Assembly: GCA_035624115.1 (NCBI GenBank)
Contig: DASPSD010000031.1
Span: 25,292 to 89,291, forward strand
Length of the DNA stretch: 64,000 nucleotides
Direction of reading: 5' to 3'
Source of the DNA: Candidatus Sulfotelmatobacter sp.
Lineage (GTDB): Bacteria > Acidobacteriota > Terriglobia > Acidiferrales > UBA7541
In this document: piece after piece, positions 1 through 64,000 of the stretch
Numbering within the stretch: position 1 is the stretch's first letter
Layout of the letters: every line of letters begins with the position of its first letter
Made by a program: the position numbers and the translations under genes
Notes under the pieces: model-generated
Told to the model about the DNA's origin: nothing
What the model saw: only the letters and a program-made list of their open reading frames with translations
Databases searched by the model: none

Positions 1-1770
1 AGCCGCGTGGACGCGCTGGTGGCGGCCTTGCAGAAAGAATATCCGCAGGATTATCCGGCGCAAAACGGATGGAAAGTGCGGCTGGTGCCGTTGAAGGAGA
101 CGCTGGTCAGCAACGTTCGCCAGTCGTTGATTCTGCTGCTGGGAGCAGTCGGATTGGTGCTGCTGATCGGCTGCGTGAATATCGCCAACTTGCTGCTCGC
201 GCGCGCGAGCGCGAGGGGGCGCGAAATGGCCGTGCGGCAGGCGCTGGGGGCGGCGCGAAGCAGGCTGATGGCGCAATTGCTGACGGAGAGCATGCTGCTT
301 TCGCTGGCCGGCGGAATCATGGGCCTCGGGATTCTCTTTCTCGCGAAGGGGTATCTGCTGCAATTGCTGCCTGAGACCATGCCGCGGTTCAACGAAGTGG
401 CGATCAATTTGCCCGTTCTGCTTTTTGCGCTGGGCGCGTCGATCGCCGCCGGAGCGATTTTCGGGCTGGCGCCCACGCTGCACGCGGGGCGGCTCGATTT
501 GAACCACATGCTCAAACAGGAAGGCCGGGGCACGAAGGGATCCGGGGAACAGGCGCGAACGCGCCGCGGGCTGGTGGTGACAGAATTCGCGCTGTCGCTG
601 GTGTTGATGATCGTGGCGGGGCTTCTGCTGAGAAGCTTCTGGGATTTGTTGAATGTGCGGCCGGGATTCAATCCGCAGAAGGTGACGACGGTGCAAGTAT
701 GGCTGCCGGTGCCGAACGATCCGAAGACCGATATTTATGGAACCGCCGCTCAAGAGGCCGTGTTGCTGCGGGAAGTGCTGCGCCGCGTGCACACGTTGCC
801 CGGAGTGGAGGAGGTTGCCGTGGCGAATCTCCCGGCTCTCCCGCTGGGCCATGGCCGGAACGATCTGAGAACGGTGCCGTTCAATCTGGAAGGCCACGAG
901 ACCGATAGCAACGAGGCTCCGCTGGTGGGATCTTCGATCGTTACGCCGGAATATTTTCACTTGCTGGGAATGACGCTGCTGCGCGGGCGCTTTTTTAACG
1001 ATTTGGACACCGATACGGCGCCGCAGGTGGTGGTGGTCAATGAAGCGTTCGCGCGGACGTACTGGCCAAACGCGAACGCGGCCGGGCAGCGCCTGAAGCT
1101 GCCGGCCCCGGGCGGCCGGAATGAGTTGGCGTGGACGACCGTGATCGGCGTGGCCGCCGATGCGCGAACCGAATCGCTGGCGGAGGCGGCGGTTCCGCAA
1201 ATCTATTACAGCGCGTTTCAGAGGCGGGCAAAGGACCTGGCGATATTCGTGCGCGGACGGATCGACCCGGCAGCAATTCTCGAGCAGGTGCGCGAGCAAG
1301 TGCAGGCGGTGGATGCGGAGCTGCCCGTTTTCGGCGCGCAGTCGCTCAGCGAAACAGTGACCGCGTCGCTGGCGGAGAGGCGATTCGCGATGGAAATGGT
1401 CGGACTGTTCGCGCTGACGGCGCTGCTTCTTGCAGGGCTTGGGATTTACGGAGTAATTTCCTATATCGTGAGCGAGCGCACGCACGAGATCGGGATCCGG
1501 CTCGCGCTGGGCGCGCAGTCGAGGGACATCCTGCGGATGGTGCTCGGGCAGGGGCTCGGGCTGGCGGTGGCCGGCGCGGGTACGGGGTTCATCGGCGCGC
1601 TGATTGTGTCGCACTTGATGGCGGGGCTGCTTTACGGCGTGCGGCCGGCGGATCCGCTGACGTTTGGCGGCGTCACACTGCTTCTGATCGGGGTTGCGCT
1701 GCTGGCGTGTTTTATTCCAGCGCGGCGCGCGACGAAGGTGGATCCGATGTTTACGCTTCGGGAGGCTTGA
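1..1770 (+). CDS. ABC-transporter permease, FtsX/MacB-like (ADOP-type), 5'-truncated by window edge
   Basis: Frame is open from nt 1 (track ORF 7..1770). TM helices flank a large MacB-like periplasmic domain. C-terminal FtsX bundle ends ...FIPARRATKVDPMFTLREA. Confidence 0.85.
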   Translation, partial: SRVDALVAALQKEYPQDYPAQNGWKVRLVPLKETLVSNVRQSLILLLGAVGLVLLIGCVNIANLLLARASARGREMAVRQALGAARSRLMAQLLTESMLLSLAGGIMGLGILFLAKGYLLQLLPETMPRFNEVAINLPVLLFALGASIAAGAIFGLAPTLHAGRLDLNHMLKQEGRGTKGSGEQARTRRGLVVTEFALSLVLMIVAGLLLRSFWDLLNVRPGFNPQKVTTVQVWLPVPNDPKTDIYGTAAQEAVLLREVLRRVHTLPGVEEVAVANLPALPLGHGRNDLRTVPFNLEGHETDSNEAPLVGSSIVTPEYFHLLGMTLLRGRFFNDLDTDTAPQVVVVNEAFARTYWPNANAAGQRLKLPAPGGRNELAWTTVIGVAADARTESLAEAAVPQIYYSAFQRRAKDLAIFVRGRIDPAAILEQVREQVQAVDAELPVFGAQSLSETVTASLAERRFAMEMVGLFALTALLLAGLGIYGVISYIVSERTHEIGIRLALGAQSRDILRMVLGQGLGLAVAGAGTGFIGALIVSHLMAGLLYGVRPADPLTFGGVTLLLIGVALLACFIPARRATKVDPMFTLREA

Positions 1771-1815
1771 GAGCGCGGGTGGTTCGGGCGTGAAGTTGGC
1801 GCCCGCTTTACTCAG

Positions 1816-1875
1816 ATTGAAAACAAAGCGGGAGCAAGCTCCCGCACTCCAAAGGTCTCGAAGGCGGCGCGGGGG
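1816..1875 (+). repeat. RepA hairpin repeat, copy 1 (core attgaaaacaaagcgggagcaagctcccgcactccaaaggtctcg)
   Basis: Perfect 8-bp stem gcgggagc/gctcccgc. The same core is seen at 4548, 6476, 19238 and 24054. Confidence 0.85.
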
Positions 1876-1937
1876 CATTTCGGCGGAGCAAGTACGAGGA
1901 ACATTTCGGCCTGTAAGAAAAGTTAGGAGGGACTCGA

Positions 1938-2512
1938 ATGAAGCGAGTGCGAATTTTTATGGCGATGACGATCATGATGGTGGCAGCGACGGCGGCGCGG
2001 GCGCAGCAGGCGCAAGATCCCACGACGCTCGCTTCCGTGGTGGATCGCGAAATCAGCAACGTCGAAAAGCAGATTGTGGATGTTGCCGAGGCCATGCCGG
2101 AAGACAAATTCAATTTCACTCCGGAAAGTTTGAACATTCCGGGGAGCGATTACAAAGGCGTGCGGTCGTTTGCAGGGCAATTGAAGCACGTGGCTGCTTC
2201 AAACTGGTTCATCTGGTCGCCACTGACCGGCGAAAAGCCGGCGGAGGGCTTGAACGACGGAAACGGGCCGGAGAATTTGAAAACGAAAGCTGAAATCATT
2301 CAGTTTTTGAAAGATTCGTTTGCGCTGGGCCACCGAGCCGCGGCCACGCTGACCGCCGAGAACATGCTGCAAAACCCCGGAAAGAGCAAATCGACGCGGC
2401 TGCGGCTGGCTACATTCGGGGTCGCGCACGCGTACGATCACTAGGGCAAATGGTGGAATATCTGCGAATGAACGGAATCGTGCCGCCCGCCAGCCGGGGG
2501 AAGTCAGATTGA
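1938..2512 (+). pseudogene. DinB-family protein with apparent 1-nt deletion near the 3' end
   Basis: AGGAGG lies 7 nt upstream of ATG 1938, followed by a signal-like N-terminus. The ORF stops at TAG 2442-2444 right after ...GVAHAYDH. The neighbouring frame continues (L)GQMVEYLRMNGIVPPASRGKSD* to 2512, which is the expected DinB C-terminus (H-x-GQ motif). Confidence 0.6.
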
Positions 2513-2516
2513 CGCG

Positions 2517-2729
2517 CTATCCGCCCGCGCCGGCGGCTTGCGCCCGGGCTTCCTGCTTGACGAACACTTTGCTGGCGAGCTCGACCACCTGCTTCAGGTG
2601 CCACCACTCGCGTTCGGTCATGAATCGGCCTTCGCTGCTCGAAAAATAGATAGAGACAAAACTGTCTTCGGAGAGCGGAGTGCGAATCACCAAGAGCGGC
2701 TCGCGTTTTTCTGTCCCCTGTTCCGCCAT
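2517..2729 (-). CDS. small hypothetical protein (70 aa)
   Basis: Track ORF with non-repetitive, protein-like composition. No recognisable family. Confidence 0.35.
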   Translation of the reverse strand: MAEQGTEKREPLLVIRTPLSEDSFVSIYFSSSEGRFMTEREWWHLKQVVELASKVFVKQEARAQAAGAGG

Positions 2730-2877
2730 AATCCCCCCTAATTCGCCGTCGGCGATGGTCCTGAAGAATGGGCAGGACGCTAACTGCTTATATCAGCGCC
2801 GCGTCATAGTGGCAACTGTCGGTTAGTAGGCGGGGGCAGAGGCGGAACAGCAGTGCTGGGTTGAAGCACGGGATGCG

Positions 2878-2968
2878 CTGACCGAGTCAAGCCTCGGTCG
2901 ATTGATTGGTTTTTAGCAGAGGTCCACGGTCAAAAAGCGGCGTCAAGCCGCCGCACTCCAAAAAACCG
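2878..2968 (+). repeat. RepC double-hairpin repeat, copy 1
   Basis: accgagtcaagcctcggt ... gcggcgtcaagccgccgcactccaaaaaa. A near-identical copy lies at 19918-20008. Confidence 0.8.
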
Positions 2969-3082
2969 ATGCCTCCGGCAGCGCTTGCCGAGCTACGATG
3001 TCAACAGAGCAAAAATCCTTGTAAAAGTTTGCTTGGATAAGGTTCGGTGTAAAATGGTTTTGGAAATCGTTGAGGCCATGGA

Positions 3083-3310
3083 ATGCCTATCTACGAATAC
3101 ATCTGCAATGATTGCGGCGAGCGATACGAGCGGCTGGTGATGAGCCAGAAGCAGGCCATCACGTGCCCGAAATGCGCGAGCGGCAAGCACACTCTACAGC
3201 TTTCCGTCTTTGCGGCGCCATCGAACGGAAAATCTTCCGCTGGTTCTTCCACCTCGGCGTCCTCCAGCGGTTCTTGCGGGTGCACGCCTCGATCCTGCGG
3301 CTGCCACTGA
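3083..3310 (+). CDS. FmdB-family zinc-ribbon protein
   Basis: MPIYEYICNDCGERYE...ITCPKCAS (CxxC...CxxC) followed by a Ser/Gly/Cys-rich tail, typical of the CxxC_CxxC_SSSS family. Confidence 0.85.
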   Translation: MPIYEYICNDCGERYERLVMSQKQAITCPKCASGKHTLQLSVFAAPSNGKSSAGSSTSASSSGSCGCTPRSCGCH

Positions 3311-3320
3311 CCGCGGGCGA

Positions 3321-3713
3321 ATGAGGCGGATCGCGAGACTCGGCCCGCGATTTTTGCTGCCGGTCGAAATTTCGAAAAAGGTGGGCCCGCTCGATCTGGA
3401 TTTCGAAGGCGGCTATTTTTTCCCCTGGCACGGGCCTTACGAAAGAATTCTCGGGTTTGTGGCGGGGCACCAGATGACACCGCGCCTCGAACTGGACGTT
3501 GAGATTTATAATGACCGCGCCATGGCTGCGCTGCCGCACGATACGACGTTCGACTTTGGCGGGCGCTACAAGCTGCACAAAGGATTCATTCTTCTGTTCA
3601 TGGCCGGGCGCACTTTCAGCGGCAATTGGAGCGGGCAGCCGGAATTCCTGGGATATTTCGGAATTCAGATCCTCTGGAGCAACTACGGGCGCGAGCTGAC
3701 GCCCGAGCCTTAG
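3321..3713 (+). CDS. hypothetical protein, beta-barrel-like C-terminal fragment (possibly truncated outer-membrane protein)
   Basis: In-frame ATG at 3321 inside track ORF 3210..3713, whose upstream part overlaps the FmdB gene. Alternating aromatic/polar pattern ending ...FGIQILWSNYGRE. No clear signal peptide. Confidence 0.4.
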   Translation: MRRIARLGPRFLLPVEISKKVGPLDLDFEGGYFFPWHGPYERILGFVAGHQMTPRLELDVEIYNDRAMAALPHDTTFDFGGRYKLHKGFILLFMAGRTFSGNWSGQPEFLGYFGIQILWSNYGRELTPEP

Positions 3714-3782
3714 CCCCGCGCGCCATTTCCGCGACGTGCCGGGGGCAGGATGAAGCTCGACAAACTTGGCGCGTGCTCTCGG

Positions 3783-4421
3783 TTACCGGCTCAAGCTTTC
3801 ACGGTGGAAGAGCGCGGGTGCATAGATTTGCAGGGGCGCGGGGCGAGCGGTCGAGCCCCCTGCGCCGGGGCCGGGCGAGCCCGCGAGGCCCGCGATATTG
3901 CACTGCGCCGTGGTCGCCCCCATTACGATTTGCGGAACGGTCCAAAACGCGGGAGCGAATTCCCACGGGTCTGAGCCCTTGAACCAGCGGTTCATCCACA
4001 GGTGGTTCACGCCGATCACTGCCAGGCCCATCCCCGCGGAGAGCGAATAGACTCCGAAATTCGAAGGGCGCCTGCCAATCAAGAAACGCGTGAACCCGTC
4101 AGCTTCGAACGCGGTTCCGGTGTGGATGCCGTGAACCGTGGTGGCCGCATCGGCCATGCGCGCCAGCATCAACCCTGTGCCCATGGCGAATTCCGACTTG
4201 TGCTCGAGCGGGTAGGATGCGATGCGACGGAGCAGACTGCGCTCCTTTGCTGGGCGGCTGACCACAGCGGCGTTAGTGGCCGCCGAGGCAGTGCCGGAGA
4301 GATCGGCGGGGGGAGCCGGAGGAGTGGAGGCAAGGTTGAGAGTTGCGTTCTGCGCTCGCGCGATTCCCGTTGCGGAACTGATGGCCGCGGCAAATATCAA
4401 AATGGCCTTAGAAAACCTCAT
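3783..4421 (-). CDS. secreted hypothetical protein
   Basis: N-terminal signal peptide MRFSKAILIFAAAISSATGIARA|Q. No recognisable family. Confidence 0.55.
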   Translation of the reverse strand: MRFSKAILIFAAAISSATGIARAQNATLNLASTPPAPPADLSGTASAATNAAVVSRPAKERSLLRRIASYPLEHKSEFAMGTGLMLARMADAATTVHGIHTGTAFEADGFTRFLIGRRPSNFGVYSLSAGMGLAVIGVNHLWMNRWFKGSDPWEFAPAFWTVPQIVMGATTAQCNIAGLAGSPGPGAGGSTARPAPLQIYAPALFHRESLSR

Positions 4422-4547
4422 CTTTATGCCCTCTGCCCATCTCTTGCACGGGGGATTCCACTGCGGCGATGGTGAAAAGGAAATGAGGCGCGAGCTTTCA
4501 GGCGCTCCGCGCGGCCTAAAGGCGAATTGCAGAATTCAATTTTGAAA

Positions 4548-4732
4548 TGGCTCTGTTGAGATCCTCGCGAATTCGGCTGAGCCCCGGTGCTGGCGCGGGT
4601 TGTACCGGAATTGAAAACAAAGCGGGAGCAAGCTCCCGCACTCCAAAGGTCTCGGAGGCGGCGCGGAGAGTATGGGCAGCGGTTCGGAAATTGGCAGCGC
4701 GGGCACGGCATGCCGTGCCCCTACGAGAAACA
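4548..4732 (+). repeat. RepA repeat, copy 2 (extended form with left and right arms)
   Basis: Core hairpin plus a left arm shared with copy 24054 and a right arm (gggcagcg...ggcagcgcgggcacgg) shared with copies 6476 and 24054. Confidence 0.85.
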
Positions 4733-4747
4733 CCCAAGTCATCCTGC

Positions 4748-5398
4748 TCAGCGCGAGTAGTTTTTCGCGTAGGCGGGCGGGTCGAGGGCCTGCTTCAATG
4801 CGGGATCGGGGATGGGCGCGGCCGGAACGAGCTTGAGGGGAACGACGCCGGCCCAAATCGGAAGCGAGTAATCTGCTTCGTCGTCCTTGGGAGGGCCGGT
4901 GCGAACTTTCGCTGAACATTCCTGAAGCGGAAGGGCGAGCACGGAGGTGGCTTTCAGCTCGGATTCGGTGGGCTGGCGGACATCGTCCCATCGGCCGTGA
5001 ACGATGTGATTCGTGAAGGCAGTGAGCGCCTGCAATTTTTCGGCGGGATCTTCCACCAGCCGCGCCTTGCCGAGGATCACCACCGAGCGGTAATTCATCG
5101 AATGATGAAAAGCCGAGCGCGCGAGGACCAGTCCATCGAGAAGCGTCACGGTGACGCACACGGGCACGCCGCCGGCCAGCGTGCGAAGCAGGCGGCTCGC
5201 TGCCGAGCCGTGAATGTAAACGGTCTCTCCCACGCGGGCGTAGCCGGTGGGGATCACGTAAGGCTGGTCATCGGCCACGAAGCCGATGTGGCAGACAAGC
5301 CCTTCATCGAGAATTCGGAAAATGGTTTCCGAGTCGTAGGCGCCGCGGGCGGGCAGCCGGCGGACCTGGGTGCGTTCGGTGGGCGTAAATTGAGTCAT
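4748..5398 (-). CDS. pyridoxamine 5'-phosphate oxidase-family (FMN-binding split barrel) protein
   Basis: RRLPARGAYDSETIFRILDEGLVCHIGF...YIHGSAASR...RSAFHHSMNYRSVVILG, typical of the Pyridox_ox_2 family. Confidence 0.8.
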   Translation of the reverse strand: MTQFTPTERTQVRRLPARGAYDSETIFRILDEGLVCHIGFVADDQPYVIPTGYARVGETVYIHGSAASRLLRTLAGGVPVCVTVTLLDGLVLARSAFHHSMNYRSVVILGKARLVEDPAEKLQALTAFTNHIVHGRWDDVRQPTESELKATSVLALPLQECSAKVRTGPPKDDEADYSLPIWAGVVPLKLVPAAPIPDPALKQALDPPAYAKNYSR

Positions 5399-5487
5399 CC
5401 GATCAGCCTAGAGACCTCCGGCGGCTGGCGCAAGAGCCAATCTGGATGGGTTAGAATGGTCGCGACAATCGGAGAGGCAGGTGCGGC

Positions 5488-6171
5488 ATGGCGGATCGGG
5501 CGGGGATTTTTTCCAGCGACATTTTCAAATTTTTTCGCGAGCTGGGGCGCAACAACCATAAATCCTGGATGGACGCGAACCGCGAGCGTTACAAATCGGC
5601 CGTGGTCGCGCCCTTCCGCGTGCTGCTCGAGAAACTCTCGCCCGCGGCGCGGGAGCTGAATCCGCGTTTCGGCACTTCGGGCCGCGTGGGAGAAAATTTT
5701 TCGCGCATCAACCGCGATATCCGCTTCGCGCAGGATAAATCGCCCTACCGCTCGCAGATGTACCTGCTGTTCCGGGAGCCGGAGGGCGAAGCGGGCGAGC
5801 TCTACGTGGGCGTTTCGGCCGAGAGCGTCACGTCCGGATTCCGCATCTACGGCACCGGCAAGACGTCCGCTCTTGCGCAGATGGCGCGCCCGCGCGGAAA
5901 CGAAAATTTCAAATGGGTCGAAAAGCAGAAAGGCCGGCTGGGGAAGAAGTACGAAAGCTATTGGTATTCTTCCGAAAAAGGCGAGTGGACGAAGCACTCC
6001 GGCTGGCCCGTGAAGCCGGAGGATTGGAAAAAGATGCAGGGCTGGGTGGTGCGTCGCAAGCTGGCCACGGGCGCGGCCACGCGAAGCGGACTCGAACGGG
6101 AAACGGCGAAGATCTTTCGCGAAGTGTATCCGCTTTATCGGTTCACGTCGGCGGCAGATTGGAAGCCGTAA
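5488..6171 (+). CDS. DUF2461 (TIGR02453) family protein
   Basis: FFRELGRNNHKSWMDANRERY...FSRINRDIRFAQDKSPYRSQMY signature. Confidence 0.8.
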   Translation: MADRAGIFSSDIFKFFRELGRNNHKSWMDANRERYKSAVVAPFRVLLEKLSPAARELNPRFGTSGRVGENFSRINRDIRFAQDKSPYRSQMYLLFREPEGEAGELYVGVSAESVTSGFRIYGTGKTSALAQMARPRGNENFKWVEKQKGRLGKKYESYWYSSEKGEWTKHSGWPVKPEDWKKMQGWVVRRKLATGAATRSGLERETAKIFREVYPLYRFTSAADWKP

Positions 6172-6190
6172 GCGGGAAGGAGCGAATTTT

Positions 6191-6370
6191 ATGCCCATGA
6201 GCCGCGAACAGGCGCGCAGCGAACACACGTCCAAGACAGGCCACGATCAGTTCAGCGAGACGATTTACGGAGTCGTCTGCGCCGGCTGCCACAACTATAT
6301 TCTTATCGACAAGACCAATTGCGCGTCCACATGCCGGGAGCATGAAACGTGCCGCCGGGCGTATTCGTGA
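6191..6370 (+). CDS. small Cys-rich protein (59 aa), below the ORF-track length cutoff
   Basis: GGAAGGAG lies 8 nt upstream of ATG 6191. Translation is MPMSREQARSEHTSKTGHDQFSETIYGVVCAGCHNYILIDKTNCASTCREHETCRRAYS*. Confidence 0.4.
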   Translation: MPMSREQARSEHTSKTGHDQFSETIYGVVCAGCHNYILIDKTNCASTCREHETCRRAYS

Positions 6371-6475
6371 GTGCCTGCTCTCGGGGTTCGAAAGCCATGA
6401 GTGCCGATGCCATTACGGAGACCGACGCGGACACAGGTTTAGCTCAGGTAGTGAACTTGGCTGAAGCTGTGCCTA

Positions 6476-6612
6476 GATTGAGAACAAAGCGGGAGCAAGC
6501 TCCCGCACTCCAAAGATCTCGGAGGCGGTGCCTAGAACTCGGGCAGCGTCGTGGTAAGGGGCAGCGCGGGCACGGTCCGCCGGACTGCCGGTGGATGCCC
6601 CTACAGAGAAAA
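6476..6612 (+). repeat. RepA repeat, copy 3
   Basis: agattgagaacaaagcgggagcaagctcccgcactccaaagatctcgg plus the shared right arm. Confidence 0.85.
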
Positions 6613-6615
6613 GCG

Positions 6616-8157
6616 TCACCCCTTGCCCATGCCACGCGCGAGGCGGCTGTGCGTGCGTCCATAACCCAAATAAATGGCCATTCCGATGATGAGCCACACG
6701 ATCAAGCGCAGCCAGGTGGCCCGCGAGAGGCTCAGCATCAGAATCAAGGGGATTCCCATCCCGAGGATGGGGACCAGCGGCACGAGCGGCGCCTTGAATG
6801 GCCGGGGCAAATCCGGCCGGCGCACGCGCAAAATCCAAACGCCCGCGCTCACGATCGCAAAGGCAAGGAGCGTCCCGATCGAAGTCAGCTCACTCAGCAC
6901 ATTGATGGGAAGAAGACTCCCGAGCAGCGCAACGAAAAACCCCACGACGATGGTAGAGATCCACGGGGTGCGGAATCTTGGGTGCACGCGCCCGGCCCAG
7001 GGTGGCAGCAGGCCGTCGCGCGACATCGAGTATTGGACGCGGGATTGCCCCAAAAGCATGACGAGCATCGCCGAGGTGAGGCCCGCAAACGTGCCCAGCA
7101 TCACGAGCGTGCTGCCCCAGCTTGCGCCGGTGGCTTCAATTCCAAGCGCGACGGGCGCGGCCGTGTTCAGCTGGGTGTAGCTCACAACTCCCGTGAGCAT
7201 GGCACCCAGAGCGACGTACAAGACCGTACAAATCGCGAGCGAGCCCAGAATTCCGATGGGCATGTCTCGCTGCGGATTTCGCGCCTCCTGTGCGGCTGTG
7301 GAAACGGCGTCGAAGCCGATGTAAGCGAAAAAAATCACACCCGCACCGCGCGCTACGCCGGACCATCCGAATTGCCCGAACTTGCCCAGGTTCGGCGGAA
7401 TGAACGGGCGCCAGTGGGCCGCCGCGACCGACGGGTGCTGGAGAAGGAACGCCGCCGCAACAAAGATGAATGTGAGCACGGTGCCGACTTTGATGATCAC
7501 GATGGCGGAGTTGACGTTGGCGGACTCACGTATGCCCAGAACCAAAATCATCGTAATCAGCGCGGTCACAAGATAGGCAGGCAAGTCCATGATTCCGTGC
7601 GCATGCGGAAGTGTCTCGGGGCGGATCCCGGCATGATCGAGCAGCGGCTGGACCGTCGCAAGCGGCGACCATTTGCCGGCGTAGAAAACCAGGAGCGTGC
7701 CTGGAGTAGCGATGAGCTGGGGTGGGATTTGAATTCCGAAACTCTGCAGCAACGCCACCAGGTTGCCGCTCCAGCCAGCCGCCACGACCGCGTCGCCGAA
7801 GGCGTACTCGATGATGAGGTCCCAGCCGATAATCCAGGCAAAGATTTCGCCCAGGGTCGCATAGGCGTATGTGTACGCAGATCCGGCGACAGGAATCAGC
7901 GAAGCAAACTCGGCGTAGCAAAGACCGGCAAAGAAACAGCCGATTCCCGCAAAAATGAAAGAGAGGACGATCGCCGGGCCGGCAAAATTCGCCGCCACGG
8001 TTCCCGTCAGGACAAAGATTCCCGCGCCGATAATCGCGCCGATTCCCAGGGTGACCAGGTTCAGCGGGCCGAGCACGCGCTTCAGATCGGTTTCGCCCTG
8101 ATGGCGGGCTTCGTCCATCAGCGCTTCGAGCCGCTTGGTTGCCAGCAAATCAGTCAC
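6616..8157 (-). CDS. APC-superfamily amino acid permease (cationic amino acid transporter-like)
   Basis: LNLVTLGIGAIIGAGIFVLTG signature and about 12 or more TM helices. Start is uncertain: GTG 8157 (VTDLLATKRLEAL...) or ATG 8118. Confidence 0.85.
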   Translation of the reverse strand: MTDLLATKRLEALMDEARHQGETDLKRVLGPLNLVTLGIGAIIGAGIFVLTGTVAANFAGPAIVLSFIFAGIGCFFAGLCYAEFASLIPVAGSAYTYAYATLGEIFAWIIGWDLIIEYAFGDAVVAAGWSGNLVALLQSFGIQIPPQLIATPGTLLVFYAGKWSPLATVQPLLDHAGIRPETLPHAHGIMDLPAYLVTALITMILVLGIRESANVNSAIVIIKVGTVLTFIFVAAAFLLQHPSVAAAHWRPFIPPNLGKFGQFGWSGVARGAGVIFFAYIGFDAVSTAAQEARNPQRDMPIGILGSLAICTVLYVALGAMLTGVVSYTQLNTAAPVALGIEATGASWGSTLVMLGTFAGLTSAMLVMLLGQSRVQYSMSRDGLLPPWAGRVHPRFRTPWISTIVVGFFVALLGSLLPINVLSELTSIGTLLAFAIVSAGVWILRVRRPDLPRPFKAPLVPLVPILGMGIPLILMLSLSRATWLRLIVWLIIGMAIYLGYGRTHSRLARGMGKG

Positions 8158-8425
8158 GGATTTCCTTGATTGGAGCGGGATGCCATGCCCCCGAAGGGCA
8201 ACGCCGAAGCACGTGGAAGCTGGGTGCATTGTACTGGGATTGTTGTGGCAAGTTCCCGCCGCTTTGTGCTATCTGTGTTTTGTGAGCAGTCATTGTCACC
8301 TTCGCTCGCCGCAAGTCTTTCGCTCGCCGCATACCTTGTTCCGGCTGCTGAGCTATACTGCGAGCTACTTCTAGCCAGCTTCATGCGCTCTCCTCTCTCT
8401 CTGCACGTGTGTTTCTAAAATCTTT

Positions 8426-9427
8426 TTGTGGAGAAAATCTTTGGGCATTTCATCGAGCAGTCCGATTACCTCTTTTATCAGAAATCACTACCGGCATTTC
8501 AACGCCGCTGTCGTCGTTGACGCTGCGGAAGCCTACAACAGGCACCTGGCGAGTGGCGGCAAAATGTTCGTCACGCTCGCCGGGGCCATGAGCACGGCCG
8601 AACTCGGGTTGTCCCTGGCCGAGATGATCCGGCGGGACAAGGTGCATGGCATCTGCTGCACCGGGGCCAATCTCGAAGAGGATCTTTACAATCTCGTCGC
8701 CCACAACCATTACGAACGTGTCCCCCACTACCGCCAGTTGAGCCCGCAGCAGGAAGTCGATCTTCTCGAGCGGCACCTGAATCGCGTGACCGATACCTGC
8801 ATTCCCGAAGAGGAAGCCATGCGCCGCATCGAGCGAATCGTCATGGAAGAGTGGCAGGCGGCCGACAAGGCCGGGGACCGATTCTTTCCGCACGAGTTTC
8901 TGTACAAGATTCTCCGGGGACAGAAGCTCAAACAGTTCCATCAGATCGACCCGAAAGACAGTTGGATGGTTGCGGCTGCGGAAAAAAACCTGCCCCTGTT
9001 CGTTCCGGGGTGGGAGGATTCGACGCTCGGCAACATGTATGCCGCTCAGGTCATCAGCGGAAAGGTGAAAAACGTCACGACCATGCGAAGCGGTGTTGAA
9101 TACATGATTGAACTCGCGCGCTGGTACACCCAGTCGACTGCCGAATGGTCACTCGGCTTTTTTCAAGTTGGCGGGGGCATCGCCGGCGATTTCCCGATCT
9201 GTGTCGTCCCGATGCTCCATCAGGACCTCAGGCGAGAAAACGTGCCTCTGTGGGGTTACTTTTGCCAGATCAGCGATTCGACGACCAGCTATGGATCTTA
9301 CTCCGGTGCGGTGCCTAATGAGAAGATCACGTGGGGAAAGCTCGGCATCGATACACCGCGCTTTGTCATCGAATCGGATGCCACCATTGTTGCTCCGCTT
9401 ATCTTCGCCTATGTGCTGGGGTGGTAG
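8426..9427 (+). CDS. deoxyhypusine synthase-family protein
   Basis: HFNAAVVVDAAEAY...MFVTLAGAMSTAELG...ICCTGANLEEDL, typical of bacterial DHS-like proteins. TTG start is uncertain. Confidence 0.8.
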   Translation: MWRKSLGISSSSPITSFIRNHYRHFNAAVVVDAAEAYNRHLASGGKMFVTLAGAMSTAELGLSLAEMIRRDKVHGICCTGANLEEDLYNLVAHNHYERVPHYRQLSPQQEVDLLERHLNRVTDTCIPEEEAMRRIERIVMEEWQAADKAGDRFFPHEFLYKILRGQKLKQFHQIDPKDSWMVAAAEKNLPLFVPGWEDSTLGNMYAAQVISGKVKNVTTMRSGVEYMIELARWYTQSTAEWSLGFFQVGGGIAGDFPICVVPMLHQDLRRENVPLWGYFCQISDSTTSYGSYSGAVPNEKITWGKLGIDTPRFVIESDATIVAPLIFAYVLGW

Positions 9428-9466
9428 TTTTGGCTCATGATTGGGAGGATGCCCGCGCACACGACG

Positions 9467-9852
9467 TCACTTCGCGCTGGACGGCGTGAAGTGAAGCGTG
9501 AAGGAAAATCCGGCTATGCCCACCCGCGCCCGGTAGTCCGCCGCAATGAAGAAGGTCGGCGACTTCTCGGGGCCGGAGCGACGGATGGTTACCTGCTCCG
9601 GTCCGAGTTGGATGCCGTACGATTTCGCGATGCGGATGACGGAGTTGCGAAGATCTTCATCCGAATTCGGGGGAGTCAATCCGATGGCGGGAGCGACTTG
9701 CGCGGCGAGGTCGTGCAAGTCCTCTTTCATCTCAATGTTGGTGAGTTCCAGCGAAGCGATCTGCCACGCGGCGATGACGGCCAGGAGCAGGACGGCGCAT
9801 CCAGCGATGATGAGTGGTTTTTTGATTGACGTGGTCCAAGTACATCATTCAT
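9467..9852 (-). CDS. membrane-anchored hypothetical protein; N-terminus needs a frame change at an A6 run
   Basis: Track ORF 9467..9730 begins at an internal Met. The same frame stays open upstream through a TM helix (KKPLIIAGCAVLLLAVIAAWQIA) with no start codon. ATG 9852 is in another frame and joins the main frame via A_AAA_AAC (plus-strand 9817-9823). Confidence 0.5.
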
Positions 9853-10075
9853 TTTGACGTACTGGGCCTGTTAATGAACAAGCAAAATATCTGAGGGATA
9901 ACGGCTAGTATACGGAGTCGGGGAAAAGATTTTTACTTACTGGAAAGCCGCGTTGACGCAAGCGGCTTTCGGCCCTGGAGCGGCATTCCCGTAGAACTCC
10001 GCCATGGTGATGGGCGCCGGCAAACACCGGCCGGGCCGGGGCGCTGGTCGCTCGAACCACAGGGGCTGCGGAGTT

Positions 10076-10185
10076 TGTGTGAGAACTGCGAAATCAGTCC
10101 CTCAGCGGCTGAAGCCGCCCTGAATTTGCAACACTTACGGCACGGCTGAAGCCGTGCCCTGACGGAAATCCCTGGTTCTCACACA
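10076..10185. mobile_element. MITE-like 110-bp element with perfect 11-bp terminal inverted repeats
   Basis: tgtgtgagaac (10076-10086) and gttctcacaca (10175-10185) enclose two RepB-type hairpins (cagcggctgaagccgccctg, ggcacggctgaagccgtgcc). Confidence 0.65.
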
Positions 10186-10227
10186 GGCTCCGGGGGCGGC
10201 GCCCCAGACGGCCCGCAGTGTCCACCT

Positions 10228-13200
10228 CTAAAAATCGAGGCGCAGAGCTAATTGGCCGGTGCGGTTTCCGCCGTTGCCTTGCGGCAGCACGGAGGTGAGC
10301 ACTCCAAAGGATGACGGATTGCTGATGTTGAGAGCGGGCGGCGCGAAATTGGAGCGGTTCAGGAGGTTGGTGAACGAAGCCTCGAAGCGCAGCCGGTATC
10401 GTTCGCTGATATGGACGACCTTGGCCAGCGCCGCGTTCACGTTGATCAGGTTTGGCCCTTGGAGGATGCCCAGGCCGCAAGTTCCAAAGCGTCCCGCGTC
10501 TGCCGGCGGAACGGAGAATGCATTGATGTTGAAGAACTCCGCCCGGCTCTGATTCGAAGGCACGGGATTGCCCACGCAGTCGGGGCGCGCTACTGCCGAT
10601 CCTTCCGAATTTCGGATTTCCATGTTGGTGTTGGATTGATCGGAGGCCGCGTTCATCGTGGGCGTCAGCCACTGGCCGGTCTGCATCGTCACAACCGTGC
10701 TGAAATTCCAGCCCCCCAGGAGCGGGTTCAAATGCTGCGGCACATTTACAAGCTGCCCGGTACCGACCGGCAGTTGATAAATTCCCGTCAGCAGGAAGCG
10801 CTGCCGCGGCGTTCCCGCAACGTTGCCGCGGTCGTACTGAAGGTTATAGCGGTTGGCGATCTCCACGGCATAGGGTTCTTCGCTCGCGAATCCGGCAGGC
10901 GCGTCGCTGCCCTGGGCGTCGCTGATATTTTTTGCGAACGTATAGTTCGCCTGGAACGTCAGCCCGTGCGAGACTCTGTGCTGCACCTCCGCGATGCCCG
11001 CCTCATAGGTGGCGTTCCCGATGCTTTCCGAAGACATCAGCAGATCGAACTGCGGAAAGGGCGCCTCGCTTTGCGAGTACGGAGTCTTGCTGGCCGGCAC
11101 TTGGTTCAGATCGATGGTGATGGGCAGATGCCAGGTGCCCTGGCCCACATAGCTGAACCGCACCGTGGTGCTGGGCGTTACTTGCCGCTCCACAGTCAGG
11201 TTCCATTGAGCTGAGGTGGCATCCTTCCAGTAGGGATTGTTGGCCTCCTCAAATGCGCCCCCGCCATACTGAATCGCAGCATTCAGAGGGGTGGCGTCCG
11301 GAAACTGGAAGATCTTGTTTGTGACAGGATACGGATTGGAATAGCTGACCAGATCGGAAACACCGACCATCGCATTGTTGAACGACATCGGGCCAAGCGT
11401 CGTCATCGTGAAGAGGCCGAAGCCCGCGCGAATCACCGTCTTTTCGTCCTTCGACGGCCGGAAGGCGATGCTCACGCGCGGGTCAAAATCATGCAGAGGC
11501 GTATGCCTCAGACCCTGCGGAAGGCCGGCCTGGCTGGCCGAGATCACATTAGTGCAGGGTAACGATGGATCCGGGCTCAGCCCGTAGTTCGTAAGCGAGC
11601 ACCCGTTGTAGGACTCCAGAACTCCCACGTAGACGGGGGTGGCGGGGCCGTAAGTCTTGAGCATGGAAAAGAATTTGTCCGGAACGACGATGCTGTTGAG
11701 CGCCGGATCGAAACTGGCCAGATCGCCGTTCGTTTCGAACATGGCGGGTTGCACTTCCCACCGCAAACCGAAGTTGACGGTGAGATGGCTGTTCACCTGC
11801 CATTGGTCTTGGCCGTAAACACCCGAATGCCAGCTATGGGCGTTGACTTGTGGGCCGCCGGTGATCGCGAAGTTCGATTGCGGCGCCCCGAGCAGAAAAT
11901 CGCCGAATGAATAGCCGCCGATCTCTGGGGCCCCAGGGGTGGGATTGTAGCCTGTCAGTGCGCCGCTGAAGTTGAACTGGCCGTAGTCGTCTGAAGCGTA
12001 ATAAAACATGAGGGCGTTATAAAGCACTCGGCGGGTGTCGAAGCCGAATCTTATCGTGTGTGAGTGCTTTATCATCGTGAAATTGTCGGTGAATTGATAC
12101 GTCTTGGATAGGGTCGTGCCCACCCGGTCCTGCCCGATGTTGGTCATGGTGCCGTCTAGGAAGTTGAAAGTGGGGAAGGCATGGCCCGTCGGCTGCGCGA
12201 TGAACTGCAAGGGAATGGTGCTTTGCACCAGGCCCAGCTCGCCGGGCCCCGTGCCGACATCGGCCTGCGCTCCGCTGAGGGGAAACGTGTCGTTTTCCGT
12301 GTAATTCGTGAATCCAAAGCGGAATTCGTTTACCAGGTTTGTGCTCAGCACATAGTTGTGGGAGACGACGAGGCTGCGGTTCTGGTCGCGCGCTTGGTCA
12401 TTGGGCAGAAAGTTATTCGCGGGGGCAAGCGCGCCGGCGCTGTTGGACTCAGTGACAAAGACGTTTTTCCAACTGTACCGGGCGAAGATCTGCTGCTTGG
12501 ACGTCAGCCGCTGATCCACGCGGAGGTCCCAGCCGTTGGAGTTAGACGGGATCGGCACAAGCGTCTGGTAGTTGTACGCGGGTCCGATAACATTTTGGTT
12601 GACGTTCGGCAGCGGATACCATGCATTCAGCAGTTTCTGCGTCACAGGATTGAGGCAGTCCGTCGGCCCTCCCGGGCCCGGGGCCGTGCAGGACGGAATG
12701 GTGTTGTTCGGATAAGGATTGCCGGTAAACGGATCATAGACCGAGAAGTCGCTCGTGGGCGTGCCGGGGTTGGCCGCTGCCGCCGCTAGCACAAGATTGT
12801 TCAAATTCCCGTTTCTTTCGGCTCGCGTGGGAACGAGCAGAAACTCCGGTGCCGAAGTGGTCTTGCGATTTCCCTCGTAGTCCAGAAAGAAATACGTGTT
12901 CTTCTTTCTGCCGTTCCACACGCCGGGGATAATCGCCGGGCCGCCCAGGCTGCCGCCGAAGGTGTTGAAGGTCTTGGGCGCTTTTGAGGGAAAGCCATAG
13001 ATTGTGGAGTCCAAGGCGTCGCTTTGGAAGTACTCGAAAGCGCTTCCGTGGAACTGGTCGGACCCGCTTTTAGTTGTGAAGGTCACGTCGCCGATCTGGG
13101 CGAACTCCGCGTTGTTGTTGAACGCCGTGACCCTCATTTCCGAAATTCCCTCCTGCGAGGGATAGGCGTCCTGGAGCGCGCCGTTGGCGCGCACGCTGGC

Positions 13201-13800
13201 CGTAGAGATTCCGTCCACCGAGAAACCGGTCTGCGCGGAGGTGGCGCCACCCACGGCGAAATTTCCCTGGCTGTCCTTCACTACGTCGGGAGAAAGGGCG
13301 AGGGCGGCCAGCGGGCTGCTCGACACGGCGCGCGAGTTCAAGGGCAATTGTGTGAGTTCAAGGTTTTCGAGGGTGCTGTCGATCGTTCCGTTCTCCGTGT
13401 TGATATGGCTCGCGAGCTCGCTGACCACTACGGTCTGAGCCTGGCTGGCCACGGAAAAGGTGAGGTTGAGGCGCAACTCCTGGCGCGCCTCGAGCGCGAA
13501 TTCGGGGACGCCGGCATCGGCGAAACCCGGCTTCTTGCCTGCCAGGCGGTAACGCCCGGCCTTCAGATTCAGAAATTCGAAAAGCCCCGCATCGCCGCTG
13601 ATCGCTTTGCGTTCGCTATTGTCGTCCAGGCCGATGAGAGTTACTTCCGCGCTGGGGATGGCCGAACCCGTCGCGTCCAGCGTCAAGCCGCGCAGGCTCC
13701 CGAAAGTGGATTGGCCCTTGGCCGCAGGCCCTCCGAAAAGCAACACAAGCACACCGACTGCAAGCACACCCGTAGTGAATGAGGAGCGCACACGCCCCAT
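10228..13800 (-). CDS. TonB-dependent receptor with N-terminal carboxypeptidase-regulatory-like domain
   Basis: 1190 aa. Signal peptide, then CarboxypepD_reg-like start (TLDATGSAIPSAEVTL...AGRYRL), a plug region, and a long beta-barrel ending ...GQLALRLDF (terminal aromatic). Confidence 0.9.
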   Translation of the reverse strand: MGRVRSSFTTGVLAVGVLVLLFGGPAAKGQSTFGSLRGLTLDATGSAIPSAEVTLIGLDDNSERKAISGDAGLFEFLNLKAGRYRLAGKKPGFADAGVPEFALEARQELRLNLTFSVASQAQTVVVSELASHINTENGTIDSTLENLELTQLPLNSRAVSSSPLAALALSPDVVKDSQGNFAVGGATSAQTGFSVDGISTASVRANGALQDAYPSQEGISEMRVTAFNNNAEFAQIGDVTFTTKSGSDQFHGSAFEYFQSDALDSTIYGFPSKAPKTFNTFGGSLGGPAIIPGVWNGRKKNTYFFLDYEGNRKTTSAPEFLLVPTRAERNGNLNNLVLAAAAANPGTPTSDFSVYDPFTGNPYPNNTIPSCTAPGPGGPTDCLNPVTQKLLNAWYPLPNVNQNVIGPAYNYQTLVPIPSNSNGWDLRVDQRLTSKQQIFARYSWKNVFVTESNSAGALAPANNFLPNDQARDQNRSLVVSHNYVLSTNLVNEFRFGFTNYTENDTFPLSGAQADVGTGPGELGLVQSTIPLQFIAQPTGHAFPTFNFLDGTMTNIGQDRVGTTLSKTYQFTDNFTMIKHSHTIRFGFDTRRVLYNALMFYYASDDYGQFNFSGALTGYNPTPGAPEIGGYSFGDFLLGAPQSNFAITGGPQVNAHSWHSGVYGQDQWQVNSHLTVNFGLRWEVQPAMFETNGDLASFDPALNSIVVPDKFFSMLKTYGPATPVYVGVLESYNGCSLTNYGLSPDPSLPCTNVISASQAGLPQGLRHTPLHDFDPRVSIAFRPSKDEKTVIRAGFGLFTMTTLGPMSFNNAMVGVSDLVSYSNPYPVTNKIFQFPDATPLNAAIQYGGGAFEEANNPYWKDATSAQWNLTVERQVTPSTTVRFSYVGQGTWHLPITIDLNQVPASKTPYSQSEAPFPQFDLLMSSESIGNATYEAGIAEVQHRVSHGLTFQANYTFAKNISDAQGSDAPAGFASEEPYAVEIANRYNLQYDRGNVAGTPRQRFLLTGIYQLPVGTGQLVNVPQHLNPLLGGWNFSTVVTMQTGQWLTPTMNAASDQSNTNMEIRNSEGSAVARPDCVGNPVPSNQSRAEFFNINAFSVPPADAGRFGTCGLGILQGPNLINVNAALAKVVHISERYRLRFEASFTNLLNRSNFAPPALNISNPSSFGVLTSVLPQGNGGNRTGQLALRLDF

Positions 13801-14237
13801 GTAGCCCTCCTTAGGCGAAACCCTTGGCTGTCGCTGAGATCAGCCTTCCCGGCTCGTAGACGACTTCCGGCGTCAATGTGGCACGGTGCCGTGCTCTTAT
13901 CGCACGATGGTAGGCCGTCTCTATCTGGTTAACCGAGCCGCAGGCAGACGTCAAATCGCATTTTTCGATAGCCGCGATGCGTAAAACTTTTGAATCACTG
14001 CCGCGGAGAAAAATGACGCCGCCCAAGCAGCTCGCTGAACCATGAGGAAGGTGTATCCGAATGGCCGCAAGGAAAACCTAAAGAAGTTGTAAGGAATTCG
14101 TTAGGTTTTGATTCATATTTTCGATGGGATCAATTACAACGCTGAGTGTCGCTGATCACATGGATGAGTACACTGCGTTGACGCGAACGGCGCGCGGCCC
14201 GTATAATGGGGGTTTCTCAATCGCTTCGGGAGGCAGC

Positions 14238-14552
14238 ATGTACGCAGTGATTCGCAGTGGCGGAAAGCAGTACCGGGTCGAGCCCGGAGAAACAATCGAG
14301 GTCGAGCGGCTCGAAGGAAAGGTCGGCGGCAAGGTGACGTTTGAAGACGTGCTCGCCGTGCGCACCGACGACAAGAAAGTCGTAGCCGGAGCGGACGCGG
14401 GCAAGGCCAAAGTGACGGGGAAGATCGTCGCGCACGGGCGTGGGCCGAAGCTCCAGGTGCTCAAGTTCAAAAAGACGCGGCAATACAAGATTCAGCGCGG
14501 CCACCGGCAGGGGTACACGTCGGTTCAGGTCAGCGACATTCAATTGGCATAG
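14238..14552 (+). CDS. rplU: 50S ribosomal protein L21
   Basis: [25 protein letters not shown]... GGAGG lies upstream of ATG 14238. Confidence 0.95.
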
Positions 14553-14560
14553 AGGATTTT

Positions 14561-14866
14561 ATGGCGCACAAAAAAGGCGGCGGGTCCTCGACAAACGGAC
14601 GCGACTCGCACGGACAGCGGCTCGGAGTCAAGCGGTTCGGCGGGCAGAGGGTGAACGGCGGAAGCATCCTGATCCGCCAGCGCGGCACGCGTTACAAGGC
14701 GGGCAAGAACGTCGGCCGCGCGAAAGACGATTCGCTTTTCGCGCGAATCACCGGCGTGGTCCACTTCGAGGATAAAGGCGGGATGGGGCGGTTCATCAGC
14801 GTCCTGAGCGTGGAAGAAGCCGCCGCGAAATCCGAAAAGAAGCCGGAAGCAACGGCAGCAAACTGA
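14561..14866 (+). CDS. rpmA: 50S ribosomal protein L27
   Basis: [29 protein letters not shown]... Confidence 0.95.
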
Positions 14867-14902
14867 CCGAAGTGATTCGCATTGCTGTGGATCACCGCAT
14901 TA

Positions 14903-14974
14903 GGGAACTTCAGGGGCTGAAGCCCCAGACATTCGAGATTTCGAATGTCGCGGTTGAAACCGCGACCCACAAAC
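14903..14974 (+). repeat. RepB hairpin repeat (ggggctgaagcccc + cgcggttgaaaccgcg)
   Basis: gggaacttcaggggctgaagcccc...gtcgcggttgaaaccgcgacccacaaa. Homologous copies lie at 20701 and 21721. Confidence 0.8.
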
Positions 14975-15002
14975 CTCTCCCTTGAGATGAGCTCTACCAT
15001 GA

Positions 15003-16908
<1,906 letters not shown>

Positions 16909-16912
<4 letters not shown>

Positions 16913-17316
16913 CCCTGCACTCCCTTCGCCCCGAAATTCGCTGGGCCGTTGAAGCGGCCCAGGACAAACAGGCCGTGGACATCACGGTGCTGAAATTGCC
17001 GGGCACGGCCGCATTCGCGGAATACTTTTTGTTGTGCTCCGGGCACAGCCAGCCGCAAATCCAGGCGATCGGCGAAGCGATCGAAGAGCGCCTGGAACGC
17101 CACGGCGTGCGCCTGCAGCATCGCGAAGGAAAATCCGGCGCGGAGTGGGTGCTGCTCGATTACGGCGCGTTCGTGGTTCACATCTTCAGCGAGCGGGCGC
17201 GAAGCTACTACGATCTCGAGCGGCTGTGGCGCACCGCCGAGCGCATCGATTTTCCCGCGCCGGTGCGGAACCCGGATTCGCAGCAGGCTTCCGATAGCGG
17301 CGCGACGCAGCCATGA
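16909..17316 (+). CDS. rsfS: ribosome silencing factor RsfS
   Basis: DITVLKL...FAEYFLLCSGHSQPQIQAI...WVLLDYGAFVVHIF...YYDLERLW. Confidence 0.9.
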
Positions 17317-18251
17317 GCGCGAATCAATTCGCATGGGTGGCGGCCGATCCGGCTTCGCGGCACATCCTCGAGATCGCGGAAAAACTTGCCGAACCGTCCA
17401 CCACTCTGCTGATCACCGGCGAAAGCGGCACCGGAAAGGACCAGCTCGCGCGGTGGATCCACGAGCGCGGGCCTCGGCATGATGCTCCGTTTTTGAAAAT
17501 CGATTGCGCCAGCCTGCCGGCGGAACTGGTGGAATCGGAGCTGTTCGGGCACGAACGCGGCGCGTTTACGGGCGCGGTGGCGCGGAAGCTCGGGCGGCTC
17601 GAGCTGGCCGAAGGCGGCACGATCGTGCTCGACGAGGTGGCTGCGCTCGCGCCGGGAATGCAGGCGAAGCTTTTGCGCGTGCTCGAAGAGCGGACGTTTG
17701 AGCGTCTGGGGGGAACGGAAACGCTCCGCATGGACGCGCGGCTCATGGCGCTGACGAATGCGGACCTCGCGCGGCTTGTCGCCGCGGGGCGGTTTCGCGA
17801 GGACCTTCTATTTCGACTGAACGTGCTGACGATCGTGGTGCCGCCGCTGCGGGAGCGGCGCGGGGACATTCTTCCGCTCGCTGCACATTTTCTTGCCCGG
17901 CTCGCGCCCGTACACGGACGACGGGATGCGTCGCTTGATCCAACTGCAGAGCGGCTGCTTGAGAGCTATGCGTGGCCGGGGAACGTGCGCGAATTGAAGA
18001 ACGCGATCGAGCACGCGCTGGTGTTCGCGAAGGAGAGCGTGCTGCACGCGCAGGATTTTCCGGAAATTATGCGCGCGCCTGGCGATTCGCAGGGCCCTGC
18101 CGGGCCGTTGCGTTCGCTTGAAGAGCTCGAGCGCGAGGCGATTCACGCGACATTGGAGGGAACGCGGTACAAGATCGGCCGCGCGGCGGAAATCTTAGGC
18201 ATCAGCCGGAAAACGTTGCTAGAGAAGCGCAAGAAATACGGACTGATTTGA
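17313..18251 (+). CDS. sigma-54-dependent transcriptional activator lacking an N-terminal sensory/receiver domain
   Basis: Walker A is LITGESGTGKD, about 40 aa from the start. GAFTGA loop (HERGAFTGA). C-terminal Fis-type HTH (AAEILGISRKTLLEKRKKYGL). ATGA overlap with rsfS. Confidence 0.85.
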   Translation: MSANQFAWVAADPASRHILEIAEKLAEPSTTLLITGESGTGKDQLARWIHERGPRHDAPFLKIDCASLPAELVESELFGHERGAFTGAVARKLGRLELAEGGTIVLDEVAALAPGMQAKLLRVLEERTFERLGGTETLRMDARLMALTNADLARLVAAGRFREDLLFRLNVLTIVVPPLRERRGDILPLAAHFLARLAPVHGRRDASLDPTAERLLESYAWPGNVRELKNAIEHALVFAKESVLHAQDFPEIMRAPGDSQGPAGPLRSLEELEREAIHATLEGTRYKIGRAAEILGISRKTLLEKRKKYGLI

Positions 18252-18266
18252 AATTCAATGCGTACC

Positions 18267-18332
18267 CCAGGGGTTGAAACCCCTGACCTCCAGATGACTA
18301 TCGGCACGGCTAAAGCCGTGCCCTGACGCAAG
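18267..18332 (+). repeat. RepB-type hairpin pair (aggggttgaaacccct + ggcacggctaaagccgtgcc)
   Basis: Two GC-rich stems with small loops, in the same style as 10076-10185. Confidence 0.7.
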
Positions 18333-18351
18333 ATTACTTCGTTACCCTGCG

Positions 18352-18783
18352 ATGAAAATTCGTCTAGTCATGCTTGGGAAGACGCGGCGAGAGGAGGCGC
18401 GGGCGCTGGTTGAGGATTACATTGGGAGGATACGACGCTACACCGAAGTCGAAATCACCGAGCTGCGAGATGGGGCACCAGCGGCGCTGCGAAAGCTGAA
18501 AATCGAACCGGGCGCGACGATTGTGTTGCTTGATGCTGCGGGGAAGCAGTTGACATCGCAACAATTTGCGCAGTGGCTGGGCGATTTGCGCGATCGCGGG
18601 ATGCGCGAGCTGGTTTTCCTGTGCGGCGATGCGGAAGGATTTTCAGAAGAGCTGCAAGCGAGTGCGAGGCAGAAGATTTCGCTTTCGACGCTGACGATGC
18701 CGCACGAATTCGCGCGCGTCGTGCTGGCCGAACAGATTTACCGGGCATTCGCAATTCTGGCGGGCCACCCCTACCCGAAATAG
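18352..18783 (+). CDS. rlmH: 23S rRNA (pseudouridine1915-N3)-methyltransferase RlmH
   Basis: SPOUT-family pattern: MKIRLVMLGKTR...IVLLDAAGKQLTSQQFA...LVFLCGDAEGF...LSLSTLTMPHEFARVVLAEQIYRAF. Confidence 0.9.
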   Translation: MKIRLVMLGKTRREEARALVEDYIGRIRRYTEVEITELRDGAPAALRKLKIEPGATIVLLDAAGKQLTSQQFAQWLGDLRDRGMRELVFLCGDAEGFSEELQASARQKISLSTLTMPHEFARVVLAEQIYRAFAILAGHPYPK

Positions 18784-18810
18784 GCGCGCTTCTGCAAGAA
18801 TAGCCGGGCC

Positions 18811-19185
18811 ATGTCGATCAAAATCACACACGATGCAGGCAAGCCGACCGCTTCAGTCGAGTTGATGATTAGGCGGCCGCTTGCGGATTACGATCTCGTC
18901 GAAATCGAGGGCGCCATTCCGCGGGATGTCGATCCCATGCTCGCTTCGCAGGGATTCAAGGATTTGCTCGACGAGGCGCGCGGCATTCTCGGGCGCGAAT
19001 TGGCGGCCGCGAATTTTGAGATCGCTCAGCTTACAGGTGCGATTTGCCGCGACGGAGGCGTGTACAGGCCGGGGATTTGGCTTGTGTTGAGGGAGCGCGA
19101 CGCGGGCGGGGAAATGTCAGCCACAGCGTGGGAGCGAGTTGCAGCAATCGCGGAAACGCTTCGGAAGTCTCTTCAGATTTCTTGA
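18811..19185 (+). CDS. hypothetical protein (124 aa)
   Basis: Track ORF with protein-like composition. No recognisable family. Confidence 0.45.
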   Translation: MSIKITHDAGKPTASVELMIRRPLADYDLVEIEGAIPRDVDPMLASQGFKDLLDEARGILGRELAAANFEIAQLTGAICRDGGVYRPGIWLVLRERDAGGEMSATAWERVAAIAETLRKSLQIS

Positions 19186-19237
19186 GGCGCGTTGTCTTCG
19201 GGGGCATCATACGGACCAGGGACACACTGCGTTCCCA

Positions 19238-19296
19238 TCGAAAACAAAGCGGGAGCCCTTCGGCTTCGCTCAGGACAAGCAAGCTCCCGCACTCCA
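19238..19296 (+). repeat. RepA repeat, copy 4, with a second unit nested in the hairpin loop
   Basis: gcgggagc-[ccttcggcttcgctcaggacaagca]-agctcccgcactccaaagg. Confidence 0.8.
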
Positions 19297-19324
19297 AAGG
19301 TCTTAGTCGCGCAGTTTCCTTAGA

Positions 19325-19870
19325 CTATTTGGTCTCGGTCATGTCTACGGACGCGCGGGTGGTTTCCCAGTCCAGATGGATTACGCAGCCGGCGCCGGAT
19401 TGATCGAACGCAATCGTGAAGTTCTCAACCGGCGCGGGAAGCTTCGACGATTTCATCTCGACACGTGCAAAATCTTCAGCTTCGCCGGGATAGGGCTCGC
19501 CCCATTCGCCGGTTTTTTTGCTGATGATGAGCGTCCATTTGTCTTCGTTGGGAATCACGAAGAGTGTATAGCTGCCGGCGGGGATCCTTTTGTCGCCCAC
19601 CAAAAAATCGGCGGTGGTGACGAACGTGGTGGCTTCGTTTGCCCCGGCGCGCCACACCTGGCCGTAGGGCACCAGTCCGCCGAAAATTTTGCGGCCTTTC
19701 ATGCGCGGGCTGGAGTAGTCCACGGTGATGGTCTTGCCGTCGGCGATTTTGCAGGCAGCGGTGGCAGGCGGGCTGGGGCGCTTGCTCTTATCTTGCTGCG
19801 CATGGGACGGAATCGGTAGGACAGTCAAAGCGATTAAGAGCGCTGCAATATTGGCGAAGATTCTTGGCAT
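19325..19870 (-). CDS. DUF2911 domain protein, secreted
   Basis: Signal peptide MPRIFANIAALLIALTVLPIPSHA, then YSSPRMKGRKIFGGLVPYGQVWRAGANEAT. The longer track start (19930) would run into repeat RepC. Confidence 0.85.
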   Translation of the reverse strand: MPRIFANIAALLIALTVLPIPSHAQQDKSKRPSPPATAACKIADGKTITVDYSSPRMKGRKIFGGLVPYGQVWRAGANEATTFVTTADFLVGDKRIPAGSYTLFVIPNEDKWTLIISKKTGEWGEPYPGEAEDFARVEMKSSKLPAPVENFTIAFDQSGAGCVIHLDWETTRASVDMTETK

Positions 19871-19917
19871 TCTTCTCTCCCTTACCATTTGAAATGGACC
19901 TTCACGCGTCAGTTGTG

Positions 19918-20008
19918 CCGACCGAGTCAAGCCTCGGTCGAGTGATTGGCTTTTCGTGCGCTGTCACGGGCGACAAAGCGGCGTCAAGCCGCCGCACTCC
20001 AGAAAAAC
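19918..20008 (+). repeat. RepC double-hairpin repeat, copy 2
   Basis: Near-identical to 2878-2968. Confidence 0.8.
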
Positions 20009-20155
20009 GGAGCCGCCCGAAGCCGCTGACAATTCTCTGCTCACGGCAGGAATGGAGTCAACCTATCGCAAGAGTGCAGCGTCGTCCCCCCGGCTTCTTG
20101 ACGTTTGGGCAGCGTGCGGTCACTATTCTCACTCGGGCAAGCGAGCCGCGAAGCG

Positions 20156-20692
20156 ATGCCGGAAGGCAAGGGACTGCTGATTGTCTATACCGGGCCGGGC
20201 AAGGGGAAGACGACTTGCGCGCTCGGCACCGCCTTTCGCGCCGTGGGGCAAGGGCTGCGGGTGTTGATGGTGCAGTTCATCAAAGGCTCGTGGCATTACG
20301 GCGAACTCGACGCGGCCAAGATGCTCGGCGACGATAAATTCGAAATCCGGCCGATGGGCCGCGGATTCGTGAAAGTGGGCGGCGCGGAAACCGATCCCGA
20401 AGACGTACGATTGTGCGAGCAGGCATGGGAGTACGGCCGCGAGCAGATTTACAGCGAGAAGTTCGATCTCGTCGTGCTCGATGAAATTAATTACGTGATC
20501 AGCTACAAGATGCTGGATGCGGAGCGCGTGGTGGAAGCGCTCGCTGGGCGGCCGGAGCGCATCCATGTGATTTGTACGGGGCGGAACGCTCATCCGAAGC
20601 TGGTAGAAGCGGCGGATCTGGTGACCGAGATGCGCGAGATTAAGCATCCGTATACAAAAGGAATTCTTGCCCAGCGAGGAATAGATTATTAA
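20156..20692 (+). CDS. cobO: cob(I)yrinic acid a,c-diamide adenosyltransferase (CobO/BtuR family)
   Basis: GLLIVYTGPGKGKTTCALGTAFRAVGQGLRVLMVQFIKG...DLVVLDEINY...VICTGR. Confidence 0.85.
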   Translation: MPEGKGLLIVYTGPGKGKTTCALGTAFRAVGQGLRVLMVQFIKGSWHYGELDAAKMLGDDKFEIRPMGRGFVKVGGAETDPEDVRLCEQAWEYGREQIYSEKFDLVVLDEINYVISYKMLDAERVVEALAGRPERIHVICTGRNAHPKLVEAADLVTEMREIKHPYTKGILAQRGIDY

Positions 20693-20700
20693 AAGTGGTT

Positions 20701-20777
20701 GGGAACTTCAGGGGCTGAAGCCCCGGGCGTTTGGGCATCGTAATGTCGCGGTTAAAACCGCGACCCACAAAGCGGGC
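20701..20777 (+). repeat. RepB hairpin repeat
   Basis: gggaacttcaggggctgaagcccc...gtcgcggttaaaaccgcgacccacaaagcggg. Confidence 0.8.
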
Positions 20778-20797
20778 TTGTACGATAGGGTTTGACG

Positions 20798-21649
20798 ATG
20801 GCGTGGTTTAAGAGAGAGAAAAAATCGATTGAGAGCCCGACGCCGGCCGAAGAGCGGCGCGTCCGCACCGAAGGGATGTGGACCAAGTGCAACGCCTGCC
20901 GGGCGATCATCTGGAGGAAAGACCTCGAATCGAATTGGGAAGTTTGCCCGAAGTGCGAGCACCACTTTCGCCTCGGCGCGCGCCGGCGGCTCGAATTGCT
21001 GCTCGATGACGAGCAGTACACGGAGCGCGATACCGAGCTGGCATCGAACGATCCGCTGAAATTCGTGGACACGAAGCCCTATGCGCAGCGGCTGCGCGAC
21101 GCTCAGCACAAGCTGGGCATGAAAGATGCCATCCTTACGGCGGAGGGGCGCCTGAACGGGCGGCCGGTGATTTGCTGCTCGATGGAATTTGGATTCATCG
21201 GCGGATCGATGGGAGCGGTGGTGGGAGAAAAAGTGGCCCGCGCGATCGAGCGTTCGCTCGAGACAAAGGAGCCGCTGATTATCGTCTCGTGTTCGGGTGG
21301 CGCGCGGATGATGGAAGGCGCGGTGAGCCTGATGCAGCTCGCCAAAGTGGCGGCGGCACTGGCGAGGCTGGACGAAGCGCGGATTCCGTTTATTTCGGTG
21401 CTTACGGATCCGACCACGGGCGGCGTGACGGCAAGTTACGCGATGCTGGGCGATTTGAATATTGCCGAGCCCGGCGCACTGATCGGGTTTGCTGGGCCGC
21501 GGGTGATTGAGCAAACCATCCGGCAGAAACTGCCCGAAGGATTTCAGACGGCGGAATTTCTGCTCGAGCATGGCTTCCTCGACGCGGTGGTGCCCCGCAA
21601 GGAATTGAAACCTTACATCGGCCAGGCGCTGGATTTTTTCCTTAATTGA
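20798..21649 (+). CDS. accD: acetyl-CoA carboxylase carboxyltransferase subunit beta
   Basis: MAWFKREKK..., Zn ribbon WTKCNACRAIIW...CPKCEHH, then FIGGSMG. Confidence 0.95.
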   Translation: MAWFKREKKSIESPTPAEERRVRTEGMWTKCNACRAIIWRKDLESNWEVCPKCEHHFRLGARRRLELLLDDEQYTERDTELASNDPLKFVDTKPYAQRLRDAQHKLGMKDAILTAEGRLNGRPVICCSMEFGFIGGSMGAVVGEKVARAIERSLETKEPLIIVSCSGGARMMEGAVSLMQLAKVAAALARLDEARIPFISVLTDPTTGGVTASYAMLGDLNIAEPGALIGFAGPRVIEQTIRQKLPEGFQTAEFLLEHGFLDAVVPRKELKPYIGQALDFFLN

Positions 21650-21720
21650 CACGGCAAGAGAAAGCCGGACGCATCAGCCTGGTGCCAGTAGTCAGAAAAG
21701 TTCCCTCATCCGGTTTGAGC

Positions 21721-21797
21721 GGGAACCTCAGGGGCTGAAGCCCAACGAATAGAAGCGGCTGAATGTCGCGGTTGAAACCGCGACCTACAAAGCGGGT
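21721..21797 (+). repeat. RepB hairpin repeat
   Basis: gggaacctcaggggctgaagccc...gtcgcggttgaaaccgcgacctacaaagcggg. Confidence 0.8.
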
Positions 21798-21817
21798 CTA
21801 CCAAATAGGCGTCGCTG

Positions 21818-23203
21818 ATGAATTACGAACAATCGGTTCGCGAGCTGTTGGCGCTGGGAAAAGAGCTGGCCGCGCCGCGGCAAGCGCGCGTGCAGAAGTT
21901 CGGCCTCGAAAACATTACCAGGCTTTGCGAACACCTCGGCAATCCACAGCGCAAGCTGCCGTGCGTCCACATCGCCGGCACGAATGGCAAGGGATCGACG
22001 GCGGCGATGCTCGAATCCATTTTGCGCTCCGCCGGCATGCGAACCGGCCTCTACACTTCGCCTCACCTGGAACGAATCAACGAGCGCATCCGCATCGGCG
22101 GAGAAAATATTTCCAATGCCGAGTTCGCGGAATCGTGGGCGCGCATCCGGGCGGCGGTTGAGTCGCTCATGGCCGCAGGACGCCTGGCGGCTCACCCGAC
22201 ATACTTTGAATGCCTGACGGCGATGGCGTTCCTGGCTTTCGAGAAAGCCGGAGTGGAATTCGCGGTGTACGAGGTTGGGCTCGGCGGAAGGCTGGACGCC
22301 ACCAACGTGGTGACGCCGGAAGCGGCGGTGATCACGCCGATCGATTTCGATCACGAAGATTATCTGGGCCACTCGATCGCGGAAATTGCCGCGGAAAAAG
22401 CGGGCATCATCAAACCGGGCGCGTGGGTGGTGAGCGCGGTGACTCGGGCGGAAGCGCGCGAGGGGATCGCGCGGCGGTGCGCGGAGAAGAGCGCGCGGCT
22501 CGTGGAAGTTGGAAGCGCGTGGCAAGCGGAAGTAGTTCACGCGTGCGGCGGATGCTATCGGACCACGATTGTGGCGCCCGATTCGGCCGACAAAATCCTG
22601 CTCGATTTGCCGCTCCGCGGCCGGTTCCAGGTGCAGAATGCGCTGACTGCTGCGACGGCCGCCCGGCTGCTGCTCGCGCGCGGGTTTCCGATCCAGGATG
22701 ATTCCATCGCGCGCGGAATCGCGGGCGTGCGATGGCCCGGGCGCCTCGAACGCATGCTGGAGAATCCCGAAGTGTATCTCGATGGAGCCCATAATCCTTC
22801 CGGCGCAAGAGAGCTTCTTCGCTTTTGGGACGAGAACTTCGAGGGGCGGGGAATCGTGCTCGTTTACGGCGCGATGCGCGATAAAGCCGTGGATGAAATC
22901 GCCGGACTGCTTTTTCCCCGCGCAAGCGAAGTGATCCTCACCCAGCCGCGCCAGCCGCGTACGATTTCCGCCGCGCTGCTGGCGGAGATGACGGCTCATC
23001 TGGCAAAGAAAATCAGCGTTGTTTGCGATCCGGCCGAAGCAGTGGAACAAGCGATTGAATCGGCGCGGGCGGGTGAAGCGATTTTCGCCACAGGCTCGCT
23101 CTATCTTGTCGGCGACCTGCGAAGCTATTTTTCCAGCCGAGTGACAAACGGCCGGCCGTCTGGCGCGCTCACCGCGGCCGCGCATCCATCCGAAATCCGG
23201 TAG
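21818..23203 (+). CDS. folC: bifunctional folylpolyglutamate synthase / dihydrofolate synthase
   Basis: VHIAGTNGKGST P-loop, Mur-ligase middle and C-terminal domains (LDGAHNPSGA). Confidence 0.9.
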   Translation: MNYEQSVRELLALGKELAAPRQARVQKFGLENITRLCEHLGNPQRKLPCVHIAGTNGKGSTAAMLESILRSAGMRTGLYTSPHLERINERIRIGGENISNAEFAESWARIRAAVESLMAAGRLAAHPTYFECLTAMAFLAFEKAGVEFAVYEVGLGGRLDATNVVTPEAAVITPIDFDHEDYLGHSIAEIAAEKAGIIKPGAWVVSAVTRAEAREGIARRCAEKSARLVEVGSAWQAEVVHACGGCYRTTIVAPDSADKILLDLPLRGRFQVQNALTAATAARLLLARGFPIQDDSIARGIAGVRWPGRLERMLENPEVYLDGAHNPSGARELLRFWDENFEGRGIVLVYGAMRDKAVDEIAGLLFPRASEVILTQPRQPRTISAALLAEMTAHLAKKISVVCDPAEAVEQAIESARAGEAIFATGSLYLVGDLRSYFSSRVTNGRPSGALTAAAHPSEIR

Positions 23204-23478
23204 AAATCTCCGGCAAATCGTAGAAATTTCTTTCAAAAACGCGAATATCTCTGTGAAATCGTATCGTTTCCGCCGAAAACGAACAGTTTTGCAAACCCGC
23301 TGAGCCGCCTGCGCGCGGATTGCGAACAGAAATTTCCCGCGTTCGGACGGAATCTGCGAGGCCGTTCAATGATTTAGGGGAAATTGTGAACAATTCGCGG
23401 AATTGGTGCGTTTATTCGGTGGGTGTTGGAAGAAAAACTGCACGCTGGAACGTCTAAGTGTAAGCAGACGGGGGACCA

Positions 23479-24045
23479 ATGACGCGCGAGGAACGACGAC
23501 AAAGGTTGGAATCGTTTGGCCGCGCGCCGGCGTTGCTTTCAAACGCGCTGCGGCAATTTCCGAAGAAGATGTGGCTGTACAAGCCTGTTCCGGAGCGGTG
23601 GAGCATTCACGAGATCATCCTGCATCTCGCCGATAGCGAGGCGACCGCCTATGTGAGGTGCCGCCGCTACATCGCCGAGCCCGGAACCCACACGCCGCAA
23701 TTTGATGCTGCACGCTGGGCCGGCTCGCTCGGATACTTCCACCAGAGCACGCGCGAAGCGCTCGAGGTCATCCGCCGGCTGCGACGGATGACCTATCAAT
23801 TGCTCATCACTCTTCCGGATCCGGTGTGGTCGCACACCGTGGGGCCCTCCACCGGAGACGGCATGAACCTGGAGCAATGGCTCGAAGTTCAGGAGCGTCA
23901 CATCCCCCACCACATCGAGCAGATGAGATTGAACTACGAAGGATGGCTGAAGAGCCATCCGCCGCGGAAATCCCCGGCGTCTTCCGCTTCCGCACGATTC
24001 AGCATGCCCTCCCGCATCATCGGGATTGCTGCCGCAACCCGCTAG
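23479..24045 (+). CDS. DinB-family (DinB_2) protein
   Basis: WSIHEIILHLADSE...ERHIPHHIEQM His-triad pattern. Confidence 0.8.
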   Translation: MTREERRQRLESFGRAPALLSNALRQFPKKMWLYKPVPERWSIHEIILHLADSEATAYVRCRRYIAEPGTHTPQFDAARWAGSLGYFHQSTREALEVIRRLRRMTYQLLITLPDPVWSHTVGPSTGDGMNLEQWLEVQERHIPHHIEQMRLNYEGWLKSHPPRKSPASSASARFSMPSRIIGIAAATR

Positions 24046-24053
24046 AAGTCATC

Positions 24054-24258
24054 TGGCTCTGTTGAGATCCTCGCGAATTTGGCTCAGCCCCGATTCTGGC
24101 GCGCGTTGTACCGGAATTGAAAACAAAGCGGGAGCCCTTCGACTTCGCTCAGTACAAGCGAGCTTCCCCTGGCTATGCTCGGGGCAGGCCGCACTCCAAA
24201 GGTCTCGCGGGCGGCGCAAAGGAAATGGGCAGCGCTCCGGACAACGGCAGCGCGTGAA
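24054..24258 (+). repeat. RepA repeat, copy 5 (extended arms, doubly nested loop insertion)
   Basis: Left arm matches copy 4548. The loop carries ccttcgacttcgctcagtacaagcgagct plus a further insert before ...gccgcactccaaaggtctcg. Confidence 0.8.
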
Positions 24259-24362
24259 GGGATCGCTCTCTGCATGGCGCATCGCCGGCTGCGATTCGGT
24301 TCATGCGCTCGCACCAGAGGGCGGGTTGCCGGGGTTTGCTGCGGGTGGTAGGATGAAGGGCC

Positions 24363-25121
24363 ATGACGAGCGAAATGAATCGGAAGCCGCGCATTGGTAT
24401 CCCGTATCGCACACGAAAAGAAGAACTTAAGGGCGAGCGCCGCAAGTACAACATGTATGTCGAGGCGGTGTGCCAGGGGGGTGGTGAACCAGTTCCAGTC
24501 TCGCTTGGTCTCGAACCGTCCGCCTTGAACGAGTTGGCCAACACTCTCGACGCTATCGTGTTACCTGGCAGCCCGATGGACGTCGATCCGGCGCGTTACC
24601 ACGAGTCTCGCCATCCGAAAACTGCCGACGGGGATGTAGAACGCGAGAAGACGGACCAGGCGCTGCTGGAGCACGCGTTTGCCGCGCACAAACCTGTTCT
24701 GGCGATCTGTTACGGAGTGCAGAGCCTGAACGTCTTTCTAGGGGGCACGCTAGTGCAAGATTTGCCCAGCGAGATCGGGACGCAAATCGCCCACCCGTGG
24801 ACAGGCCAGGAGCAGGGCGCTCCAGAACCGAGGCATCCGGTGCGGCTCGAGCCGGGGTCGCGGCTGGCTCGCTTGGCGGGAGCGGCGAAAGCGGAAGTGA
24901 ACAGTTCGCATCACCAATCGGTGCGCAAGCCGGGGCGTGGCTTGCGAGTTGCGGCGCACGCGGCCGATGGCGTGATCGAGGCGGTCGAATGGACGGGCGA
25001 TTCGAACTGGGTCACAGGGGTGCAGTGGCATCCCGAGCGGATGGCGCAGACGGATCGATTCGCGCAGTCGCTCTTCAAAGAGCTGATTTCGGCAGCCCGT
25101 CAAGTGCCGGTGCAGTCGTAA
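24363..25121 (+). CDS. gamma-glutamyl-gamma-aminobutyrate hydrolase-family class I glutamine amidotransferase (peptidase C26)
   Basis: LPGSPMDVDP...PVLAICYGVQSLNV (nucleophile Cys)...SSHHQSV...GVQWHPE. Confidence 0.85.
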   Translation: MTSEMNRKPRIGIPYRTRKEELKGERRKYNMYVEAVCQGGGEPVPVSLGLEPSALNELANTLDAIVLPGSPMDVDPARYHESRHPKTADGDVEREKTDQALLEHAFAAHKPVLAICYGVQSLNVFLGGTLVQDLPSEIGTQIAHPWTGQEQGAPEPRHPVRLEPGSRLARLAGAAKAEVNSSHHQSVRKPGRGLRVAAHAADGVIEAVEWTGDSNWVTGVQWHPERMAQTDRFAQSLFKELISAARQVPVQS

Positions 25122-25222
25122 ATCCACCGAAATTTCAGGGCCGCATGGACATTCCGGGTGGGACTCCTTATTCTGCTCTCACTTTTTGTGCCTGAGTTTT
25201 CTACATTTCTTCTGGGGGAACC

Positions 25223-25987
25223 ATGATTTCGCTCGCGGGGAAGGCAGCGCTCGTGACCGGAGGGTCGAGAGGGATCGGGGCCGCGACGGTGAAAATGTTC
25301 GCGCAGGCCGGCGCCGACGTTGTGTTCAATTACCATCGGAGCCGGGAAGCAGCAGCGCAGGTGGAGCAGGAAGCCCGGAAGCATGGCACGCGCATCGAAT
25401 CGTTGAAGGCCGACCTCGGGAAAATGGCGGATGCCCGGAGGCTGGTGGAATTCACCCGCGAGAGGCTGGGACGGCTGGACATTCTCGTGGCGAACGCGGG
25501 AATCTGGAACGAGAAGGACACTCCCATCGAGAAACTGACGGAACGCGAGTGGGATGAAATGGTGCGCGTAAATTTGAAAAGTGTCTATTCGGTGATTCAT
25601 TTTGCCGTGCCGCAGATGATCGCGCAAAAGTCCGGCCGGATCGTAGCGATCAGTTCCACGGCCGGGCAGCGCGGTGAGGCATTCCATTCGCACTACGGGG
25701 CGACGAAAGGCGCCATCATCAGCTTCGTGAAGGGCCTTGCGACCGAGCTTGCCCGGCACGACATCCTCGTGAATTGCGTCGCGCCCGGATGGGTGGATAC
25801 GGACATGTCGGCCGGGGTGCTGCGGACAAAGGCCGGGTTGAAGGAAGCGATCGTGCCCATTCCATTGAAGCGCGTCGCCACCGCCGAAGAAATCGCGGGG
25901 CCGATCCTTTTCGCGGCTTCGGATCTGGCAACGTTTATCACGGGTGAAGTGATCAATGTAAATGGAGGTTCGATTCTGTGCGGATAG
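25223..25987 (+). CDS. SDR-family oxidoreductase (FabG-like)
   Basis: ALVTGGSRGIG, NAG, S...YGATK catalytic pattern, ITGEVINVNGG. Confidence 0.9.
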   Translation: MISLAGKAALVTGGSRGIGAATVKMFAQAGADVVFNYHRSREAAAQVEQEARKHGTRIESLKADLGKMADARRLVEFTRERLGRLDILVANAGIWNEKDTPIEKLTEREWDEMVRVNLKSVYSVIHFAVPQMIAQKSGRIVAISSTAGQRGEAFHSHYGATKGAIISFVKGLATELARHDILVNCVAPGWVDTDMSAGVLRTKAGLKEAIVPIPLKRVATAEEIAGPILFAASDLATFITGEVINVNGGSILCG

Positions 25988-26823
25988 TTTTTCGAACGGT
26001 TCTTGCCGGTTTCCTCCTCGTGGGAACCCGGATCGCGCTGGCGCCGGCTTTGGCGGTGGCGCAGGATCCCAATACGATGATGCCCACCGAGAGCGCGGCC
26101 AAAGCGAAGCAATTGATCGAGGCAGCCGTGCAGGCCATGGGAGGGAGCACGTACCTCAACGTGCGCGATGCAACCTGCACCGGAAAGCTCAGCCAGTTCG
26201 GGCACACCGGCCAGCTCAATGGGTACGCAAAATTCATCGACTATTCCAAGCCGCCCGACCGGGATCGCACCGAAAATCTTCCGCAGCGCAATATCATCAC
26301 CGTGATGAACGGAGACAAAGGTTGGGTGCTCGACCGTGGCGGCGTTTCCGAAGCGCTGCAAACCGACGTGGCGGCATTCGTAGGGGACACGAAAAAGGAC
26401 ATCGACAATGTCCTGCGGCGCCGCTACAAGGAGCCGGACACAGTGCTCCGCTATGCCGGGCGCGATGTGGTGGACCTGCGAGAGGTGGATTGGATCGAGA
26501 TGGTCGATAGCGACGACCGCACGATCCGCATCGCGTTTTCCACCGAGACGCACCTGCCGGTGCGAAAAGTGGTGACTACGCGCGACCCGAACCTGCGCAT
26601 GAAATTCGACGAGACCGAATACTACTCGAATTATCACCCGCTCAGCGGCGTCGAAACGCCGTTCCAAATCACGCGCGAGCGCAACGGGGTGAAGTTCTAT
26701 CAGGTGTTTTTCGATAGCTGCGAATACAACACCAACCTTTCCGATTCGCTATTCACGAAAGAATCTCTCGAAGAACGCTGGGAAAAAGTCGCTCCAAAGA
26801 ACAAAAAGAAGAGCAAGGACTGA
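25978..26823 (+). CDS. secreted hypothetical protein (possible LolA-like fold)
   Basis: Signal peptide (GTG)[27 protein letters not shown]. Lys-rich tail. Family not recognised. Confidence 0.55.
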
Positions 26824-26935
26824 AGCCCGTTCGTCGATCGCTGAAAATTCCGGAATTTCCGTTCCGTTTCCCTTGAATCTCGATGGGTCTGCCTGCGAGT
26901 GGCCCGCCGCGCGCCGTGCGCGGTATAATCACCGG

Positions 26936-27487
26936 ATGCCAATTACGCGGAAATCCGATCCGATGCACGGCACGACGGTGTTGTGCGTGCGCCGCGACAA
27001 CAAAGTGGTGCTGGCCGCCGATGGCCAAGTGACGCTCGGCGAGGGAGTGATCAAGCACAGCGCCAAGAAAACGCGCCGGCTTTTCAACGACAAGATTCTG
27101 GCGGGATTTGCGGGGAGCACGGCCGACGCGCTCTCGCTCTTTGCCCGCTTCGAAGGGAAATTGCAGGAGTATCATGGCAACCTGCCGCGGGCGGCCGTGG
27201 AGCTGGCCAAAGAGTGGCGCACGGATCGTTCGCTCCGCCACCTGGACGCATTGTTAATCGTGGCCGATGCCAAGTCCACCTTCCTGCTTTCGGGAAATGG
27301 CGACGTGATCGAGCCGGACGACGGGATCTGCGCAATCGGCTCGGGGGGCCCTTACGCGCTGGCGGCCGCGCGGGCGCTCGCAAAGGTTACGAAAATGGGC
27401 GCCAAGGACATCGCGCAGGAAGCCATGCGCATCGCCAGCGAAATCTGTATTTTCACGAACGCGAATTTCAGCATCGAAGAATTGTGA
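26936..27487 (+). CDS. hslV: ATP-dependent protease subunit HslV
   Basis: [25 protein letters not shown]...[14 protein letters not shown]. Confidence 0.95.
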
Positions 27488-27506
27488 CGGGAATTCGGAG
27501 CAAGAC

Positions 27507-28913
27507 ATGGTGATCTATCTTTCCGGGGAGTCGCAGACGGCCGAACCCGAGCCGCTTCCCTCTTTTGACGAGCTTACGCCGCGCGAAATCGTGGTGGAGC
27601 TCGACAAATACATCGTGGGACAAAACGCCGCAAAAAAGGCGGTTGCCATTGCGCTGCGCAACCGCGTTCGCCGGCAGAAACTCCAACCGGAAATGGCGGA
27701 GGATATTCTTCCCAAGAACATTCTGATGATCGGGCCGACCGGCGTGGGCAAGACGGAGATTGCGCGGCGCCTGGCGCGGCTGGCCGGATGTCCGTTTGTG
27801 AAGGTGGAAGCCTCGAAATATACGGAAGTGGGATACGTCGGGCGCGACGTCGAGTCCATGGTGCGCGACCTGGTGGAGACTTCGATCGATATGGTGCGGG
27901 AAGAAAAGCTCGACGAAGTCGCCGAACGCGCCGAACAATCGGCGGAAGAGCGCCTGCTGGATCTGCTGCTCCCTGCTTCCCCGATGCCGGCGGACGCGAA
28001 TCCGGCCGCGGAAGCGGCGCGGCGCGAGCAGGTGCAGCGCACGCGCGAAAAATTGCGCGCGCAATTGCGCGAGGGAAAGCTCGACCAGCGGCTCGTGGAA
28101 GTCGAAGTGCGCGAGCGCGCGATGCCCGCCTTCGAAATCATCACCAACCAGGGCGTCGAGGAAATGGACATCAACGTCAAGGACATGCTCTCGGGTTTCT
28201 TCGGCCAGCAAAAGAAGAAGCGCAAGATGACCGTGGCCGAAGCTTTCGACTACCTCATCCAGGAAGAAGAAAGCCGGCTGATCGATATGGACCAGGTGAC
28301 GCGGATCGCGGTGGACCGCGTCGAGCAGATGGGGATTCTCTTTATCGACGAAGTCGATAAAATCGCCGGGCGTGAAACGGGACACGGGCCGGACGTTTCT
28401 CGCGAAGGGGTGCAGCGCGATATCCTGCCGATCGTCGAGGGCACCACGGTGAACACGCGCTACGGCATGGTGCGCACGGACCACATCCTATTCATCGCCG
28501 CGGGCGCATTCCACACCACGAAGCCCTCGGACTTGATTCCCGAGCTGCAAGGCCGCTTCCCGATCCGTGTCGAGCTGAGCTCGCTATCGGAAGCCGATTT
28601 CATCCGCATTCTCACGGAACCAAAAAACGCGCTCATCAAGCAGTACACCGCGCTGCTGGATACCGAGGGGCTGAAGCTTGGCTTCACCGAGGATTCGATT
28701 GCCACGATTGCGCGGTATGCGGCGATGGTCAACGAACAGACCGAAAACATCGGGGCGCGCCGCCTGCACACGATTCTGGAAAAAGTGCTGGAAGAAATCT
28801 CGTTTGAAGCCCCGGAAATGAAGAAAAAAACCGTGAAGGTAGACGCCGCCTACGTGCAGAAGCAGCTCGCGAACATCGTAAAGGACCAGGATCTGAGCCG
28901 CTACATCCTCTAA
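27507..28913 (+). CDS. hslU: ATP-dependent protease ATPase subunit HslU
   Basis: [17 protein letters not shown]...[17 protein letters not shown]...[11 protein letters not shown]...[11 protein letters not shown]. Confidence 0.95.
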
Positions 28914-28931
28914 AGAGCGCGAAACTCGAAA

Positions 28932-30122
28932 ATGGAAATTCGAAAATCGGGAGAGCGTCCCGAGTCCAGTCCAAAGCCCCGCAAGTTGCCGAGTTTCGAG
29001 TTTCTAGTTTCGATTTGCGCCTTTTCGCTGCTGCTGGGGTGCGCGTCTCCGGGAGACCCGATTGAACGCAAGCCCCCGGTGCCGGAAACCGTGAAAGACC
29101 TCGCTGCTTCGCAATCGGGCAACGACGTCGCGCTGACTTTTACTCTTCCCAAGGAGACCGTTGAGCGCCGAGTCCTGAAACATGCGCCGGGGATAGAGAT
29201 TTACAGAGATTTTGTTCCCGTCTCCGCCGGAACGCCTTCGCTTCCGGCCGCGGCAAATCCGACGCTGCTTTTCACCATTCCTTCGGAAGTGCTGGACAAG
29301 TATCTGGCGCGAGGCCGCGTCCGTTTCGTCGACACTTTGACAGCGGGAGATTTTGCGAAGCACTCCGGCAGCGAAGCGCTCTACATGGTCCGCACGCGAG
29401 CCTCGCGAAAGAGGGAGTCGGCAGATTCCAATGTCGTTGCGCTGCAAATTTATCCGGCGGCCGATCCCGTCGAAGACCTAAAGGCAGAGATAACCCATTC
29501 GGCCGTCGCTTTGACTTGGACAACCCCGCGAAGAACTGTGGCTGGCCCCGCTCCGCCCATCGCCGCGTTTGAAATCTTCCGCGTCCAGCCGGAGACGGCC
29601 GCGCCCACTGGCGCTCCAAGTCCTGCTCCCCAAAAAGGCCCGCTTAAAATCGGCGAAAGCACGGCCCCTGAATTCAGGGACACACAATTTGAATTCGGCA
29701 AGACGTACGTCTACTCGGTGAAATCCGTGATCCATTACCCGGGTCTGACGCTCGAATCCGCCGAGTCAAATCTCTTGAGCGTCACTCCAAAAGACGTTTT
29801 CCCTCCCGCTGCCCCGCAGGGGCTTGTGGCGGTGTACGTGCCCGCCGCCGGCGGCGTGCCTGCGCACTTGGAGCTTTCCTGGGCCATCAATCCTGAAACC
29901 GACATTGCGGGTTACAACGTCTATCGGAGTGAGGAGCCTGGCTCTCCTGGGACACGGGTGAACGCGGAATTATTGCTTACGCCCGTGTTTCGCGATATGA
30001 ATGCGGTACCCGGCCGCCGCTACTCCTACAGCGTTACCGCGGTGGATCGCTCCGGCAATGAAAGCCCTGCCGGGGCGAGTGTCGTTGCCGGCATCCCGTC
30101 CGAAGGCCCGTCGTCGCCATGA
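28932..30122 (+). CDS. lipoprotein with fibronectin type III-like repeats
   Basis: Lipobox LLLGC|AS. Repeated beta-sandwich-like segments (YNVYRSE...YSYSVTAVDRSGNES). Confidence 0.6.
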   Translation: MEIRKSGERPESSPKPRKLPSFEFLVSICAFSLLLGCASPGDPIERKPPVPETVKDLAASQSGNDVALTFTLPKETVERRVLKHAPGIEIYRDFVPVSAGTPSLPAAANPTLLFTIPSEVLDKYLARGRVRFVDTLTAGDFAKHSGSEALYMVRTRASRKRESADSNVVALQIYPAADPVEDLKAEITHSAVALTWTTPRRTVAGPAPPIAAFEIFRVQPETAAPTGAPSPAPQKGPLKIGESTAPEFRDTQFEFGKTYVYSVKSVIHYPGLTLESAESNLLSVTPKDVFPPAAPQGLVAVYVPAAGGVPAHLELSWAINPETDIAGYNVYRSEEPGSPGTRVNAELLLTPVFRDMNAVPGRRYSYSVTAVDRSGNESPAGASVVAGIPSEGPSSP

Positions 30123-30601
30123 TTGAAATGATTCCGATCGACCGGATCGTTCCCGCTGAGCAGCGCAGCGCGGCTGTGCATACAGGTGCGTACACGGGCG
30201 TTCTGCTGGGCATCGTGATGTTCGGGGCGCTTTTCGTCGCCAACCGGCTTCCCTGGCTCGAGAGCCGCGCGCTGGAGCGGAACGCCGCGTGCTATTCCCT
30301 GTTTGTTCTCATCATGTTGATTCCGGTGGCGCGTTTTTTGAACCGGCCGTTGCAGATGTTCACTTCGGCGATGATCGGGTGGGTCATCTTCGTCTTGTGT
30401 TATTACGCGGCGGGCCTGTATTTTCGCGATCTGTTCCAGGTTCTGCGGACGCCCTTTGAAGCGCTGGTGGAAGGCGCCGTGATTTACGGTGTATGCGCCG
30501 TGGGTTCCTGGGTGGGCGCGATGGTTCTGCACGCGCGAAATCATCCGATCATCCGTCGGCGGCGCCGCATCGATTCGGAACTTCATCATCACCATCAATG
30601 A
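30119..30601 (+). CDS. integral membrane hypothetical protein
   Basis: 4 predicted TM helices. ATGA overlap with the upstream gene. HHHH tail. Confidence 0.55.
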   Translation: MIEMIPIDRIVPAEQRSAAVHTGAYTGVLLGIVMFGALFVANRLPWLESRALERNAACYSLFVLIMLIPVARFLNRPLQMFTSAMIGWVIFVLCYYAAGLYFRDLFQVLRTPFEALVEGAVIYGVCAVGSWVGAMVLHARNHPIIRRRRRIDSELHHHHQ

Positions 30602-31422
30602 AGCTCTGTCGCTTCCAGCCAATTGAACTCCCGGCGAAGGAATTGAGCCGCTCGGCGCACGCCGTTCATCCCGCGCCCCGCAGCGGCATCATCGAAGGCC
30701 ACACGGTTGTGGAGATCATTGCCGAATTGTGGGGAACGCGGGAACGCACGGGGAAATCCTGGCCGCTTGAGACAGTGAAACTGCTGCCTCCTTCGGCGCC
30801 GAGCAAGATCGTTTGCGTGGGGAAAAACTACGTGGATCACGCCGCCGAAATGGGAGGCCCGCCACCGAAAGAGCCGGTTATTTTTCTTAAGCCGCCTTCC
30901 TCCATCATCGCGCCCGAGGAGCCCATCATTCTGCCGCGCATTTCGAAGCGCGTCGATTACGAGGGAGAAATTGCCGCGATCATGGCACGGCCGTGCCATG
31001 AGCTGCGCCCGGACGAAGATGTGCGGCCTTATATCGCCGGCTACACCTGCTTCAACGACGTGACCGCGCGCGACATTCAATACGGCGATGGCCAATGGAC
31101 CCGCGGCAAGAGCTTCGACACGTTTTGCCCCTTCGGGCCGGTGCTCGAGACGGAATTTGAACCAGCCGCGGCCACGATCGAAACGCTCGTGAATGGAGCG
31201 AGGAAACAGTTCATACGCGGCTCGGAAATGATCTTTTCCGTTGATGTTATAATCCGATTCATCGCCGAGGTGATGACGCTCGAGCCCGGAGACGTGATCG
31301 CCACCGGAACGCCCTCGGGCATCGGGCCGCTCGCCGCCGGGGACGTGGTGGAAGTGATCGTGAGCGGGATCGGAACGCTTCGCAATCCTGTCATCGGCCC
31401 CGGCAATGCCCGCGAAGTTTGA
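30598..31422 (+). CDS. fumarylacetoacetate hydrolase-family protein
   Basis: MKLCRF...KIVCVGKNYVDHAAE...DYEGEIAAIM...NDVTARD...KSFDTFCPFGP...GDVIATGTPSGIG. Confidence 0.9.
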   Translation: MKLCRFQPIELPAKELSRSAHAVHPAPRSGIIEGHTVVEIIAELWGTRERTGKSWPLETVKLLPPSAPSKIVCVGKNYVDHAAEMGGPPPKEPVIFLKPPSSIIAPEEPIILPRISKRVDYEGEIAAIMARPCHELRPDEDVRPYIAGYTCFNDVTARDIQYGDGQWTRGKSFDTFCPFGPVLETEFEPAAATIETLVNGARKQFIRGSEMIFSVDVIIRFIAEVMTLEPGDVIATGTPSGIGPLAAGDVVEVIVSGIGTLRNPVIGPGNAREV

Positions 31423-31484
31423 CGCGGCGCTGGCCGCTTGCGGCGGCAGGGGATAAGTGATCACCTCGAAGAGTTCCATAGAGA

Positions 31485-32003
31485 TTGGGAGAAAGCGCGC
31501 GAAACGCTGGTCGAAATCGCCGTGAGGGCCGGCGCGCGCAAAGTCGGACGTTGAAAGACTTATTTTCGGATTGGCACAATTGGGCGCCGCTGGCCGGGCT
31601 GGTAGTGCTGGCCATCGTCACCATTATCTTCTGGCTGATGCGCAAGCCGGAAGACGCCGCCGAGATCGAACGCCAGCGCCGCGCCTATTTGAATCGAGTG
31701 GGCAGGATTGTCGAAGGCCAGGTGCTCGAAGTGGTGAATCACCCGGGCGGCGCGAAGGATGCGAAGCGCGCGGGCACATTCGGCAAGCGAGCAGCGGCCA
31801 CGGCCAATGGCGCGCAAAAGCTGCTCTATTACACTTATTCGATTTCCGGCGTCACTTACGAAACCGCGCAGGACATCACCGGCCTCGAAGACCAAGCGCA
31901 TTTGAGCACAGTCATCGCCGGCCAGCACGCCAGCGTGAAATACGACCCCTCGAATCCCAGCAATTCCATCCTGCTCGCCGACGATTGGTCAGGCCTGAAT
32001 TGA
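31485..32003 (+). CDS. membrane protein, DUF3592-like
   Basis: One N-terminal TM helix (WAPLAGLVVLAIVTIIFWLM), then ...YYTYSISGVTYETAQD...VKYDPSNPSNSIL. TTG start is uncertain. Confidence 0.5.
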   Translation: MGESARNAGRNRREGRRAQSRTLKDLFSDWHNWAPLAGLVVLAIVTIIFWLMRKPEDAAEIERQRRAYLNRVGRIVEGQVLEVVNHPGGAKDAKRAGTFGKRAAATANGAQKLLYYTYSISGVTYETAQDITGLEDQAHLSTVIAGQHASVKYDPSNPSNSILLADDWSGLN

Positions 32004-32014
32004 TCTTCTGAACG

Positions 32015-33187
32015 CTACTCAGCGTAGTCCGCGGGTAAATTGTAGAGAAAAACCATTCGAATGCGGATGGATGGGCCGTGAAAAGCATCCGGGAGAGGAT
32101 CGAAGGGCGCCGAATTGCGGATCGCTGTGAGCGCCGCTTGATCCAGGGGAACTTTACCTGAACTTCGCTCAACCGCCGGTCCGTCGCCCAACTTGCCATC
32201 GTGCTGAATGTTCACCACCACGCTGACCATCCCCTTTTCACCGAGCATGACTGGCTCCGGCATCACTGCGTACCAATTCCGCTTGACTGCGGGCAAGAAT
32301 CTTCCGACATACGCCGTGAAATCTACACCCTCAGTGGGCGTAAGGATCTGGACTGCCGCTCCTGCGGCACCCAAGTGACGGCCTCCTGGTGGGCTGCCGG
32401 GAGGGAATGCAGGCACGGGGCCGAATTCCAAAGTATTCAACGTTTCCACAAGTGCTTCCAATCGATCAGGAGTCTGCGCGGCGACAACAAACGTCAAAGC
32501 GTAGCCTCTCACAACAGTCGAGACGATGCTTTCGTACTCAGTGTTGCCCAGCTCTCCCTTGGATTTGAAATCCATCCGCGAAAAATCCTTGCCCCCGAAA
32601 TCGCAATCCTGAGCTTCGTGAATCAGCATGAGGCCCAGATGATCCTCCTGACGATGGCGCCCTTGCATCGTATTGAAGTCTTTGCCGGTTTGGATGCCCG
32701 GTGCGAAAGAGACATCCACTGCAAGAATTGTGACTCCAGGGTTTACGGGGACCAGGGTGTCAAAAGGCCGCTCAAGAAGAACGAGCAGTTGGTGAGTCTT
32801 CGAGGCGAGGAAGCCCAAAACAGCAACACTCGGTGCGGTGGCTTTGGAATCCTGTGCCTTATCCACGTTTAGGAGGAAATCTCCCGTGCGCCCACTTTGA
32901 ACGGATAGGCTCTTCGGGAAGTGATATTTGAATGCGAAGAATTCATTTGTGTAGATGTTGTTCGAGACGAATCCACTTTCCGGCGTGATCCGGCGCGTGT
33001 CAAGCTGCTTGTCGCTCGCATCATTGGATTGTTTCCGGGTTGCAGCTTGCGTCGAGTCACTTTTCGATGGGGAGGGCTGCTGTGCAGCGCCGCGCACGGA
33101 TATGGTGAGAAGCAGGGCAAGGGCTGCCGTCGCGTTTCGCGTGACTGCCGGCTTGGATGACCAGATCATGCGGAACAAAGCCATCAT
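32015..33187 (-). CDS. secreted protein with TonB C-terminal-like domain
   Basis: Signal peptide MMALFRMIWSS...SVRGAAQ. C-terminus YVGRFLPAVKRNWY...VVVNIQHDGKL...LDQAALTAIRNSAPFDPLPD resembles TonB_C. Confidence 0.6.
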   Translation of the reverse strand: MMALFRMIWSSKPAVTRNATAALALLLTISVRGAAQQPSPSKSDSTQAATRKQSNDASDKQLDTRRITPESGFVSNNIYTNEFFAFKYHFPKSLSVQSGRTGDFLLNVDKAQDSKATAPSVAVLGFLASKTHQLLVLLERPFDTLVPVNPGVTILAVDVSFAPGIQTGKDFNTMQGRHRQEDHLGLMLIHEAQDCDFGGKDFSRMDFKSKGELGNTEYESIVSTVVRGYALTFVVAAQTPDRLEALVETLNTLEFGPVPAFPPGSPPGGRHLGAAGAAVQILTPTEGVDFTAYVGRFLPAVKRNWYAVMPEPVMLGEKGMVSVVVNIQHDGKLGDGPAVERSSGKVPLDQAALTAIRNSAPFDPLPDAFHGPSIRIRMVFLYNLPADYAE

Positions 33188-33339
33188 GTTGACTTGCAGC
33201 TGAATGGCCTCAAACGCAAGTCTGCGACCCGATAACGATTTCGTCAAGTAAGGGGAGAGCAGCCCGGCTGGCAGCAGCAGCGGCTTGCTCGAGGTGCGCG
33301 GGTGTGGCACGCTAGCCGCGCCGATTGTGGCAAGCAACC

Positions 33340-34908
33340 ATGACTGAAGACCTCAAGCGTCACGATGGGCTGGAAGAGCTGCGGCGGCGCAGCGCCGAAG
33401 CCGAAGAAGGCGGCGGCAGAGAGCGCCGCGAGCGGCAGCACAAAGAAGGCAAATTGAGCGCGCGGGAGCGCATCGAGCTGCTGCTCGACGAAGGCACATT
33501 CGAGGAGCTCGACAAGTTCGTTCGGCACCGCTGCATCGATTTCGGAATGGAAGAGCAGCGGCCCGCGGGCGACGGCTTCATCACGGGCTTCGGCCGCATT
33601 GACGGGCGGCTCGTTTACGTCTTCGCGCAGGATTTTACCGTGTTCGGCGGCTCGCTTTCGGAAGCCAACGCCTCGAAAATCACGAAAATCATGGACCTGG
33701 CGATCCGCCAGGGCGCGCCGGTCATCGGGTTGAACGATTCCGGCGGAGCGCGGATTCAGGAAGGAGTGATGTCGCTCGCGGGCTACGCAGATATTTTCCT
33801 GCGCAACACGCTCTCAAGCGGCGTGATTCCGCAGATTAGCGCCATCATGGGGCCGTGCGCGGGCGGCGCGGTCTATTCGCCCGCGATCACCGATTTTATT
33901 TTCATGACGCGCGACACTTCCTACATGTTCGTCACCGGCCCGGACGTGATCAAGACGGTCACCCACGAGGAAGTGACCAAGCACGAGCTCGGCGGCGCCA
34001 TGACGCACAACGCCACGAGCGGCGTAGCCCATTTCATTGCCGCCGACGACGCCGAATGCCTGGCAATGATCCGCGAGCTATTGAGCTACATCCCCTCGAA
34101 TAATCTCGAGGACCCGCCGCGCCGCGCAACCTCGGATCCATGGGACCGCGCCAGTCCCGCGTTGAATACTCTCGTGCCAGAGGATCCGCTCAAGCCCTAC
34201 GACATCAAGGACGCGATTCAAGGCGTGGCGGACGACGGCGAATTTTTCGAGGTGCACGAGCACTATGCGAAAAATATCGTGGTGGGATTCGCGCGGCTGG
34301 AAGGGCGTCCCGTGGGAATCGTCGCGAACCAACCGGCGTTTCTCGCAGGTGTGCTCGATATCAACGCGTCGGTGAAAGGCGCTCGGTTCGTCCGCTTCTG
34401 CGACGCCTTCAATATTCCGCTCATCACGTTCGAGGACGTTCCGGGATTCCTGCCCGGAACACAGCAAGAGTTCGGAGGAATTATTCGTCACGGCGCAAAA
34501 TTGCTGTTCGCGTTTGCCGAAGCAACGGTGCCGAAAATTACCGTCATCACGCGCAAAGCCTACGGCGGAGCCTATTGCGTGATGGCTTCCAAACACATCC
34601 GCACCGACATGAATTTCGCGTGGCCGACGGCTGAAATCGCCGTGATGGGTCCCGAAGGCGCGGTGAATATCGTGTACAAGCGCGAGATCGACCGCGCCGC
34701 AGAGGGCGAGCGCGAAAAGTTGCGCCGCGAAAAAATCGAGGACTTCAGGACAAGGTTCGCAAATCCTTACGTGGCCGCCGAGCGCGGCTATATCGACGCG
34801 GTCATCGAGCCTTCGGAAACCCGCGCGAAACTCATCACGGCCTTGCGCTCGCTGGAAACGAAGCGCGACCTCAATCCCCGCAAAAAACACGGCAATATCC
34901 CGCTCTGA
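33340..34908 (+). CDS. pccB: acyl-CoA carboxylase carboxyltransferase (propionyl-CoA carboxylase beta / methylmalonyl-CoA carboxyltransferase 12S)
   Basis: [18 protein letters not shown]...[13 protein letters not shown]...[13 protein letters not shown]...[13 protein letters not shown]...ends KKHGNIPL*. Confidence 0.9.
34845..34908 (+). repeat. direct repeat, left copy (intact 3' end of pccB)
   Basis: 64 nt recur at 41126-41190. The 33-nt identical core is 34855-34887. Confidence 0.85.
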
Positions 34909-35084
34909 AGCCCCTGCTTTCTTCCCCCCAATCTATTTCGAAGCGGGACAGCTCCGATATGAAGCGGCTTCAAAAATGAGAATCCACTAATTTTCTCCCG
35001 CGCAAGGTGAATCTGCCCGGTCTCCCGATTGCTGGATGAACCGCACGAGCCCAAAACGTCCCGGCGGGACCACGGAGTTCCATC

Positions 35085-38051
35085 GTGAGCGATTATCTGG
35101 CGCGGATTACCGGCGCAGGCATTTCGACGGAAGCGAATGAAACGCTCGACCCAAACGATTGGAAGGGCTTTCGCGCGCAGGGACACCGCATGCTCGACGA
35201 TATCCTCGATTACATCGAAACGATTCGCGACCGCCCCGTGTGGCAGCCGATGACAGACGAGGTTCGAGCGCGGATGCGCGGCACTTTTCCGAGCCAGCCA
35301 GCCGATCTCGCCGAAGTCCATGGTGAATTTCTGCGGGATATTCTGCCTTTCGCCGTGGGCAACGTTCATCCGGGTTTCATGGGGTGGGTGCATGGCGGAG
35401 GGACGCCGGCCGGCATGCTGGCGGAGATGCTCGCTGCGGGACTGAACGCCAACGTGGGAGGCCGCGATCAAGCGCCGCTCGAACTCGAGCGTCAAGTGGT
35501 CCGCTGGATGCGCGAGATCTTTGGCTTTCCGGAGGGCGCGACGGGCCTATTTGTCACCGGAACTTCCATGGCGAATTTCATCGCCGTTACGATCGCCCGA
35601 GATGCGGCCCTCGGCTTTGATGTGCGCCGCCGCGGTGTCGCCGCCAAAGAAAAGCAGCTCACCGCTTACGCCTCAACCGGAGTTCACGGCTGCATCGCAA
35701 AGGCCTTGGATCTTTCCGGCATCGGCAGCGATGCGCTGCGGCTGATCCGAACCGACAATCGCTACCGCGTCGATCTCGCCACGCTGGAAAAGGCCATCCG
35801 GTGGGATCGCGATGCCGGGTTGACTCCCTTCCTGGTAGTGGGGACCGCAGGGACGGTGGACACAGGGGCCATCGACGATCTCGCGGGCCTCGCCGATCTA
35901 TGCCAGCGCGAGAAGCTCTGGTTTCACGTGGATGGAGCTTACGGGGCGCTGGCCAGGCTCGCTCCCGATCTCGCTCCAAGACTCGAGGGCATCGAACGCG
36001 CCGATTCACTCGGATTCGATTTTCACAAATGGGGACAAGTGCCCTACGATGCCGGCTTCCTTTTAGTGCGCGATAACGCGCTGCACTTGAACGCTTTCTC
36101 CACCGGCGCGGCATACCTCACGCGGTCCGATCGGGGATTGGCTGCGGGTTCACCCTGGCCCTGCGACTTCGGGCCGGATCTCTCGCGGGGCTTTCGAGCG
36201 CTGAAGACCTGGTTCACTTTGAAGGTTTACGGCACAGACGCGCTGGGAGCGGCGATTTCGCGCACCTGCGAATTAGCGCGCTACCTCGAAAGCCGCATTG
36301 CCGAGACACAGGAGCTCGAGCTGATGGCTCCCGTGGAACTCAATATCGTCTGTTTCCGTTACCGGGCGGAGGAGCCGGACCGCGTCAACGAAAAAATTAT
36401 CATCGGCCTGCAAGAGTCCGGGATCGTTGCGCCGTCTTCCACGGTGATCGGAGGGCGAGTGGCGATTCGAGCAGCAATCGTCAACCATCGGACAGGCCGG
36501 GCGGAGATCGATGCGCTGGTGCAAAATACCCTCTCTCTGGGCCGCTCTCTCCAATACACTCTGCTGCAAGGAAAGGCCGCGCAGCAGACCGCGGAGTTTG
36601 ATCTTCCGGCGGATTCGAAAACAGCCTTGCAGACGGTGGAGCAACAGTTGGTGTCGCAGCCGGGCTCTGTCGCCCTGCGGTTCCTGCGCGCCGGGATCCT
36701 CGAAAAAATGGGCCGGAAGGCGGAAGCCAGGAAGGCCTATATTGACTTGCTCCGCCTCGAGCCATCTCATCTAGGCGCGCTGAACCATCTCGGAAAACTT
36801 CTGGCCGCTGCCGGAAAGAAAATTGCGGCGCGGACGGTCTATTCCGAAGCGATTGCGCGGCATCCCGATGACCCCATGAGCCGCGTAAATTTTGCCGCCC
36901 TTCTAATAGAGGCCGGGGAGCCCGAGAAAGCTCGCGAGCACCTGGAGCACGCCCTGAAAATTGATTCCACGTGCCGGCTCGCCCATGCCGGCTTAGGGTT
37001 CGCGCTTGCGGACCTGGGAGATCCGGAGGGTGCTTCCGAGCACCGGCAAATCGCCTATCGCGGGCACTGCGTGATACCAGTGGAGTATTGCGGCGAGCAG
37101 CCGCCGATCACGGTCTTGGAGCTGGTCACCACCACCGGAGGGGGCGTCCGGGTGGAGAGCTTTTTGAGCGAGGGCATGTTCCAAAAATACCTCGTCGCCA
37201 CGGAGTTCTACGACTCGAGCACGACCTTGCCGCCTCATCAACTCGTAGTCAACGCCATCGGGGATGCCGATACGGCTCGGGCCGCACTGGACGGCGCCGA
37301 AATTCTGCTCCGCTATACAACCGCGCCTGTAATTAATCCGCCGGCAGCGGTCCTCGGGACGGGCCGTTGCGATGTTGCAAGGCGCCTTTCCGGGTTGCCA
37401 GGCGTGATTACTCCGCGGACTTTAATCTTTTCGCGCGAATCACTCGCCGGATCCGACGCCCGCACAATGCTCGATCGTCATGGATTCGAGTTTCCTCTTC
37501 TGCTGCGAACGCCCGGCTTTCACGGAGGCGAACACTTTCTGCGAGTGGAAAGTTTCGATGAACTTCCTGCGGCGCTTCAAGGGCTTCCGGGCCGTGATCT
37601 AAACGTGATCCAGTACCTCGATGCGCGCGGGGCTGACGGAAAGTGGCGCAAGTACCGCGTCATGATGATCGATGGACGGCTCTATCCGCTGCACGTGGCA
37701 ATCTCGCGCCATTGGAAAATCCACTATTTCAGCGCCGAGATGGCAGACAATGCGGAGCACCGCGCTGAGGACGCCAAGTTCCTCGAGGGCATGGCCGGCG
37801 TGCTTGGGCCCCGCGCCCTGACGGCACTCGAGCGAATTCAAAATATCCTCGGGCTCGATTATGGCGGCATTGATTTTGGTTTGAACGAATCCGGCGATAT
37901 CCTGCTCTTCGAAGCAAACGCCACGATGGCCGTTGTTCCATCCGACGCAGACTCCCGATGGGACTATCGCAATCCTACGGTGGAACGAATTAATCAAGCT
38001 GTGTTGCGGATGTTGATTGCGAGGGCAGGGGTGAACAACGAAGCTCGATGA
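35085..38051 (+). CDS. fusion protein: group II PLP-dependent amino-acid decarboxylase + TPR repeats + ATP-grasp-like ligase domain
   Basis: aa 1 to ~495 form a complete Pyridoxal_deC-type domain (HPGFMGW, TGTSMANF, HVDGAYG, PLP-Lys motif SLGFDFHKWG). aa ~530-680 are TPR (AEARKAYIDLLRLEPSH...). aa ~690-988 are ATP-grasp-like (FPLLLRTPGFHGG...WRKYRVMMIDGRLYP...LDYGGIDFGLNESGDILLFEANATM). Confidence 0.8.
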   Translation: MSDYLARITGAGISTEANETLDPNDWKGFRAQGHRMLDDILDYIETIRDRPVWQPMTDEVRARMRGTFPSQPADLAEVHGEFLRDILPFAVGNVHPGFMGWVHGGGTPAGMLAEMLAAGLNANVGGRDQAPLELERQVVRWMREIFGFPEGATGLFVTGTSMANFIAVTIARDAALGFDVRRRGVAAKEKQLTAYASTGVHGCIAKALDLSGIGSDALRLIRTDNRYRVDLATLEKAIRWDRDAGLTPFLVVGTAGTVDTGAIDDLAGLADLCQREKLWFHVDGAYGALARLAPDLAPRLEGIERADSLGFDFHKWGQVPYDAGFLLVRDNALHLNAFSTGAAYLTRSDRGLAAGSPWPCDFGPDLSRGFRALKTWFTLKVYGTDALGAAISRTCELARYLESRIAETQELELMAPVELNIVCFRYRAEEPDRVNEKIIIGLQESGIVAPSSTVIGGRVAIRAAIVNHRTGRAEIDALVQNTLSLGRSLQYTLLQGKAAQQTAEFDLPADSKTALQTVEQQLVSQPGSVALRFLRAGILEKMGRKAEARKAYIDLLRLEPSHLGALNHLGKLLAAAGKKIAARTVYSEAIARHPDDPMSRVNFAALLIEAGEPEKAREHLEHALKIDSTCRLAHAGLGFALADLGDPEGASEHRQIAYRGHCVIPVEYCGEQPPITVLELVTTTGGGVRVESFLSEGMFQKYLVATEFYDSSTTLPPHQLVVNAIGDADTARAALDGAEILLRYTTAPVINPPAAVLGTGRCDVARRLSGLPGVITPRTLIFSRESLAGSDARTMLDRHGFEFPLLLRTPGFHGGEHFLRVESFDELPAALQGLPGRDLNVIQYLDARGADGKWRKYRVMMIDGRLYPLHVAISRHWKIHYFSAEMADNAEHRAEDAKFLEGMAGVLGPRALTALERIQNILGLDYGGIDFGLNESGDILLFEANATMAVVPSDADSRWDYRNPTVERINQAVLRMLIARAGVNNEAR

Positions 38052-38078
38052 GTATTTCGTCTTGGCGGTCACCGCCAT

Positions 38079-39461
38079 TTATTTGTTTGTGCCCGACCGG
38101 ACCCGAGGCGCCGCTGCGGGGGCGCGGAATAAGTTGCAGGCTTTGGTAACCGCCGCCTGTGTACGAAGCTCCCTGGCTGGAATTTCCAGGTTCGCCCGCG
38201 TCAGGGCCAAATCCCTCTCGGCTGCTCTTTTGCGGAACCCGCCGCCTGTGATGTGAAGGAGCACATGGGATCCTGGGATGATTCTGTTGGACCTGACTGC
38301 CTGCATCAGCGCGGCGAGCGCAACCCCAGCGGCCGGGTCTAGATCAATCTCCTCGCATTCTTCAAAAAGCCGCATGGCCCGAAGAACTTCATTATTTCTG
38401 ACCCCGAACAGATCGCCTTGGCTTTCCTTCAGGACGTCAAACAAACCACCGCCAATTGCATAGGGCGGCCTTTGATTCGAAAGAACGGAGGCCAGAATTC
38501 GTCGCGTCAAGGCTCTGGCTCGGCTCCGTTCCATGCGGATGAATTCGCGCCGGCCTCTCCTCCAGGAATCCAGAATGGGGGTGAAGGGCAAGTTCTGGCT
38601 GAGCATCAGCCGGGGGAGCGTGCGACTGAATCGTGAATTTTGGGTCAATCGTTTTGCGGCCACATGGGCCGCGATGGCTCCAGCGCCGCTGCTAATGGCT
38701 TGAAAATAGTAATCCGGCAGGGCGCCGATGGTTTCCACGGCGCTCAGCATCGCGGCTCCCAGCCCGTCGCGGCGCCCCACGTTTCGGACACCGCCCTCAC
38801 GCCGGAATCCTTCGCGCCGCGAAACAGCGTCCCCCAAGGCAATCGCGTCAGAATAGTCCGCATTCCCTGAGAGAGAGACGATTTTCACAGAGGGGCCAAG
38901 CGGGCGGGTGAACTGCATTGCCTTCATACCGCTCGCGGGAACGACAATCAGGCAGCGAATGCCGTTTTCAGAGCAGATTCGAGCGAAGGCTGCTGCGGAA
39001 TTCCCAGCCGATGCCACCACCAGAACTTCTGAGCCGCTCTGGGGAATTCGAGACAGAACCCCGTAAGCTTCCAGCTCCTTGAAAGTGGCGGTCTCGAGCC
39101 TGGCGCCTCTTTCCGGCCAATATCCGCTGAAGGTGATCCAAAGATTCGGAAGGCGGAGAATCGAGCTGAGACGCGCGCTTTTGTAAGTGACGGGAATAGC
39201 GGCTCCGGCCAACAGGTTCGCTGCAGGCAACCAACAGCGGTATCGGTACAAACCATCTTGTGTCTCATCGCATACGAGCGTGCGAGAAGAATACAGGGTG
39301 GTCAGCAAGGAAGCGGAGTGCGAGCGGGGACATTCGAGCATCCAACCATCGTCCGTGAATCGACAGCCGCAGGCCGGGCAAGCGAGCTGATAGTGCGCTG
39401 CCTTCTCGCTGGGGCGTTCCCGTTTGGGGACATCGAGATCCCGAATCGGGCTTTCTTTCAC
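38079..39461 (-). CDS. threonine synthase-like fold-type II PLP enzyme, resembling the cysteate synthase subgroup
   Basis: N-terminal Cys-rich segment (YQLACPACGCRF...LECPRSH). PLP-Lys context ETATFKELEA. VVASAGNSAAAFARICSENGIRCLIVVP. Subgroup assignment comes from memory of family motifs and is not verified. Confidence 0.65.
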   Translation of the reverse strand: MKESPIRDLDVPKRERPSEKAAHYQLACPACGCRFTDDGWMLECPRSHSASLLTTLYSSRTLVCDETQDGLYRYRCWLPAANLLAGAAIPVTYKSARLSSILRLPNLWITFSGYWPERGARLETATFKELEAYGVLSRIPQSGSEVLVVASAGNSAAAFARICSENGIRCLIVVPASGMKAMQFTRPLGPSVKIVSLSGNADYSDAIALGDAVSRREGFRREGGVRNVGRRDGLGAAMLSAVETIGALPDYYFQAISSGAGAIAAHVAAKRLTQNSRFSRTLPRLMLSQNLPFTPILDSWRRGRREFIRMERSRARALTRRILASVLSNQRPPYAIGGGLFDVLKESQGDLFGVRNNEVLRAMRLFEECEEIDLDPAAGVALAALMQAVRSNRIIPGSHVLLHITGGGFRKRAAERDLALTRANLEIPARELRTQAAVTKACNLFRAPAAAPRVRSGTNK

Positions 39462-39688
39462 TCTTCAGGAACCTCATTGCGGGCATCTGGCGGCACTGCG
39501 ATTTAATTATTTTTTTCTTAGAATTGCTCGCCGCGCGCGCGGCGTCCGGACGGACTCTTGCAATCGAGGTTCCCCAGCCTGCCTCCGCAATGGATGGCGG
39601 AACAGAGTGGGGCCAGTCCGAGTGGCACAGCGATTGCAAATCTATCCCGGCGGCCGGGTCGGCCGAACCGGCCATTCAAGATAGACCG

Positions 39689-41116
39689 ATGAAATCCAAT
39701 TCAAGCTTGGTAGATCAGAGATTTCGGCGGGCCCTCGCCCTCCAAAAGCAGGGCCACACCGTGGAGGCTAGAAACGAATACCTGAAGGTGCTTGAAATCG
39801 ATCCTTCGCACGGGCCAGCGCTCAACAACGTTGGGAGCCTCTTGCTCGCCGCGGGAAACCTTCCAGCCGCGCGAATCGCGTATGCCGAGGCCGTCGCCCG
39901 GCATCCGAATGATCCCGTGAGCCGGTCGAATTTAGGGAATCTGCTGCGCGAAGAAGGTGAGCTGGCCGCCGCACGCGAGCACTATGAGCACGCTCTACGC
40001 GTGGATCCGAATCTCGTGCAGGCGCATGAGGGTTTGTCCTATGTGCTGGCGGACCTGGGAGATGAAGAGCGCGCCGCATGGCACCGCCGCAAAGCCTTTG
40101 AACATCGTTTCCTGATCGCCTTGCCCTATCTCGGAAAAGGCAAGGGAATATCGGTGCTGCAGCTCGTGTCGTCCAACGGCGGCAACGTGCGAACGCGGGA
40201 ATTTCTCGATGAGCGCGTGTTCCGGACCTTTGTTGTCCTTCCAGAGTTCTACGATCGAAAGGTTGCCTTGCCTCCGCATCAAATGGTATTCAATGCCATC
40301 GGTGACGCCGACGTCGCAGCAGCGGCGCTCACGGCTGCCGAGCCTTTTCTCGCTCTCACTCAAGCACCCGTCATCAACCCGCCCTCGGCCGTGCTCGCTA
40401 CGCGCCGGCTCGACATATCCAGGCGCCTTTCGGGATTGCCGGGGGTGGTTACCCCCAGAACGGTCGCCCTGCCGCGAGAGATTCTCACTGCTCCCGACGC
40501 CGAGGCCGCGCTCGCCGCACAGGGATTCCGATTCCCCGTCCTATTGCGAACGCCCGGTTTCCACACCGGCGACCATTTTGTGCGGGCCAAAATTCCCGAT
40601 GAGCTTCCTGCCGCGCTCGCGCAGCTTCCCGGGCAACAATTGCTGGCAATCCAGTACCTCGAGGCACGCGGGACCGATGAAAAGTGGCGCAAGTACCGAG
40701 TGATGATGATCGATGGGAAGCTCTACCCGCTGCACGTGGCCCTCTCCTCGAATTGGAAGGTTCACTATTTCAGCTCCGAAATGGCGGATAATTCCCTTGG
40801 CCGCGCCGAGGAAGCCCAGTTCCTGGCCAATATGGCCGGTGTCCTCGGGCCGCGCGTCTTGGACGCTCTCACGCGGATTCAGAAAACTCTCGGCCTCGAT
40901 TACGGTGGAATCGATTTCGGATTGAACCGGGACGGCGACCTGGTGCTCTTCGAGGCGAATGCCACGATGGTGGTCCTTTCCCCCGGCGCGGACCCCCGCT
41001 GGGACTACCGTCGCACTGCGGTGGAGCAAATTTACCAAGCGGTGGCGAACATGCTGCTGGCCAGAGCGAACGCCGGTGCGCAGCACACGAATTGGAGTTC
41101 GGCCGGTGCGGATTGA
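39689..41116 (+). CDS. TPR + ATP-grasp-like protein, paralog of the C-terminal half of 35085..38051
   Basis: Aligns along its whole length with aa ~520-988 of the fusion protein (e.g. WRKYRVMMIDGKLYPLHVA, LDYGGIDFGLNRDGDLVLFEANATM). The start could also be upstream (track ORF starts at 39524). Confidence 0.8.
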   Translation: MKSNSSLVDQRFRRALALQKQGHTVEARNEYLKVLEIDPSHGPALNNVGSLLLAAGNLPAARIAYAEAVARHPNDPVSRSNLGNLLREEGELAAAREHYEHALRVDPNLVQAHEGLSYVLADLGDEERAAWHRRKAFEHRFLIALPYLGKGKGISVLQLVSSNGGNVRTREFLDERVFRTFVVLPEFYDRKVALPPHQMVFNAIGDADVAAAALTAAEPFLALTQAPVINPPSAVLATRRLDISRRLSGLPGVVTPRTVALPREILTAPDAEAALAAQGFRFPVLLRTPGFHTGDHFVRAKIPDELPAALAQLPGQQLLAIQYLEARGTDEKWRKYRVMMIDGKLYPLHVALSSNWKVHYFSSEMADNSLGRAEEAQFLANMAGVLGPRVLDALTRIQKTLGLDYGGIDFGLNRDGDLVLFEANATMVVLSPGADPRWDYRRTAVEQIYQAVANMLLARANAGAQHTNWSSAGAD

Positions 41117-41125
41117 GCCTTGTTG

Positions 41126-41190
41126 GCGCTTGCTTGAAACGAAGCGCGACCTCAATCCCCGCAAAAAAAAACGGCAATATCCTGATCTAG
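41126..41190 (+). repeat. direct repeat, right copy (degenerate pccB 3' remnant)
   Basis: Core 41136-41168 is identical to 34855-34887. An extra A and substitutions destroy the KKHGNIPL reading. Confidence 0.85.
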
Positions 41191-41214
41191 GTATTTCTGC
41201 TTCTGCTTGCCGCC

Positions 41215-43092
41215 TCAGGCGCGCTTGCCGACGTACCAAGGCGCACTCAGCGTAAAAATGCGCTGGTTCCCGCGGGAGAGCAACACCCATTCCAAGAGCC
41301 GGCCACGCTGATTGTGAAAGAAATATTCATACCATCTGTCTTCCACAAGCTCGGGGATCACCACGATGATCGTGCGGGAAGGGTTTTTCGCTGAAAGGTC
41401 GAGAACATACTGCACGATGGGAATGATGACGAAGCGATAGGGCGAGGGGAGGATTTCCAGCGTTGGCGGGACCGCGCCCGCCGCGCGGAACGGCCCGGCC
41501 ACGTACCGCTCCCAATCCATTTGCAGCAATTCCGATTGCTCGGCAGGATCCACGTGAAGGGCGATCACTTCCGGCGAAAGCCGCGCGGCAAACTCAATCC
41601 CCTGGCGGGTGATGCTGCTCCAGCGGTCGATTGCAATGATGGCAATCGGATGCTCGTTGGCGTTGGCAGGGTGCGCTGGAACCATGCAAGTGGTTTCCAT
41701 CTTCACCATGTGATAGTGGCGGCGGACAATCGTGAAGAAGAACATCGTAAACGGAATGAAAAGCAGAGTAATCCACGCGCCTTCGGCGAACTTCGCCACG
41801 AGCACGACGATCACGGTGACACCGGTGACGAACGCGCCGAGTCCATTCACGATTGCGCTCTTCTCCCAGTGCGGGACGCGGTTTTTCCACCAGTGCATCA
41901 CCATGCCGGCCTGCGAAAGCGTGAAAGCGAGAAATGCGCCGATGGCGAAAAGCGGGATGAGCCGGTCGGTGACGCCGCCGAACGCGATCAGAAGACTGCC
42001 CGTCAGGAAAGCCAGAACGACGATGCCATAGCTATAAACCAGCCGCCGGCCGCGATACCCGAACACATGAGGAAGGTAATTATTCTGCGCGATGGCGCGG
42101 CAGAGGCGCGGAAAATCCGCAAAGGCCGTGTTCGCCGAAAGCGATAGAACGGCAAGGATCGAGGCGATGGTGAGGTAGTAGAAGTAGCCTTTGCCGAAAA
42201 CGGCGGCAACAAGCATCGAGAGAAGGCTCTGATACCCGGGCTGGCCGGGATCCGTGGCGGCGATGCCATATGCCTTCACGAGATAGGAAATTCCAGCCAG
42301 CAGCACGCCGAGGAGAAAAATAATCACGCTCAGGGTGCGCTGCGCATTCTTGACGGTGGGCTCGCGAAAGGCCTTCACGCCGTTGCTCACCGCCTCGACG
42401 CCGGTCAAAGCCGTGCAGCCGCTTGAGAAAACTTTGAGCAACAGCCAGAATGTCACGGCCTGAGTCACCGGCGGCGGAGGCGGAGGCACAGTCACGGGCA
42501 CGGGATGCCCGCCGGCCTGTATGACGCGGAGGATGCCCGCACCGATCGTAATCAAAAGCGTGGCGACAAAGAGAAAAGTGGGGATCGAAAAGGCTAACCC
42601 GACTTCGCGCACGCCGCGAAGGTTGAAGATCGTGATGATGATCAGGATGATCACGCACAGCGAAACTGTATAGGGCTGCAACGACGGCACCGCCGAAATT
42701 AGTGCGCCCACCCCTGCGGAAATTCCCACGGCCGCCGTGAGGATGTAATCGGCAAGGAGTGCCGCCGCCGCAAGCAAGCTCGCGCTCGCGCCAAGATTGA
42801 ATCGCGCTACGGTATAAGATCCACCGCCCGAGGGGTAAGCCGCAATCGTCTGGCGATAGGAAAAGTACACGATCACTAGCAGCGTAATGATCGCCGCGCT
42901 GACGGGGATCAAGTAGCGCACGCCAAGTGCGCCCAAGGGAATCAGGAGGCTCAAAGCGGCTTCCGGACCGTAGGCGGCGGAACTGAGCGCATCGAGGCCG
43001 AAAATGGGGATGCCTTGCGTCGCTCCAATCTGTTCCGCGCGTTCGTCGCTCGTCTTGATAGGCTTGCCGACAACCATGTCAAGAATGTTCAT
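41215..43092 (-). CDS. APC-superfamily transporter with C-terminal cytoplasmic domain
   Basis: GIPIFGLDALSSAAYGPEAAL..., about 12 TM helices, plus a ~200-aa soluble C-terminal domain. Confidence 0.8.
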   Translation of the reverse strand: MNILDMVVGKPIKTSDERAEQIGATQGIPIFGLDALSSAAYGPEAALSLLIPLGALGVRYLIPVSAAIITLLVIVYFSYRQTIAAYPSGGGSYTVARFNLGASASLLAAAALLADYILTAAVGISAGVGALISAVPSLQPYTVSLCVIILIIITIFNLRGVREVGLAFSIPTFLFVATLLITIGAGILRVIQAGGHPVPVTVPPPPPPVTQAVTFWLLLKVFSSGCTALTGVEAVSNGVKAFREPTVKNAQRTLSVIIFLLGVLLAGISYLVKAYGIAATDPGQPGYQSLLSMLVAAVFGKGYFYYLTIASILAVLSLSANTAFADFPRLCRAIAQNNYLPHVFGYRGRRLVYSYGIVVLAFLTGSLLIAFGGVTDRLIPLFAIGAFLAFTLSQAGMVMHWWKNRVPHWEKSAIVNGLGAFVTGVTVIVVLVAKFAEGAWITLLFIPFTMFFFTIVRRHYHMVKMETTCMVPAHPANANEHPIAIIAIDRWSSITRQGIEFAARLSPEVIALHVDPAEQSELLQMDWERYVAGPFRAAGAVPPTLEILPSPYRFVIIPIVQYVLDLSAKNPSRTIIVVIPELVEDRWYEYFFHNQRGRLLEWVLLSRGNQRIFTLSAPWYVGKRA

Positions 43093-43338
43093 TGGCAGCT
43101 CCCGATTCTCGCAACGCTCAATTCGGGAAAAGATTGTGTTGCCCGCCGGACTGCGCAGCGCTCGGAATGGGATGGCGGGACCCTCTCAGGGTTAAGAAAT
43201 TCTCCGAGCGAAACGCGTTAAAATCGGCGCAAATTAGTATCACAGAACCGGTTTATCTCAAATGAACACGGCGGGCTGGGAGTGTGAATGCGATTCGCTC
43301 TGCGGTCGACCGAAGCCGGGGGGCAATGTGGGGCGCGA

Positions 43339-44100
43339 TCAGGTTTTCGTCGCGCGCTTTTTCCTGTGTGAATGCGCCCGAGCCCTGTGCGCAAGAGGCA
43401 AAATTTGGACACCACCCTTGCCGCCGATGAATACCTGCGAGGCAAATCCAAGAAAGAGTCCGTGCTCCATCACACCGACCACGTGGTCGAGGTGGTGTGC
43501 GATTTCTTTGGGGTCGGCCATCGGACCGAAGGCGCAATCAATGATGTAGTGGCCGCCGTCGGTGATGAACGGCTTCTCGTTCGTACCAAAGCGAAGCTTG
43601 GGATGCGCGCCTAGCCCGACCAATTTTCGCTCCGTGGCCTGCCAGCCAAAGGGCGCCACTTCGACAGGGACGGAGACGAGCGAGCCCAGACGTGCGACGA
43701 CCTTGCTTTCGTCCGCCACCACAATCATGCGCTTGCTGGTAGCAGCGACGATTTTTTCCCGCAGGAGCGCCCCGCCATGACCCTTGATGAGAAACAGCGT
43801 TCGCCGCTCGACTTCGTCCGCGCCGTCGATCGTCAGATCGATCTCGGAACATTCGCCGAGCGTAGCCAGCGGGATGCCAAGGCTGCGCGCCTGTTCGGCA
43901 GTGCGTTCGGATGTCGGGATGCCGGTGAATCGAAGCCGCTCTTCGTGGAATCGTCGGCCCAGGGCGGCAACGGCAAATGCGGCCGTTGATCCCGTGCCGA
44001 GGCCAACCACCATTCCGCTCTCGATAAGTTTCGCGGCCGCCTCAGCCGCAGCTCGTTTCCACTGATCCTGTTCCGAAGCGCTCATCGCCTGGCTCACCAT
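43339..44100 (-). CDS. rpiA: ribose-5-phosphate isomerase A
   Basis: VVGLGTGSTAAF...IDLTIDGADEV...LIKGHGGALLREKIVA. Confidence 0.9.
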   Translation of the reverse strand: MVSQAMSASEQDQWKRAAAEAAAKLIESGMVVGLGTGSTAAFAVAALGRRFHEERLRFTGIPTSERTAEQARSLGIPLATLGECSEIDLTIDGADEVERRTLFLIKGHGGALLREKIVAATSKRMIVVADESKVVARLGSLVSVPVEVAPFGWQATERKLVGLGAHPKLRFGTNEKPFITDGGHYIIDCAFGPMADPKEIAHHLDHVVGVMEHGLFLGFASQVFIGGKGGVQILPLAHRARAHSHRKKRATKT

Positions 44101-44210
44101 AGCTCGTGCCCACCCGCGGGCATCATATCCGGTCAATTGCGGGTTGCCAACCCTGGCCGGGCGGGTGCGAATGCCGCGTGCTAAGATGGCGCCCGCGAGT
44201 GCGAGCCAGA

Positions 44211-45755
44211 ATGTTCCGCAAAATTTTGATAGCCAACCGGGGAGAGATCGCGGTGCGCATTATGCGTGCCTGCCGCGAGCTGGGAATACGTTCGGTGGGA
44301 GTGTTCAGCGATGTGGACCGGGCTGCGCTGCATGTGCGCCTCGCGGACGAGGCGTATCCAATTGGCCCCGCGCCCTCGCGTGAGAGCTACCTTGTAATTG
44401 AAAAAATTCTCGGCGTTGCAAAGCGAGCCGGGGCCGACGCCATTCATCCGGGCTACGGCTTCCTTGCCGAAAATCCGGCGCTCCCGCGCGCCTGCGAAGC
44501 CGCTGGCGTGACGTTCATTGGGCCTGCGCCTGAAGCAATGGAAAAACTGGGAGCGAAGACCGCGGCGCGCCATCTGGCGCGCGCGGCTAAAGTGCCGACG
44601 GTTCCGGGAACTCTCGACCCGATTGAAAAAATTGAGGACGTGGCGGACATCGCCCGGAAAACAGGCTACCCGATTTTGCTGAAGGCCGTGGCGGGCGGCG
44701 GTGGAAAAGGGATGCGGCTCGTCGAGAGTGAAGGCCAGCTGGCCGCGGCGTGGCGCGATGCCTCTTCAGAAGCACAAAACGCATTCGGTGACGGACGCCT
44801 CTATCTTGAAAAGTACCTTTCGAGGCCGAGGCACGTCGAGATTCAGGTGCTCGCGGATCAGCACGGGAAAGTGATCCATCTGGGCGAGCGCGAATGTTCC
44901 GTGCAGCGGCGCCATCAGAAAGTGATTGAGGAATCGCCTTCGCCGGTGATGACACCCGAACTTAGGCAAGCAATGGGCGAAGCCGCCGTCAAGCTTGCGC
45001 GCGCGGGAAACTACACGAACGCGGGCACCGTTGAATTTCTCGTGGATGAGCACCGAAATTTCTATTTTCTGGAAATGAATACCCGCCTTCAGGTGGAGCA
45101 TCCTGTGACAGAGATGGTGACGTCGCTTGATCTGGTGAAGCTCCAAATTCATATCGCCGCGGGCGAGCCGCTGCCGATTTCGCAACAGGATGTTGCGCTG
45201 CGCGGTCACGCCATCGAATGCCGGATTTATGCGGAAGACCCGGACAACAACTTCTTTCCCTGTCCGGGGACGGTTGGTGCGCGGCGAGTGCCTGGTGGCC
45301 CCTCGGTGCGGCTTGATGATGGAGTCTATCCCCGCTGGACAATCCCGAACGAGTACGATCCGCTGCTCGGAAAGTTGATTGCCTGGGGAGCGGACCGCCC
45401 CGAGGCAATCGCGCGGCTTCAGAGAGCGCTTGCGGAATACTATGCGGGGGGCATCAAGACGAATATTTCGCTCTTCCAGCGAATCCTCGCTGCGCCTGAT
45501 TTTCAGAAAGGCGAGATCCACACCCGCTGGCTCGATGATTTCCTCCGCGAGGAGCAGGATCGGCGAAGTGCGAGGGCGGAAGTCGAGACAAGCGCGGCGC
45601 ACGTAAGGGAAGCCGCAATCTTGGCTGCGGCGTTGTGGCACCGATCGATGAATGGTCACGATGGGAATCAACCGGGAAACGCGGCGACAGGATCCCCATC
45701 ACGCTGGAAGACGGAAGCGCGGCGCGAGCAGGTGGAGCGCGACCCGCAGCCGTGA
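44211..45755 (+). CDS. accC: biotin carboxylase subunit of an acyl-CoA carboxylase
   Basis: MFRKILIANRGEIAVRIMRACRELGI...HPGYGFLAEN...GGGGKGMR...EMNTRLQVEHPVTE. No BCCP domain in this ORF. Confidence 0.9.
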   Translation: MFRKILIANRGEIAVRIMRACRELGIRSVGVFSDVDRAALHVRLADEAYPIGPAPSRESYLVIEKILGVAKRAGADAIHPGYGFLAENPALPRACEAAGVTFIGPAPEAMEKLGAKTAARHLARAAKVPTVPGTLDPIEKIEDVADIARKTGYPILLKAVAGGGGKGMRLVESEGQLAAAWRDASSEAQNAFGDGRLYLEKYLSRPRHVEIQVLADQHGKVIHLGERECSVQRRHQKVIEESPSPVMTPELRQAMGEAAVKLARAGNYTNAGTVEFLVDEHRNFYFLEMNTRLQVEHPVTEMVTSLDLVKLQIHIAAGEPLPISQQDVALRGHAIECRIYAEDPDNNFFPCPGTVGARRVPGGPSVRLDDGVYPRWTIPNEYDPLLGKLIAWGADRPEAIARLQRALAEYYAGGIKTNISLFQRILAAPDFQKGEIHTRWLDDFLREEQDRRSARAEVETSAAHVREAAILAAALWHRSMNGHDGNQPGNAATGSPSRWKTEARREQVERDPQP

Positions 45756-45794
45756 CACGCGGAGGAGAGAATTTAGAGTGAGGACGCGGACGAA

Positions 45795-46292
45795 GTGAAG
45801 CTCGAAATCGAACTCGACGGGAAGGCACATTCGGTGGAGATCACCGGGGCAGGAAAAGAACTTCGGTGCGTGATCGATGGAAAACAGGTGAATGCAGACG
45901 CAATCGAACTCTCGCCCGGAATTTATTCCATTCTGGCCGGCGGCAAATCGCTCGAGGCACGGGTAGAAACGGTTGGTGGAGATCTGCGCGTAAATGTGAG
46001 TGGACGTGAGTTTCGTGCCGCCATCAGAGATCCACGCCACTGGAGCCGGAATCGCGGCGCCGCGCTCGAAGCCGAAGGCCGGCAGCAAGTGGTGGCGCCG
46101 ATGCCGGGGAAAATTATCCGGCTGCTGGTGGGAGCGGGCGAGCACGTCGAGGCGCGGCAGGGTTTGCTTGTGGTGGAAGCCATGAAGATGCAAAACGAAA
46201 TTCGGTCGCCGAAATCGGGCACGGTCGAGCGGCTTTTAGTCAAAGAGGGCCAGGCCGTCAACGCCGGCGAAGCCCTCGCTGTGATTGCCTAG
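45795..46292 (+). CDS. biotin carboxyl carrier (biotinyl/lipoyl domain) protein
   Basis: C-terminal VAPMPGKIIRLLV...LLVVEAMKMQNEIRSPKSGTV (AMKM biotinylation motif). Confidence 0.85.
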   Translation: MKLEIELDGKAHSVEITGAGKELRCVIDGKQVNADAIELSPGIYSILAGGKSLEARVETVGGDLRVNVSGREFRAAIRDPRHWSRNRGAALEAEGRQQVVAPMPGKIIRLLVGAGEHVEARQGLLVVEAMKMQNEIRSPKSGTVERLLVKEGQAVNAGEALAVIA

Positions 46293-46425
46293 CGCCCTGC
46301 GCTTGACACAATCAGCCCCGGATGTAGACTTTTATTCCCCGTGAAGTGCGCCGGCCGCGCGCGGCGGCAAGCGTCCCCCAGCGAAGCGCATGGCACGGAG
46401 AATTGAACGCCACAAGGAGCATTCC

Positions 46426-46899
46426 ATGTCGAATCCCGTCAGAGCTATACCGGAAGGCTATCATTCGGTGACCCCGTCGCTCACTTGCAAGGATGCGGCG
46501 CGCGCCATCGAGTTCTACAGGCAGGCATTCGGAGCGCAGGAGTTGTTTCGCATGCCGTCGCCGGACGGAAGGATTGCGCATGCTGAAATCATGATCGGCG
46601 ATTCGCACATCATGGTGAATGATGAGATGGGCCCCGGAGCGACTGCGCCCTCCGGGTCGCCGGGAGTTTACCTGTTCCTCTACGTCGAAAATGCCGACGC
46701 GCATTTCAACCGCGCCGTCGCCGGCGGCGCCAAAGTGGATATGCCGCTCGAAAACATGTTCTGGGGCGATCGCTTCGGCCGCATTACGGATCCCTTCGGG
46801 CATCAGTGGGGCATCGCTACTCACGTGGAAGATGTGACGCCGCAGGAGATGCAGCGGAGAGCTTCGGCGTTTTTTGCAAAGGCGGCGGGGCACAGCTGA
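46426..46899 (+). CDS. VOC/glyoxalase-family protein (PhnB-like)
   Basis: SVTPSLTCKDAARAIEFYRQAFGA...HAEIMIGDSHIMVNDE...FWGDRFGRITDPFGHQWGIA. Confidence 0.85.
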   Translation: MSNPVRAIPEGYHSVTPSLTCKDAARAIEFYRQAFGAQELFRMPSPDGRIAHAEIMIGDSHIMVNDEMGPGATAPSGSPGVYLFLYVENADAHFNRAVAGGAKVDMPLENMFWGDRFGRITDPFGHQWGIATHVEDVTPQEMQRRASAFFAKAAGHS

Positions 46900-46998
46900 G
46901 AAAGGTCTGAACTGGGAGTGATTGCGGCACAAGCGGACTCGTGCGGCAACAGCTTTCTGGGATTTCATCCGGGTGTACCGGCGAGGAACAGTGGAGAA

Positions 46999-48072
46999 CT
47001 ACTTCGCCGCGGGAAGTTTGCCGCGAGAGTCCATGATTTGGTCGGCCAAATAATTCTTCACGTGCGATTCGTCGCGCTGCTGAATCATATAGGCCGACCG
47101 CAGTAGCTGCTCTTTGCGGTTGCGCAGCATGTCGCGGATCGATTGCTGCACCTGCGGGTCGGCAAGTTCGCGCTGCCCGGCCTGTTCTTTCGCTAGCATT
47201 TTCAGAATGCGGTAGCCCCCGCCTTTGCTGACGGCGACTGGTTGTGAAATTTCCCCGGAGCGCAACGATAGCACGGCGTGCTTGAGGACCGGGTCGGACT
47301 GATTGAGAGCGGACTCGGGGACGAAGCCGAGGTCGCCGCCGGTGGCCGCGGTGGAGTCTTCCGAATAGTCCATCGCGAGTTGCGCGAAATCGGCGCCCGC
47401 GTTGAGCTTCTGCTCGAGCATCGTTACCTTCCGCTTGGCATCGGCCTCGCTCAGAGCCTTGTCGTTCTTGCGGTTGTGGACGGAGGGATCGGGGCGCGGG
47501 GTAACCACAATCTGCGCGACGTGAAACTGGGGTTCGGCCACGTTGAATTGGGCGCGGTTCTTGGTGTAGAACTCGGAAACGTCTTGATCCGAGATTGAGA
47601 TCTTGGCCACCACTTCGCGGTTCAGGAGTTTCTGAACGGAGAGCTGGCGGCGAAGGTCGCTCTTCAAATCATCCACGGTGAGCCCGGCGTCTTTCAGTTT
47701 TTTCTGGAATTCCTCTTCGGTGTAAGGGCTTTTCGATTCGGTGAATTTGTCTTCCACTTCGGCGTCGCTTGCGATCAGGCTCAGCTTGGTGGCGCGCTCG
47801 ATCAGAATTTCGTTATTGATCAGCTCGTCGAGAATGCTGAGCTTGAGCGAAAGAGCTTCTTCCTGGGACGGGGCGGGGCCTTCGGCGTTCACGCGCGTTC
47901 GAAAGTATTTCTCCACCTGATCGCGCGGAATGTCTTTGCCATTCACGACGGCCCAAACATCCGGGCCGGGTGCGGTTTCCTTTTTGCACGATGCGGCAAA
48001 GGCGCAGGCGACCAACGCTGCAAAGATGAAAAACCGGCGGCGCAAGGAGATCACCCCCGAGGGGAAGGACAT
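46999..48072 (-). CDS. SurA-like peptidyl-prolyl isomerase lipoprotein (SurA_N + PpiC/parvulin domain)
   Basis: Lipobox FAASC. PpiC-type segment FAQLAMDYSEDSTAATGGDLGFV. Start overlaps the rpmB stop (TGATG). Confidence 0.8.
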   Translation of the reverse strand: MSFPSGVISLRRRFFIFAALVACAFAASCKKETAPGPDVWAVVNGKDIPRDQVEKYFRTRVNAEGPAPSQEEALSLKLSILDELINNEILIERATKLSLIASDAEVEDKFTESKSPYTEEEFQKKLKDAGLTVDDLKSDLRRQLSVQKLLNREVVAKISISDQDVSEFYTKNRAQFNVAEPQFHVAQIVVTPRPDPSVHNRKNDKALSEADAKRKVTMLEQKLNAGADFAQLAMDYSEDSTAATGGDLGFVPESALNQSDPVLKHAVLSLRSGEISQPVAVSKGGGYRILKMLAKEQAGQRELADPQVQQSIRDMLRNRKEQLLRSAYMIQQRDESHVKNYLADQIMDSRGKLPAAK

Positions 48073-48263
48073 CAAGCGGCCTTCTTGATCCGGCCGGCGC
48101 GAATGCAAGCCGTGCAGACGCGAACGTGCTTGCGCACGCCGTTAATGATGGTCTTCACGCGGCGCAGATTCGGATTCCAACGGCGGCGGCGGACATTGTG
48201 CGCGTGGCTGATCACATTGCCGTAGCGCGGTTTTTTGCCGCAAATTTCACATGCGAGTGCCAT
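48072..48263 (-). CDS. rpmB: 50S ribosomal protein L28
   Basis: MALACEICGKKPRYGNVISHAHNVRRRRWNPNL. Confidence 0.9.
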   Translation of the reverse strand: MALACEICGKKPRYGNVISHAHNVRRRRWNPNLRRVKTIINGVRKHVRVCTACIRAGRIKKAA

Positions 48264-48350
48264 TTTCCTCTTTCTCCAGACAGAAATATCGCCAATAGAG
48301 CGAATTTTCATGCTATCAGAGAATGCCTCAACCCGAAAGCGATTTGCCCG

Positions 48351-49439
48351 TTATGGAGAGCGCCGACGCTCGAAGGCACTGAATGCGGACTCTTGATCCG
48401 GTAGGAAATACCCCACCACGATGCCCATCGCGCCTTCGGGGAGATACCGGCCGGTAGGATTGTCGTAAGCGGCTGCCACTCTTACAACTTGGCCCGCCTC
48501 GAGCCGATAGCCGCCCGTCTCGGCGAAGGAAACGATTGGCACGTTCAACAGGTGGCCGGAGGCGTCCGTCTGGGCCTTGAGGTTGGCGATGGCTGACTTG
48601 AGCGTCACATCCTCCAGCAGAATTCCACGCCCGTAATCCTGGAGGTGACCGCCAACCCCCAGCAAAGCGCCCGGAAATTTCATCGTAAACCGCGCGGCGG
48701 TGATGCTCTTGCCAGGCTCGAGATCGTAGCCCGATTCGCGGCACTCCTCCACGTCGAACCAGGTCGGGTAAACGCTCTTGAGCGGCGCGGTGTCCGCGGA
48801 TGCGGCCCGGTATTCCATCTGCACGTCGAGGTAAATTTCGGGAAAGGCCATGTCGCTGGGGTTTGCGAAGATCGCGCTGATGCGCACGCGGTCGCCGCTG
48901 CGGACGCGATAGCCGACCCCCGGAATCGCCGGCCAATCCGCCATTTCGGTGCCTGCCCCAAAGATATGCTCCTCCTTATTGGGGCACAAAAAGTCCGACC
49001 GGCCTGTATTCCAAAAGGCCACCTGATGGAGCACTTTCGCCGTCACCGCAGCGCCGGAAGCATCAACAACTTTCGGGTGGTAGGCCACGAGCCAGCCGTC
49101 GAACGGAATGGTCAGATAAGAATCACGCGGCTGCGCGAGCGCCGTGTGATCGGCGTGGGCCGGCAATTTGACTGGCCCGACTCGCACTTTCAGCAAATTT
49201 TCTGAAGGATCCCGCGAGACGGCGAGCTTCGCGTCCGGCGAAAACGAGGTGCGCATCATCGTCGGGCCGGGATGCATTCCGCTCTCGTGTCCCGGCATCT
49301 TCATCGGAGACTGCTTCTGGGCAAAGACGCAGGGCGCTGAGGAAAAAGCGAGAAACGTAACGAGACCCGCGATCAACCGAGACTTGGGCTCGACCATGTG
49401 CAAACTCCCCACGCGCGCTGCCGGCTTGTGCCAAATCAT
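48351..49439 (-). CDS. secreted hypothetical protein
   Basis: Signal peptide (...LIAGLVTFLAFSSAPCVFA|Q). The start may be the internal Met at 49397. Family not recognised. Confidence 0.55.
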   Translation of the reverse strand: MIWHKPAARVGSLHMVEPKSRLIAGLVTFLAFSSAPCVFAQKQSPMKMPGHESGMHPGPTMMRTSFSPDAKLAVSRDPSENLLKVRVGPVKLPAHADHTALAQPRDSYLTIPFDGWLVAYHPKVVDASGAAVTAKVLHQVAFWNTGRSDFLCPNKEEHIFGAGTEMADWPAIPGVGYRVRSGDRVRISAIFANPSDMAFPEIYLDVQMEYRAASADTAPLKSVYPTWFDVEECRESGYDLEPGKSITAARFTMKFPGALLGVGGHLQDYGRGILLEDVTLKSAIANLKAQTDASGHLLNVPIVSFAETGGYRLEAGQVVRVAAAYDNPTGRYLPEGAMGIVVGYFLPDQESAFSAFERRRSP

Positions 49440-49802
49440 ACTCTCTTAGGCCTCCCAGCGCCTAGCCTGCTCTCGCCGAGATGTTTCGCAAGCGGCGGCC
49501 CGAGTGCCGGGAGTGGGAACTGGCCCCCGCGAAATATATGCTGCGTGCGGAAGTAAGGGCGATGCGAACGATGTATTTCTCATCGGCAGCGCTGCGAACT
49601 TCAACAGCCTAAAGTGCGGGCATATGTGTCAGTGAATGAGGTGGATGCAAGCCGCTGGCAGTAACCGCGACATTTCACTGTAGTGATTTTCATCGGGCCG
49701 CGATTGAACGTCCGCTCTTGACGCAATTCAAATGAGCCGCGTAACCGCCGGAATTGACTGCAACGCTGGAATTTACCTTTTTTTGCTGCCACTCCCCCTG
49801 AT

Positions 49803-49818
49803 TGGCAAAGTGATTGCC
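49803..49818 (+). promoter_or_regulatory. candidate sigma-54 (-24/-12) promoter
   Basis: TTGGCAAAGTGATTGCC: GG (49804-05) and GC (49816-17) are separated by 10 nt, matching TGGCAC-N5-TTGC. It lies 47 nt upstream of ATG 49864, with AAGGAGG at 49852-58. Confidence 0.6.
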
Positions 49819-49863
49819 CTTCTTATAAGCGGCTAGCAAAACAGAATCGGCAAGGAGGCGGCC

Positions 49864-50532
49864 ATGACAATCATTCTGCTCATCGCTACATTCGCAGTCT
49901 TCCTCACCATTGACTACATCCGCAAAGGAAAGCGGGTTCCCGAGCCAGTGAAAGCGGAACCGCCCTTGGCGACGGCCCCGCGGATGCTGCCCAACTACGT
50001 GGCTGGCTTCGCGGTTGCCGATAACTGCCGTTATCACCCCGGACATACGTGGGCGCTGCAAGAGAGCCCAACGCTGGTTCGCGTGGGCCTCGACGATTTC
50101 GCCGCGCGGCTGGCAGGCAAAATCGACCACATCGATCTCCCGAAGCGCGGCCAATGGATTCGCCAAGGCCAGAAGTTCGCCGCCATCTTCCGCGACGGCA
50201 GCAAAGCCGAACTCGTCAGCCCGATCGAAGGCGAAGTGACAAACGTCAACGAAGCATTGAGCGGCGATACTTCTCTGCCCTGCCAGGATCCGTATGGAAA
50301 GGGCTGGTTGATGTCGGTGTTCTCGCCCGACGCGGCGACGATGTTCCGCAACCTGCTGAGCGGCGAGGTAGCTCGCCGATGGATGGCGGAAGCAGCCAGC
50401 CGCCTGCATGCAAGGATGCCGGCGATGGTCGGAGCTGTCGCACAGGATGGCGGCCTCGCGGTCCACGACTTGACCGCCGAACTGCCGGACGAGAAGTGGG
50501 CTGAAATCACGCGTGAATTCTTTCTGAGCTGA
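49864..50532 (+). CDS. glycine-cleavage H-like (lipoyl-carrier-like) protein with N-terminal TM anchor
   Basis: TM helix MTIILLIATFAVFLTIDYI. GcvH-like core YHPGHTWA...VRVGLDDFA...FRDGSKAELVSPIEGEVTNVN, with a Lys at the position expected for lipoylation. Confidence 0.7.
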   Translation: MTIILLIATFAVFLTIDYIRKGKRVPEPVKAEPPLATAPRMLPNYVAGFAVADNCRYHPGHTWALQESPTLVRVGLDDFAARLAGKIDHIDLPKRGQWIRQGQKFAAIFRDGSKAELVSPIEGEVTNVNEALSGDTSLPCQDPYGKGWLMSVFSPDAATMFRNLLSGEVARRWMAEAASRLHARMPAMVGAVAQDGGLAVHDLTAELPDEKWAEITREFFLS

Positions 50533-50558
50533 GAAAAAAGAGGAGCACCGCTCGTACT

Positions 50559-50601
50559 CCGGCCCCGCCCACCAAAAAGTGGGCGGGGCCGGACTCTTTT
50601 T
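50559..50601 (+). terminator. rho-independent terminator
   Basis: 14-bp perfect stem ccggccccgcccac / gtgggcggggccgg, loop caaaaa, followed by actcttttt. Confidence 0.85.
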
Positions 50602-50635
50602 GGGGTGGGCAGACAAATTCCGGCTGGTCCTCGCG

Positions 50636-50673
50636 GGTGACAAAAGTCACCGTGAAACGTGACCATTGTCACG
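50636..50673. promoter_or_regulatory. tandem 16-bp palindromes sharing GTGAC-N4-GTCAC (candidate operator/UAS)
   Basis: GGTGACAAAAGTCACC (50636-50651) and CGTGACCATTGTCACG (50658-50673), centres 22 bp apart. An adjacent GGAAATTTCC palindrome lies at 50675-50684. Confidence 0.55.
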
Positions 50674-50860
50674 GGGAAATTTCCTCAAGCAACCGATCCT
50701 TGTCTTGGATGAGCGGCCATGCGGAGAAATTCAACGGCAGTGAGGAAAGGCCCGCTGCAATCTTCAACGCTTTCTCTTCATAACTCAAGCGCAAAGCAGG
50801 GTCGACCTGCACGCAAATCCTCCAGAAAAGTTCTTGGACGGGCCGACGACAGGAGTCCCT

Positions 50861-51637
50861 ATGAGTAAAGCCATCTTATACGACGCCACGATATGCATCG
50901 GCTGCAAGTTGTGCGAGCAAGCTTGCGCGGAACGCAACGGCCTTCCCTATAACGAAGAGATAGCCGCCGAATCCAAGCAGTCCGAAAACAAGTTCACCGT
51001 GGTTTTGGCTAAGGGCGACAAATTCATGCGGCGGCTGTGCATGAATTGCCAGGATCCCACTTGTGCGTCGGTTTGCCCGGTGGGAGCGTTCCACAAGAGT
51101 GCTGATGGCCCGGTGACGTATGAAGCTTCCCGGTGCATCGGGTGCCGTTACTGCATGCTGGCGTGCCCGTTCTCGGTGCCGAAATATGAGTGGAGCAAAG
51201 CGCTTCCTCTAGTCCGCAAATGCGACATGTGCGCGGATCGCGTCGCCAAAGGGCAGCAAACCGCCTGCGCCGCTGCATGCCCGACCGGGGCTACGAAGTT
51301 TGGAGATCGAGACGCCCTGATTGCGGAGGCGCGCGCGCGAATTGCTTCGAACCCCGGCCAATACGTCGATCACATTTATGGACTCAACGAGGTGGGTGGA
51401 ACCTCCGTGTTACTCCTCTCGAGCATCCCCTTTGAGGAGTTCGGTTACAAGCAAAACCTGGGCGACCAGTCCATGCCGATCCTTACGTATCGCGCGCTTT
51501 CCCACATCCCCGATCTTGTGACCATAGGAGCCGCATTGCTGGGCGGAATCTGGTGGATCACGGACCGCCGCACTGCTGTCGCCGCCGCTGAAGGGAGTGC
51601 CAGGGAATCGCAAGCATGGCCCGAGAAGAAGAGTTGA
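50861..51637 (+). CDS. 4Fe-4S dicluster-type ferredoxin subunit (HybA/DmsB-like) with C-terminal TM helix
   Basis: Four Cys clusters: CIGCKLCEQAC, CMNCQDPTCASVCP, CIGCRYCMLACP, CDMC...CAAACP. C-terminal helix LVTIGAALLGGIWWI. No Tat signal seen. Confidence 0.85.
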   Translation: MSKAILYDATICIGCKLCEQACAERNGLPYNEEIAAESKQSENKFTVVLAKGDKFMRRLCMNCQDPTCASVCPVGAFHKSADGPVTYEASRCIGCRYCMLACPFSVPKYEWSKALPLVRKCDMCADRVAKGQQTACAAACPTGATKFGDRDALIAEARARIASNPGQYVDHIYGLNEVGGTSVLLLSSIPFEEFGYKQNLGDQSMPILTYRALSHIPDLVTIGAALLGGIWWITDRRTAVAAAEGSARESQAWPEKKS

Positions 51638-51649
51638 GGAGAAATCAAG

Positions 51650-52813
51650 ATGTTTAAGCCGGGGATAACGTTCTGGAAAGGAATCCTGGCGGCGGTGCTG
51701 GCCGCTGGCGCTTACGCCACGGTCCTTCGATTTACTCGAGGGCTGGGCGCCACGACAAATTTGAGTGACGCTTTCCCCTGGGGCCTGTGGATCGGATTCG
51801 ACGTGATGTGCGGCGTGATGCTGGCCGCCGGCGGCTTCACCCTGACGGCCACCGTATATATCTTTCATCTGAAAAAGTTTCAGCCGATTGTGAGACCTAC
51901 GATTCTTACGGCCTTCCTCGGCTATCTATTGGTTGTTGTCGCGCTGCTTTTCGACCTCGGGCGCGGATACCGCATCTGGCATCCCCTGGTTATGTGGAAT
52001 CCAAGATCGGTCATGTTCGAAGTGGCGTGGTGTGTGACGCTTTACACGACGGTGCTCTCGCTGGAATTTGCGCCGGTGATCTTCGAGCGCCTGCGAATGG
52101 AAAAGCTGCTGAAAATCCAGCATGCCGTGTCGATCCCCCTCGTTATCCTGGGTGTGATCCTCTCGACGCTGCATCAGTCGTCGCTCGGGAGCCTGTACTT
52201 GATCGTCCCGAACAAACTGCATCCGCTCTGGTACACGCCGCTTCTGCCCGTGCTTTTCTTTGTTTCCGCGATTTGTGTCGGCCTGGCCATGACGATTTTC
52301 GAATCCTGTATGAGCTCACGGCATTTCGGGAAGCAACTCGAGATTTCACTGTTGCGGAGTCTTGGGCGGACGCTTCTTGTGGCGCTGTGTGTGTATTCCG
52401 TCATCCGCTTTCAGGATTTATTCGAGCGAGGGGCGCTGAAACTCGTAGCCCATCGGAGCTATGAGGCGAATCTGTTCTTGCTGGAAGTGGTGATGGGCTT
52501 GATTGTCCCGATCGGATTGCTGATGGTTCCAAAAATCCGTGAAAGCGCCGGGGGACTCTACCTCAGCTCCGTGCTGGTAGTCCTCGGCTTCGTCACGAAC
52601 CGAATGAACGTGGCGATCACGGGCATGGAATCTTCAGCCGGAATGCACTATTTCCCCAAATGGACAGAACTGGCAGTCACAGCGAGCATCATCGGCGTGG
52701 CATTCGCCATTTTCGCGCTCGCGGTGAAGTATCTGCCGATCTTCCAGGCGGAAAATGGGCACGAGGCTGCTCTGGAGCCGCGTGCGCCCGAGTTGTCCAA
52801 TGCCAACCCCTGA
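51650..52813 (+). CDS. NrfD/PsrC/HybB-family integral membrane subunit
   Basis: 387 aa, about 10 TM helices. The gene directly follows the FeS subunit, as in HybAB/PsrBC-type modules. Confidence 0.75.
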   Translation: MFKPGITFWKGILAAVLAAGAYATVLRFTRGLGATTNLSDAFPWGLWIGFDVMCGVMLAAGGFTLTATVYIFHLKKFQPIVRPTILTAFLGYLLVVVALLFDLGRGYRIWHPLVMWNPRSVMFEVAWCVTLYTTVLSLEFAPVIFERLRMEKLLKIQHAVSIPLVILGVILSTLHQSSLGSLYLIVPNKLHPLWYTPLLPVLFFVSAICVGLAMTIFESCMSSRHFGKQLEISLLRSLGRTLLVALCVYSVIRFQDLFERGALKLVAHRSYEANLFLLEVVMGLIVPIGLLMVPKIRESAGGLYLSSVLVVLGFVTNRMNVAITGMESSAGMHYFPKWTELAVTASIIGVAFAIFALAVKYLPIFQAENGHEAALEPRAPELSNANP

Positions 52814-54485
52814 TTCACATGCGCCGATGAAAAGCCGCTGGCGGCAGATTACCAGGAGCCTCAGTTTTCGCTTGGTCGCCTTGTTGGCCCTTTCCCTGAC
52901 GCTCGCCATCGGCTTGCTCGGCTATCTGAACATTCGCCTTCATCGCCGGCACCTCGAGCAAAGCACGCTCGCGAGCGCGGATCGCGTCAGCAACGTGATT
53001 AAGCAGAACGCGACCTATTACATGCTTCGAAACGAGCGCGAAGGGCTGTACCACTTGATCCAGGACGTCGGGAGCGGGCCGGGAATCGTGCGCATCCGGA
53101 TCATGAATCAAGACGGCCGGATCAGCTTTTCCTCGGATCCCAAGGAAACGAACACCTTGGTGGATAAGCGCGGCGAGGCATGCTATGCGTGCCACGCGCA
53201 GAGCACCCCGCTCAGCCGCCTCAATCGTCCCGACCGCTTCCGGATGTATCGCCAGGCCAACGGAGAGCGCTCGCTCGGAATCATCAATCCGATTGAAAAC
53301 TCGCCCGCTTGCTCCTCGGCGGATTGCCACTACCATCCGGCGAGCCAGGAAATTCTGGGCGTCCTCGATACGAACCTATCCCTCGCCGCTGCGGATGCGG
53401 ATATGGCCCAATCGACAAAGCAGACGATTCTCTACACCGTTCTCGCGGTGCTCACGGTTTCACTTCTTAGCGCGCTCTTCGTCTGGCGCGTCGTCCACGT
53501 TCCTCTTGTCGCGTTGAAAGCGAGCACCGAGCGGCTTGGTTCGGGCGACCTGGGCTACCAGATCGAAGTGGATTCGGATGGCGAGCTGGCCGACCTTGCC
53601 AGATCGTTCAACACGATGAGCCGGCAGCTTTGCGAAGCCCGGCAGGAGATCGATCGCTGGACAAAAACCCTCGAAGCGCGCGTGGAGGAGAAAACCAACC
53701 AGCTCACCGCCGCGCACGAGCAGATGCTGCGAGCGGAGAAGATGGCCTCCATCGGGAAACTTGCCGCCGTGGTGGCCCATGAAATCAATAATCCTCTGGC
53801 CGGAATTCTGACGTACGCGAAGCTGCTCAAAAGGCGTTATTCGCAGACGAACGCAGCGGAGAAAGAGATTTTCAGCACGCTCGACATGATCGAAAGCGAA
53901 AGCCGGCGTTGCGGCGAAATCGTCAAGAACCTGATGACCTTCGCCAGGGCCATGCCCATGACGTATGAGCTTGCAGACATCAACGCGATCATCCAGCGCT
54001 GTTGCAAGCTGGTTCAACACAAGCTCGAGATTGGCAATATTGACCTGCACCTGGAATTGGCGCCGGATCTTCCCGGCGTCACATGCGACGGCGGACAGGT
54101 CGCCCAGGTAATCCTCGCGCTGGTGATGAACGCTATCGAGGCGATGCCTCGCGGAGGAACTCTGACACTCGCGTCCCATCGATCCCCCGACTTGCCGAAA
54201 GTGCTGATCGAAATTCGCGACAACGGAGAAGGGATTCCTGCCGAGGTTCTCGCGCACATTTTTGAGCCGTTCATGACGACAAAAGAAGGCGGCCACAGTT
54301 TGGGGCTCGGACTGGCGGTCAGCCACAGCATCATTGAGCGGCACCATGGGGAGATCAAGGTGGAGTCCGAACGGGGTCTCGGAACTGCATTCATGATCTC
54401 GCTTCCGATCGGGCCCAATCCTGTTTCGGCCGCCGAACCGATTGCAACGATGAAGGAGGTGAGTGCAAGTGGCCACCAAAGGTAA
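52800..54485 (+). CDS. sensor histidine kinase (periplasmic Cys/His-motif domain, HAMP, HisKA, HATPase_c)
   Basis: TM, periplasmic region with CYACH and CSSADCH, second TM, HAMP, H-box VAHEINNPL, N/G boxes (MNAIEAM, RDNGEGI, GLGLAVS). Start is 52800 or 52827. Confidence 0.85.
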   Translation: MPTPDSHAPMKSRWRQITRSLSFRLVALLALSLTLAIGLLGYLNIRLHRRHLEQSTLASADRVSNVIKQNATYYMLRNEREGLYHLIQDVGSGPGIVRIRIMNQDGRISFSSDPKETNTLVDKRGEACYACHAQSTPLSRLNRPDRFRMYRQANGERSLGIINPIENSPACSSADCHYHPASQEILGVLDTNLSLAAADADMAQSTKQTILYTVLAVLTVSLLSALFVWRVVHVPLVALKASTERLGSGDLGYQIEVDSDGELADLARSFNTMSRQLCEARQEIDRWTKTLEARVEEKTNQLTAAHEQMLRAEKMASIGKLAAVVAHEINNPLAGILTYAKLLKRRYSQTNAAEKEIFSTLDMIESESRRCGEIVKNLMTFARAMPMTYELADINAIIQRCCKLVQHKLEIGNIDLHLELAPDLPGVTCDGGQVAQVILALVMNAIEAMPRGGTLTLASHRSPDLPKVLIEIRDNGEGIPAEVLAHIFEPFMTTKEGGHSLGLGLAVSHSIIERHHGEIKVESERGLGTAFMISLPIGPNPVSAAEPIATMKEVSASGHQR

Positions 54486-55821
54486 TTTGCTGATTGTGGA
54501 TGATGAACTCATCGTCCGCGACTCGCTTGGGAAATGGTTTCGCGAGGAAGGCTACGACGTCACCGTTGCCGAGAGCGCCCAGGAAGCGCTCGCGAAGATG
54601 GCGGCGCAACGATTCGACCTCGCGCTGATTGACATCAAGATGCCGGGGACCGACGGTGTGGAATTGCAGAGACGCATCCACGAAATCGATCCGGAAATGA
54701 TCGTCATCATCATGACGGGCTATGCCTCGGTTGAAACGGCGGTCACGGCGCTGAAAAATGGAGCCTATGACTACGTCACAAAACCTTTCGATCCCGACGA
54801 CATCGCCCACACGATTCACAATGCGCTCGCGCATCGCCGCACCGAACGCGAAAACGTGCGGCTGCGGGAGACCGTTGTAGCCATGGCGCAACCGAAGGAA
54901 TTCGTGGGCCAGAGTTCCGCGATGATGCGCGTGTTCGAAGCGATCCAGACCGTCGGCCCGACCGAGGCAACCGTGCTCATCAAAGGGGAAAGCGGGACGG
55001 GCAAGGAGCTCTGCGCGCGCGCCATTCATGCTGCCAGCCCGCGGCGCCTCAATCCGCTGGTGGTGATTCATTGCGGGGCTCTCGCGGAAACGCTTCTTGA
55101 AAGCGAACTCTTCGGCCACGAAAAAGGAGCCTTCACCGGCGCGCAATACCGCAAGAAGGGAAGCTTTGAAGTGGCTGAAGGCGGGACGGTTTTTCTCGAT
55201 GAGATCGGCGACATCAGCCTGAAAACTCAGACGGATTTGCTGCGCGTTTTGCAGGAGCGCGAAATCACGCGAGTCGGCAGCAGCCGCCCCATTCCGGTGG
55301 ACTTCCGTTGCATCGCCGCAACGAACAAAAATCTCGAGGCGCTCGTTCAGGAAGGAAAATTCCGCGCGGATCTTTATTACCGGCTGAATGTGTTCCAGAT
55401 CGAGCTCCCGCCTCTGCGGGAGCGCAAGGGAGACATCCCGATTCTGGTCGAACATTTCATTCGGAAATTTTCCGTTTCCATGAACAAGCAAATCACTCGC
55501 GTTTCGCCCAGTGCAATGGACATTCTCGACCGCTACCAGTGGCCGGGAAATGTCCGGGAGCTGGAAAACGCCGTCGAGCGCGGCATGGTGGTCGCCCAGG
55601 AGCCCGAGCTTCGCGAGCAGGATTTCTCGCTTCAGTTGTCCGGCCAGGAACATAACGGCCGCACACTGGAGGATGTGGAGCGCGCCCACGTTCTATCCGT
55701 CGTGGAAGATTGCAAGGGAAATCAGACGCTGGCTGCGGAGATTCTGGACATCGATCGCGTGACACTCCACAACAAGCTCAAGAAATACGGTTGGAAGAAA
55801 ATAATGGCCGATGCCCTGTGA
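54463..55821 (+). CDS. sigma-54-dependent response regulator (NtrC family)
   Basis: Receiver LLIVDDE...[14 protein letters not shown]+ [14 protein letters not shown] loop, [26 protein letters not shown] 54469 is an alternative start. Confidence 0.9.
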
Positions 55822-56345
55822 ACAGAATTCAGCTGCTACCGCTCGGAGAAGTGGCGCTCACGCTTCTCGACGCACTCCAGAAGGGACTGGCGAAGGAATT
55901 TTCGGTCCCGTGTGAGATCCTCCCGCCCGAGCGGGATCCCTCCTACGCATGGAACGTGCGAAGGCAGCAGTATTCCTCCACCGAAATACTCGCCGCTCTT
56001 GCTGCACGGCAGATTCCGTCGGATACGCGGTTATTGGCTGTTACGCCATTCGACCTATTTATCCCCATCCTGACATTTGTTTTCGGGGAGGCGCAGTTGG
56101 ACGGACGCTGCGCGGTCGTCTCGGCGTTTCGACTGCGCCAGGAGTTCTATGGTTTGCCCTCGGACCACGAGTTGCTGGTGAGCCGCCTCGTCAAGGAATC
56201 TGCCCACGAACTAGGCCACACTCTCGGAATTGCCCACTGTGACGACTATGCCTGTGTGATGGCGCCGTCTCATGCGGTCGAGTGGATCGACTTGAAGCGG
56301 ACAACCCTTTGCGAATCCTGCCGCGGATTCGTCCGGGCCCGATGA
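55818..56345 (+). CDS. archaemetzincin-like zinc metallopeptidase (peptidase M54)
   Basis: HELGHTLGIAHC (HExxHxxGxxHC) plus a downstream Cys motif CVMA...CESC. GTG start overlaps the regulator stop (GTGA). Confidence 0.75.
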   Translation: MNRIQLLPLGEVALTLLDALQKGLAKEFSVPCEILPPERDPSYAWNVRRQQYSSTEILAALAARQIPSDTRLLAVTPFDLFIPILTFVFGEAQLDGRCAVVSAFRLRQEFYGLPSDHELLVSRLVKESAHELGHTLGIAHCDDYACVMAPSHAVEWIDLKRTTLCESCRGFVRAR

Positions 56346-56355
56346 ACTGAACTTA

Positions 56356-57591
56356 CTACGCTGATTTCTCGAAGACTCGCTGAATACGCTCGAACGCCCA
56401 GTCAATTTCCGCTTGTCGAATGACTAGCGGCGGAGCGATACGGATGACTTTGTCGTGTGTCTCCTTGCAAAGAACCCCTTCATCCTTCAACTCTTCGCAA
56501 TAGGGCCGCGCCTCTGTCTGCAATTCGACGCCGATCCACAGCCCCTTCCCGCGGACTTCTTTTATGCAGGAGTTGCGCAGCGTGTGCAGCAACCCGAGGA
56601 AATAAGCGCCAAGCTCCGCCGAACGCTCCGTCAGCCTTTCTTCGATAAGGACCCGCAAAGCCGCGCGGGCTACCGCGCAAGCCAGCGGATTGCCGCCAAA
56701 TGTGCTGCCGTGATCGCCCGGGTTGAATACTCCCAGAATTTCTCGCGCCGCCAGCACTGCAGAGACAGGATAGAAGCCGCCGCCCAGAGCCTTGCCGACA
56801 ATCAAAATGTCGGGCCGAATTCCTTCGTGCATGTAAGCGAAGAGCTTGCCCGTGCGCCCGAGGCCCGATTGAATTTCGTCGGCCACGAGCAACACACGAT
56901 TTTGCCGGCAGATCTCGCACACCTCTTTTAGATAGCCCCGAGGCGGAATGATGACGCCAGCCTCTCCTTGAATGGGTTCCACAAGAAACGCGCAGGTATT
57001 TGAGGTAATCGCTTTTTTGAGCGCAGACGCATCTCCGAATGGAATCACTTTGAATCCGGGCGTGAGCGGCTCGAAACCTCGGCGATACTGCGCTTCCGAC
57101 GAAAAGCTGATGAGGGTCACTGTGCGTCCGTGAAAATTGTTTGCGCAGACTATGATTTCCGCCTGTCCCTCTGGAATTCCCTTTACCTCATAGCTCCATT
57201 TGCGGGCCGTTTTGACGGCGGTTTCGACAGCCTCCGCGCCCGTGTTCATCGGCAGAGCCATCTCGAAACCTGTCAGCTCATGTAGGTCCCTATAGAGCAA
57301 AGGAAGCTGATCATTGCGAAAGGCTCGCGAAGTGAGTGTTAATTTGCCGGCTTGGTCTACGAGGGCTTGAAGGATCTTGGGGTGGCAATGGCCCTGGTTC
57401 AGGGCCGAATAGGCCGCCAGACAATCCAGATAGCGCTTCCCTTCGATGTCGTAAACCCACACGCCTTCCGCGCGCTGAATCACCACATCCAAGGGACGGT
57501 AGTTGTGAGCGCCGTACAAGTTCTCCAGCTCAATAAAATCGGATGTGCACAATTCTTCTCCGCTTAGTCTTGCAGTTTGCATGGTCCGCAC
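56356..57591 (-). CDS. rocD: ornithine--oxo-acid aminotransferase (class III aminotransferase)
   Basis: [46 protein letters not shown]...[13 protein letters not shown]...VGKALGGG. Confidence 0.85.
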
Positions 57592-57611
57592 TCATTTCCG
57601 CGGCGTCGCTC

Positions 57612-58607
57612 TCACCCGCGCGCGACGGCGCGTTCATATCCTGGGGACACGTTTACTGGGACGTGTTTGGGGGCGGGAAAAACATGAGTTCCGGCAAGCC
57701 CTGACACCGCCGCGCGAAGGTCGCCAACGGAGGCGATGATTGCCTCTCTCCCTCCTCCACGCAAGAACTGCAGGACGGCCTCGACCTTTGGTCCCATGCT
57801 TCCGGGCGCGAACTGACCGGCGCGCACGTATCGCGCGAGCTGATCCGTGTCAAGCCGGACCAGGGGAAGCTGCGAGGTCTTCTTGTAGTCAAGATAGACG
57901 TAGTCCGTGTCCGTCCCGATGACGAATGTCTCGGCTCCCAGTTTCGATGCGAGCAAACTCGATGCGAGATCCTTATCAATCACTGCCTCGACACCCACCA
58001 GTTCCCCGCCGACCCACGCGACGGGGATGCCGCCGCCGCCGCAGGCAATCACGAATGTTCCGAATTTCACCAGTTGCTGAATCGCTCCCAGCTCGATGAC
58101 CTCCAATGGTTGTGGCGAAGGCACCAGACGGCGATAGCCACGCCCCGCATCCATTTCCACCGTCCATCCGCGTTGGCGCCTCCGTTCTTCCGCTTCGGCT
58201 TGCGTGTAAAACCGGCCGACGGGCTTGCTTGGATTCTTCATGGCGGGATCGTCGAGGGAGACAATGCACTGCGTCACCACGGTGGCGACGGGCACATGCA
58301 AGCCCGCCCGCTTCAATTCGGTGTGAAGCGCCAGTTGGAGCAAGTACCCCATCTCCCCTTGCGTGGAGGCGTCGCACACATCCAGCGGATGCCCGGGCAC
58401 CACTCCCACGGCTCGTTCCGAGAGCAGGAGTTCAGCACCTACCTGCGGACCATTGCCATGGGTGAGGACAATCCTCCACCCCTCGCGGAGCAACCGCACA
58501 ACTTCCGCCGCGACGCGCCGTGCGTTGGCGAGCTGCTCTCCAATTGTGCCCTTTTCACCGGCATGAATCAGCGAATTGCCGCCGATAGCAAGCACCATCA
58601 TTTTCAT
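57612..58607 (-). CDS. arcC: carbamate kinase
   Basis: MVLAIGGNSL...VLTHGNGPQVG...ACGGGGIPV. Confidence 0.9.
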   Translation of the reverse strand: MKMMVLAIGGNSLIHAGEKGTIGEQLANARRVAAEVVRLLREGWRIVLTHGNGPQVGAELLLSERAVGVVPGHPLDVCDASTQGEMGYLLQLALHTELKRAGLHVPVATVVTQCIVSLDDPAMKNPSKPVGRFYTQAEAEERRRQRGWTVEMDAGRGYRRLVPSPQPLEVIELGAIQQLVKFGTFVIACGGGGIPVAWVGGELVGVEAVIDKDLASSLLASKLGAETFVIGTDTDYVYLDYKKTSQLPLVRLDTDQLARYVRAGQFAPGSMGPKVEAVLQFLRGGGREAIIASVGDLRAAVSGLAGTHVFPAPKHVPVNVSPGYERAVARG

Positions 58608-58619
58608 TGCAGCACCTGG

Positions 58620-59591
58620 CTAGACAACTGCGAGTTCCGGCGCCTGCGCCGGCCGCACGGCTTCGAAGGGCACGTGCTTCATCAACTCGACCAAGATGGC
58701 CTTCTGAATATGCAGACGGTTTTCTGCCTGCTGGAACACCACGGAACGCGCCGAATCAATCACATCCGTCGTAACCTCCGCGCCGCGATAAGCGGGCAGG
58801 CAATGCATGAAAATGGCGTCCGGCTTTGCGCAGGCAAACAATTCTGAGTTCACCTGGTAGGGACGAAAAATCTGCCGCCGTTCCTTCGCTTCCGATTCCT
58901 GCCCCATGCTGGCCCACACGTCCGTGTAGACGACGTCCGCGCCTTCGACCGCGACCCGGGGGTCGTTGGTGATCCTTACTTTGCCTTTCGTTTGCGAGGC
59001 GCGCTGGAGTGCCCATGCGATCGCGTCCGGCCTCGGTTCGTAGCCCGGGGGCGAAGCGATGCAAATCTCGGCGCCAAGCTGTGCCGCGCCAAACAGCAGT
59101 GAATGGGCCACATTATTGCCGTCTCCCACAAACGCGAGCTTTACGTCCTTCAAGCGTCCCTTCACTTCCCAGATCGTCATGTAATCCGCCATCGCCTGGC
59201 ACGGATGGCTGAAATCGGTCAGCGCATTGATCACGGGGATATCGCAGCAGGCCGCCATTTCCTCCACAATTTCATGAGCGAACGTGCGGATGGCAATGCC
59301 TTGGACCATTCGTTCCAGATTCTTGGCCACGTCGTGGATTGACTCGCGCTTCCCAAGCTTGATTTCCGCCGGCGAAAGATAGAGGCAGAAACCTCCCAAT
59401 TGATGAATCCCCACGTCGAAGCTCACGCGGGTCCGCAGCGAAGGCTTCTCGAAAATGAGTGCGAGCGTCTTGCCCTGCAACGCCTCTCGATATGCCGGCG
59501 CACGGGCCTTAATTTGGCGGCCCAGGAAAAGCAGGTACTCCATCTCCGCGGGAGACAAATCCCGGATCGAAAGAAAATCTTTGATCTCCAC
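58620..59591 (-). CDS. argF: ornithine carbamoyltransferase
   Basis: FEKPSLRTRVSF, HPCQAMAD, DVWASMGQE, HCLPAYRG motifs. The catabolic versus anabolic role cannot be decided from the sequence. Confidence 0.9.
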   Translation of the reverse strand: MEIKDFLSIRDLSPAEMEYLLFLGRQIKARAPAYREALQGKTLALIFEKPSLRTRVSFDVGIHQLGGFCLYLSPAEIKLGKRESIHDVAKNLERMVQGIAIRTFAHEIVEEMAACCDIPVINALTDFSHPCQAMADYMTIWEVKGRLKDVKLAFVGDGNNVAHSLLFGAAQLGAEICIASPPGYEPRPDAIAWALQRASQTKGKVRITNDPRVAVEGADVVYTDVWASMGQESEAKERRQIFRPYQVNSELFACAKPDAIFMHCLPAYRGAEVTTDVIDSARSVVFQQAENRLHIQKAILVELMKHVPFEAVRPAQAPELAVV

Positions 59592-59593
59592 GG

Positions 59594-60934
59594 CTACACC
59601 CTTGTCGGCGCATGCTCCCGTGCAAACTGGGCCAGGCGTTCGGCCAGGCCCGGGCGCGTCAATTCCTGGACTTCATAGGTGACTCGAAGATAGGGCTTGT
59701 TCAACTTGATCACTCGAGCCAAGTCGACGGGTGTGGCGACCAGCACGAAGTCGCACGGCACTCGGTTGATGGTTTCTTCGAGCTCATGCCTTTGCATGGC
59801 GCTGTAGCCCATTGCGGGCAGCAAATTTGTGAGCTGCCGGAATTGCTCGAAGCTGCTTTGGATGGAGCCGACCGCGTACGGGCGGGGATCCACCAGCTCC
59901 GCCGCGCCAAACTCTCTGGCCGCAACCACACCGGCGCCGTAGGGCATCTCGCCGTGCGTGAGCGTGGGCCCGTCTTCCACCACGAGGACGCGGCTGCCTT
60001 TGATGAGTTCGGGGGCGGAAACAACCACTTGGCTGGCAGCTTCTATGATCACGGCATGGGGATTGTTGTTGCGGATGTTTTCCCGCACTTTTTGCACATT
60101 CAGCGGTGAGGCCGTATTCACCTTGTTGATCACCACCACGTCGGCCCGGCGAAGATTCACCTCTCCCGGAAAATACGAGAGCTCATGGCCCGCCCGCAAC
60201 GGGTCGGCCACGACGATCTCCAGGTCGGATTCGTAGAAGGGCGTGTCGTTGTTGCCGCCATCCCAGAGAATCACATCCGCCTCTTTTTCGGCTTGCCGCA
60301 GGATCCTCTCGTAGTCCACACCTGCGTACACAACCGTCCCCTCGCATAGATGAGGTTCATATTCCTCGCGCTCTTCGATGGTGCATTGTTGAGCGTCCAG
60401 ATCGTCCATTGTCGCGAATCGCTGAACCGCTTCTGCTTCCAGTTGTCCGTAGGGCATGGGATGGCGGACCACCACGGGCCTCAGTCCATTCCGCATCAAT
60501 TCGGAAGCCACCAGCCGCGCGACGGGGCTTTTGCCGCATCCGGTTCGCACCGCACACACGGAGACTATGGGGACTACAGATTTAAGTTGTGTGTGCTCGG
60601 TCCCCAGCAACCAGAAGTCCGCGCCCGCAGCTACCGCGCGCGAGGCCAGATGCATCAAGTTGAGGTGCGAAATATCGCTGTAGGAAAATACGACGGCATC
60701 TACCCTCAACTGGCGGATCAATTCCTCCAGCTTGTTTTCCGGAAAGATTGGGATGCCGTCCGGATACGCGGGGCCTGCCAGCGCCGAGGGATATCGCCGG
60801 CTCGCGATGCCCGGAATCTGGGTGGCGGTGAACCCGACGACTCGAAACTGCTGCTGATTTCGAAAAACTACGTTGAAATTATGGAAGTCTCTTCCTGCTG
60901 CGCCAAGGATCAGTATGTTCTTTGAATTGTCCAT
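59594..60934 (-). CDS. COG2403-type predicted P-loop NTPase (cyclic 2,3-diphosphoglycerate synthetase-like family)
   Basis: ILILGAAGRDFHNFN...VCAVRTGCGKSPV (P-loop)...VVVRHPMPYG. First gene of the OTC/CK/OAT operon, 2-nt gap to argF. Confidence 0.65.
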   Translation of the reverse strand: MDNSKNILILGAAGRDFHNFNVVFRNQQQFRVVGFTATQIPGIASRRYPSALAGPAYPDGIPIFPENKLEELIRQLRVDAVVFSYSDISHLNLMHLASRAVAAGADFWLLGTEHTQLKSVVPIVSVCAVRTGCGKSPVARLVASELMRNGLRPVVVRHPMPYGQLEAEAVQRFATMDDLDAQQCTIEEREEYEPHLCEGTVVYAGVDYERILRQAEKEADVILWDGGNNDTPFYESDLEIVVADPLRAGHELSYFPGEVNLRRADVVVINKVNTASPLNVQKVRENIRNNNPHAVIIEAASQVVVSAPELIKGSRVLVVEDGPTLTHGEMPYGAGVVAAREFGAAELVDPRPYAVGSIQSSFEQFRQLTNLLPAMGYSAMQRHELEETINRVPCDFVLVATPVDLARVIKLNKPYLRVTYEVQELTRPGLAERLAQFAREHAPTRV

Positions 60935-61155
60935 GAGAGCCTACCGGTGACACCAATATCATCCGGTCCAGGGTCGGCCCAGACCGTGACTCCAATCACA
61001 TCCCCGAGTGACAAGGGCGACAAAGAGCAGACCATGAGGCTGAAATCGGTCGCTTGTCCGGTGTCAATCCGTGGGCCCGAAATGGTGAACTCGTCAAGCA
61101 CCCAAAGTTGCGGCAACGACGCAAGTGATGGAAAATAACTGAACTAGCCAGCAGT

Positions 61156-61194
61156 GGGCGTGTAGCTCAGCTGGGAGAGCACCTGCTTTGCAAG
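61156..61194 (+). pseudogene. 5' half of tRNA-Ala(UGC), interrupted after the anticodon loop
   Basis: GGGCGTG-TA-GCTC-AGCTGGGA-GAGC-A-CCTGC-TTTGCAA-G. I found no T-arm or 3' acceptor strand (CACGCCC) downstream in the window. Confidence 0.7.
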
Positions 61195-61294
61195 TAAGCG
61201 GGTTAAATCACATAAGTGCCGCATCTGGTGTCGCTTGCGCGGACTCGCGCGGTGCGACCAACCTCTTGAGTTGGACTGAAGTTGGACCGAAAGT
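61194..61294 (+). repeat. 101-nt element, copy A (abuts the tRNA-Ala fragment)
   Basis: GTAAGCGGGTTAAATCAC...GTTGGACCGAAAGT. By hand alignment, 13 mismatches and no gaps against 63524-63624. Confidence 0.8.
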
Positions 61295-61470
61295 GTTTGG
61301 GACCGCCATGGCGCCCGCTTCATCGGAATATTGATGGCGACATTTACGGCCAATTTCAGCCCATCCGCACGCGACTACTGAAGAATTACGTCTTGTGCGG
61401 TGCCCTGCTTGTCGTTGCGCGAGGGCAGATCACCAATGGCCCGACAACACTTGGGACCTGACGAGGATCG

Positions 61471-62490
61471 CTATCCGATCCCCCACAGTCGCCGGGCCTC
61501 CTCGGCGATGATGTCCGGCCTCTCTTCAGGAAAGAACGCTTTGGCACCCTCGACGCGACGGACGCCGCGCGAACGCGGAAAGTTGTGGTCCAACCAGTCC
61601 GGGCTGGCCGGCGAGAACACCGTGTCGCCGGTGCCCCAGACGATCCGCACCGGTACGCGCGAGCGGTGGAGCGCGGGCTCAATCCCGGCAAACGGATTCT
61701 GCTCCAGAGCAATCGCGTAGGCCTCGCACTGGGCCTTGCGGCGTGGCGAGCTAACGAGCGGCGCGAAGTAGGTGTCCACCGCTTCATCGGTCGGATTGGT
61801 CGGCTCGACGTATGCGAGCCGGGCAATCCCTTTGGGCGATCGGGCCAGATTCTTATCAGCAACCATTGGCGCGAGCAACTGATCGACGAACGTGCCGGCA
61901 TGCGCCATTGCGATCACGGGCAGGAAAGACTTCGCCGGACTGTCGTTGGCGACTTCGCAGTTCGTGAGCAGCAGCGTTCGGACGCGCGATGGATAGCGGG
62001 CCACGAACAGTTGGGCGACCTGGCCACCGCTGTCGTTGCCGACGAGATCGACTGTGGAGATGGACAAACGGTCGAGCAGTGAGGTCAGCATCTCGACCTG
62101 CTGGCCTGGCGCTAGGTCCTGTCCGTCCGGAATTTCGGAGTACCCGAGTCCCATGAAGTCCGCGGCGATACACCGCCGGTACGGCGAGAGGCGCTCGAGC
62201 GCGCCGCGCCACTGGAACCCATTGAGTGGGAACCCGTGCAGGAACAGTGCGGTCCGGCCCGATCCCCGCTCCACATACGCGACCCGGCCGAATCGGAGCT
62301 CAGCGAACTGGCGCATGGCGTGGAACGCCGTCTCGTCGATCGGGCCTGCCGGTGTCGCCGCGACCGATGGGTGGACGCCGCGCATGCTGCAGCCGCCCAT
62401 GGCAGCCGACGCGATCGCGCCGGCGGTAAGTTCCATGAACTGTCTGCGATCCATGTTCCCATTAGTGATCTTGTTTCGTCTCTCCGTCAA
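61471..62490 (-). CDS. alpha/beta-hydrolase with Tat-type signal peptide
   Basis: MDRRQFMELTAGAIASAAMGG (twin-Arg), LFLHGFPLNGFQWR, nucleophile elbow GNDSGG. Confidence 0.8.
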   Translation of the reverse strand: MTERRNKITNGNMDRRQFMELTAGAIASAAMGGCSMRGVHPSVAATPAGPIDETAFHAMRQFAELRFGRVAYVERGSGRTALFLHGFPLNGFQWRGALERLSPYRRCIAADFMGLGYSEIPDGQDLAPGQQVEMLTSLLDRLSISTVDLVGNDSGGQVAQLFVARYPSRVRTLLLTNCEVANDSPAKSFLPVIAMAHAGTFVDQLLAPMVADKNLARSPKGIARLAYVEPTNPTDEAVDTYFAPLVSSPRRKAQCEAYAIALEQNPFAGIEPALHRSRVPVRIVWGTGDTVFSPASPDWLDHNFPRSRGVRRVEGAKAFFPEERPDIIAEEARRLWGIG

Positions 62491-62540
62491 TGACCTCCGA
62501 GGTCATGGTCTCACGCACGCAGATCATATAGAATCCAACT

Positions 62541-63371
62541 ATGCGTGGGATCGACTCGCGCTCTCCGCCGCCTCCCGCGTCGGCGACTCACTTCGGCGCG
62601 CTGCTCCGCGAGTGGCGCGCTGCGCGACGCGTGAGCCAACTCGATCTTGCGCTGGCGGCCGATATCTCGTCCCGGCATCTGAGCTGCGTCGAGACCGGCC
62701 GAGCACAGCCGAGCCGCAAGATGGTGTCGCGGTTGGCGGCCGCGCTGGCCATTCCACTGCCCGAGCGCAATGTTCTGTTGGTCGCAGCGGGCTACGCGCC
62801 CGGATACCGCGAGTCGGGGCTGGCAGCGCCAGAGCTTGAGCGCGCCCGACGCGCGATCGAGCTCATCCTGCGCCAGCAGGAGCCGTATCCTGCGATCGTC
62901 GTAAGCCAGCATTGGGATCTGCTGGCGGCAAACCAGGGCGCGAAGCGCCTCTTCGGCTGGATGCTCGGCGGCCCATCGCCACACACCAACATCATGCGGC
63001 TAAGCTTCGACCCGGCCGGCCTGCGCCCGTTCGTCGTGAACTGGGAGGCGGCGGCATTGGATCTCGTCCGACGCCTCCACGGCGATATCGCAGCGGCGCC
63101 GTCGGACACCCGCGCACGGGCCCTCTTGTGCGACATCCTCGCATATCCTGGCGTGCCACCGCAGTGGCACGACCGTGATCTGGGCGCACTGCAGGCGCCG
63201 CTGTCGACCATCACGTATCGCAAGGACGGCATCAACCTCACGTTTTTCTGGACGATCACGACGTTCGGCACGCCGCAGGAGGTGACGCTCGAGGAATTGC
63301 GCATCGAGTGCTCGTTCCCCACCGATGAGCCAACCGACCGGATGTGCCGCGATCTCGCCGCGGCGCTGTGA
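62541..63371 (+). CDS. XRE-family HTH regulator with MmyB-like C-terminal domain
   Basis: LLREWRAARRVSQLDLALAADISSRHLSCVETGRAQPS HTH. Divergent from the hydrolase gene. Confidence 0.8.
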   Translation: MRGIDSRSPPPPASATHFGALLREWRAARRVSQLDLALAADISSRHLSCVETGRAQPSRKMVSRLAAALAIPLPERNVLLVAAGYAPGYRESGLAAPELERARRAIELILRQQEPYPAIVVSQHWDLLAANQGAKRLFGWMLGGPSPHTNIMRLSFDPAGLRPFVVNWEAAALDLVRRLHGDIAAAPSDTRARALLCDILAYPGVPPQWHDRDLGALQAPLSTITYRKDGINLTFFWTITTFGTPQEVTLEELRIECSFPTDEPTDRMCRDLAAAL

Positions 63372-63523
63372 GTCACGGCACGGTGAGCGTATTCGGCCCG
63401 CTCATAGCGGACGGCGAGATGCGATGGGATGTGCCCTTTCTCGCCAATTTTGTTCCGGTCGGCTCGGCAGTGAGATGAGTCTCCCAACTATAACCATCCG
63501 AGCCTGGTCCTCCTGCGCGCGAG

Positions 63524-63624
63524 GTAAGCAGGTTAAATCATACAAGTTCCGCATCTGGCGTCGCTTACACGGAGCCGCGCGGTGCAACCAAACTCTTGAA
63601 TTGGACTGACGTTGGACCGAAAGT
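63524..63624 (+). repeat. 101-nt element, copy B
   Basis: GTAAGCAGGTTAAATCAT...GTTGGACCGAAAGT, in direct orientation relative to copy A. Confidence 0.8.
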
Positions 63625-63868
63625 CGATCTAGTTTCTCATTTGGATGGGCGGTGGGCGAGGACGCAACGGGAGCTGAGGCCAAGCCGGCGCTACCAGGCA
63701 GTGTCTGCAATGCACGAAATCCTCCGCGTCCGCAAATTGAAATGATATGTGTACCCTGATAACGGAATTGGGGGACCATCCCAATCGGATATCGGGCGCG
63801 CAATCTGAGGAACGGATTTGGGTGTTGCTCTACGGGCTCGCATGTCCGAAAATCATCAAGGTCAATCG

Positions 63869-64000
63869 ATGCCTCAAGCCGCTACACCCCGCCTTCCTGC
63901 CGAAGAACTGGCCAACAGCCTTACACACGGCGTCGGTTTGGTTCTGAGTATCGTAGGCTTCGCAACTTTGGTTTCTCTCGCGGTGATGCGTGGCAGCGCG
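63869..64000 (+). CDS. hemolysin III/PAQR-family membrane protein, 3'-truncated by window edge
   Basis: MPQAATPRLPAEELANSLTHGVGLVLSIVGF... (ANSxTHGxG signature). Confidence 0.7.
   Translation, partial: MPQAATPRLPAEELANSLTHGVGLVLSIVGFATLVSLAVMRGSA

Follow-up and report, generated by a model that had tools for sequence, protein, structure and literature searches.

A duplicated pccB 3' end brackets a three-gene cassette in Candidatus Sulfotelmatobacter: the probable scar of an old insertion

Few mobile elements are recognised in Acidobacteriota. Homology-facilitated illegitimate recombination and Campbell-type single-crossover insertion bring in DNA by means of one homologous anchor and no dedicated recombinase; the typical products of homology-facilitated recombination are replacements and deletions, not duplications of the anchor's end. 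In Escherichia coli K-12, prophage e14 is bracketed by icd and by icdC, a C-terminal pseudogene (PMC13626634, citing Hill et al. 1989). CIMEs are integrase-less, att-flanked segments of 1.2-13 kb located at the 3' ends of housekeeping genes; in streptococci they are decayed ICE/IME derivatives with att sites at the 3' ends of fda, rpsI, rpmG and rplL (PMC7563491).

Here we analyzed a 64,000-nt stretch of contig DASPSD010000031.1 from a Candidatus Sulfotelmatobacter sp. (hereafter, the window). An earlier note on this DNA had reported that the end of a pccB gene recurs beyond three downstream genes, and had read the two copies as att-like direct repeats. We asked what this arrangement records and how it compares with the systems above.

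The pccB locus and its repeated 3' end

The target gene (33340-34908, plus strand), which looks essential, encodes a pccB-like acyl-CoA carboxyltransferase beta subunit of 522 aa. Its reading frame is open from a TTG at 33325, and gene callers place the start at 33340 (gene call from the conspecific assembly L090). The protein matches Pfam Carboxyl_trans at 682 bits and the NCBIfam mmdA/PccB-type subfamily at 824 bits, under the cutoff of 998.8, and shares 76-90% amino-acid identity with its counterparts in 80 Acidobacteriota relatives. To the right of the bracketed segment, and outside it, lies the native neighbor, an APC-family permease gene (41215-43092, minus strand, 625 aa; Pfam AA_permease_2), which is 82-95% identical within Acidiferrales/Sulfotelmatobacter and near-constant in length, with 625 aa in almost all matches. 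It is followed by rpiA (43339-44100, minus strand; NCBIfam, 269 bits), the biotin carboxylase gene accC (44211-45755, plus strand; NCBIfam, 629-669 bits) and the BCCP gene (45795-46292, plus strand; NCBIfam matches). The distance from the pccB stop to the APC stop is 6306 nt, and the intergenic gaps from pccB through APC measure 176, 27, 128 and 98 nt.

We found that the 3' end of pccB (34845-34906, plus strand) recurs in the same orientation at 41126-41188. By local alignment, 57 of 62 positions are identical and there is one 1-nt gap, which corresponds to an extra A within the A-run of the distal copy. Each copy holds an exact 33-nt core, GAAACGAAGCGCGACCTCAATCCCCGCAAAAAA, whose sole occurrences in the window are at 34855-34887 and 41136-41168. 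The earlier note had described the distal recurrence, the uninterrupted core and, outside it, a few substitutions and an extra A; all of this holds, with an aligned length of 62 nt. It had also placed the start of the distal copy about 10 nt past the stop codon of the TPR/ATP-grasp gene, and we measure 9 nt from the stop at 41116. At its right edge, the repeat ends no more than 2 nt from the pccB stop, and the flanks beyond are unrelated. Extension of the repeat outside 34845-34906 was not significant on either the left (p=0.10) or the right (p=0.27), and a left-hand GCCTTG match with a 4-nt indel, considered as an extension, was dropped as unsupported.

A search for the core with up to 3 mismatches gave two matches in the window and none in 100 shuffles, and the longest direct repeat in 150 third-order Markov simulations of the 18-kb region was at most 19 nt. 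The same gap-free structure is present, at 99.6-100% identity, in five independent assemblies of the same species (L081 and L090-L093; ENA, JGI and Logan), and therefore is not an assembly artefact. Nor is the core a dispersed repeat, the outcome that the earlier note had named as fatal to its reading: the window contains only two copies, one of them coding, unlike a REP/MITE-like family, and its true dispersed repeat families are unrelated in sequence to the pccB-end repeat. An exact 26-nt core gave no matches in viral_contigs and metagenome_contigs, in an exact-match scan whose metagenome part missed the core-bearing JGI contig L091. Separately, a 19-nt perfect inverted repeat (34286-34304/39859-39877) has a p of about 0.05, consistent with chance; both of its arms lie in conserved coding sequence, without extended similarity.

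The sister species and the order of events

The earlier note had suggested looking in related genomes for an empty site, and a nearly empty one is present in L174, a contig from a sister species (~88% nucleotide identity). In L174, pccB is followed after 45 nt by a 148-aa glyoxalase gene and, 10 nt further on, by the APC gene, such that pccB and APC lie 502 nt apart with this one small gene between them. Alignment of the window with L174 proceeds at 87-88.5% identity up to the pccB stop at 34908 and resumes exactly at the APC stop at 41215. We found no trace of the cassette in the L174 contig, and the cassette was present at this locus in none of 80 further relatives; similarly, a second pccB end was found neither in L174 nor in 79-80 relatives. 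L175, an outgroup by APC identity, also has the APC-glyoxalase arrangement. From these alignments, we conclude that the bracketed segment is a real insertion relative to the relatives; its polarity rests on one sister contig and parsimony.

The order pccB ... rpiA-accC-BCCP is kept in most Acidiferrales relatives, and the interval between pccB and rpiA/accC varies: some relatives have a TENA/PQQC-like gene, DUF2207, AraC, DUF1223 or CsgG, and others a DDE transposase or a tRNA-Asn with an integrase. A scan downstream of pccB in 69 relatives for other 3'-end duplications gave only a 29-nt REP/terminator-like repeat after two stop codons, in L077. A possible donor arrangement, with the cassette directly 3' of pccB and no remnant, was not found among the loci fetched.

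The two copies of the repeat have fared differently. The proximal copy is the functional pccB 3' end, and its encoded peptide equals both the family consensus and the L174 peptide. Relative to L174 and the family, the changes are in the distal copy alone (TCG>TTG, CAC>AAA(+A) with a frameshift, CCG>CTG, CTC>ATC and TGA>TAG), with the exception of one Leu third position that differs in all three. Read in the pccB frame, the distal copy shifts frame at the A-run and then reads CCT GAT CTA G versus CCG CTC TGA; as had been noted before, it no longer encodes KKHGNIPL. By blast, it matches only the pccB 3' ends of relatives. Because it lies 24 nt from the APC stop and carries all of the damaging changes (the frameshift, Pro>Leu and Leu>Ile), the distal copy appears to be the displaced original pccB end, now a pseudo-3' end, and we interpret the 24 nt that follow it (41191-41214) as the original pccB/APC convergent intergenic spacer. 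In addition, positions 41208-41232 show a weak resemblance, noticed post hoc, to the L174 spacer 3' of pccB (p about 0.007-0.02).

The repeat copies show 6-8 differences in 63 columns, and third-position divergence between the window and L174 is 27-33%; from these values, we estimate that the insertion is about as old as the window-L174 split. Such an age fits the near-identity of the five conspecific assemblies and the native-like composition of the segment. A perfect 33-nt core beside 6-8 changes elsewhere in the copy is mildly unexpected under neutral decay (p about 0.03-0.12). To look for a mosaic pccB, we determined the nearest neighbor of successive 180-nt segments: L174 was nearest in most, including the last two, with no switch of neighbor toward the 3' end. 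Any donor would therefore have been a very close relative.

The cassette genes and a search for signs of mobility

The first 60 nt after pccB (34909-34968) have no similarity to any sequence fetched and no blast matches. They are followed by a conserved leader/promoter region of ~110 nt (34969-35084, plus strand), which has ~76% nucleotide identity to the regions upstream of the decarboxylase gene in L082, L086, L087 and L089, no Rfam match and no covariation support. Homology to these other decarboxylase loci starts at 34969-34976. The left boundary of the imported DNA is thus within 34909-34968 or inside the proximal repeat, and the limits of the cassette have a slack of at most 60 nt on the left and at most 9 nt on the right.

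Gene 1 (35085-38051, plus strand) encodes a 988-aa fusion of a group II PLP-dependent decarboxylase with TPR and ATP-grasp regions. It matches Pfam Pyridoxal_deC (9e-66) and TPR families, its nearest PDB matches are aromatic amino-acid decarboxylases (4obu, 4e-71), and its C-terminus is paralogous to gene 3. A GC-rich hairpin at 38063-38077, which by consensus match only resembles a bidirectional terminator, lies between gene 1 and the convergent gene 2 (38079-39461, minus strand, 460 aa). The gene 2 product is a predicted cysteate synthase, with an NCBIfam TIGR03844 score of 424.7 bits versus a cutoff of 324.9 and a match to PDB 9k3c, 'Cysteate synthase', at E=3.9e-111. Gene 3 (39590-41116, plus strand; 508 aa as called, with an ORF open from 39524) encodes a protein with TPR families by Pfam. 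The AlphaFold model of the residues encoded by 40121-41113 (pLDDT 88.3, pTM 0.87) gave D-Ala-D-Ala ligases and RimK as top Foldseek matches (E about 1e-11 to 1e-10, TM 0.5-0.6). Sequence-level matches to the ATP-grasp domains of genes 1 and 3 are weak, and it is the modelled structure that predicts an ATP-grasp fold for both C-terminal domains. The 3' end of gene 3 is intact, as its C-terminal tail is the same length as that of the 74% homologue in L170.

The closest homologues of the cassette genes occur singly, at unrelated chromosomal loci, and are ordinary Acidobacteriota genes. The decarboxylase fusion has more than 1300 full-length homologues in Acidobacteriota; it stands alone in L082, L086, L087 and L089, and in L170 it adjoins a TPR/ATP-grasp gene, without cysteate synthase. 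The co-occurrence search that the earlier note had advised came back empty: the core was not found elsewhere in the collections searched, and no other locus among those fetched has the three genes together. The host lineage is known for its sulfur metabolism. We considered a taurine pathway that would combine cysteate synthase with the decarboxylase, but this idea was weakened by the matches of gene 1, which favor aromatic amino-acid decarboxylases (4e-71) over cysteine-sulfinate decarboxylase (~1e-41). In the literature, we found no paper that links cysteate synthase to Acidobacteria; the Sulfotelmatobacter paper touches on the subject only in noting that cuyA, the cysteate sulfo-lyase gene and one of several organosulfur genes sought there, is absent.

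We next looked for signs of mobility. The earlier note had stated that no integrase, transposase or tRNA lies inside the segment, and this proved correct: integrase or transposase domains are absent from the three enclosed genes, their neighbors and 30 further ORFs of the window, and the whole 64-kb window lacks a tRNA. The three genes fill the segment, leaving no room for relics of an integrase or transposase. The segment also differs from a transposon or IS, as it has no transposase and no terminal inverted repeats at its boundaries, and the duplication is 62 nt versus the 2-15 bp expected. The compositional deviation for which the earlier note had proposed to look did not appear: the GC content is 0.603 versus 0.599, and 46% of windows of the same size deviate more in tetranucleotide distance, which puts the segment at the median. 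Thus, neither composition nor gene content appears foreign or mobile; the former is native-like and the cargo is typical of the clade.

We also searched relatives for an element that uses the same site. In L009, a 506-aa tyrosine integrase is encoded 166 nt downstream of pccB; we rejected it as evidence for an att site in pccB, since a tRNA-Asn(GTT) lies between the two. Loci of related integrases were near pccB in 0 of 75 cases, and 7 of the 11 checked for tRNAs abut tRNA-Asn. No cognate ICE/IME with the same att specificity was found in the relatives and collections searched, and none of the other genomes fetched had an insertion at the pccB 3' end with that end duplicated. Recombination genes are absent and the core is intact, but the distal copy has diverged outside the core. 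If the segment was ever an element, it is now a fossil, and we see no sign of current mobility.

Routes of insertion and comparison with known systems

Our results indicate that the locus probably records one old insertion, since fixed, of which a fossil scar remains. In this lineage, pccB and the APC permease gene were ancestrally close convergent neighbors, as they still are in L174. Incoming DNA that carried its own pccB 3' end would then have recombined with the chromosome inside that stretch, such that the proximal copy (34845-34906) would be a replacement that kept pccB intact and the distal copy (41126-41188) the displaced original end, decaying neutrally. The glyoxalase gene would have been lost by a separate deletion. 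Were the cores to recombine today, pccB would be joined to a frameshifted end. In effect, the cassette is thus locked in and is not a functioning mobile element.

We see two comparably likely routes to this scar, and we propose each only tentatively. The first is a tyrosine- or serine-recombinase event whose module was later lost or acted in trans, leaving a CIME-like remnant. This is the attL/attR reading of the earlier note, from which the insertion itself, a core that is not dispersed and a replacement-type geometry survive; set against it are the lack of a recombinase or mobile element, the native-like composition and the disuse of the site in relatives. The second is RecA-dependent Campbell-type or homology-facilitated illegitimate recombination with DNA of a very close relative that had the cassette immediately 3' of pccB. 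The repeat provides the homologous anchor that this second route calls for, stopping within 2 nt of the pccB stop between unrelated flanks; homology would end there because the incoming copy would match coding sequence only. Neither a donor-derived pccB tract nor a known donor locus was found.

An unlikely alternative is that the pccB end was duplicated in situ while a segment of the same genome was captured, so that the incoming DNA had no pccB end and the repeat is in effect a 62-bp target-site duplication; candidate processes are a staggered double-strand break filled before joining and a replication template switch. This fits the absence of a recombinase, a composition that is native-like, a cargo typical of the clade and, in relatives, a pccB-rpiA spacer that is a hotspot of gene-content change. 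There is, in addition, a weak hint of a scar in L174, where a stretch resembling the APC 3' end lies next to pccB, separated from APC itself by the glyoxalase gene, but this hint was found post hoc and is weak (p about 0.02). In situ duplication also does not predict a repeat edge at the pccB stop (≤2 nt), for which we estimate a chance of roughly 5%, and 62 bp is far above the duplications made by known prokaryotic transposases, with terminal inverted repeats lacking as well. If the hint from L174 were taken at face value, the pccB/APC junction might bear the marks of two separate insertions, with the neighboring gene's 3' end duplicated each time (62 nt of pccB in the window, ~25 nt of APC in L174). 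We give this a slim chance; if true, it would mean that cassettes in Acidobacteriota can insert by an integrase-independent (or trans-acting) process in which long 3'-end duplications save the flanking genes, and that the resulting repeats later permit precise loss of the insert.

It is improbable that the segment is still a mobilisable, att-flanked island (CIME/IME-like) whose cores serve as attL and attR for an integrase encoded elsewhere. An exact 33-nt core does sit between diverged arms and, within the remnant, is the better-conserved part (p about 0.03-0.12), and published work describes CIMEs as common and as carriers of metabolic cargo (PMC7563491). However, neither an integrase nor an element to match was found; exact-match searches of the viral and metagenome collections returned no copy of the core, although the metagenome scan was of low power (it missed L091); the five conspecific assemblies show no presence/absence polymorphism; and the pccB end is unused in 80 relatives. 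Furthermore, the 9 nt between gene 3 and the repeat are too few for a recombinase arm region, and excision via the core would leave pccB with a frameshifted C-terminus.

Two further possibilities are very unlikely. In one, the cassette and repeat were ancestral to the window/L174 clade and L174 lost both when the repeats recombined with each other. Precise deletion can arise from direct repeats 62 nt long, and the comparison involves a single sister contig, but this history needs three events (the gain, the loss in L174 and the loss of the glyoxalase gene in the window) versus two, L175 shares the APC-glyoxalase arrangement, L174 retains neither a cassette trace nor a second pccB end, and an earlier insertion would still be needed, since 80 relatives lack the cassette. 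In the other, the distal copy was kept for a function, for example as a regulatory RNA or in terminating or stabilising the transcripts that converge from the TPR/ATP-grasp and APC genes. Its position between two convergent stop codons, its perfectly conserved core and an 8-bp stem (GGAUUGAG/CUCAAUCC) that, with an inner stem, can form across the junction are in keeping with such a role; against it, folding z-scores of -1.15 and -0.98 are not significant, the position has no terminator-like match and no Rfam match, and nothing of the kind follows the APC gene in relatives. Finally, a chance match, dispersed repeat or assembly artefact can be dismissed, as zero matches are expected by chance, only two copies occur in 64 kb and the structure is identical across five independent assemblies.

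We therefore return to the single, old insertion as the preferred reading. Its scar is an ordinary but cleanly documented trace of gene gain, of a kind already known. What it offers is a clean natural case of DNA gained where a conserved gene ends, in a peat/soil acidobacterium that is uncultured, with both breakpoints placed to single-nucleotide precision by a sister species. The case illustrates how two tightly packed convergent genes can receive a biosynthetic cassette between them with neither damaged, and how the scar locks the cassette in while the displaced end decays. Gene 3'-end remnants at convergent junctions thus represent a testable marker for surveying gene flux in Acidobacteriota. 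Biologically, the cargo is possibly more interesting than the scar: cysteate synthase is encoded alongside two TPR/ATP-grasp ligases, one of which is fused to a PLP decarboxylase and belongs to an uncharacterised Acidobacteriota protein family of more than 1300 members.

How, then, does the locus compare with known systems? It resembles gene-flux hotspots between core genes, in that the pccB-rpiA/accC interval holds different genes in different relatives; in those relatives, however, no flanking gene end is duplicated, and the window has the only junction scar. A homology-facilitated or Campbell-type route would explain the native-like composition and the end of homology at the stop codon, but here, in contrast to the typical products of that route, the anchor end is duplicated, and we see neither a donor arrangement nor a mosaic pccB tract. 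With CIMEs, the segment shares the lack of an integrase, a metabolic/transport cargo and att-type direct repeats at a gene 3' end. CIMEs, however, are recognised through related ICEs/IMEs that share the att site and encode the integrase, often in tandem, whereas for the window we found no cognate element and no recurrent use of the pccB site, and its right-hand 'arm' is at most 9 nt.

Relative to prophage e14/phage 21 in icd, the segment has no recombinase, phage or conjugation genes, a shorter repeat and a frameshifted distal copy, whereas e14 has an integrase/excisionase and phage genes and still excises to leave a functional chimeric icd. Yet the geometry is alike: direct repeats bracket the inserted DNA, the 3' end on the side of the element completes the gene, and the displaced C-terminal fragment remains as a pseudogene.

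The repeated end of pccB

The pccB-like carboxyltransferase gene (33340-34908, plus strand), whose product shares 76-90% identity with proteins from uncultured Acidobacteriota (chiefly Candidatus Acidiferrales), reads ...CTGGAAACGAAGCGCGACCTCAATCCCCGCAAAAAACACGGCAATATCCCGCTCTGA at its 3' end, with 34908 as the last base. An earlier note had described a second copy of this end beyond three accessory genes, shortly after a TPR/ATP-grasp gene, and our analysis confirmed both the repeat and its placement. Local alignment set the proximal copy at 34845-34906 and the distal copy at 41126-41188 (57/62 identical plus one inserted A), the latter starting 9 nt past the TPR/ATP-grasp stop codon (41116). 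The exact 33-nt core (34855-34887 = 41136-41168) occurs exactly twice in the window with up to 3 mismatches tolerated and never in shuffled sequences, and the longest direct repeat across 150 third-order Markov simulations was 19 nt. Extension of the repeat past either flank was not significant (left p = 0.10, right p = 0.27). Five independent same-species assemblies (ENA, JGI, Logan) gave gapless alignments with the window (99.6-100% identity), and none of them departs from it within either copy.

The genes run in the order TonB-like gene (minus), pccB (plus), a 988-aa PLP-decarboxylase–TPR–ATP-grasp fusion (35085-38051, plus), cysteate synthase (38079-39461, minus; TIGR03844, 424.7 bits, cutoff 324.9; PDB 9k3c, 4e-111), the 508-aa TPR/ATP-grasp protein (39590-41116, plus; 100% identical to a deposited Candidatus Sulfotelmatobacter sp. 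protein), an APC permease (41215-43092, minus), rpiA (minus), and biotin carboxylase followed by BCCP (plus). A 157-aa glyoxalase-family gene follows BCCP (about 46426-46899); it differs from the 148-aa glyoxalase gene of the relatives discussed below.

Other repeats were also observed. At the right junction (41110-41160), the TPR/ATP-grasp gene ends in 8 nt (GGATTGAG, stop codon included) that are complementary to CTCAATCC within the repeat core; a stem-loop spanning the junction is possible, and its folding energy was not significant (z = -1.15). A perfect 19-nt inverted repeat links the pccB interior (34286-34304) and the TPR/ATP-grasp gene (39859-39877). Each arm is part of conserved coding sequence, the surroundings of the two arms are dissimilar, and with a simulation p of about 0.05 the match is probably due to chance. 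Dispersed intergenic repeats of several families (35-115 nt, 63-100% identity), unrelated in sequence to the pccB-end repeat, also occur in the window: 1807-1921, 4548-4715, 6468-6582, 19237-19303 and 24054-24261; 14903-14973, 20701-20771 and 21721-21791; 2874-2982 and 19914-20023; 10133-10167 and 18297-18331; and 61194-61294 and 63524-63624. Some contain hairpin-forming palindromes, e.g. GGGGCTGAAGCCCC and GTCGCGGTT.AAACCGCGAC, and as a group they resemble REP or MITE elements of the host genome.

Insertion of the cassette and polarity of the two copies

Comparison of gene order with that of relatives confirmed the bracketed segment as an insertion, as the earlier note had proposed. The order pccB, variable 0-5 kb spacer, rpiA, accC, BCCP is kept in 80 related species (some without rpiA), and in none of them does any of the three cassette genes, or APC, lie less than 10 kb from pccB. 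The APC permease is itself conserved in the clade (82-95% identity, 625 aa in almost all matches), and its closest non-self homologue (95% aa identity) lies on L174, a sister-species contig with the order pccB (plus), 45 nt, 148-aa glyoxalase (minus), 10 nt, APC (minus), rpiA. The L174 alignment to the window, at 87% identity, breaks off where the pccB stop codon ends (34908) and resumes, at 88.5%, at 41215, where the APC stop codon begins in plus-strand reading; thus, 6306 nt in the window occupy the place of 502 nt in L174. The predicted empty site was found in part: pccB lies near APC without the cassette, but the two do not directly adjoin, as the glyoxalase gene stands between them.

This glyoxalase-fold gene (L174 2312-2758; 2042-2488 in the more distant L175) lies 10 nt after the APC gene, has its own ribosome-binding site and probably forms an operon with APC in both relatives. 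Because APC identity gives the tree ((window, L174), L175), L176, and the gene follows APC in L175 too, the simplest history is that the window lineage lost the glyoxalase gene at this position and gained the cassette.

Across the relatives' loci L001-L060, the interval from pccB to rpiA/accC is a hotspot of gene content. Its commonest occupant, at 27 loci, is a TENA/PQQC/haem-oxygenase-like gene of 231-257 aa that the window lacks, and others include DUF2207, AraC, DUF1223, CsgG-like and unannotated 600-800-aa genes and a DDE transposase (L055 11948-13351). Empty intervals also occur, with rpiA at 50 nt (L020, L022, L035) or accC at 3-58 nt (L033, L043).

The distal copy lies 24 nt from the stop of APC, the former neighbour of pccB, and, one Leu codon apart, all departures from L174 and from the consensus of the family are its own: Ser>Leu, C>A plus an extra A (a frameshift in an A-run), Pro>Leu, Leu>Ile and TGA>TAG. 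The frameshift, Pro>Leu and Leu>Ile bear out the earlier observation that this copy no longer encodes KKHGNIPL, while the proximal copy codes for the consensus RKKHGNIPL*. The excepted Leu codon differs at its third position in all three sequences (proximal, distal, L174). Together, the position beside APC and the one-sided changes indicate that the distal copy is the displaced original end of pccB and the proximal copy its replacement.

The repeat ends within 2 nt of the pccB stop codon, as expected if the incoming DNA matched pccB in coding sequence only. The left-hand limit of homology to other genomes' decarboxylase loci is 34969-34976, roughly 110 nt ahead of the start codon, which leaves a unique spacer of 60 nt; on the right, the TPR/ATP-grasp gene retains a full-length C-terminal tail ending 9 nt before the repeat. 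The imported DNA is tightly bounded on both sides.

The cargo genes

The fusion has more than 1300 full-length, uncharacterised homologues in Acidobacteriota (63-76% identity in the top 120 matches), including in Terriglobales, Tunturiibacter and Terracidiphilus; ~880-aa versions and stand-alone TPR/ATP-grasp paralogues exist. Its nearest homologues (75-76% identity, Acidiferrales) are solitary in unrelated neighbourhoods, as are stand-alone TPR/ATP-grasp homologues, and the cysteate synthase gene was found in no other fetched locus, which argues that the trio is not a recurrent mobile unit. On a short contig (L170, 2-2941), the fusion and TPR/ATP-grasp genes are directly adjacent on one strand without cysteate synthase, whereas in the window cysteate synthase lies between them on the opposite strand. 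This arrangement suggests that cysteate synthase joined a pre-existing pair.

The two TPR proteins have paralogous C-terminal ATP-grasp halves, with 75% nt identity over 300 nt (37608-37907 vs 40649-40948). The ATP-grasp assignment is weak by sequence; a confident structure model (pLDDT 88.3), closest to D-Ala-D-Ala ligases and RimK, confirms it. Aromatic amino-acid decarboxylases are the closest match to the decarboxylase domain. The architecture of the fusion points to a decarboxylation step and then an ATP-dependent ligation that uses the resulting amine, possibly with a protein partner, bound through the TPR region, as acceptor.

The ~110-nt region upstream of the decarboxylase gene (34969-35084) is conserved at five loci whose neighbourhoods are otherwise unrelated, and its invariant blocks include TGAGAATCCACT(C/A)ATTTTC (an ATGAG-N6-CTCAT inverted repeat in relatives) and CGGTC.C..GATTGCT. 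It matched no Rfam family and showed no covariation support, which makes a promoter or operator more probable than an RNA element.

Age and origin of the scar

The remnant differs from the functional copy at 6-8/63 positions, and 27-33% of third codon positions differ between the window and L174. Measured against that divergence, the insertion is old, roughly contemporary with the L174 split. Such an age fits the conspecific assemblies, all identical at this locus, and the native-like composition: the compositional deviation sought by the earlier note did not appear (GC 0.603 vs 0.599; tetranucleotide distance at the median of equal-size windows), and GC3 of the cassette lies within the range of neighbouring genes.

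We found no tRNA in the window and no integrase or transposase in the segment, nearby or in 30 further window ORFs, in agreement with the first reading of the segment, whose largest intergenic gap is 176 nt. Exact-match scans with a 26-nt core gave no hit in viral and metagenome collections; the metagenome scan missed a same-species JGI contig containing the core (Ga0187782_10002259), and the metagenome_contigs collection lacks some JGI contigs reachable by protein look-up, which limits the weight of these negatives. Recombination over the core today would join pccB to a frameshifted end. The structure is a fossil, not a mobile element.

One relative's locus, L009 (11683-13294), carries a tyrosine integrase just after pccB. 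We rejected it as evidence for an attachment site in pccB, as a tRNA-Asn(GTT) gene intervenes and its relatives were never found near pccB. It belongs to a family of ~500-aa integrases from soil Acidobacteriota metagenomes (L009, L097-L115) that lie 20-40 nt from tRNA-Asn(GTT) in L009 and in 7/11 related loci checked; it is a tRNA-Asn integrase, uninformative on pccB as an attachment site. Numerous truncated copies suggest frequent decay.

In the L174 spacer after pccB, a stretch (reverse complement 4030-4055) matches the end of the window spacer plus the APC 3' end (41208-41232) at 19/25 positions; this post hoc match has p about 0.007 in a shuffling test and about 0.02 when compared with real sequence of the window. 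Glyoxalase insertion might have left it as an APC 3'-end remnant, in which case this junction would bear two scars of one kind. This weak hint and the uncharacterised cargo most merit attention.

Our data directly establish an insertion with a duplicated last 62 nt of the target gene, the polarity of the copies and the lack of mobility genes. The incoming DNA would have brought its own pccB end and recombined within it, and two routes account for this about equally well. Site-specific integration followed by full loss of the recombination module fits the insertion geometry and a core better conserved than its arms (p about 0.03-0.12), so that the earlier reading of the repeats as att sites is plausible; its repeat, insertion and geometry stand, but there is no integrase, transposase or recombinase relic, the right side has no arm space, the site is not recurrently used and the composition is native-like. 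The second route, in which a very close relative with the cassette after pccB donated the DNA, is RecA-dependent Campbell-type or homology-facilitated illegitimate recombination. It requires no recombinase and agrees with native-like DNA, homology that stops at the stop codon and a locus of gene flux in relatives; however, the donor arrangement was not found, pccB lacks a mosaic tract and duplication is not the usual outcome. In-situ duplication of a 62-bp target would leave the coincidence with the stop codon unpredicted and is for that reason a less likely explanation.

Under site-specific integration, the event at the pccB end would be of the type seen for prophage e14 in icd, with its icdC pseudo-end (PMC13626634), and the end state would resemble a CIME remnant (PMC7563491). 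The scar is a fresh example of an already known type.

Follow-up and report, generated by a model that had tools for sequence, protein, structure and literature searches.

The locus studied here raises the question of what a bacterium does with one polypeptide that joins a group II PLP-dependent amino-acid decarboxylase, a block of TPR repeats and a C-terminal domain of predicted ATP-grasp fold. The gene lies in a 64 kb stretch of DNA from Candidatus Sulfotelmatobacter sp., referred to below as the window. It begins with GTG, carries GGAG 8-9 nt 5' of the start codon, and runs for 988 aa; it contains no internal stop, just as the original prediction had claimed. The decarboxylase occupies residues 1-495, the TPR block 510-657 and the C-terminal domain 660-985 (Table 1). 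Each of the three domains is of a known kind; the literature searched yielded neither their combination on one polypeptide nor a paper describing the decarboxylase-TPR-ATP-grasp fusion. No member of the family has been characterised, and annotation goes no further than ‘pyridoxal-dependent decarboxylase’.

The answer proposed here, which is the one we favour but could easily be wrong, is a bifunctional enzyme that forms taurine from cysteate and joins it in amide linkage to a TPR-recruited, possibly flagellar, acceptor. That is, the neighbouring cysteate synthase would use O-phosphoserine and sulfite to form L-cysteate; the PLP decarboxylase at the N-terminus would strip the α-carboxyl group from L-cysteate to leave taurine (both steps being read from gene context); the ATP-grasp domain would phosphorylate the acceptor carboxylate with ATP; the amine of taurine would attack the acyl-phosphate to give an N-acyl-taurine amide (inferred, like the preceding step, from the fold and the conserved residues). 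The TPR block, situated between the catalytic domains, would recruit the acceptor (a suggestion from domain type and neighbourhood), most likely a protein of the flagellum or a glycan bound to one, for example flagellin, where a sulfonate would be installed. A stand-alone TPR-ATP-grasp paralog encoded nearby might catalyse another ligation or serve as a partner subunit. Architecture, conservation, conserved catalytic residues and gene associations are observed, and the fold is predicted; substrate, acceptor, product and activity are inferred.

Table 1. Features of the locus, with positions counted from the first nucleotide of the window
Feature	Position	Strand	Basis or role
Decarboxylase-TPR-ATP-grasp fusion gene, complete	35085..38051	+	ORF without internal stops
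Group II PLP-dependent amino-acid decarboxylase domain, residues 1-495	35085..36569	+	Pfam PF00282
His201	35685-35687	+	Decarboxylase domain, PLP-ring-stacking His
Asp283	35931-35933	+	Decarboxylase domain, pyridine-nitrogen-binding Asp
PLP Lys315	36027-36029	+	Motif DFHK315WG
TPR block, residues 510-657, nine helices (~4.5 repeats)	36612..37055	+	Multiple Pfam TPR families
Predicted ATP-grasp fold domain, residues 660-985	37062..38039	+	AlphaFold2 model and Foldseek
Arg808, at usual ATP-phosphate Lys position	37506-37508	+	Motif alignment
Lys856 and Arg858	37650-37658	+	Invariant K856-Y-R858 strand
Asp930, predicted Mg ligand	37872-37874	+	Motif alignment, invariance
Glu943, predicted Mg ligand	37911-37913	+	Motif alignment, invariance
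Asn945, predicted Mg ligand	37917-37919	+	Motif alignment, invariance
Terminator-like GC hairpin, then T-run	38063..38077	+	Consensus scan only
Cysteate synthase homolog (PLP β-replacement enzyme)	38079..39461	-	NCBIfam TIGR03844
Stand-alone TPR + ATP-grasp paralog, 475 aa	39689..41116	+	Identity to fusion
APC-family amino-acid permease, 625 aa	41215..43092	-	Pfam AA_permease_2, E 4.5e-29

The acceptor and the flagellar neighbourhood

The TPR repeats are real, but sit at residues 510-657 and not at ~530-680, where they were originally placed: Pfam families TPR_2, TPR_14, TPR_8, TPR_19 and others match inside the block, and its nine helices are modelled confidently (pLDDT about 78-93), as tandem 34-residue helix-turn-helix repeats require. 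TPR domains fused to enzymes usually bring in protein or peptide partners. Candidates for such a partner come from the neighbourhood. Flagellar structural or motor genes are found within 10 kb at 12 of 46 fusion loci, compared with 1 of 34 non-fused loci, and also at 12 of the 38 loci centred on close relatives of the cysteate synthase. Around the fusion these genes (FlgL/K/I/H, flagellin, MotA/B, FliM/FliN) fall into at least six different arrangements; flagellin directly adjoins the fusion at two loci (L037, L042). At an alphaproteobacterial locus (L076) the decarboxylase and the TPR-ATP-grasp part are split, and the split genes are placed between flagellin and flgI. Part of this signal may be inherited synteny, not independent events. 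The window has no flagellar gene anywhere in its 64 kb, five other relatives examined have unrelated neighbours, and neighbour clustering around 80 loci, taking ORFs of at least 100-120 aa, revealed no universally conserved partner gene.

A more specific proposal is that the fusion and its stand-alone relatives are writers of an undescribed post-translational modification, the ATP-dependent amidation of flagellar carboxylates, selected by the TPR block, with taurine that the same polypeptide has made from cysteate. Stated so fully it is doubtful, and the same doubt covers the target carboxylates it would name: Asp or Glu side chains, the C-terminus, or a glycan of flagellin or of another flagellar protein.

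A second perspective takes some free small molecule, glutamate or another acid, to be the acceptor. The same amide chemistry would then give a soluble taurine- or amine-containing metabolite, whether an osmolyte, a signal or part of a cofactor; the TPR block would only oligomerise, and in the window the APC permease would move substrate or product. We think this unlikely, but it is a real possibility: known pairs of decarboxylase and ATP-grasp enzyme, such as MfnA/MfnD, yield small molecules; most fusion loci lack a conserved partner gene, which would fit substrates that any cell contains as common metabolites; the permease gene adjoins the paralog in the window; genes for GGDEF, EAL and HDOD proteins often lie in the neighbourhood, and the motility link could therefore be regulatory. 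Against this stand the usual role of enzyme-fused TPR domains, and the flagellin and hook-associated genes that directly adjoin in several lineages. Nor does the permease adjoin the fusion or the cysteate synthase at any other locus; whether it is a member of the system is uncertain. An Rfam scan of positions 32000-45000 found no riboswitch or other RNA able to name a ligand.

The decarboxylase and its substrate

The N-terminal domain was first read as a full group II decarboxylase with the motif DFHKWG, and this reading holds. Pfam Pyridoxal_deC (PF00282) scores 222.5 bits where 27 would suffice (E 9e-66), residues 64-427 spanning positions 8-375 of the 375 in the profile; H201, D283, H314 and K315 do not vary among 28 homologs; D-F-H314-K315-W aligns with d-a-H-K-w of 4obu, and the HVD283GAYG and H201 motifs align too. 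In enzymes of this kind a catalytic-loop tyrosine (Tyr332 of human AADC) protonates the carbanion. The nearly invariant loop of the fusion, RGLAAGSPWPCDFG, has no tyrosine, and the loops of 4obu and 7xin likewise lack one at the Tyr332 position, although loop alignments are unreliable.

Cysteate as the substrate is an inference that rests on gene context alone. The context is provided by the gene facing the fusion, whose product scores 424.7 bits against the equivalog profile TIGR03844 (cut-off 324.9); an identical protein is named cysteate synthase by NCBI. This gene is proposed to supply the decarboxylase substrate, the formation of cysteate itself being inferred. It and the recurrent flagellar neighbourhood, the two clues that tell us most, had both been overlooked in the original prediction. 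In the window the two genes are convergent, and the 27-bp gap between them holds the terminator-like hairpin; as a promoter and terminator scan found no more sites in the region than in shuffled sequence, the hairpin is weak evidence.

A metagenome scan gave 38 loci whose cysteate synthase shares 59% identity or more with that of the window. The fusion lies directly upstream, divergently oriented, in 26 of these; three have another decarboxylase and/or an Asn-synthase-like gene, two a stand-alone TPR-ATP-grasp gene and one more only a fragment of an ATP-grasp match. Of the other six, most are too short for judgement. None of 41 loci with a synthase no more than 59% identical (all but one no more than 56%) has any such neighbour. 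The pairing is thus near-universal in one Terriglobales clade, and close synthase homologs paired with the fusion are seen at L092, L093, L096, L021, L023 and L025. All three of the close homologs whose contigs were looked up adjoin a group II decarboxylase: the fusion in two cases, a different decarboxylase (36% identical) in the other. The presence of a second, unrelated decarboxylase beside cysteate synthase points to decarboxylation of the synthase product.

The alternative is that the decarboxylase acts on an aromatic or diamino acid, that tryptamine, tyramine or a diamine is what gets ligated, and that the pairing with cysteate synthase has a different or indirect meaning. The protein's own similarities lean this way. 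Its closest solved relatives are aromatic amino-acid decarboxylases, for Trp, DOPA and Tyr (top PDB matches 4obu, 7xin and 6eei); the tryptophan decarboxylase 4obu scores 243.7 bits and 7xin 220 bits, against 144.8 for CSAD and 151.6 for GADL1. CSAD and GADL1 belong to the same PF00282 family and catalyse the proposed taurine-forming reaction, with cysteate among their substrates, but they stand alone without a ligase, and they are not the nearest characterised relatives of this domain, as membership of their group would require. The best NCBIfam match is L-2,4-diaminobutyrate decarboxylase, at 178.5 bits far under its cut-off of 900. Moreover, most fusion loci have no adjacent cysteate synthase: one occurs within 10 kb in only 4 of 46 species-representative loci, a count that leaves out genes elsewhere in the genomes. 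We nevertheless hold a substrate other than cysteate to be rather improbable, given the near-universal pairing in one clade and the second decarboxylase; in addition, the substrate-pocket segment W101-V-H-G-G-G-T107, on our own reading of the alignment, occupies the place of AADC Y79-F-P-T82 and is unlike that of aromatic decarboxylases.

The C-terminal domain and ligation

A domain scan, suggested with the original prediction as a check, matches Pyridoxal_deC and TPR in the fusion but not ATP-grasp or RimK-like models; residues 660-988 have no Pfam or NCBIfam match at E ≤ 0.01. Single-sequence and profile searches of the PDB with this domain returned noise, or at best a marginal VanG (profile, E 1.3). 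The assignment to the ATP-grasp fold rests on Foldseek, run with residues 655-988 as modelled by AlphaFold2 (pLDDT 87.2, pTM 0.86). Against the PDB the model finds DdlA, synapsin, RimK, LysX/ArgX, ITPK1 and PsnB (E 1e-10 to 3e-11, probability 1.0) at TM about 0.5, so that the criterion of a three-subdomain ATP-grasp fold is met by the predicted structure.

Within this fold the motifs RKYRVMMIDG, GIDFG and FEANATM carry invariant residues. D930, E943 and N945 align with D-x12-E-x-N of RimK and with D257, E270 and N272 of DdlB; the hhalign probabilities against the two E. coli proteins are only 10-25%, and since they are so low the comparison served for motif register alone, the register of the Mg triad resting on motifs and fold. 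Neither this triad nor the K856-Y-R858 strand varies in a family that counts 2721 clusters. The predicted fold, the quoted motifs and the invariant Mg-binding residues together uphold the earlier claim of an ATP-grasp domain. That claim was to fall if nucleotide-binding residues proved missing: the Mg-binding Asp, Glu and Asn are kept, but the canonical phosphate-binding lysine is replaced by an invariant arginine, Arg808 (LLLR-T-P-G-F-H-G-G), aligned with the Lys of VanG (IKP), RimK (VVK) and DdlB (IVKP).

The arginine leaves room for the idea that the domain is not a carboxylate-amine ligase but something kinase-like, a nucleotide-binding regulatory domain or an inactive scaffold, the whole being a decarboxylase with a regulatory tail. 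The failure of curated ATP-grasp HMMs to match, and the presence of synapsin and ITPK1 among the top fold matches, might be read in the same way. Arginine, however, is capable of binding phosphate; the ligases RimK, LysX and Ddl fit the fold as well as synapsin and ITPK1 do; invariance of D930, E943, N945 and K856-Y-R858 over so many clusters argues for retained catalysis. A domain without ligase activity is accordingly very unlikely in our judgement. That the domain links carboxylate and amine nevertheless remains an inference from fold and conserved residues, with no activity data.

How the two catalytic domains are disposed cannot be read from the full-length AlphaFold2 model (pLDDT 64.5, pTM 0.40, with the decarboxylase core 285-387 below 50), which is uninformative on domain arrangement or channelling. 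Likely causes are a shallow alignment and the modelling of a dimeric decarboxylase as a monomer.

Conservation of the fusion

The fusion was originally thought unusual; it is instead widespread in soil Acidobacteria, being common across Terriglobales and Bryobacterales. The survey of other genomes recommended at that time finds more than 120 full-length homologs (63-99% identity), among which one 99%-identical relative is also 988 aa long. Of 80 species-representative loci, 42, in these two orders, encode the whole in an uninterrupted ORF of at least 900 aa, and at nine further loci the two parts are adjacent but in different frames. At L011/L056 a separate decarboxylase gene (68% identical) adjoins a TPR-ATP-grasp gene, an arrangement split as in L076. 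By the Rosetta-stone argument, the occurrence of fused and adjacent split forms supports a functional link between decarboxylase and ligase; enzymatic coupling is inferred.

An artefact, whether a chimeric assembly or a sequencing error that erased a stop codon between two genes, has a negligible chance of being the explanation and is already effectively refuted: the nine loci with parts in different frames mean that split forms or frameshift errors do occur, but the same continuous architecture recurs at the 42 loci and in the more than 120 independently assembled proteins, among them some from complete genomes of cultured strains such as Tunturiibacter lichenicola and T. psychrotolerans. Cultured Silvibacterium carries the gene as well. 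With the fusion so common across both orders, the worry about chimeric assembly is settled without long reads.

Relation to known systems

The archaeal methanofuran route offers a close chemical parallel. MfnA, a tyrosine decarboxylase, and MfnD, a tyramine-glutamate ligase, give γ-glutamyltyramine: the amine comes from a group II PLP decarboxylase, and an ATP-grasp ligase joins it to a carboxylate. The differences are that these are two archaeal proteins without TPR, that the substrate is tyrosine and that the product is a small-molecule cofactor precursor; the MfnA model, moreover, gives the fusion only 85.5 bits, with a cut-off of 299. In Campylobacter jejuni capsule amidation, the PLP enzymes Cj1436 and Cj1437 start from a precursor related to phosphoserine and produce a small amine, and the ATP-grasp amidoligase Cj1438 attaches it to the carboxylate of a surface macromolecule, on glucuronate; there the PLP and ATP-grasp subfamilies are other ones (the ligase is TupA-like), the proteins are unfused and lack TPR, and instead of taurine the amines used are ethanolamine phosphate and serinol phosphate. 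In Caulobacter, the flagellin glycosyltransferase FlmG binds flagellin through an N-terminal TPR and is built on a comparable plan, the TPR module handing a flagellar protein to the modifying enzyme fused to it; FlmG has a glycosyltransferase as its catalytic domain, not an ATP-grasp, and shows no homology outside the TPR.

RimK and LysX/ArgX share the fold (5zct, 5k2m) and modify protein C-terminal carboxylates; RimK, moreover, has Gly where Ddl has the catalytic Arg255, as does the fusion family in its motif G-G-I-D. The fusion lacks HMM-level membership of these groups, has Arg instead of the ATP-binding Lys, would use a decarboxylated amine and not an amino acid as nucleophile, and has a TPR block and a decarboxylase added.

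The only taurine-containing flagellin modification found in the literature searched is that of Clostridium difficile, where the type B flagellin glycan is capped with taurinyl-Ala-Gly, the ATP-grasp protein CDR20291_0245 is required, and the genes adjoin fliC (PMC5207245, PMC5207246). Flagellin-linked taurine and a genetic requirement for an ATP-grasp ligase are common ground with the present proposal. There, however, taurine is bound to alanine by an N-alkyl and not an amide link; the locus is not reported to hold a decarboxylase or a cysteate synthase; the ATP-grasp protein is fused neither to TPR nor to a decarboxylase, and the organism is a Firmicute.

If the preferred reading, taurine formation and ligation by one enzyme, is true, a very abundant soil phylum has a bacterial route to taurine (cysteate synthase plus decarboxylase), with the amine made and consumed on a single polypeptide. 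It would also point to a new sulfonate modification, probably flagellar, and thousands of genes would have their annotation corrected. On the more specific and doubtful proposal of a flagellar writer, soil Acidobacteria and some Proteobacteria would bear a permanent sulfonate charge on their flagella, and the taurine route would be a dedicated one.

The stand-alone paralog and the wider family

The TPR-ATP-grasp module extends well beyond the fusion. Its family comprises 2721 clusters at 50% identity in several phyla, whose annotations say no more than ‘tetratricopeptide repeat protein’ or ‘pyridoxal-dependent decarboxylase’; no description of it was found in the literature searched. For a reading as graspetide (RiPP) maturase there is little to go on: a survey paper on graspetides mentions TPR proteins only as unexplained neighbours. 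The decarboxylase had been supposed either added to or lost from a pre-existing module. As the module is the older and broader family, addition is favoured and loss is not. In a neighbour-joining tree of ATP-grasp domains, the common ancestor of 70 fused sequences takes in as many stand-alone ones (70), so that the two forms are interleaved. This is a rough tree, in which truncated gene calls may account for some of the stand-alone proteins, and the only conclusion it would allow is that the wider family is unfused.

A PADLOC scan gave generic TPR matches only, with no catalytic domain matching defence-system models; a defence-system reading was dropped on that TPR noise. GC content is even at about 0.60, with no sign of a foreign island.

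The window's own paralog starts with ATG and consists, as had been claimed, of the TPR and ATP-grasp parts only: it is 58% identical to fusion residues 507-982 (476 aligned residues). The only curated trace of ATP-grasp in it is a 32-residue RimK match (E 0.0016). The protein is identical to an NCBI entry from Candidatus Sulfotelmatobacter sp., and its gene is divergent from that of the cysteate synthase, a pairing that recurs, in the same orientation, at two other loci (L120, L121).

Reality and spread of the fusion

The fusion is real. Its 988-codon reading frame is stop-free, as the original prediction held, and the match to Pfam PF00282 bears out the complete group II decarboxylase claimed for its first half; the TPR and terminal domains are also present, with borders that shift slightly from those proposed. 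The stand-alone TPR-ATP-grasp paralog that was described exists as well, and is identical to an NCBI protein of Candidatus Sulfotelmatobacter sp. As a description of sequence that account is correct, and the interpretation is supported; no activity has been shown.

Features of the fusion, its neighbours and related gene clusters (window positions unless a residue range or another locus is named)
Feature	Location	Strand	Details
Carboxyltransferase gene, methylmalonyl/propionyl-CoA type	33325-34908		flanks four-gene block
Fusion ORF	35085-38051	+	988 codons, uninterrupted; GTG start; GGAG 8-9 nt upstream
Group II PLP decarboxylase	residues 64-427		PF00282, E 9e-66, 222.5 bits vs cut-off 27
TPR block	residues 510-657		several Pfam TPR families
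C-terminal domain	from near residue 660		
GC-rich hairpin TGGCGGTCACCGCCA, then T-run	38063-38077		in 27-bp gap between convergent fusion and cysteate synthase genes
Cysteate synthase	38079-39461	-	convergent with fusion; TIGR03844 equivalog, 424.7 vs 324.9 bits; same name at NCBI
Paralog, stand-alone TPR-ATP-grasp	ORF 39524-41116, annotated start 39689	+	475 aa; 58% identity over 476 residues to fusion 507-982
APC permease	41215-43092	-	part of four-gene block
Biotin carboxylase gene	44106-45755		flanks four-gene block
Asn-synthase-like gene without glutaminase domain	L094/L095: 5873-7627		alternative cluster
Cysteate synthase	L094/L095: 8001-9329		alternative cluster
Second decarboxylase	L094/L095: 9405-10934		alternative cluster
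TPR-less ATP-grasp paralog	L011: 11086-12342; L076: 11642-12922		~420 aa
Formyltransferase-like gene	L076: 11012-11638		between two ligase genes

A search of 5.8 billion proteins found a 988-aa protein of 99% identity, and nearly all of the best 120 matches are of near full length (949-1155 aa, 96-100% query coverage, 63-76% identity). The named ones belong to Terriglobales (Tunturiibacter lichenicola, Terracidiphilus, Candidatus Acidiferrales), and their annotation goes no further than "pyridoxal-dependent decarboxylase". Carriers in culture include Tunturiibacter psychrotolerans X4BP1, T. lichenicola and Silvibacterium bohemicum S15. The original prediction had also asked whether other genomes carry the fusion; they do. 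Among the 80 best genome loci found with an ATP-grasp profile (the species-representative set; L-numbers denote compared loci), 42 have a single uninterrupted ORF of 900 aa or more; four more, with ORFs of 782-874 aa still spanning part of the decarboxylase, were also counted, for a total of 46 fusions, found in Terriglobales and in Bryobacterales. Nine others (L060, L061, L075, L078, L080, L084, L088, L089 and L027) have the two parts adjacent and in fusion order, in different frames, reflecting either true gene fission or frameshift errors in the MAGs; the remainder are stand-alone TPR-ATP-grasp genes.

A divergent ATP-grasp domain

The last domain is hard to place from its sequence. Searches of Pfam and NCBIfam with residues 660-988 gave no family match; a search of solved-structure sequences with the single domain sequence failed to place it, and a profile built from 16 diverse sequences of the domain found only VanG D-Ala:D-Ser ligase among solved structures, at E 1.3. 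The predicted structure of residues 655-988 is confident (pLDDT 87.2, pTM 0.86), and the top Foldseek matches of this model in the PDB are ATP-grasp proteins only: DdlA (8evv, E 2.8e-11), synapsin, RimK (5zct), LysX/ArgX (5k2m), ITPK1 and the graspetide ligase PsnB, each with probability 1.0 and TM ~0.5.

The VanG match and hhalign alignments to E. coli RimK and DdlB agree on the register of the motifs: G-G-I-D930-F ... F-E943-A-N945 aligns with the Mg-binding Asp ... Glu-x-Asn; R-K856-Y-R858-V-M-M with the RimK strand D-I-R-C-L-V-V; and L-L-L-R808-T-P-G-F-H-G-G with the V-V-K / I-V-K-P strand that bears the phosphate-binding Lys. As the hhalign probabilities are only 10-25%, the basis for assigning the fold is Foldseek. 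D930, E943, N945, K856, R858 and R808 are invariant in 28 full-length homologs, and likewise in 16 domains with identity down to 39%. The ATP-grasp hallmarks originally claimed thus stand for the fold and the metal-site residues, but not for the canonical phosphate-binding Lys, where there is an invariant Arg808; tests of membership based on that Lys and on a curated family are not met. As modelled, the domain is a divergent ATP-grasp with a complete metal site and Arg replacing the canonical Lys; its ligase activity is inferred.

An exhaustive HMMER search assembles this family into 2721 clusters at 50% identity (E ≤ 1e-3), from Acidobacteriota, Alphaproteobacteria, Spirochaetia and Alicyclobacillus; most members are 450-650 aa long, with the domain at the C-terminus. 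The original prediction had the decarboxylase either added to or lost from a pre-existing module; since the TPR-ATP-grasp family is large and mostly decarboxylase-free, the decarboxylase was the part added. The number of fusion or fission events is not inferred, because fused forms and close stand-alone ones intermingle in a rough NJ tree.

Some relatives of ~860-920 aa (P0122-P0148; for example P0146, 889 aa) have two tandem ATP-grasp domains per chain, a hint that ligase domains of this family work in pairs, which fusion and paralog might also do in the window. Two proteobacterial MAGs contain paired genes: in L068, TPR-ATP-grasp paralogs at 7551-9458 (-) and 9353-11002 (+) are divergent, and L069 has a similar pair. 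The L068 pair, the only one whose neighbours were examined, adjoins genes for an MFS transporter and a sulfate permease (SulP/STAS); no decarboxylase lies in its vicinity.

The decarboxylase and cysteate synthase

The nearest solved relatives of the decarboxylase are aromatic amino-acid decarboxylases (AADC): Ruminococcus gnavus Trp decarboxylase (4obu) at 243.7 bits, 7xin at 220 and 6eei at 198. The taurine-forming enzymes CSAD and GADL1 score 145-152 bits, and NCBIfam equivalog scores are all far under their cut-offs. Sequence alone therefore leaves the substrate unnamed, and by sequence the domain is not CSAD-type; it meets every sequence-level PF00282 test, save that the catalytic-loop Tyr of AADC could not be located. 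Two nearly invariant, family-specific segments are candidates for substrate recognition: W-V-H-G-G-G-T (residues 101-107, window 35385-35405), at the AADC substrate-pocket Y79-F-P-T82, and the catalytic loop (residues 348-366, window 36126-36182), which reads RGLAAGSPWPCDFGPDL, without Tyr. That the Gly-rich segment forms an anion hole for a sulfonate is speculation.

Gene context points to a specific, testable pathway, beyond what the original prediction could see. Counted from the fusion side, pairing with cysteate synthase recurs only in L021, L023 and L025 of the 80 species-representative loci; counted from the synthase instead, it is almost the rule. A group II decarboxylase adjoins each of the three close synthase homologs whose contigs were examined. 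Two (L092/L093, L096) are divergent from a fusion; the third (L094/L095) is followed by a decarboxylase of another kind, which shares 36% identity with the domain in the fusion, and preceded by an Asn-synthase-like gene; in this cluster another ATP-dependent enzyme that forms amides may have replaced the ATP-grasp non-orthologously. Metagenomes scanned with a profile of cysteate synthase yielded 80 loci, and in 38 of these the synthase shares 59% identity or more with that of the window. The fusion lies directly upstream and divergent in 26 of the 38; the second decarboxylase or the Asn-synthase-like gene is found in three; two (L120, L121) have a stand-alone TPR-ATP-grasp gene divergent from the synthase, the arrangement of the window; in L124 the ATP-grasp match is limited to a 49-residue fragment; and the remaining six are mostly too short for judgement. 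Outside the 38, L164 has the fusion and a synthase 61% identical over a truncated match; none of these neighbours is found at the other 41 loci (synthase ≤59% identical, all but one ≤56%).

That the same synthase occurs next to either of two unrelated decarboxylases argues that its product gets decarboxylated. Conversion of L-cysteate to taurine is accordingly inferred, from gene context and with moderate confidence, as the decarboxylase step; many fusion genomes have no adjacent synthase.

Inferred coupling of the two activities and the proposed acceptor

Split versions give independent support to the link between decarboxylase and ligase, from which coupling of their activities is inferred. 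A Bryobacterales MAG (L011, the same as L056) has a 499-aa TPR-ATP-grasp gene, then directly a separate decarboxylase of 511 aa with 68% identity to the N-terminal domain of the fusion, then a distant TPR-less ATP-grasp paralog. An alphaproteobacterial MAG (L076) has counterparts of all three, plus a formyltransferase-like gene. Between the two TPR-less copies identity is 47%, and to the ATP-grasp family it is ~30%; neither has a Pfam match.

A PLP decarboxylase requires a free alpha-amino group, and its product retains no carboxylate; the simplest order is therefore decarboxylation first. The resulting amine would then be the nucleophile for the ligase, and a second substrate would supply the ATP-activated carboxylate. 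Amine formation by a PLP decarboxylase and ligation by an ATP-grasp enzyme are known for MfnA/MfnD and for the Campylobacter capsule amidation enzymes, and the fusion as proposed shares that succession. What is new is the placing of both predicted activities on one chain with TPR in between; the divergent ATP-grasp family itself, without a curated model and with Arg for Lys; the pairing with cysteate synthase; and the flagellar neighbourhood.

The last of these bears on the acceptor. Clustering of neighbours revealed no universal partner gene; the families that recur are flagellar. In L015 (also a Candidatus Sulfotelmatobacter MAG), L025 and L037 the genes downstream of the fusion include FlgL, FlgK, FlgI and FlgH; flagellin is encoded by the adjacent downstream gene in L037 and by the adjacent upstream gene in L042, and further flagellin genes are within the flank in L015, L031 and L053. 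MotA/MotB are directly upstream in two loci of Bryobacterales (L028, L065), and in L040 and L053 they lie 0.6-1.3 kb downstream of the fusion; HD-GYP and HDOD response regulators are near in L040, L053 and L065, and MotB is near L055 and L073. Three sets of genes are conserved around the synthase/fusion pair: GGDEF cyclase, EAL-HDOD protein, FliN and FliM (L023, L098, L100, L101, L110; also L115, with FliM undetected); a small DUF protein, MotB and MotA (L102, L103, L107, L113, L118, L119); and FlgK with flagellin (L117). The split genes of L076 sit between flgK-flgL-flagellin and flgI. A flagellar structural or motor gene falls inside the fetched flank at 12 of 46 fused loci vs 1 of 34 unfused, and at 12 of 38 close-clade cysteate synthase loci vs 0 of 42 with distant synthases; by our own estimate, such proximity would be expected for only a few per cent of genes picked at random from a flagellated genome of 5 Mb. 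The arrangements differ, with six or more types across three lineages, and inheritance of one synteny therefore does not suffice as explanation. The association is far from universal: the 64 kb of the window contain no flagellar gene, and five other relatives have unrelated neighbours.

TPR modules fused to enzymes commonly hold a protein partner, and Caulobacter FlmG uses its TPR to hold flagellin. Taurine on a flagellin has one published case, Clostridium difficile ribotype 027: the flagellin glycan has a taurinyl-Ala-Gly cap, which requires an ATP-grasp gene of the locus (PMC5207245, PMC5207246). Unlike the chemistry proposed here, that taurine has an N-alkyl linkage, and a decarboxylase plays no part. 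From the TPR, the flagellar neighbours and the C. difficile case it is proposed, with low to moderate confidence, that the acceptor would be a carboxylate of a flagellar protein or glycan; the main rival is a free small molecule. Cysteate as substrate, a taurine amide as product and a flagellar target are inferences held with decreasing confidence, no activity having been shown.

Surroundings in the window

Fusion, cysteate synthase, paralog and APC permease form a four-gene block, of which the permease is not conserved at the other loci compared. The block appears to sit between the genes for two subunits of a single biotin-dependent carboxylase; GC content is uniform, with no compositional sign of recent insertion. 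The hairpin between the convergent genes may be a shared terminator; an Rfam search of 32000-45000 found no element. Unrelated genes elsewhere in the window encode a deoxyhypusine-synthase-like protein (8426-9427), a sigma-54 activator (17313-18251) and an NrfD-like polysulfide-reductase membrane subunit (51650-52813).

Follow-up and report, generated by a model that had tools for sequence, protein, structure and literature searches.

The gene for a cysteate synthase family protein and two neighbouring ligase genes, one of them fused to a decarboxylase, may encode a short pathway in which a small anionic amine is made and then fixed as an amide; we give this reading a probability of roughly 40%. 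The genes lie in a stretch of 64,000 nucleotides (the window) from a Candidatus Sulfotelmatobacter sp. MAG, a peat-soil acidobacterium. The cysteate synthase would, by the chemistry of its family, form L-cysteate from O-phospho-L-serine and sulfite. The group II PLP decarboxylase at the N-terminus of the fusion would strip the alpha-carboxylate to leave taurine, and the fusion's ATP-grasp domain would turn a carboxylate into an acyl-phosphate that the new amine attacks, yielding an N-acyl-taurine-type amide. The fusion would pass the amine straight from decarboxylase to ligase, and the TPR module presumably picks the carboxylate-bearing partner. As acceptor we favour, at about even odds, a carboxylate on an envelope or flagellar protein or glycan over a free metabolite. 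The second TPR/ATP-grasp paralogue might add a further unit or modify the same acceptor. If this reading is right, taurine, or a close analogue, would be formed without oxygen and then joined in amide linkage.

Table 1. Features of the locus, in positions of the window.
Feature	Position	Strand	Description	Basis
Fusion protein HXZ11792.1	35085..38051	+	988 aa; group II PLP decarboxylase + TPR + ATP-grasp	ORF, Pfam
Decarboxylase domain of fusion	35085..36554	+	residues 1-490	alignments to solved group II decarboxylases
TPR linker domain of fusion	36597..37064	+	about residues 505-660	Pfam TPR_2, TPR_14, TPR_16 and others at residues 510-657
ATP-grasp domain of fusion	37065..38048	+	residues 661-988	62% identity to modelled paralogous domain
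GC-rich hairpin, likely terminator	38063..38077	.	TGGCGGTCACCGCCA then T-rich tail	consensus match only
Cysteate synthase family protein HXZ11793.1	38079..39461	-	460 aa	TIGR03844
Stand-alone TPR + ATP-grasp protein HXZ11794.1	39689..41116	+	475 aa	Pfam TPR, AF2, Foldseek
TPR part of HXZ11794.1	about 39707-40099	+		
ATP-grasp part of HXZ11794.1	about 40106-41098	+		
APC-family amino-acid permease	41215..43092	-	625 aa	PF13520, 102 bits

The original prediction described three adjacent open reading frames, and their positions and strands are borne out (Table 1). GenBank names the products 'pyridoxal-dependent decarboxylase' (HXZ11792.1), 'cysteate synthase' (HXZ11793.1) and 'tetratricopeptide repeat protein' (HXZ11794.1), and six public records hold the identical fusion sequence. 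The reading frame of HXZ11794.1 could begin as early as 39524; the GenBank start is M56 of that frame. A 27-nt gap separates the convergent fusion and cysteate synthase (cysS) genes and contains the hairpin; such sites are as numerous in this region as in shuffled sequence. The permease gene adjoins the module, but its membership is uncertain, and no homologue lies beside the module in any of 160 related loci. Both it and the second TPR/ATP-grasp gene are peculiar to the window among the related loci compared. The window's four genes, together with rpiA, resemble an insertion between carboxylase subunit genes.

By curated HMM, HXZ11793.1 is classed as a member of the cysteate synthase family and not as ThrC. 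It scores 424.7 bits against TIGR03844 (cut-off 324.9), which is 100 bits over the threshold of an equivalog model based on a characterised archaeal enzyme, and 96.7 bits against PF00291. Threonine synthase models gave 17-63 bits against cut-offs of 167-421 (thrC TIGR00260, 42.1 versus 167.1), so the comparison that the original prediction proposed between the two enzymes came out for cysteate synthase. The sequence hallmarks that it reported are also present: TATFKELEA (residues 124-132, 39066-39092) around the putative PLP Lys128, and a Cys-rich N-terminus, CPACGCRF...LECPRSH (residues 28-48, 39318-39380). Homologues are called cysteate synthase by both the NCBI and the JGI pipelines. Those at 52-59% identity belong to NRPS clusters and are accompanied by TauD or class-III aminotransferases, suggesting diverse roles. 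The cysteate synthases of Methanosarcinales (coenzyme M) and Bacteroidota (sulfonolipid) belong to the same family by the curated HMM, and the expected reaction is common to all. Their partners are an aminotransferase and sulfopyruvate decarboxylase or a cysteate acyltransferase; the window instead offers a decarboxylase and amide ligases as downstream partners, and a Pfam scan of window genes turned up none of the coenzyme M or sulfonolipid partner genes sought.

The fusion carries a group II decarboxylase (PF00282, residues 64-427, 222.5 bits) joined to TPR families, as predicted. Alignment indicates that the catalytic residues are retained: PLP Lys315, within FDFHKW (36015-36032), His201, Asp283 and the catalytic-loop Tyr344. 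Two pocket motifs, HPGFMGWVHGGG (35367-35402) and NANVGGRDQAP (35445-35477), are invariant across phyla and the same in cysS-linked and unlinked decarboxylases of one clade. In the alignment, N93, H103, N123, G125 and S367 replace hydrophobic residues that line aromatic-decarboxylase pockets, and R127 is invariant. The pocket is thus predicted to be polar and basic (H103, N123, G125, R127) and would suit an anionic three-carbon amino acid. The suggestion that the enzyme is of the CSAD type did not survive inspection of the selectivity residues: His, Asn and Gly stand at the CSAD Phe94, Ser and Tyr positions, His103 replacing Phe94. By sequence the domain is nearer to Trp/DOPA decarboxylases than to CSAD, with 243 bits for the R. 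gnavus Trp decarboxylase versus 130-155 for CSAD/GAD (143-145 for CSAD alone). It has neither the CSAD specificity residues nor an aromatic-decarboxylase pocket. Its second-best NCBIfam match is PanP, a PLP aspartate decarboxylase (133 bits). Residue 129 is Gln in 24 and His in one of the decarboxylases linked to cysS or 'cl13', versus 21 Gln and 41 His among unlinked ones, counts uncorrected for phylogeny; cysS-linked enzymes occur only in Gln129 clades. Acidic amino-acid decarboxylases are known to accept aspartate, cysteine sulfinate and cysteate alike. Since the pocket residues are polar and basic, unlike those of CSAD or aromatic decarboxylases, conversion of cysteate to taurine is plausible only, and its chief rival is conversion of aspartate to beta-alanine; aspartate is probably also accepted in genomes without a cysteate synthase.

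Beyond the TPR module, about 330 residues of the fusion have no Pfam match. HMM searches did not support the predicted ATP-grasp assignment, the best match being RimK TIGR00768 at 17.9 bits, where the cut-off is 143; structure did. The C-terminal domain of HXZ11794.1, which shares 62% identity with its counterpart in the fusion, was modelled with AF2 (pLDDT 88.8), and Foldseek matched it in the PDB to D-Ala-D-Ala ligase, RimK, synapsin and ITPK1 (E about 1e-11, probability 1.00; about 1e-10 for RimK 5zct/5zk6). At fold level the ATP-grasp assignment stands, for the fusion by its identity to the modelled domain. The fusion has putative Mg ligands D930, E943 and N945 with D-x13-E-x-N spacing, in GIDFGL (37866-37883) and LFEANATM (37905-37928). 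The fold and Mg/ATP motifs are seen; amide formation would follow from the superfamily. The full-length model of HXZ11794.1 (pLDDT 91.1, pTM 0.87) has eight TPR helices, predicted to pack rigidly against the ATP-grasp domain; its N-terminal part matches OGT-type TPR and its C-terminal part Ddl/RimK. JGI labels homologues of the domain 'glutathione synthase/RimK-type ligase'.

The conserved core of the module is decarboxylase plus ATP-grasp, which is widespread and mostly lacks a neighbouring cysteate synthase. Fusion or adjacency of the two is seen at 60 of 76 informative species-level loci, and the fused decarboxylase-TPR-ATP-grasp architecture occurs in 41 of 80, with carriers in Acidobacteriota, Betaproteobacteria, Stellaceae, Riflebacteria and Deltaproteobacteria. 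Flagellar genes lie near 13 of 61 decarboxylase-ligase loci, an unusually high share given 0 of 82 among controls. Beside the module's own genes, related loci have no conserved neighbour. Co-occurrence of the families, which the original prediction proposed to check, is seen from one side: among 22 metagenomic loci whose cysteate synthase shares at least 60% identity with the window's, 16 have a window-type decarboxylase adjoining cysS, far above chance. A different group II decarboxylase with an Asn-synthase-like ligase occurs at two, and in three of the remaining four the sequence ends within 550 bp on the side in question. From the other side, cysS adjoins the decarboxylase in only three of 80 species-level loci (L019, L024, L061), and the second ligase is confined to the window. 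The pairing comes in five gene arrangements, including a divergent pair, cysS followed by decarboxylase and ATP-grasp, a fusion overlapping a downstream cysS, and the window's own order. It spans two lineages, the second proteobacterial-type, as well as two decarboxylase lineages, two ligase types and contigs with unrelated flanks; a non-orthologous group II decarboxylase (36% identity) lies directly beside cysS in L003, L105 and L113. Overall, the earlier observation is confirmed and its interpretation partly supported.

Two described systems offer precedents. In methanofuran biosynthesis, MfnA is a group II PLP tyrosine decarboxylase and MfnD an ATP-grasp tyramine:L-glutamate ligase; the same two superfamilies are used, and an amino acid is decarboxylated and the amine ligated to a carboxylate. 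MfnA is not orthologous to the window enzyme (TIGR03812, 85.5 bits versus a cut-off of 299), and the window differs in its polar pocket, TPR-linked fusion, upstream amino-acid-making enzyme and lack of methanofuran context. In the glucuronamide system of the Campylobacter jejuni HS:2 capsule (Cj1436, Cj1437, Cj1438C), the PLP decarboxylase Cj1436 converts L-serine phosphate to ethanolamine phosphate, and an ATP-dependent amidoligase acts at GlcA C6 of the growing polymer. By its described reactions this system resembles the window, since a small anionic amine is amide-joined and O-phosphoserine is the entry in both; unlike the window, it has no TPR, fusion or sulfonate. Cj1436 is known as an aminotransferase-fold enzyme, not as a group II decarboxylase. 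In animal taurine, beta-alanine and carnosine formation, CSAD and GADL1 are likewise group II decarboxylases that use aspartate, cysteine sulfinate and cysteate, and the decarboxylation product is ligated by carnosine synthase, an ATP-grasp enzyme. The animal taurine route requires O2 (cysteine dioxygenase), which the window route would not. RimK and LysX modify protein carboxylates; RimK is among the closest folds, and a protein substrate would be in keeping with the TPR domain, but RimK substrate-loop motifs are unrecognisable here. S. aureus CP1 contains a uronic acid that bears a taurine amide. Cysteate synthase plus decarboxylase was proposed in a 2025 paper as an anaerobic taurine route, with no genome carrying both found there. 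The literature searched describes no system with the window's gene combination, in agreement with the original prediction.

We list for the pathway the cysS linkage, retained catalysis, the ATP-grasp fold and the MfnA/MfnD and Cj1436/Cj1438 precedents, and against it the rarity of adjacent cysS, L016, the missing CSAD Phe94, PanD at L173, and L152. Much of the latter fits a somewhat unlikely alternative in which the decarboxylase uses an anionic amino acid that is ubiquitous, making beta-alanine from aspartate or ethanolamine phosphate from O-phosphoserine, and cysteate is a second building block, ligated by one ATP-grasp as acid or amine partner; the product might, for instance, be a beta-alanyl/cysteate pseudo-dipeptide or an acceptor capped with cysteate. 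Most decarboxylase-ligase loci lack an adjacent cysS, and the 3.35-Mb contig of L016, which has a Q129 fusion, carries none of the 120 best cysS homologues, all at least 52% identical; hence cysteate cannot be the sole substrate family-wide. In L173 a TPR-ATP-grasp-cl13 fusion lies beside PanD, a pyruvoyl aspartate decarboxylase, hinting at beta-alanine, and in L152 cysS precedes an ATP-grasp gene with no decarboxylase within 6 kb. The shared pocket motifs and the PanP match also favour this alternative, as do the two ligase paralogues, expected if there are two ligations, and the supply of an amidoligase by Cj1436 from phosphoserine. However, a group II decarboxylase is directly beside cysS in every arrangement, including L003, L105 and L113; the order cysS, decarboxylase, ATP-grasp reads like a linear pathway; Gln129 follows cysS/cl13 linkage; and PanD adjoins the fusion at one locus only, in convergent orientation.

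It is improbable that the threonine-synthase-fold enzyme makes another beta-substituted alanine for decarboxylation and ligation, with a different nucleophile taking the place of the phosphate in O-phosphoserine. The contexts of the 52-59% homologues and the missing coenzyme M and sulfonolipid partners would fit, but the margin over the equivalog cut-off and the agreement of NCBI and JGI argue for cysteate. Least probable is that the adjacency is functionally meaningless, with cysteate going elsewhere and the decarboxylase-ligase acting independently. The insertion-like setting and the lack of further conserved neighbours point that way; against this, five or more gene orders show the linkage, with two decarboxylase lineages, two ligase types and unrelated flanks.

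The window derives from a MAG of Candidatus Sulfotelmatobacter sp. (Acidobacteriota, Terriglobales) and contains, as originally predicted, three adjacent ORFs: a decarboxylase-TPR-ATP-grasp fusion, a cysteate synthase-like gene (cysS) and a solo TPR/ATP-grasp protein (table below; residue numbers are those of the fusion unless stated). This module is grouped with genes for an APC-family permease and RpiA. A carboxyltransferase gene lies on one flank of the group, and biotin carboxylase and BCCP genes lie on the other, separating the parts of an acyl-CoA carboxylase by ~9 kb. It therefore looks as if module, permease and rpiA were inserted into a carboxylase operon. The fusion and cysS genes converge, and the 27 nt separating them are taken up by a GC-rich hairpin; apart from this hairpin, promoter and terminator scans gave only background, and no Rfam family reached its gathering score in a search of the whole window for riboswitches and other RNA elements. 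Pfam scans of ~40 window ORFs revealed no recognised flagellar, CoM-partner or sulfonolipid-partner gene, and tblastn probes for seven flagellar proteins gave 0 matches in the window. We rejected the permease as a conserved part of the module, since a homologue was found in 0 of 160 related loci. A PuuD-like gene of the gamma-glutamyl-amine hydrolase family is found 10 kb upstream of the module, and the window further encodes a deoxyhypusine/homospermidine synthase-like protein and a 4Fe-4S dicluster/NrfD-type pair.

Coordinates of features in the window and, where an L number is given, in related loci from genomes and metagenomes
Feature	Position	Strand	Remarks
Deoxyhypusine/homospermidine synthase-like gene	8426-9427	+	
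Peptidase_C26 gene	24363-25121	+	
Carboxyltransferase gene	33325-34908		
Fusion	35085-38051	+	988 aa; group II decarboxylase, residues 64-427; TPR, ~510-657; then ~330 C-terminal residues
GC-rich hairpin	38063-38077		
Cysteate synthase family protein	38079-39461	-	460-aa fold-type II PLP enzyme; 100% identical to HXZ11793.1
Solo TPR + ATP-grasp ORF	39524-41116	+	GenBank start at M56 = 39689
APC-family permease	41215-43092	-	
rpiA	43339-44136	-	
Biotin carboxylase + BCCP genes	44106-46292		
4Fe-4S dicluster + NrfD-type membrane protein pair	50834-52813	+	followed by sensor kinase and sigma-54 response regulator
cl13	L088:12688-14253	+	
cl13	L084:12905-14470	+	
cl13	L092:8198-9844	+	
cl13	L090:12476-13951	+	
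cl13	L048:13728-15737	+	
P0375 gene and PanD gene	L173:6001-9332		convergent, 4-bp overlap
P0379 gene	L174:6001-8667		
Asn-synthase-like gene, cysS, other decarboxylase	L003/L004:7873-12934		
GGDEF gene after cl13 (Sulfuriferula)	L088:14558-16111		
HD-GYP-type gene (Ferrovaceae MAG)	L090:8771-9994		

Scoring against cysteate synthase and threonine synthase models agreed with the proposed identity of cysS. TIGR03844 matched with 424.7 bits, above its curated equivalog cut-off of 324.9, and threonine synthase models gave 17-63 bits against cut-offs of 167-421; the best ThrC-type model reached 62.6 bits (cut-off 303) and TIGR00260 42.1 bits (cut-off 167.1). PF00291 matched with 96.7 bits. In fold-type II PLP enzymes the Schiff-base lysine lies in an (S/T)xxFK motif, and from this motif, rather than from a structure, we take the lysine of TATFKELEA (CysS residues 124-132) to be that of the window's enzyme. 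The putative reaction is formation of L-cysteate and phosphate from O-phospho-L-serine and sulfite.

The decarboxylase domain of the fusion matched PF00282 with 222.5 bits. Lys315, His201, Asp283 and catalytic-loop Tyr344 are all present and correspond in alignments to their counterparts in solved decarboxylases. Judging by its sequence, the domain is therefore a genuine decarboxylase rather than an aldehyde synthase. Its nearest solved relatives are the R. gnavus Trp decarboxylase (4OBU, 243 bits), a DOPA decarboxylase and plant AAADs. We rejected a CSAD orthologue, since CSAD, GADL1 and GAD all scored 130-155 bits (CSAD 143-145, GAD 130-155) against 243 for 4OBU. The idea that selectivity residues would mark the domain as CSAD-like also failed: the CSAD/GAD set is missing, and His103 stands at the register of CSAD Phe94. 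This position is Tyr in GADL1 and Ser in GAD, and published mutagenesis links it to substrate choice. An ordinary aromatic amino-acid decarboxylase, as suggested by the best PDB matches, was rejected on pocket residues. The segment after HPxF reads W-V-H103-G-G-G in the window, versus FFP or YFP in CrTDC, PpDDC and AtPAAS, and the partner-subunit segment reads N123-V-G125-G-R127, versus V/I-G-F in the same three enzymes; the replaced segments are invariant from Acidobacteriota to Proteobacteria. The pocket-forming residues of aromatic decarboxylases are taken to be those of published structures. The Agnello motif is said to include further specificity positions, S114/Y116, at whose presumed register we place Asn123 and Gly125. 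Given the replaced aromatic-pocket segments and His103 at the Phe94 register, the predicted pocket is neither AADC-like nor CSAD-like; it appears polar, roomy and basic, and would fit a small anionic side chain bearing a sulfonate, carboxylate or phosphate. Three NCBIfam equivalogs fell under their cut-offs (L-2,4-diaminobutyrate decarboxylase, 178.5 vs 900; PanP, 133.1 vs 606; MfnA, 85.5 vs 299).

The C-terminal domains of the fusion and the solo protein are 62% identical. They were missed by Pfam (no ATP-grasp family at E<=0.01), by NCBIfam (RimK TIGR00768 at 17.9 bits, under its cut-off of 143.4) and by a PDB sequence search with a 25-homologue profile (0 matches), and were identified only through structure prediction. 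An AlphaFold (AF2) model of the domain (pLDDT 88.8, pTM 0.87) matched >600 PDB structures at E<=1e-3 (TM 0.5-0.63 for the leading matches), and the Foldseek matches were led by DdlB/D-Ala-D-Ala ligases, RimK, synapsin and ITPK1 (E ~1e-11, probability 1.00). The motif D930-x12-E943-x-N945 of the fusion recurs in the solo protein and is invariant in 25/25 and 51/51 aligned homologues; from the spacing, we equate these residues with D257/E270/N272 of DdlB. Thus, predicted fold and invariant Asp...Glu-x-Asn motif bear out an assignment first made by eye. We consider the domain a putative ATP-dependent carboxylate-amine ligase acting via an acyl-phosphate; it may alternatively have kinase-type activity, ITPK1 and synapsin being fold neighbours just as the ligases are. 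In a model of the full-length solo protein (pLDDT 91.1, pTM 0.87), eight TPR helices pack against the ATP-grasp body, and the TPR part resembles OGT-type TPRs.

At other loci, too, cysS proved to be linked to the decarboxylase and ligase. We screened 80 cysS loci from a metagenome scan by tblastn. Where cysS is >=60% identical to that of the window (22 loci), 16 loci have an adjacent copy of the window's decarboxylase (64-75% identical), which, contig permitting, is the full 1010-1060-aa fusion. Two others combine cysS with an Asn-synthase-like gene lacking the glutaminase domain and another group II decarboxylase (36% identical), and four are without a decarboxylase; in three of these the contig continues for <550 bp on the side in question. 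For cysS of 50-59% identity the decarboxylase was found in 0/34 loci; seven of these loci are in NRPS clusters and five have cysS beside a class-III aminotransferase. Below 50% identity (24 loci), four have the decarboxylase and one has ATP-grasp alone. The ligase in this last group is of a second, proteobacterial type, ~410 aa long with only vestigial TPR, ~30% identical to the window's ligase and 60% to that of Sulfuriferula. Gene orders include cysS, decarboxylase, ATP-grasp (L150, L163), fusion then cysS, the stop of the one overlapping the start of the other (L151), and cysS then ATP-grasp (L152). Together, cysS, a group II decarboxylase and an ATP-dependent amide-forming enzyme therefore make up a trio seen in at least five arrangements with unrelated contig flanks, with decarboxylases of two lineages and ligases of two superfamilies. 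Its recurrence in differing arrangements, lineages and flanks is strong evidence of functional coupling, and the gene combination is real, being better supported than chance adjacency.

Viewed from the decarboxylase, the picture is broader. A scan with one genome per species yielded 80 loci (decarboxylases 64-77% identical) in Terriglobales, Bryobacterales, Betaproteobacteria (Sulfuriferula, Gallionellaceae, Ferrovaceae), Stellaceae, Riflebacteria and one deltaproteobacterium, with two isolates among the carriers, Tunturiibacter psychrotolerans X4BP1 and Sulfuriferula sp. GW1. The decarboxylase-TPR-ATP-grasp fusion is found in 41 loci, decarboxylase and ATP-grasp as adjacent genes in 10, and decarboxylase followed by the proteobacterial-type ATP-grasp in nine; one contig ends at the decarboxylase with a distant ATP-grasp on the other side, 15 loci have no ATP-grasp within 10 kb, and four contigs end too early. 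Only three loci have an adjacent cysS (L019, L024, L061). From these counts, the conserved core is decarboxylase plus ATP-grasp, and cysS is an add-on in a subset. Stand-alone decarboxylases with no ligase nearby (L014, L017, L020, L023, L036, L039, L042, L055, L057) may be a functionally distinct subfamily, serving, for example, in free-amine supply.

Unbiased clustering of ORFs around the decarboxylase loci gave nothing recurrent beyond ligase, cysS, flagellar genes and a gene that we call cl13 (~520 aa), which follows the ligase as a third gene in five proteobacterial-type operons. cl13 had no match in Pfam (E<=10), in NCBIfam, or in single-sequence and profile searches of the PDB. Its invariant SGTD, DAxQ and TGSK motifs alone suggest a PLP enzyme of fold type I (class-V-like), and it never shares a locus with cysS among those examined. 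An exhaustive HMM search with the ATP-grasp domain returned 3180 clusters (50% identity) at E<=1e-3 and 1204 at E<=1e-30. These include a TPR-ATP-grasp-cl13 fusion (P0375), whose cl13 part (residues 482-976) is 51% identical to Sulfuriferula cl13, an 888-aa TPR-ATP-grasp-class-V aminotransferase (Aminotran_5) fusion (P0379), and an 889-aa protein with TPRs between two ATP-grasp copies (P0372). Hence, fusions to PLP partners repeatedly tie the ligase family to enzymes that make or reshape amino acids. We looked for a conserved neighbourhood of stand-alone TPR-ATP-grasp genes and found none. Databases name the members merely "TPR protein" or "pyridoxal-dependent decarboxylase", and the family has no model and no characterised member; whatever the substrate, decarboxylase-TPR-ATP-grasp and TPR-ATP-grasp proteins form a very large, highly conserved family.

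Residue 129 (GGRD-Q/H-xP) of the decarboxylase differs with linkage. Among decarboxylases linked to cysS or cl13, 24 have Gln129 and one has His129; among unlinked ones the numbers are 21 and 41 (Fisher's test, p = 4e-8, not corrected for phylogeny). In a neighbour-joining tree, cysS-linked decarboxylases fall in Gln129 clades only (a Terriglobales clade, the window's clade and a proteobacterial-type clade), Bryobacterales fusions all have His129, and the stand-alone decarboxylases are the Asn103/His129 clade.

The mechanism we consider most likely, with a probability of roughly 40%, is that cysteate made by CysS is decarboxylated to taurine, which the ATP-grasp domain joins to a carboxylate as an amide. 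In the main alternative, which we regard as possible if rather doubtful, the decarboxylase produces beta-alanine or some other common anionic amine, and ligation is the step at which cysteate comes in. Three findings argue against a universal role of cysteate as substrate of the decarboxylase family. L016, on the same 3.35-Mb contig as L007, has an unlinked Gln129 fusion, and none of the 120 best cysS homologues, all >=52% identical, lies on this contig. In one case, the P0375 fusion lies beside the pyruvoyl aspartate decarboxylase PanD, and PanP is the second-best NCBIfam match of the decarboxylase. Since Asp, cysteine sulfinate and cysteate are all substrates of CSAD-type enzymes, use of aspartate where cysteate is absent, and of cysteate where cysS is present, would reconcile these data.

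As to the acceptor, we unexpectedly found flagellar genes within 10 kb of 13 of 61 species-level decarboxylase plus ligase loci, versus 0/82 control loci covering 0.96 Mb (Fisher p = 7e-6, uncorrected). These 13 are distributed over four lineages; flagella-near loci came from genomes (L031, L035, L040, L048, L058, L063, L068, L070, L074, L075, L084, L088, L024) and metagenomes (L097, L099, L104, L107, L109). The neighbours are motAB and fliF/G/I in Bryobacterales, fliF/G/I or fliK adjoining the operon in three betaproteobacterial genera, and flgK in Riflebacteria; in L070, fliK, an ORF, decarboxylase and ligase follow one another on one strand, and MotA/B-like genes follow cysS in several Terriglobales contigs. 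This enrichment hints at a macromolecule or glycan as acceptor, as do the predicted rigid, OGT-like TPR arm, separate large TPR proteins directly downstream in L150 and L163, and the Maf/MptE-like, sugar transferase and polysaccharide export genes of the P0375 locus. There are precedents: Cj1436/Cj1437/Cj1438 decorate polymer carboxylates with amines by means of an ATP-dependent ligase and amine-supplying PLP enzymes, and S. aureus CP1 carries a taurine amide on a uronic acid. Other hints favour a small-molecule product, namely ligase-family fusions to metabolic enzymes, the permease in the window and, by analogy, MfnA/MfnD. The broadest reading, in which TPR + ATP-grasp proteins are a large unrecognised family of macromolecule-directed amidoligases, we judge unlikely as a whole. 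On this reading, a protein or a glycan linked to one, in many cases belonging to the flagellum or the cell surface, would be recruited through the TPR arm, and a fused or neighbouring PLP enzyme would supply the amine in place (candidates being group II decarboxylase, cl13, class-V aminotransferase and cysteate synthase); in this organism a carboxylate of some flagellar or envelope component would thereby undergo covalent "taurinylation". Such a new macromolecule modification lies at the tail of what we envisage and, if true, would be a chemistry not described for bacterial proteins.

The logic of the pathway is already known from MfnA/MfnD, Cj1436/Cj1438 and CSAD/GADL1 with carnosine synthase, as is the cysteate synthase family to which CysS belongs. 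The searchable literature holds no description of the fused decarboxylase-TPR-ATP-grasp family, of its coupling to cysteate synthase, or of its association with flagellar loci. If the linear route via taurine is correct, it would be an oxygen-independent, genetically linked bacterial route from phosphoserine and sulfite through cysteate to taurine. A recent proposal placed the same route in anoxic subsurface communities, where both genes were never found in one genome. Many Acidobacteriota of peat and soil have cysS and the decarboxylase gene side by side, which on the same reading would be relevant to wetland organosulfur cycling. The repeated PLP-enzyme fusions and the flagellar-gene enrichment are concrete leads on the ligase family.

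Several loci had further features. Beside the convergent P0375 and PanD (PF02261) genes lie an MptE-like/Maf-type gene, an ATPgrasp_ST gene, a Bac_transf sugar transferase gene and Poly_export; here the amine may be beta-alanine and the acceptor a glycan. The order Asn-synthase-like gene (584 aa, without glutaminase domain), cysS, other group II decarboxylase (509 aa) was seen in L003/L004, L105 and L113, this decarboxylase being 36% identical to the window's in L003, L105 and L113; the L003 trio has a PMT_2 glycosyltransferase gene nearby, along with one for a full-length Asn synthase of exopolysaccharide-associated type. The cysS homologues in NRPS clusters (52-59% identical; L005/L006, L118, L120, L124, L126, L129, L130, L147) are accompanied in L005/L006 by a TauD-family dioxygenase, a CmlA-like beta-hydroxylase and a thioesterase, which suggests that cysteate or a related amino acid is a building block of non-ribosomal peptides. 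A GGDEF protein is encoded directly after cysS in five Terriglobales loci (L019, L093, L095, L100, L114), and c-di-GMP genes adjoin the module elsewhere too: Sulfuriferula has a GGDEF gene after cl13, and a Ferrovaceae MAG has an HD-GYP-type gene upstream of the decarboxylase.
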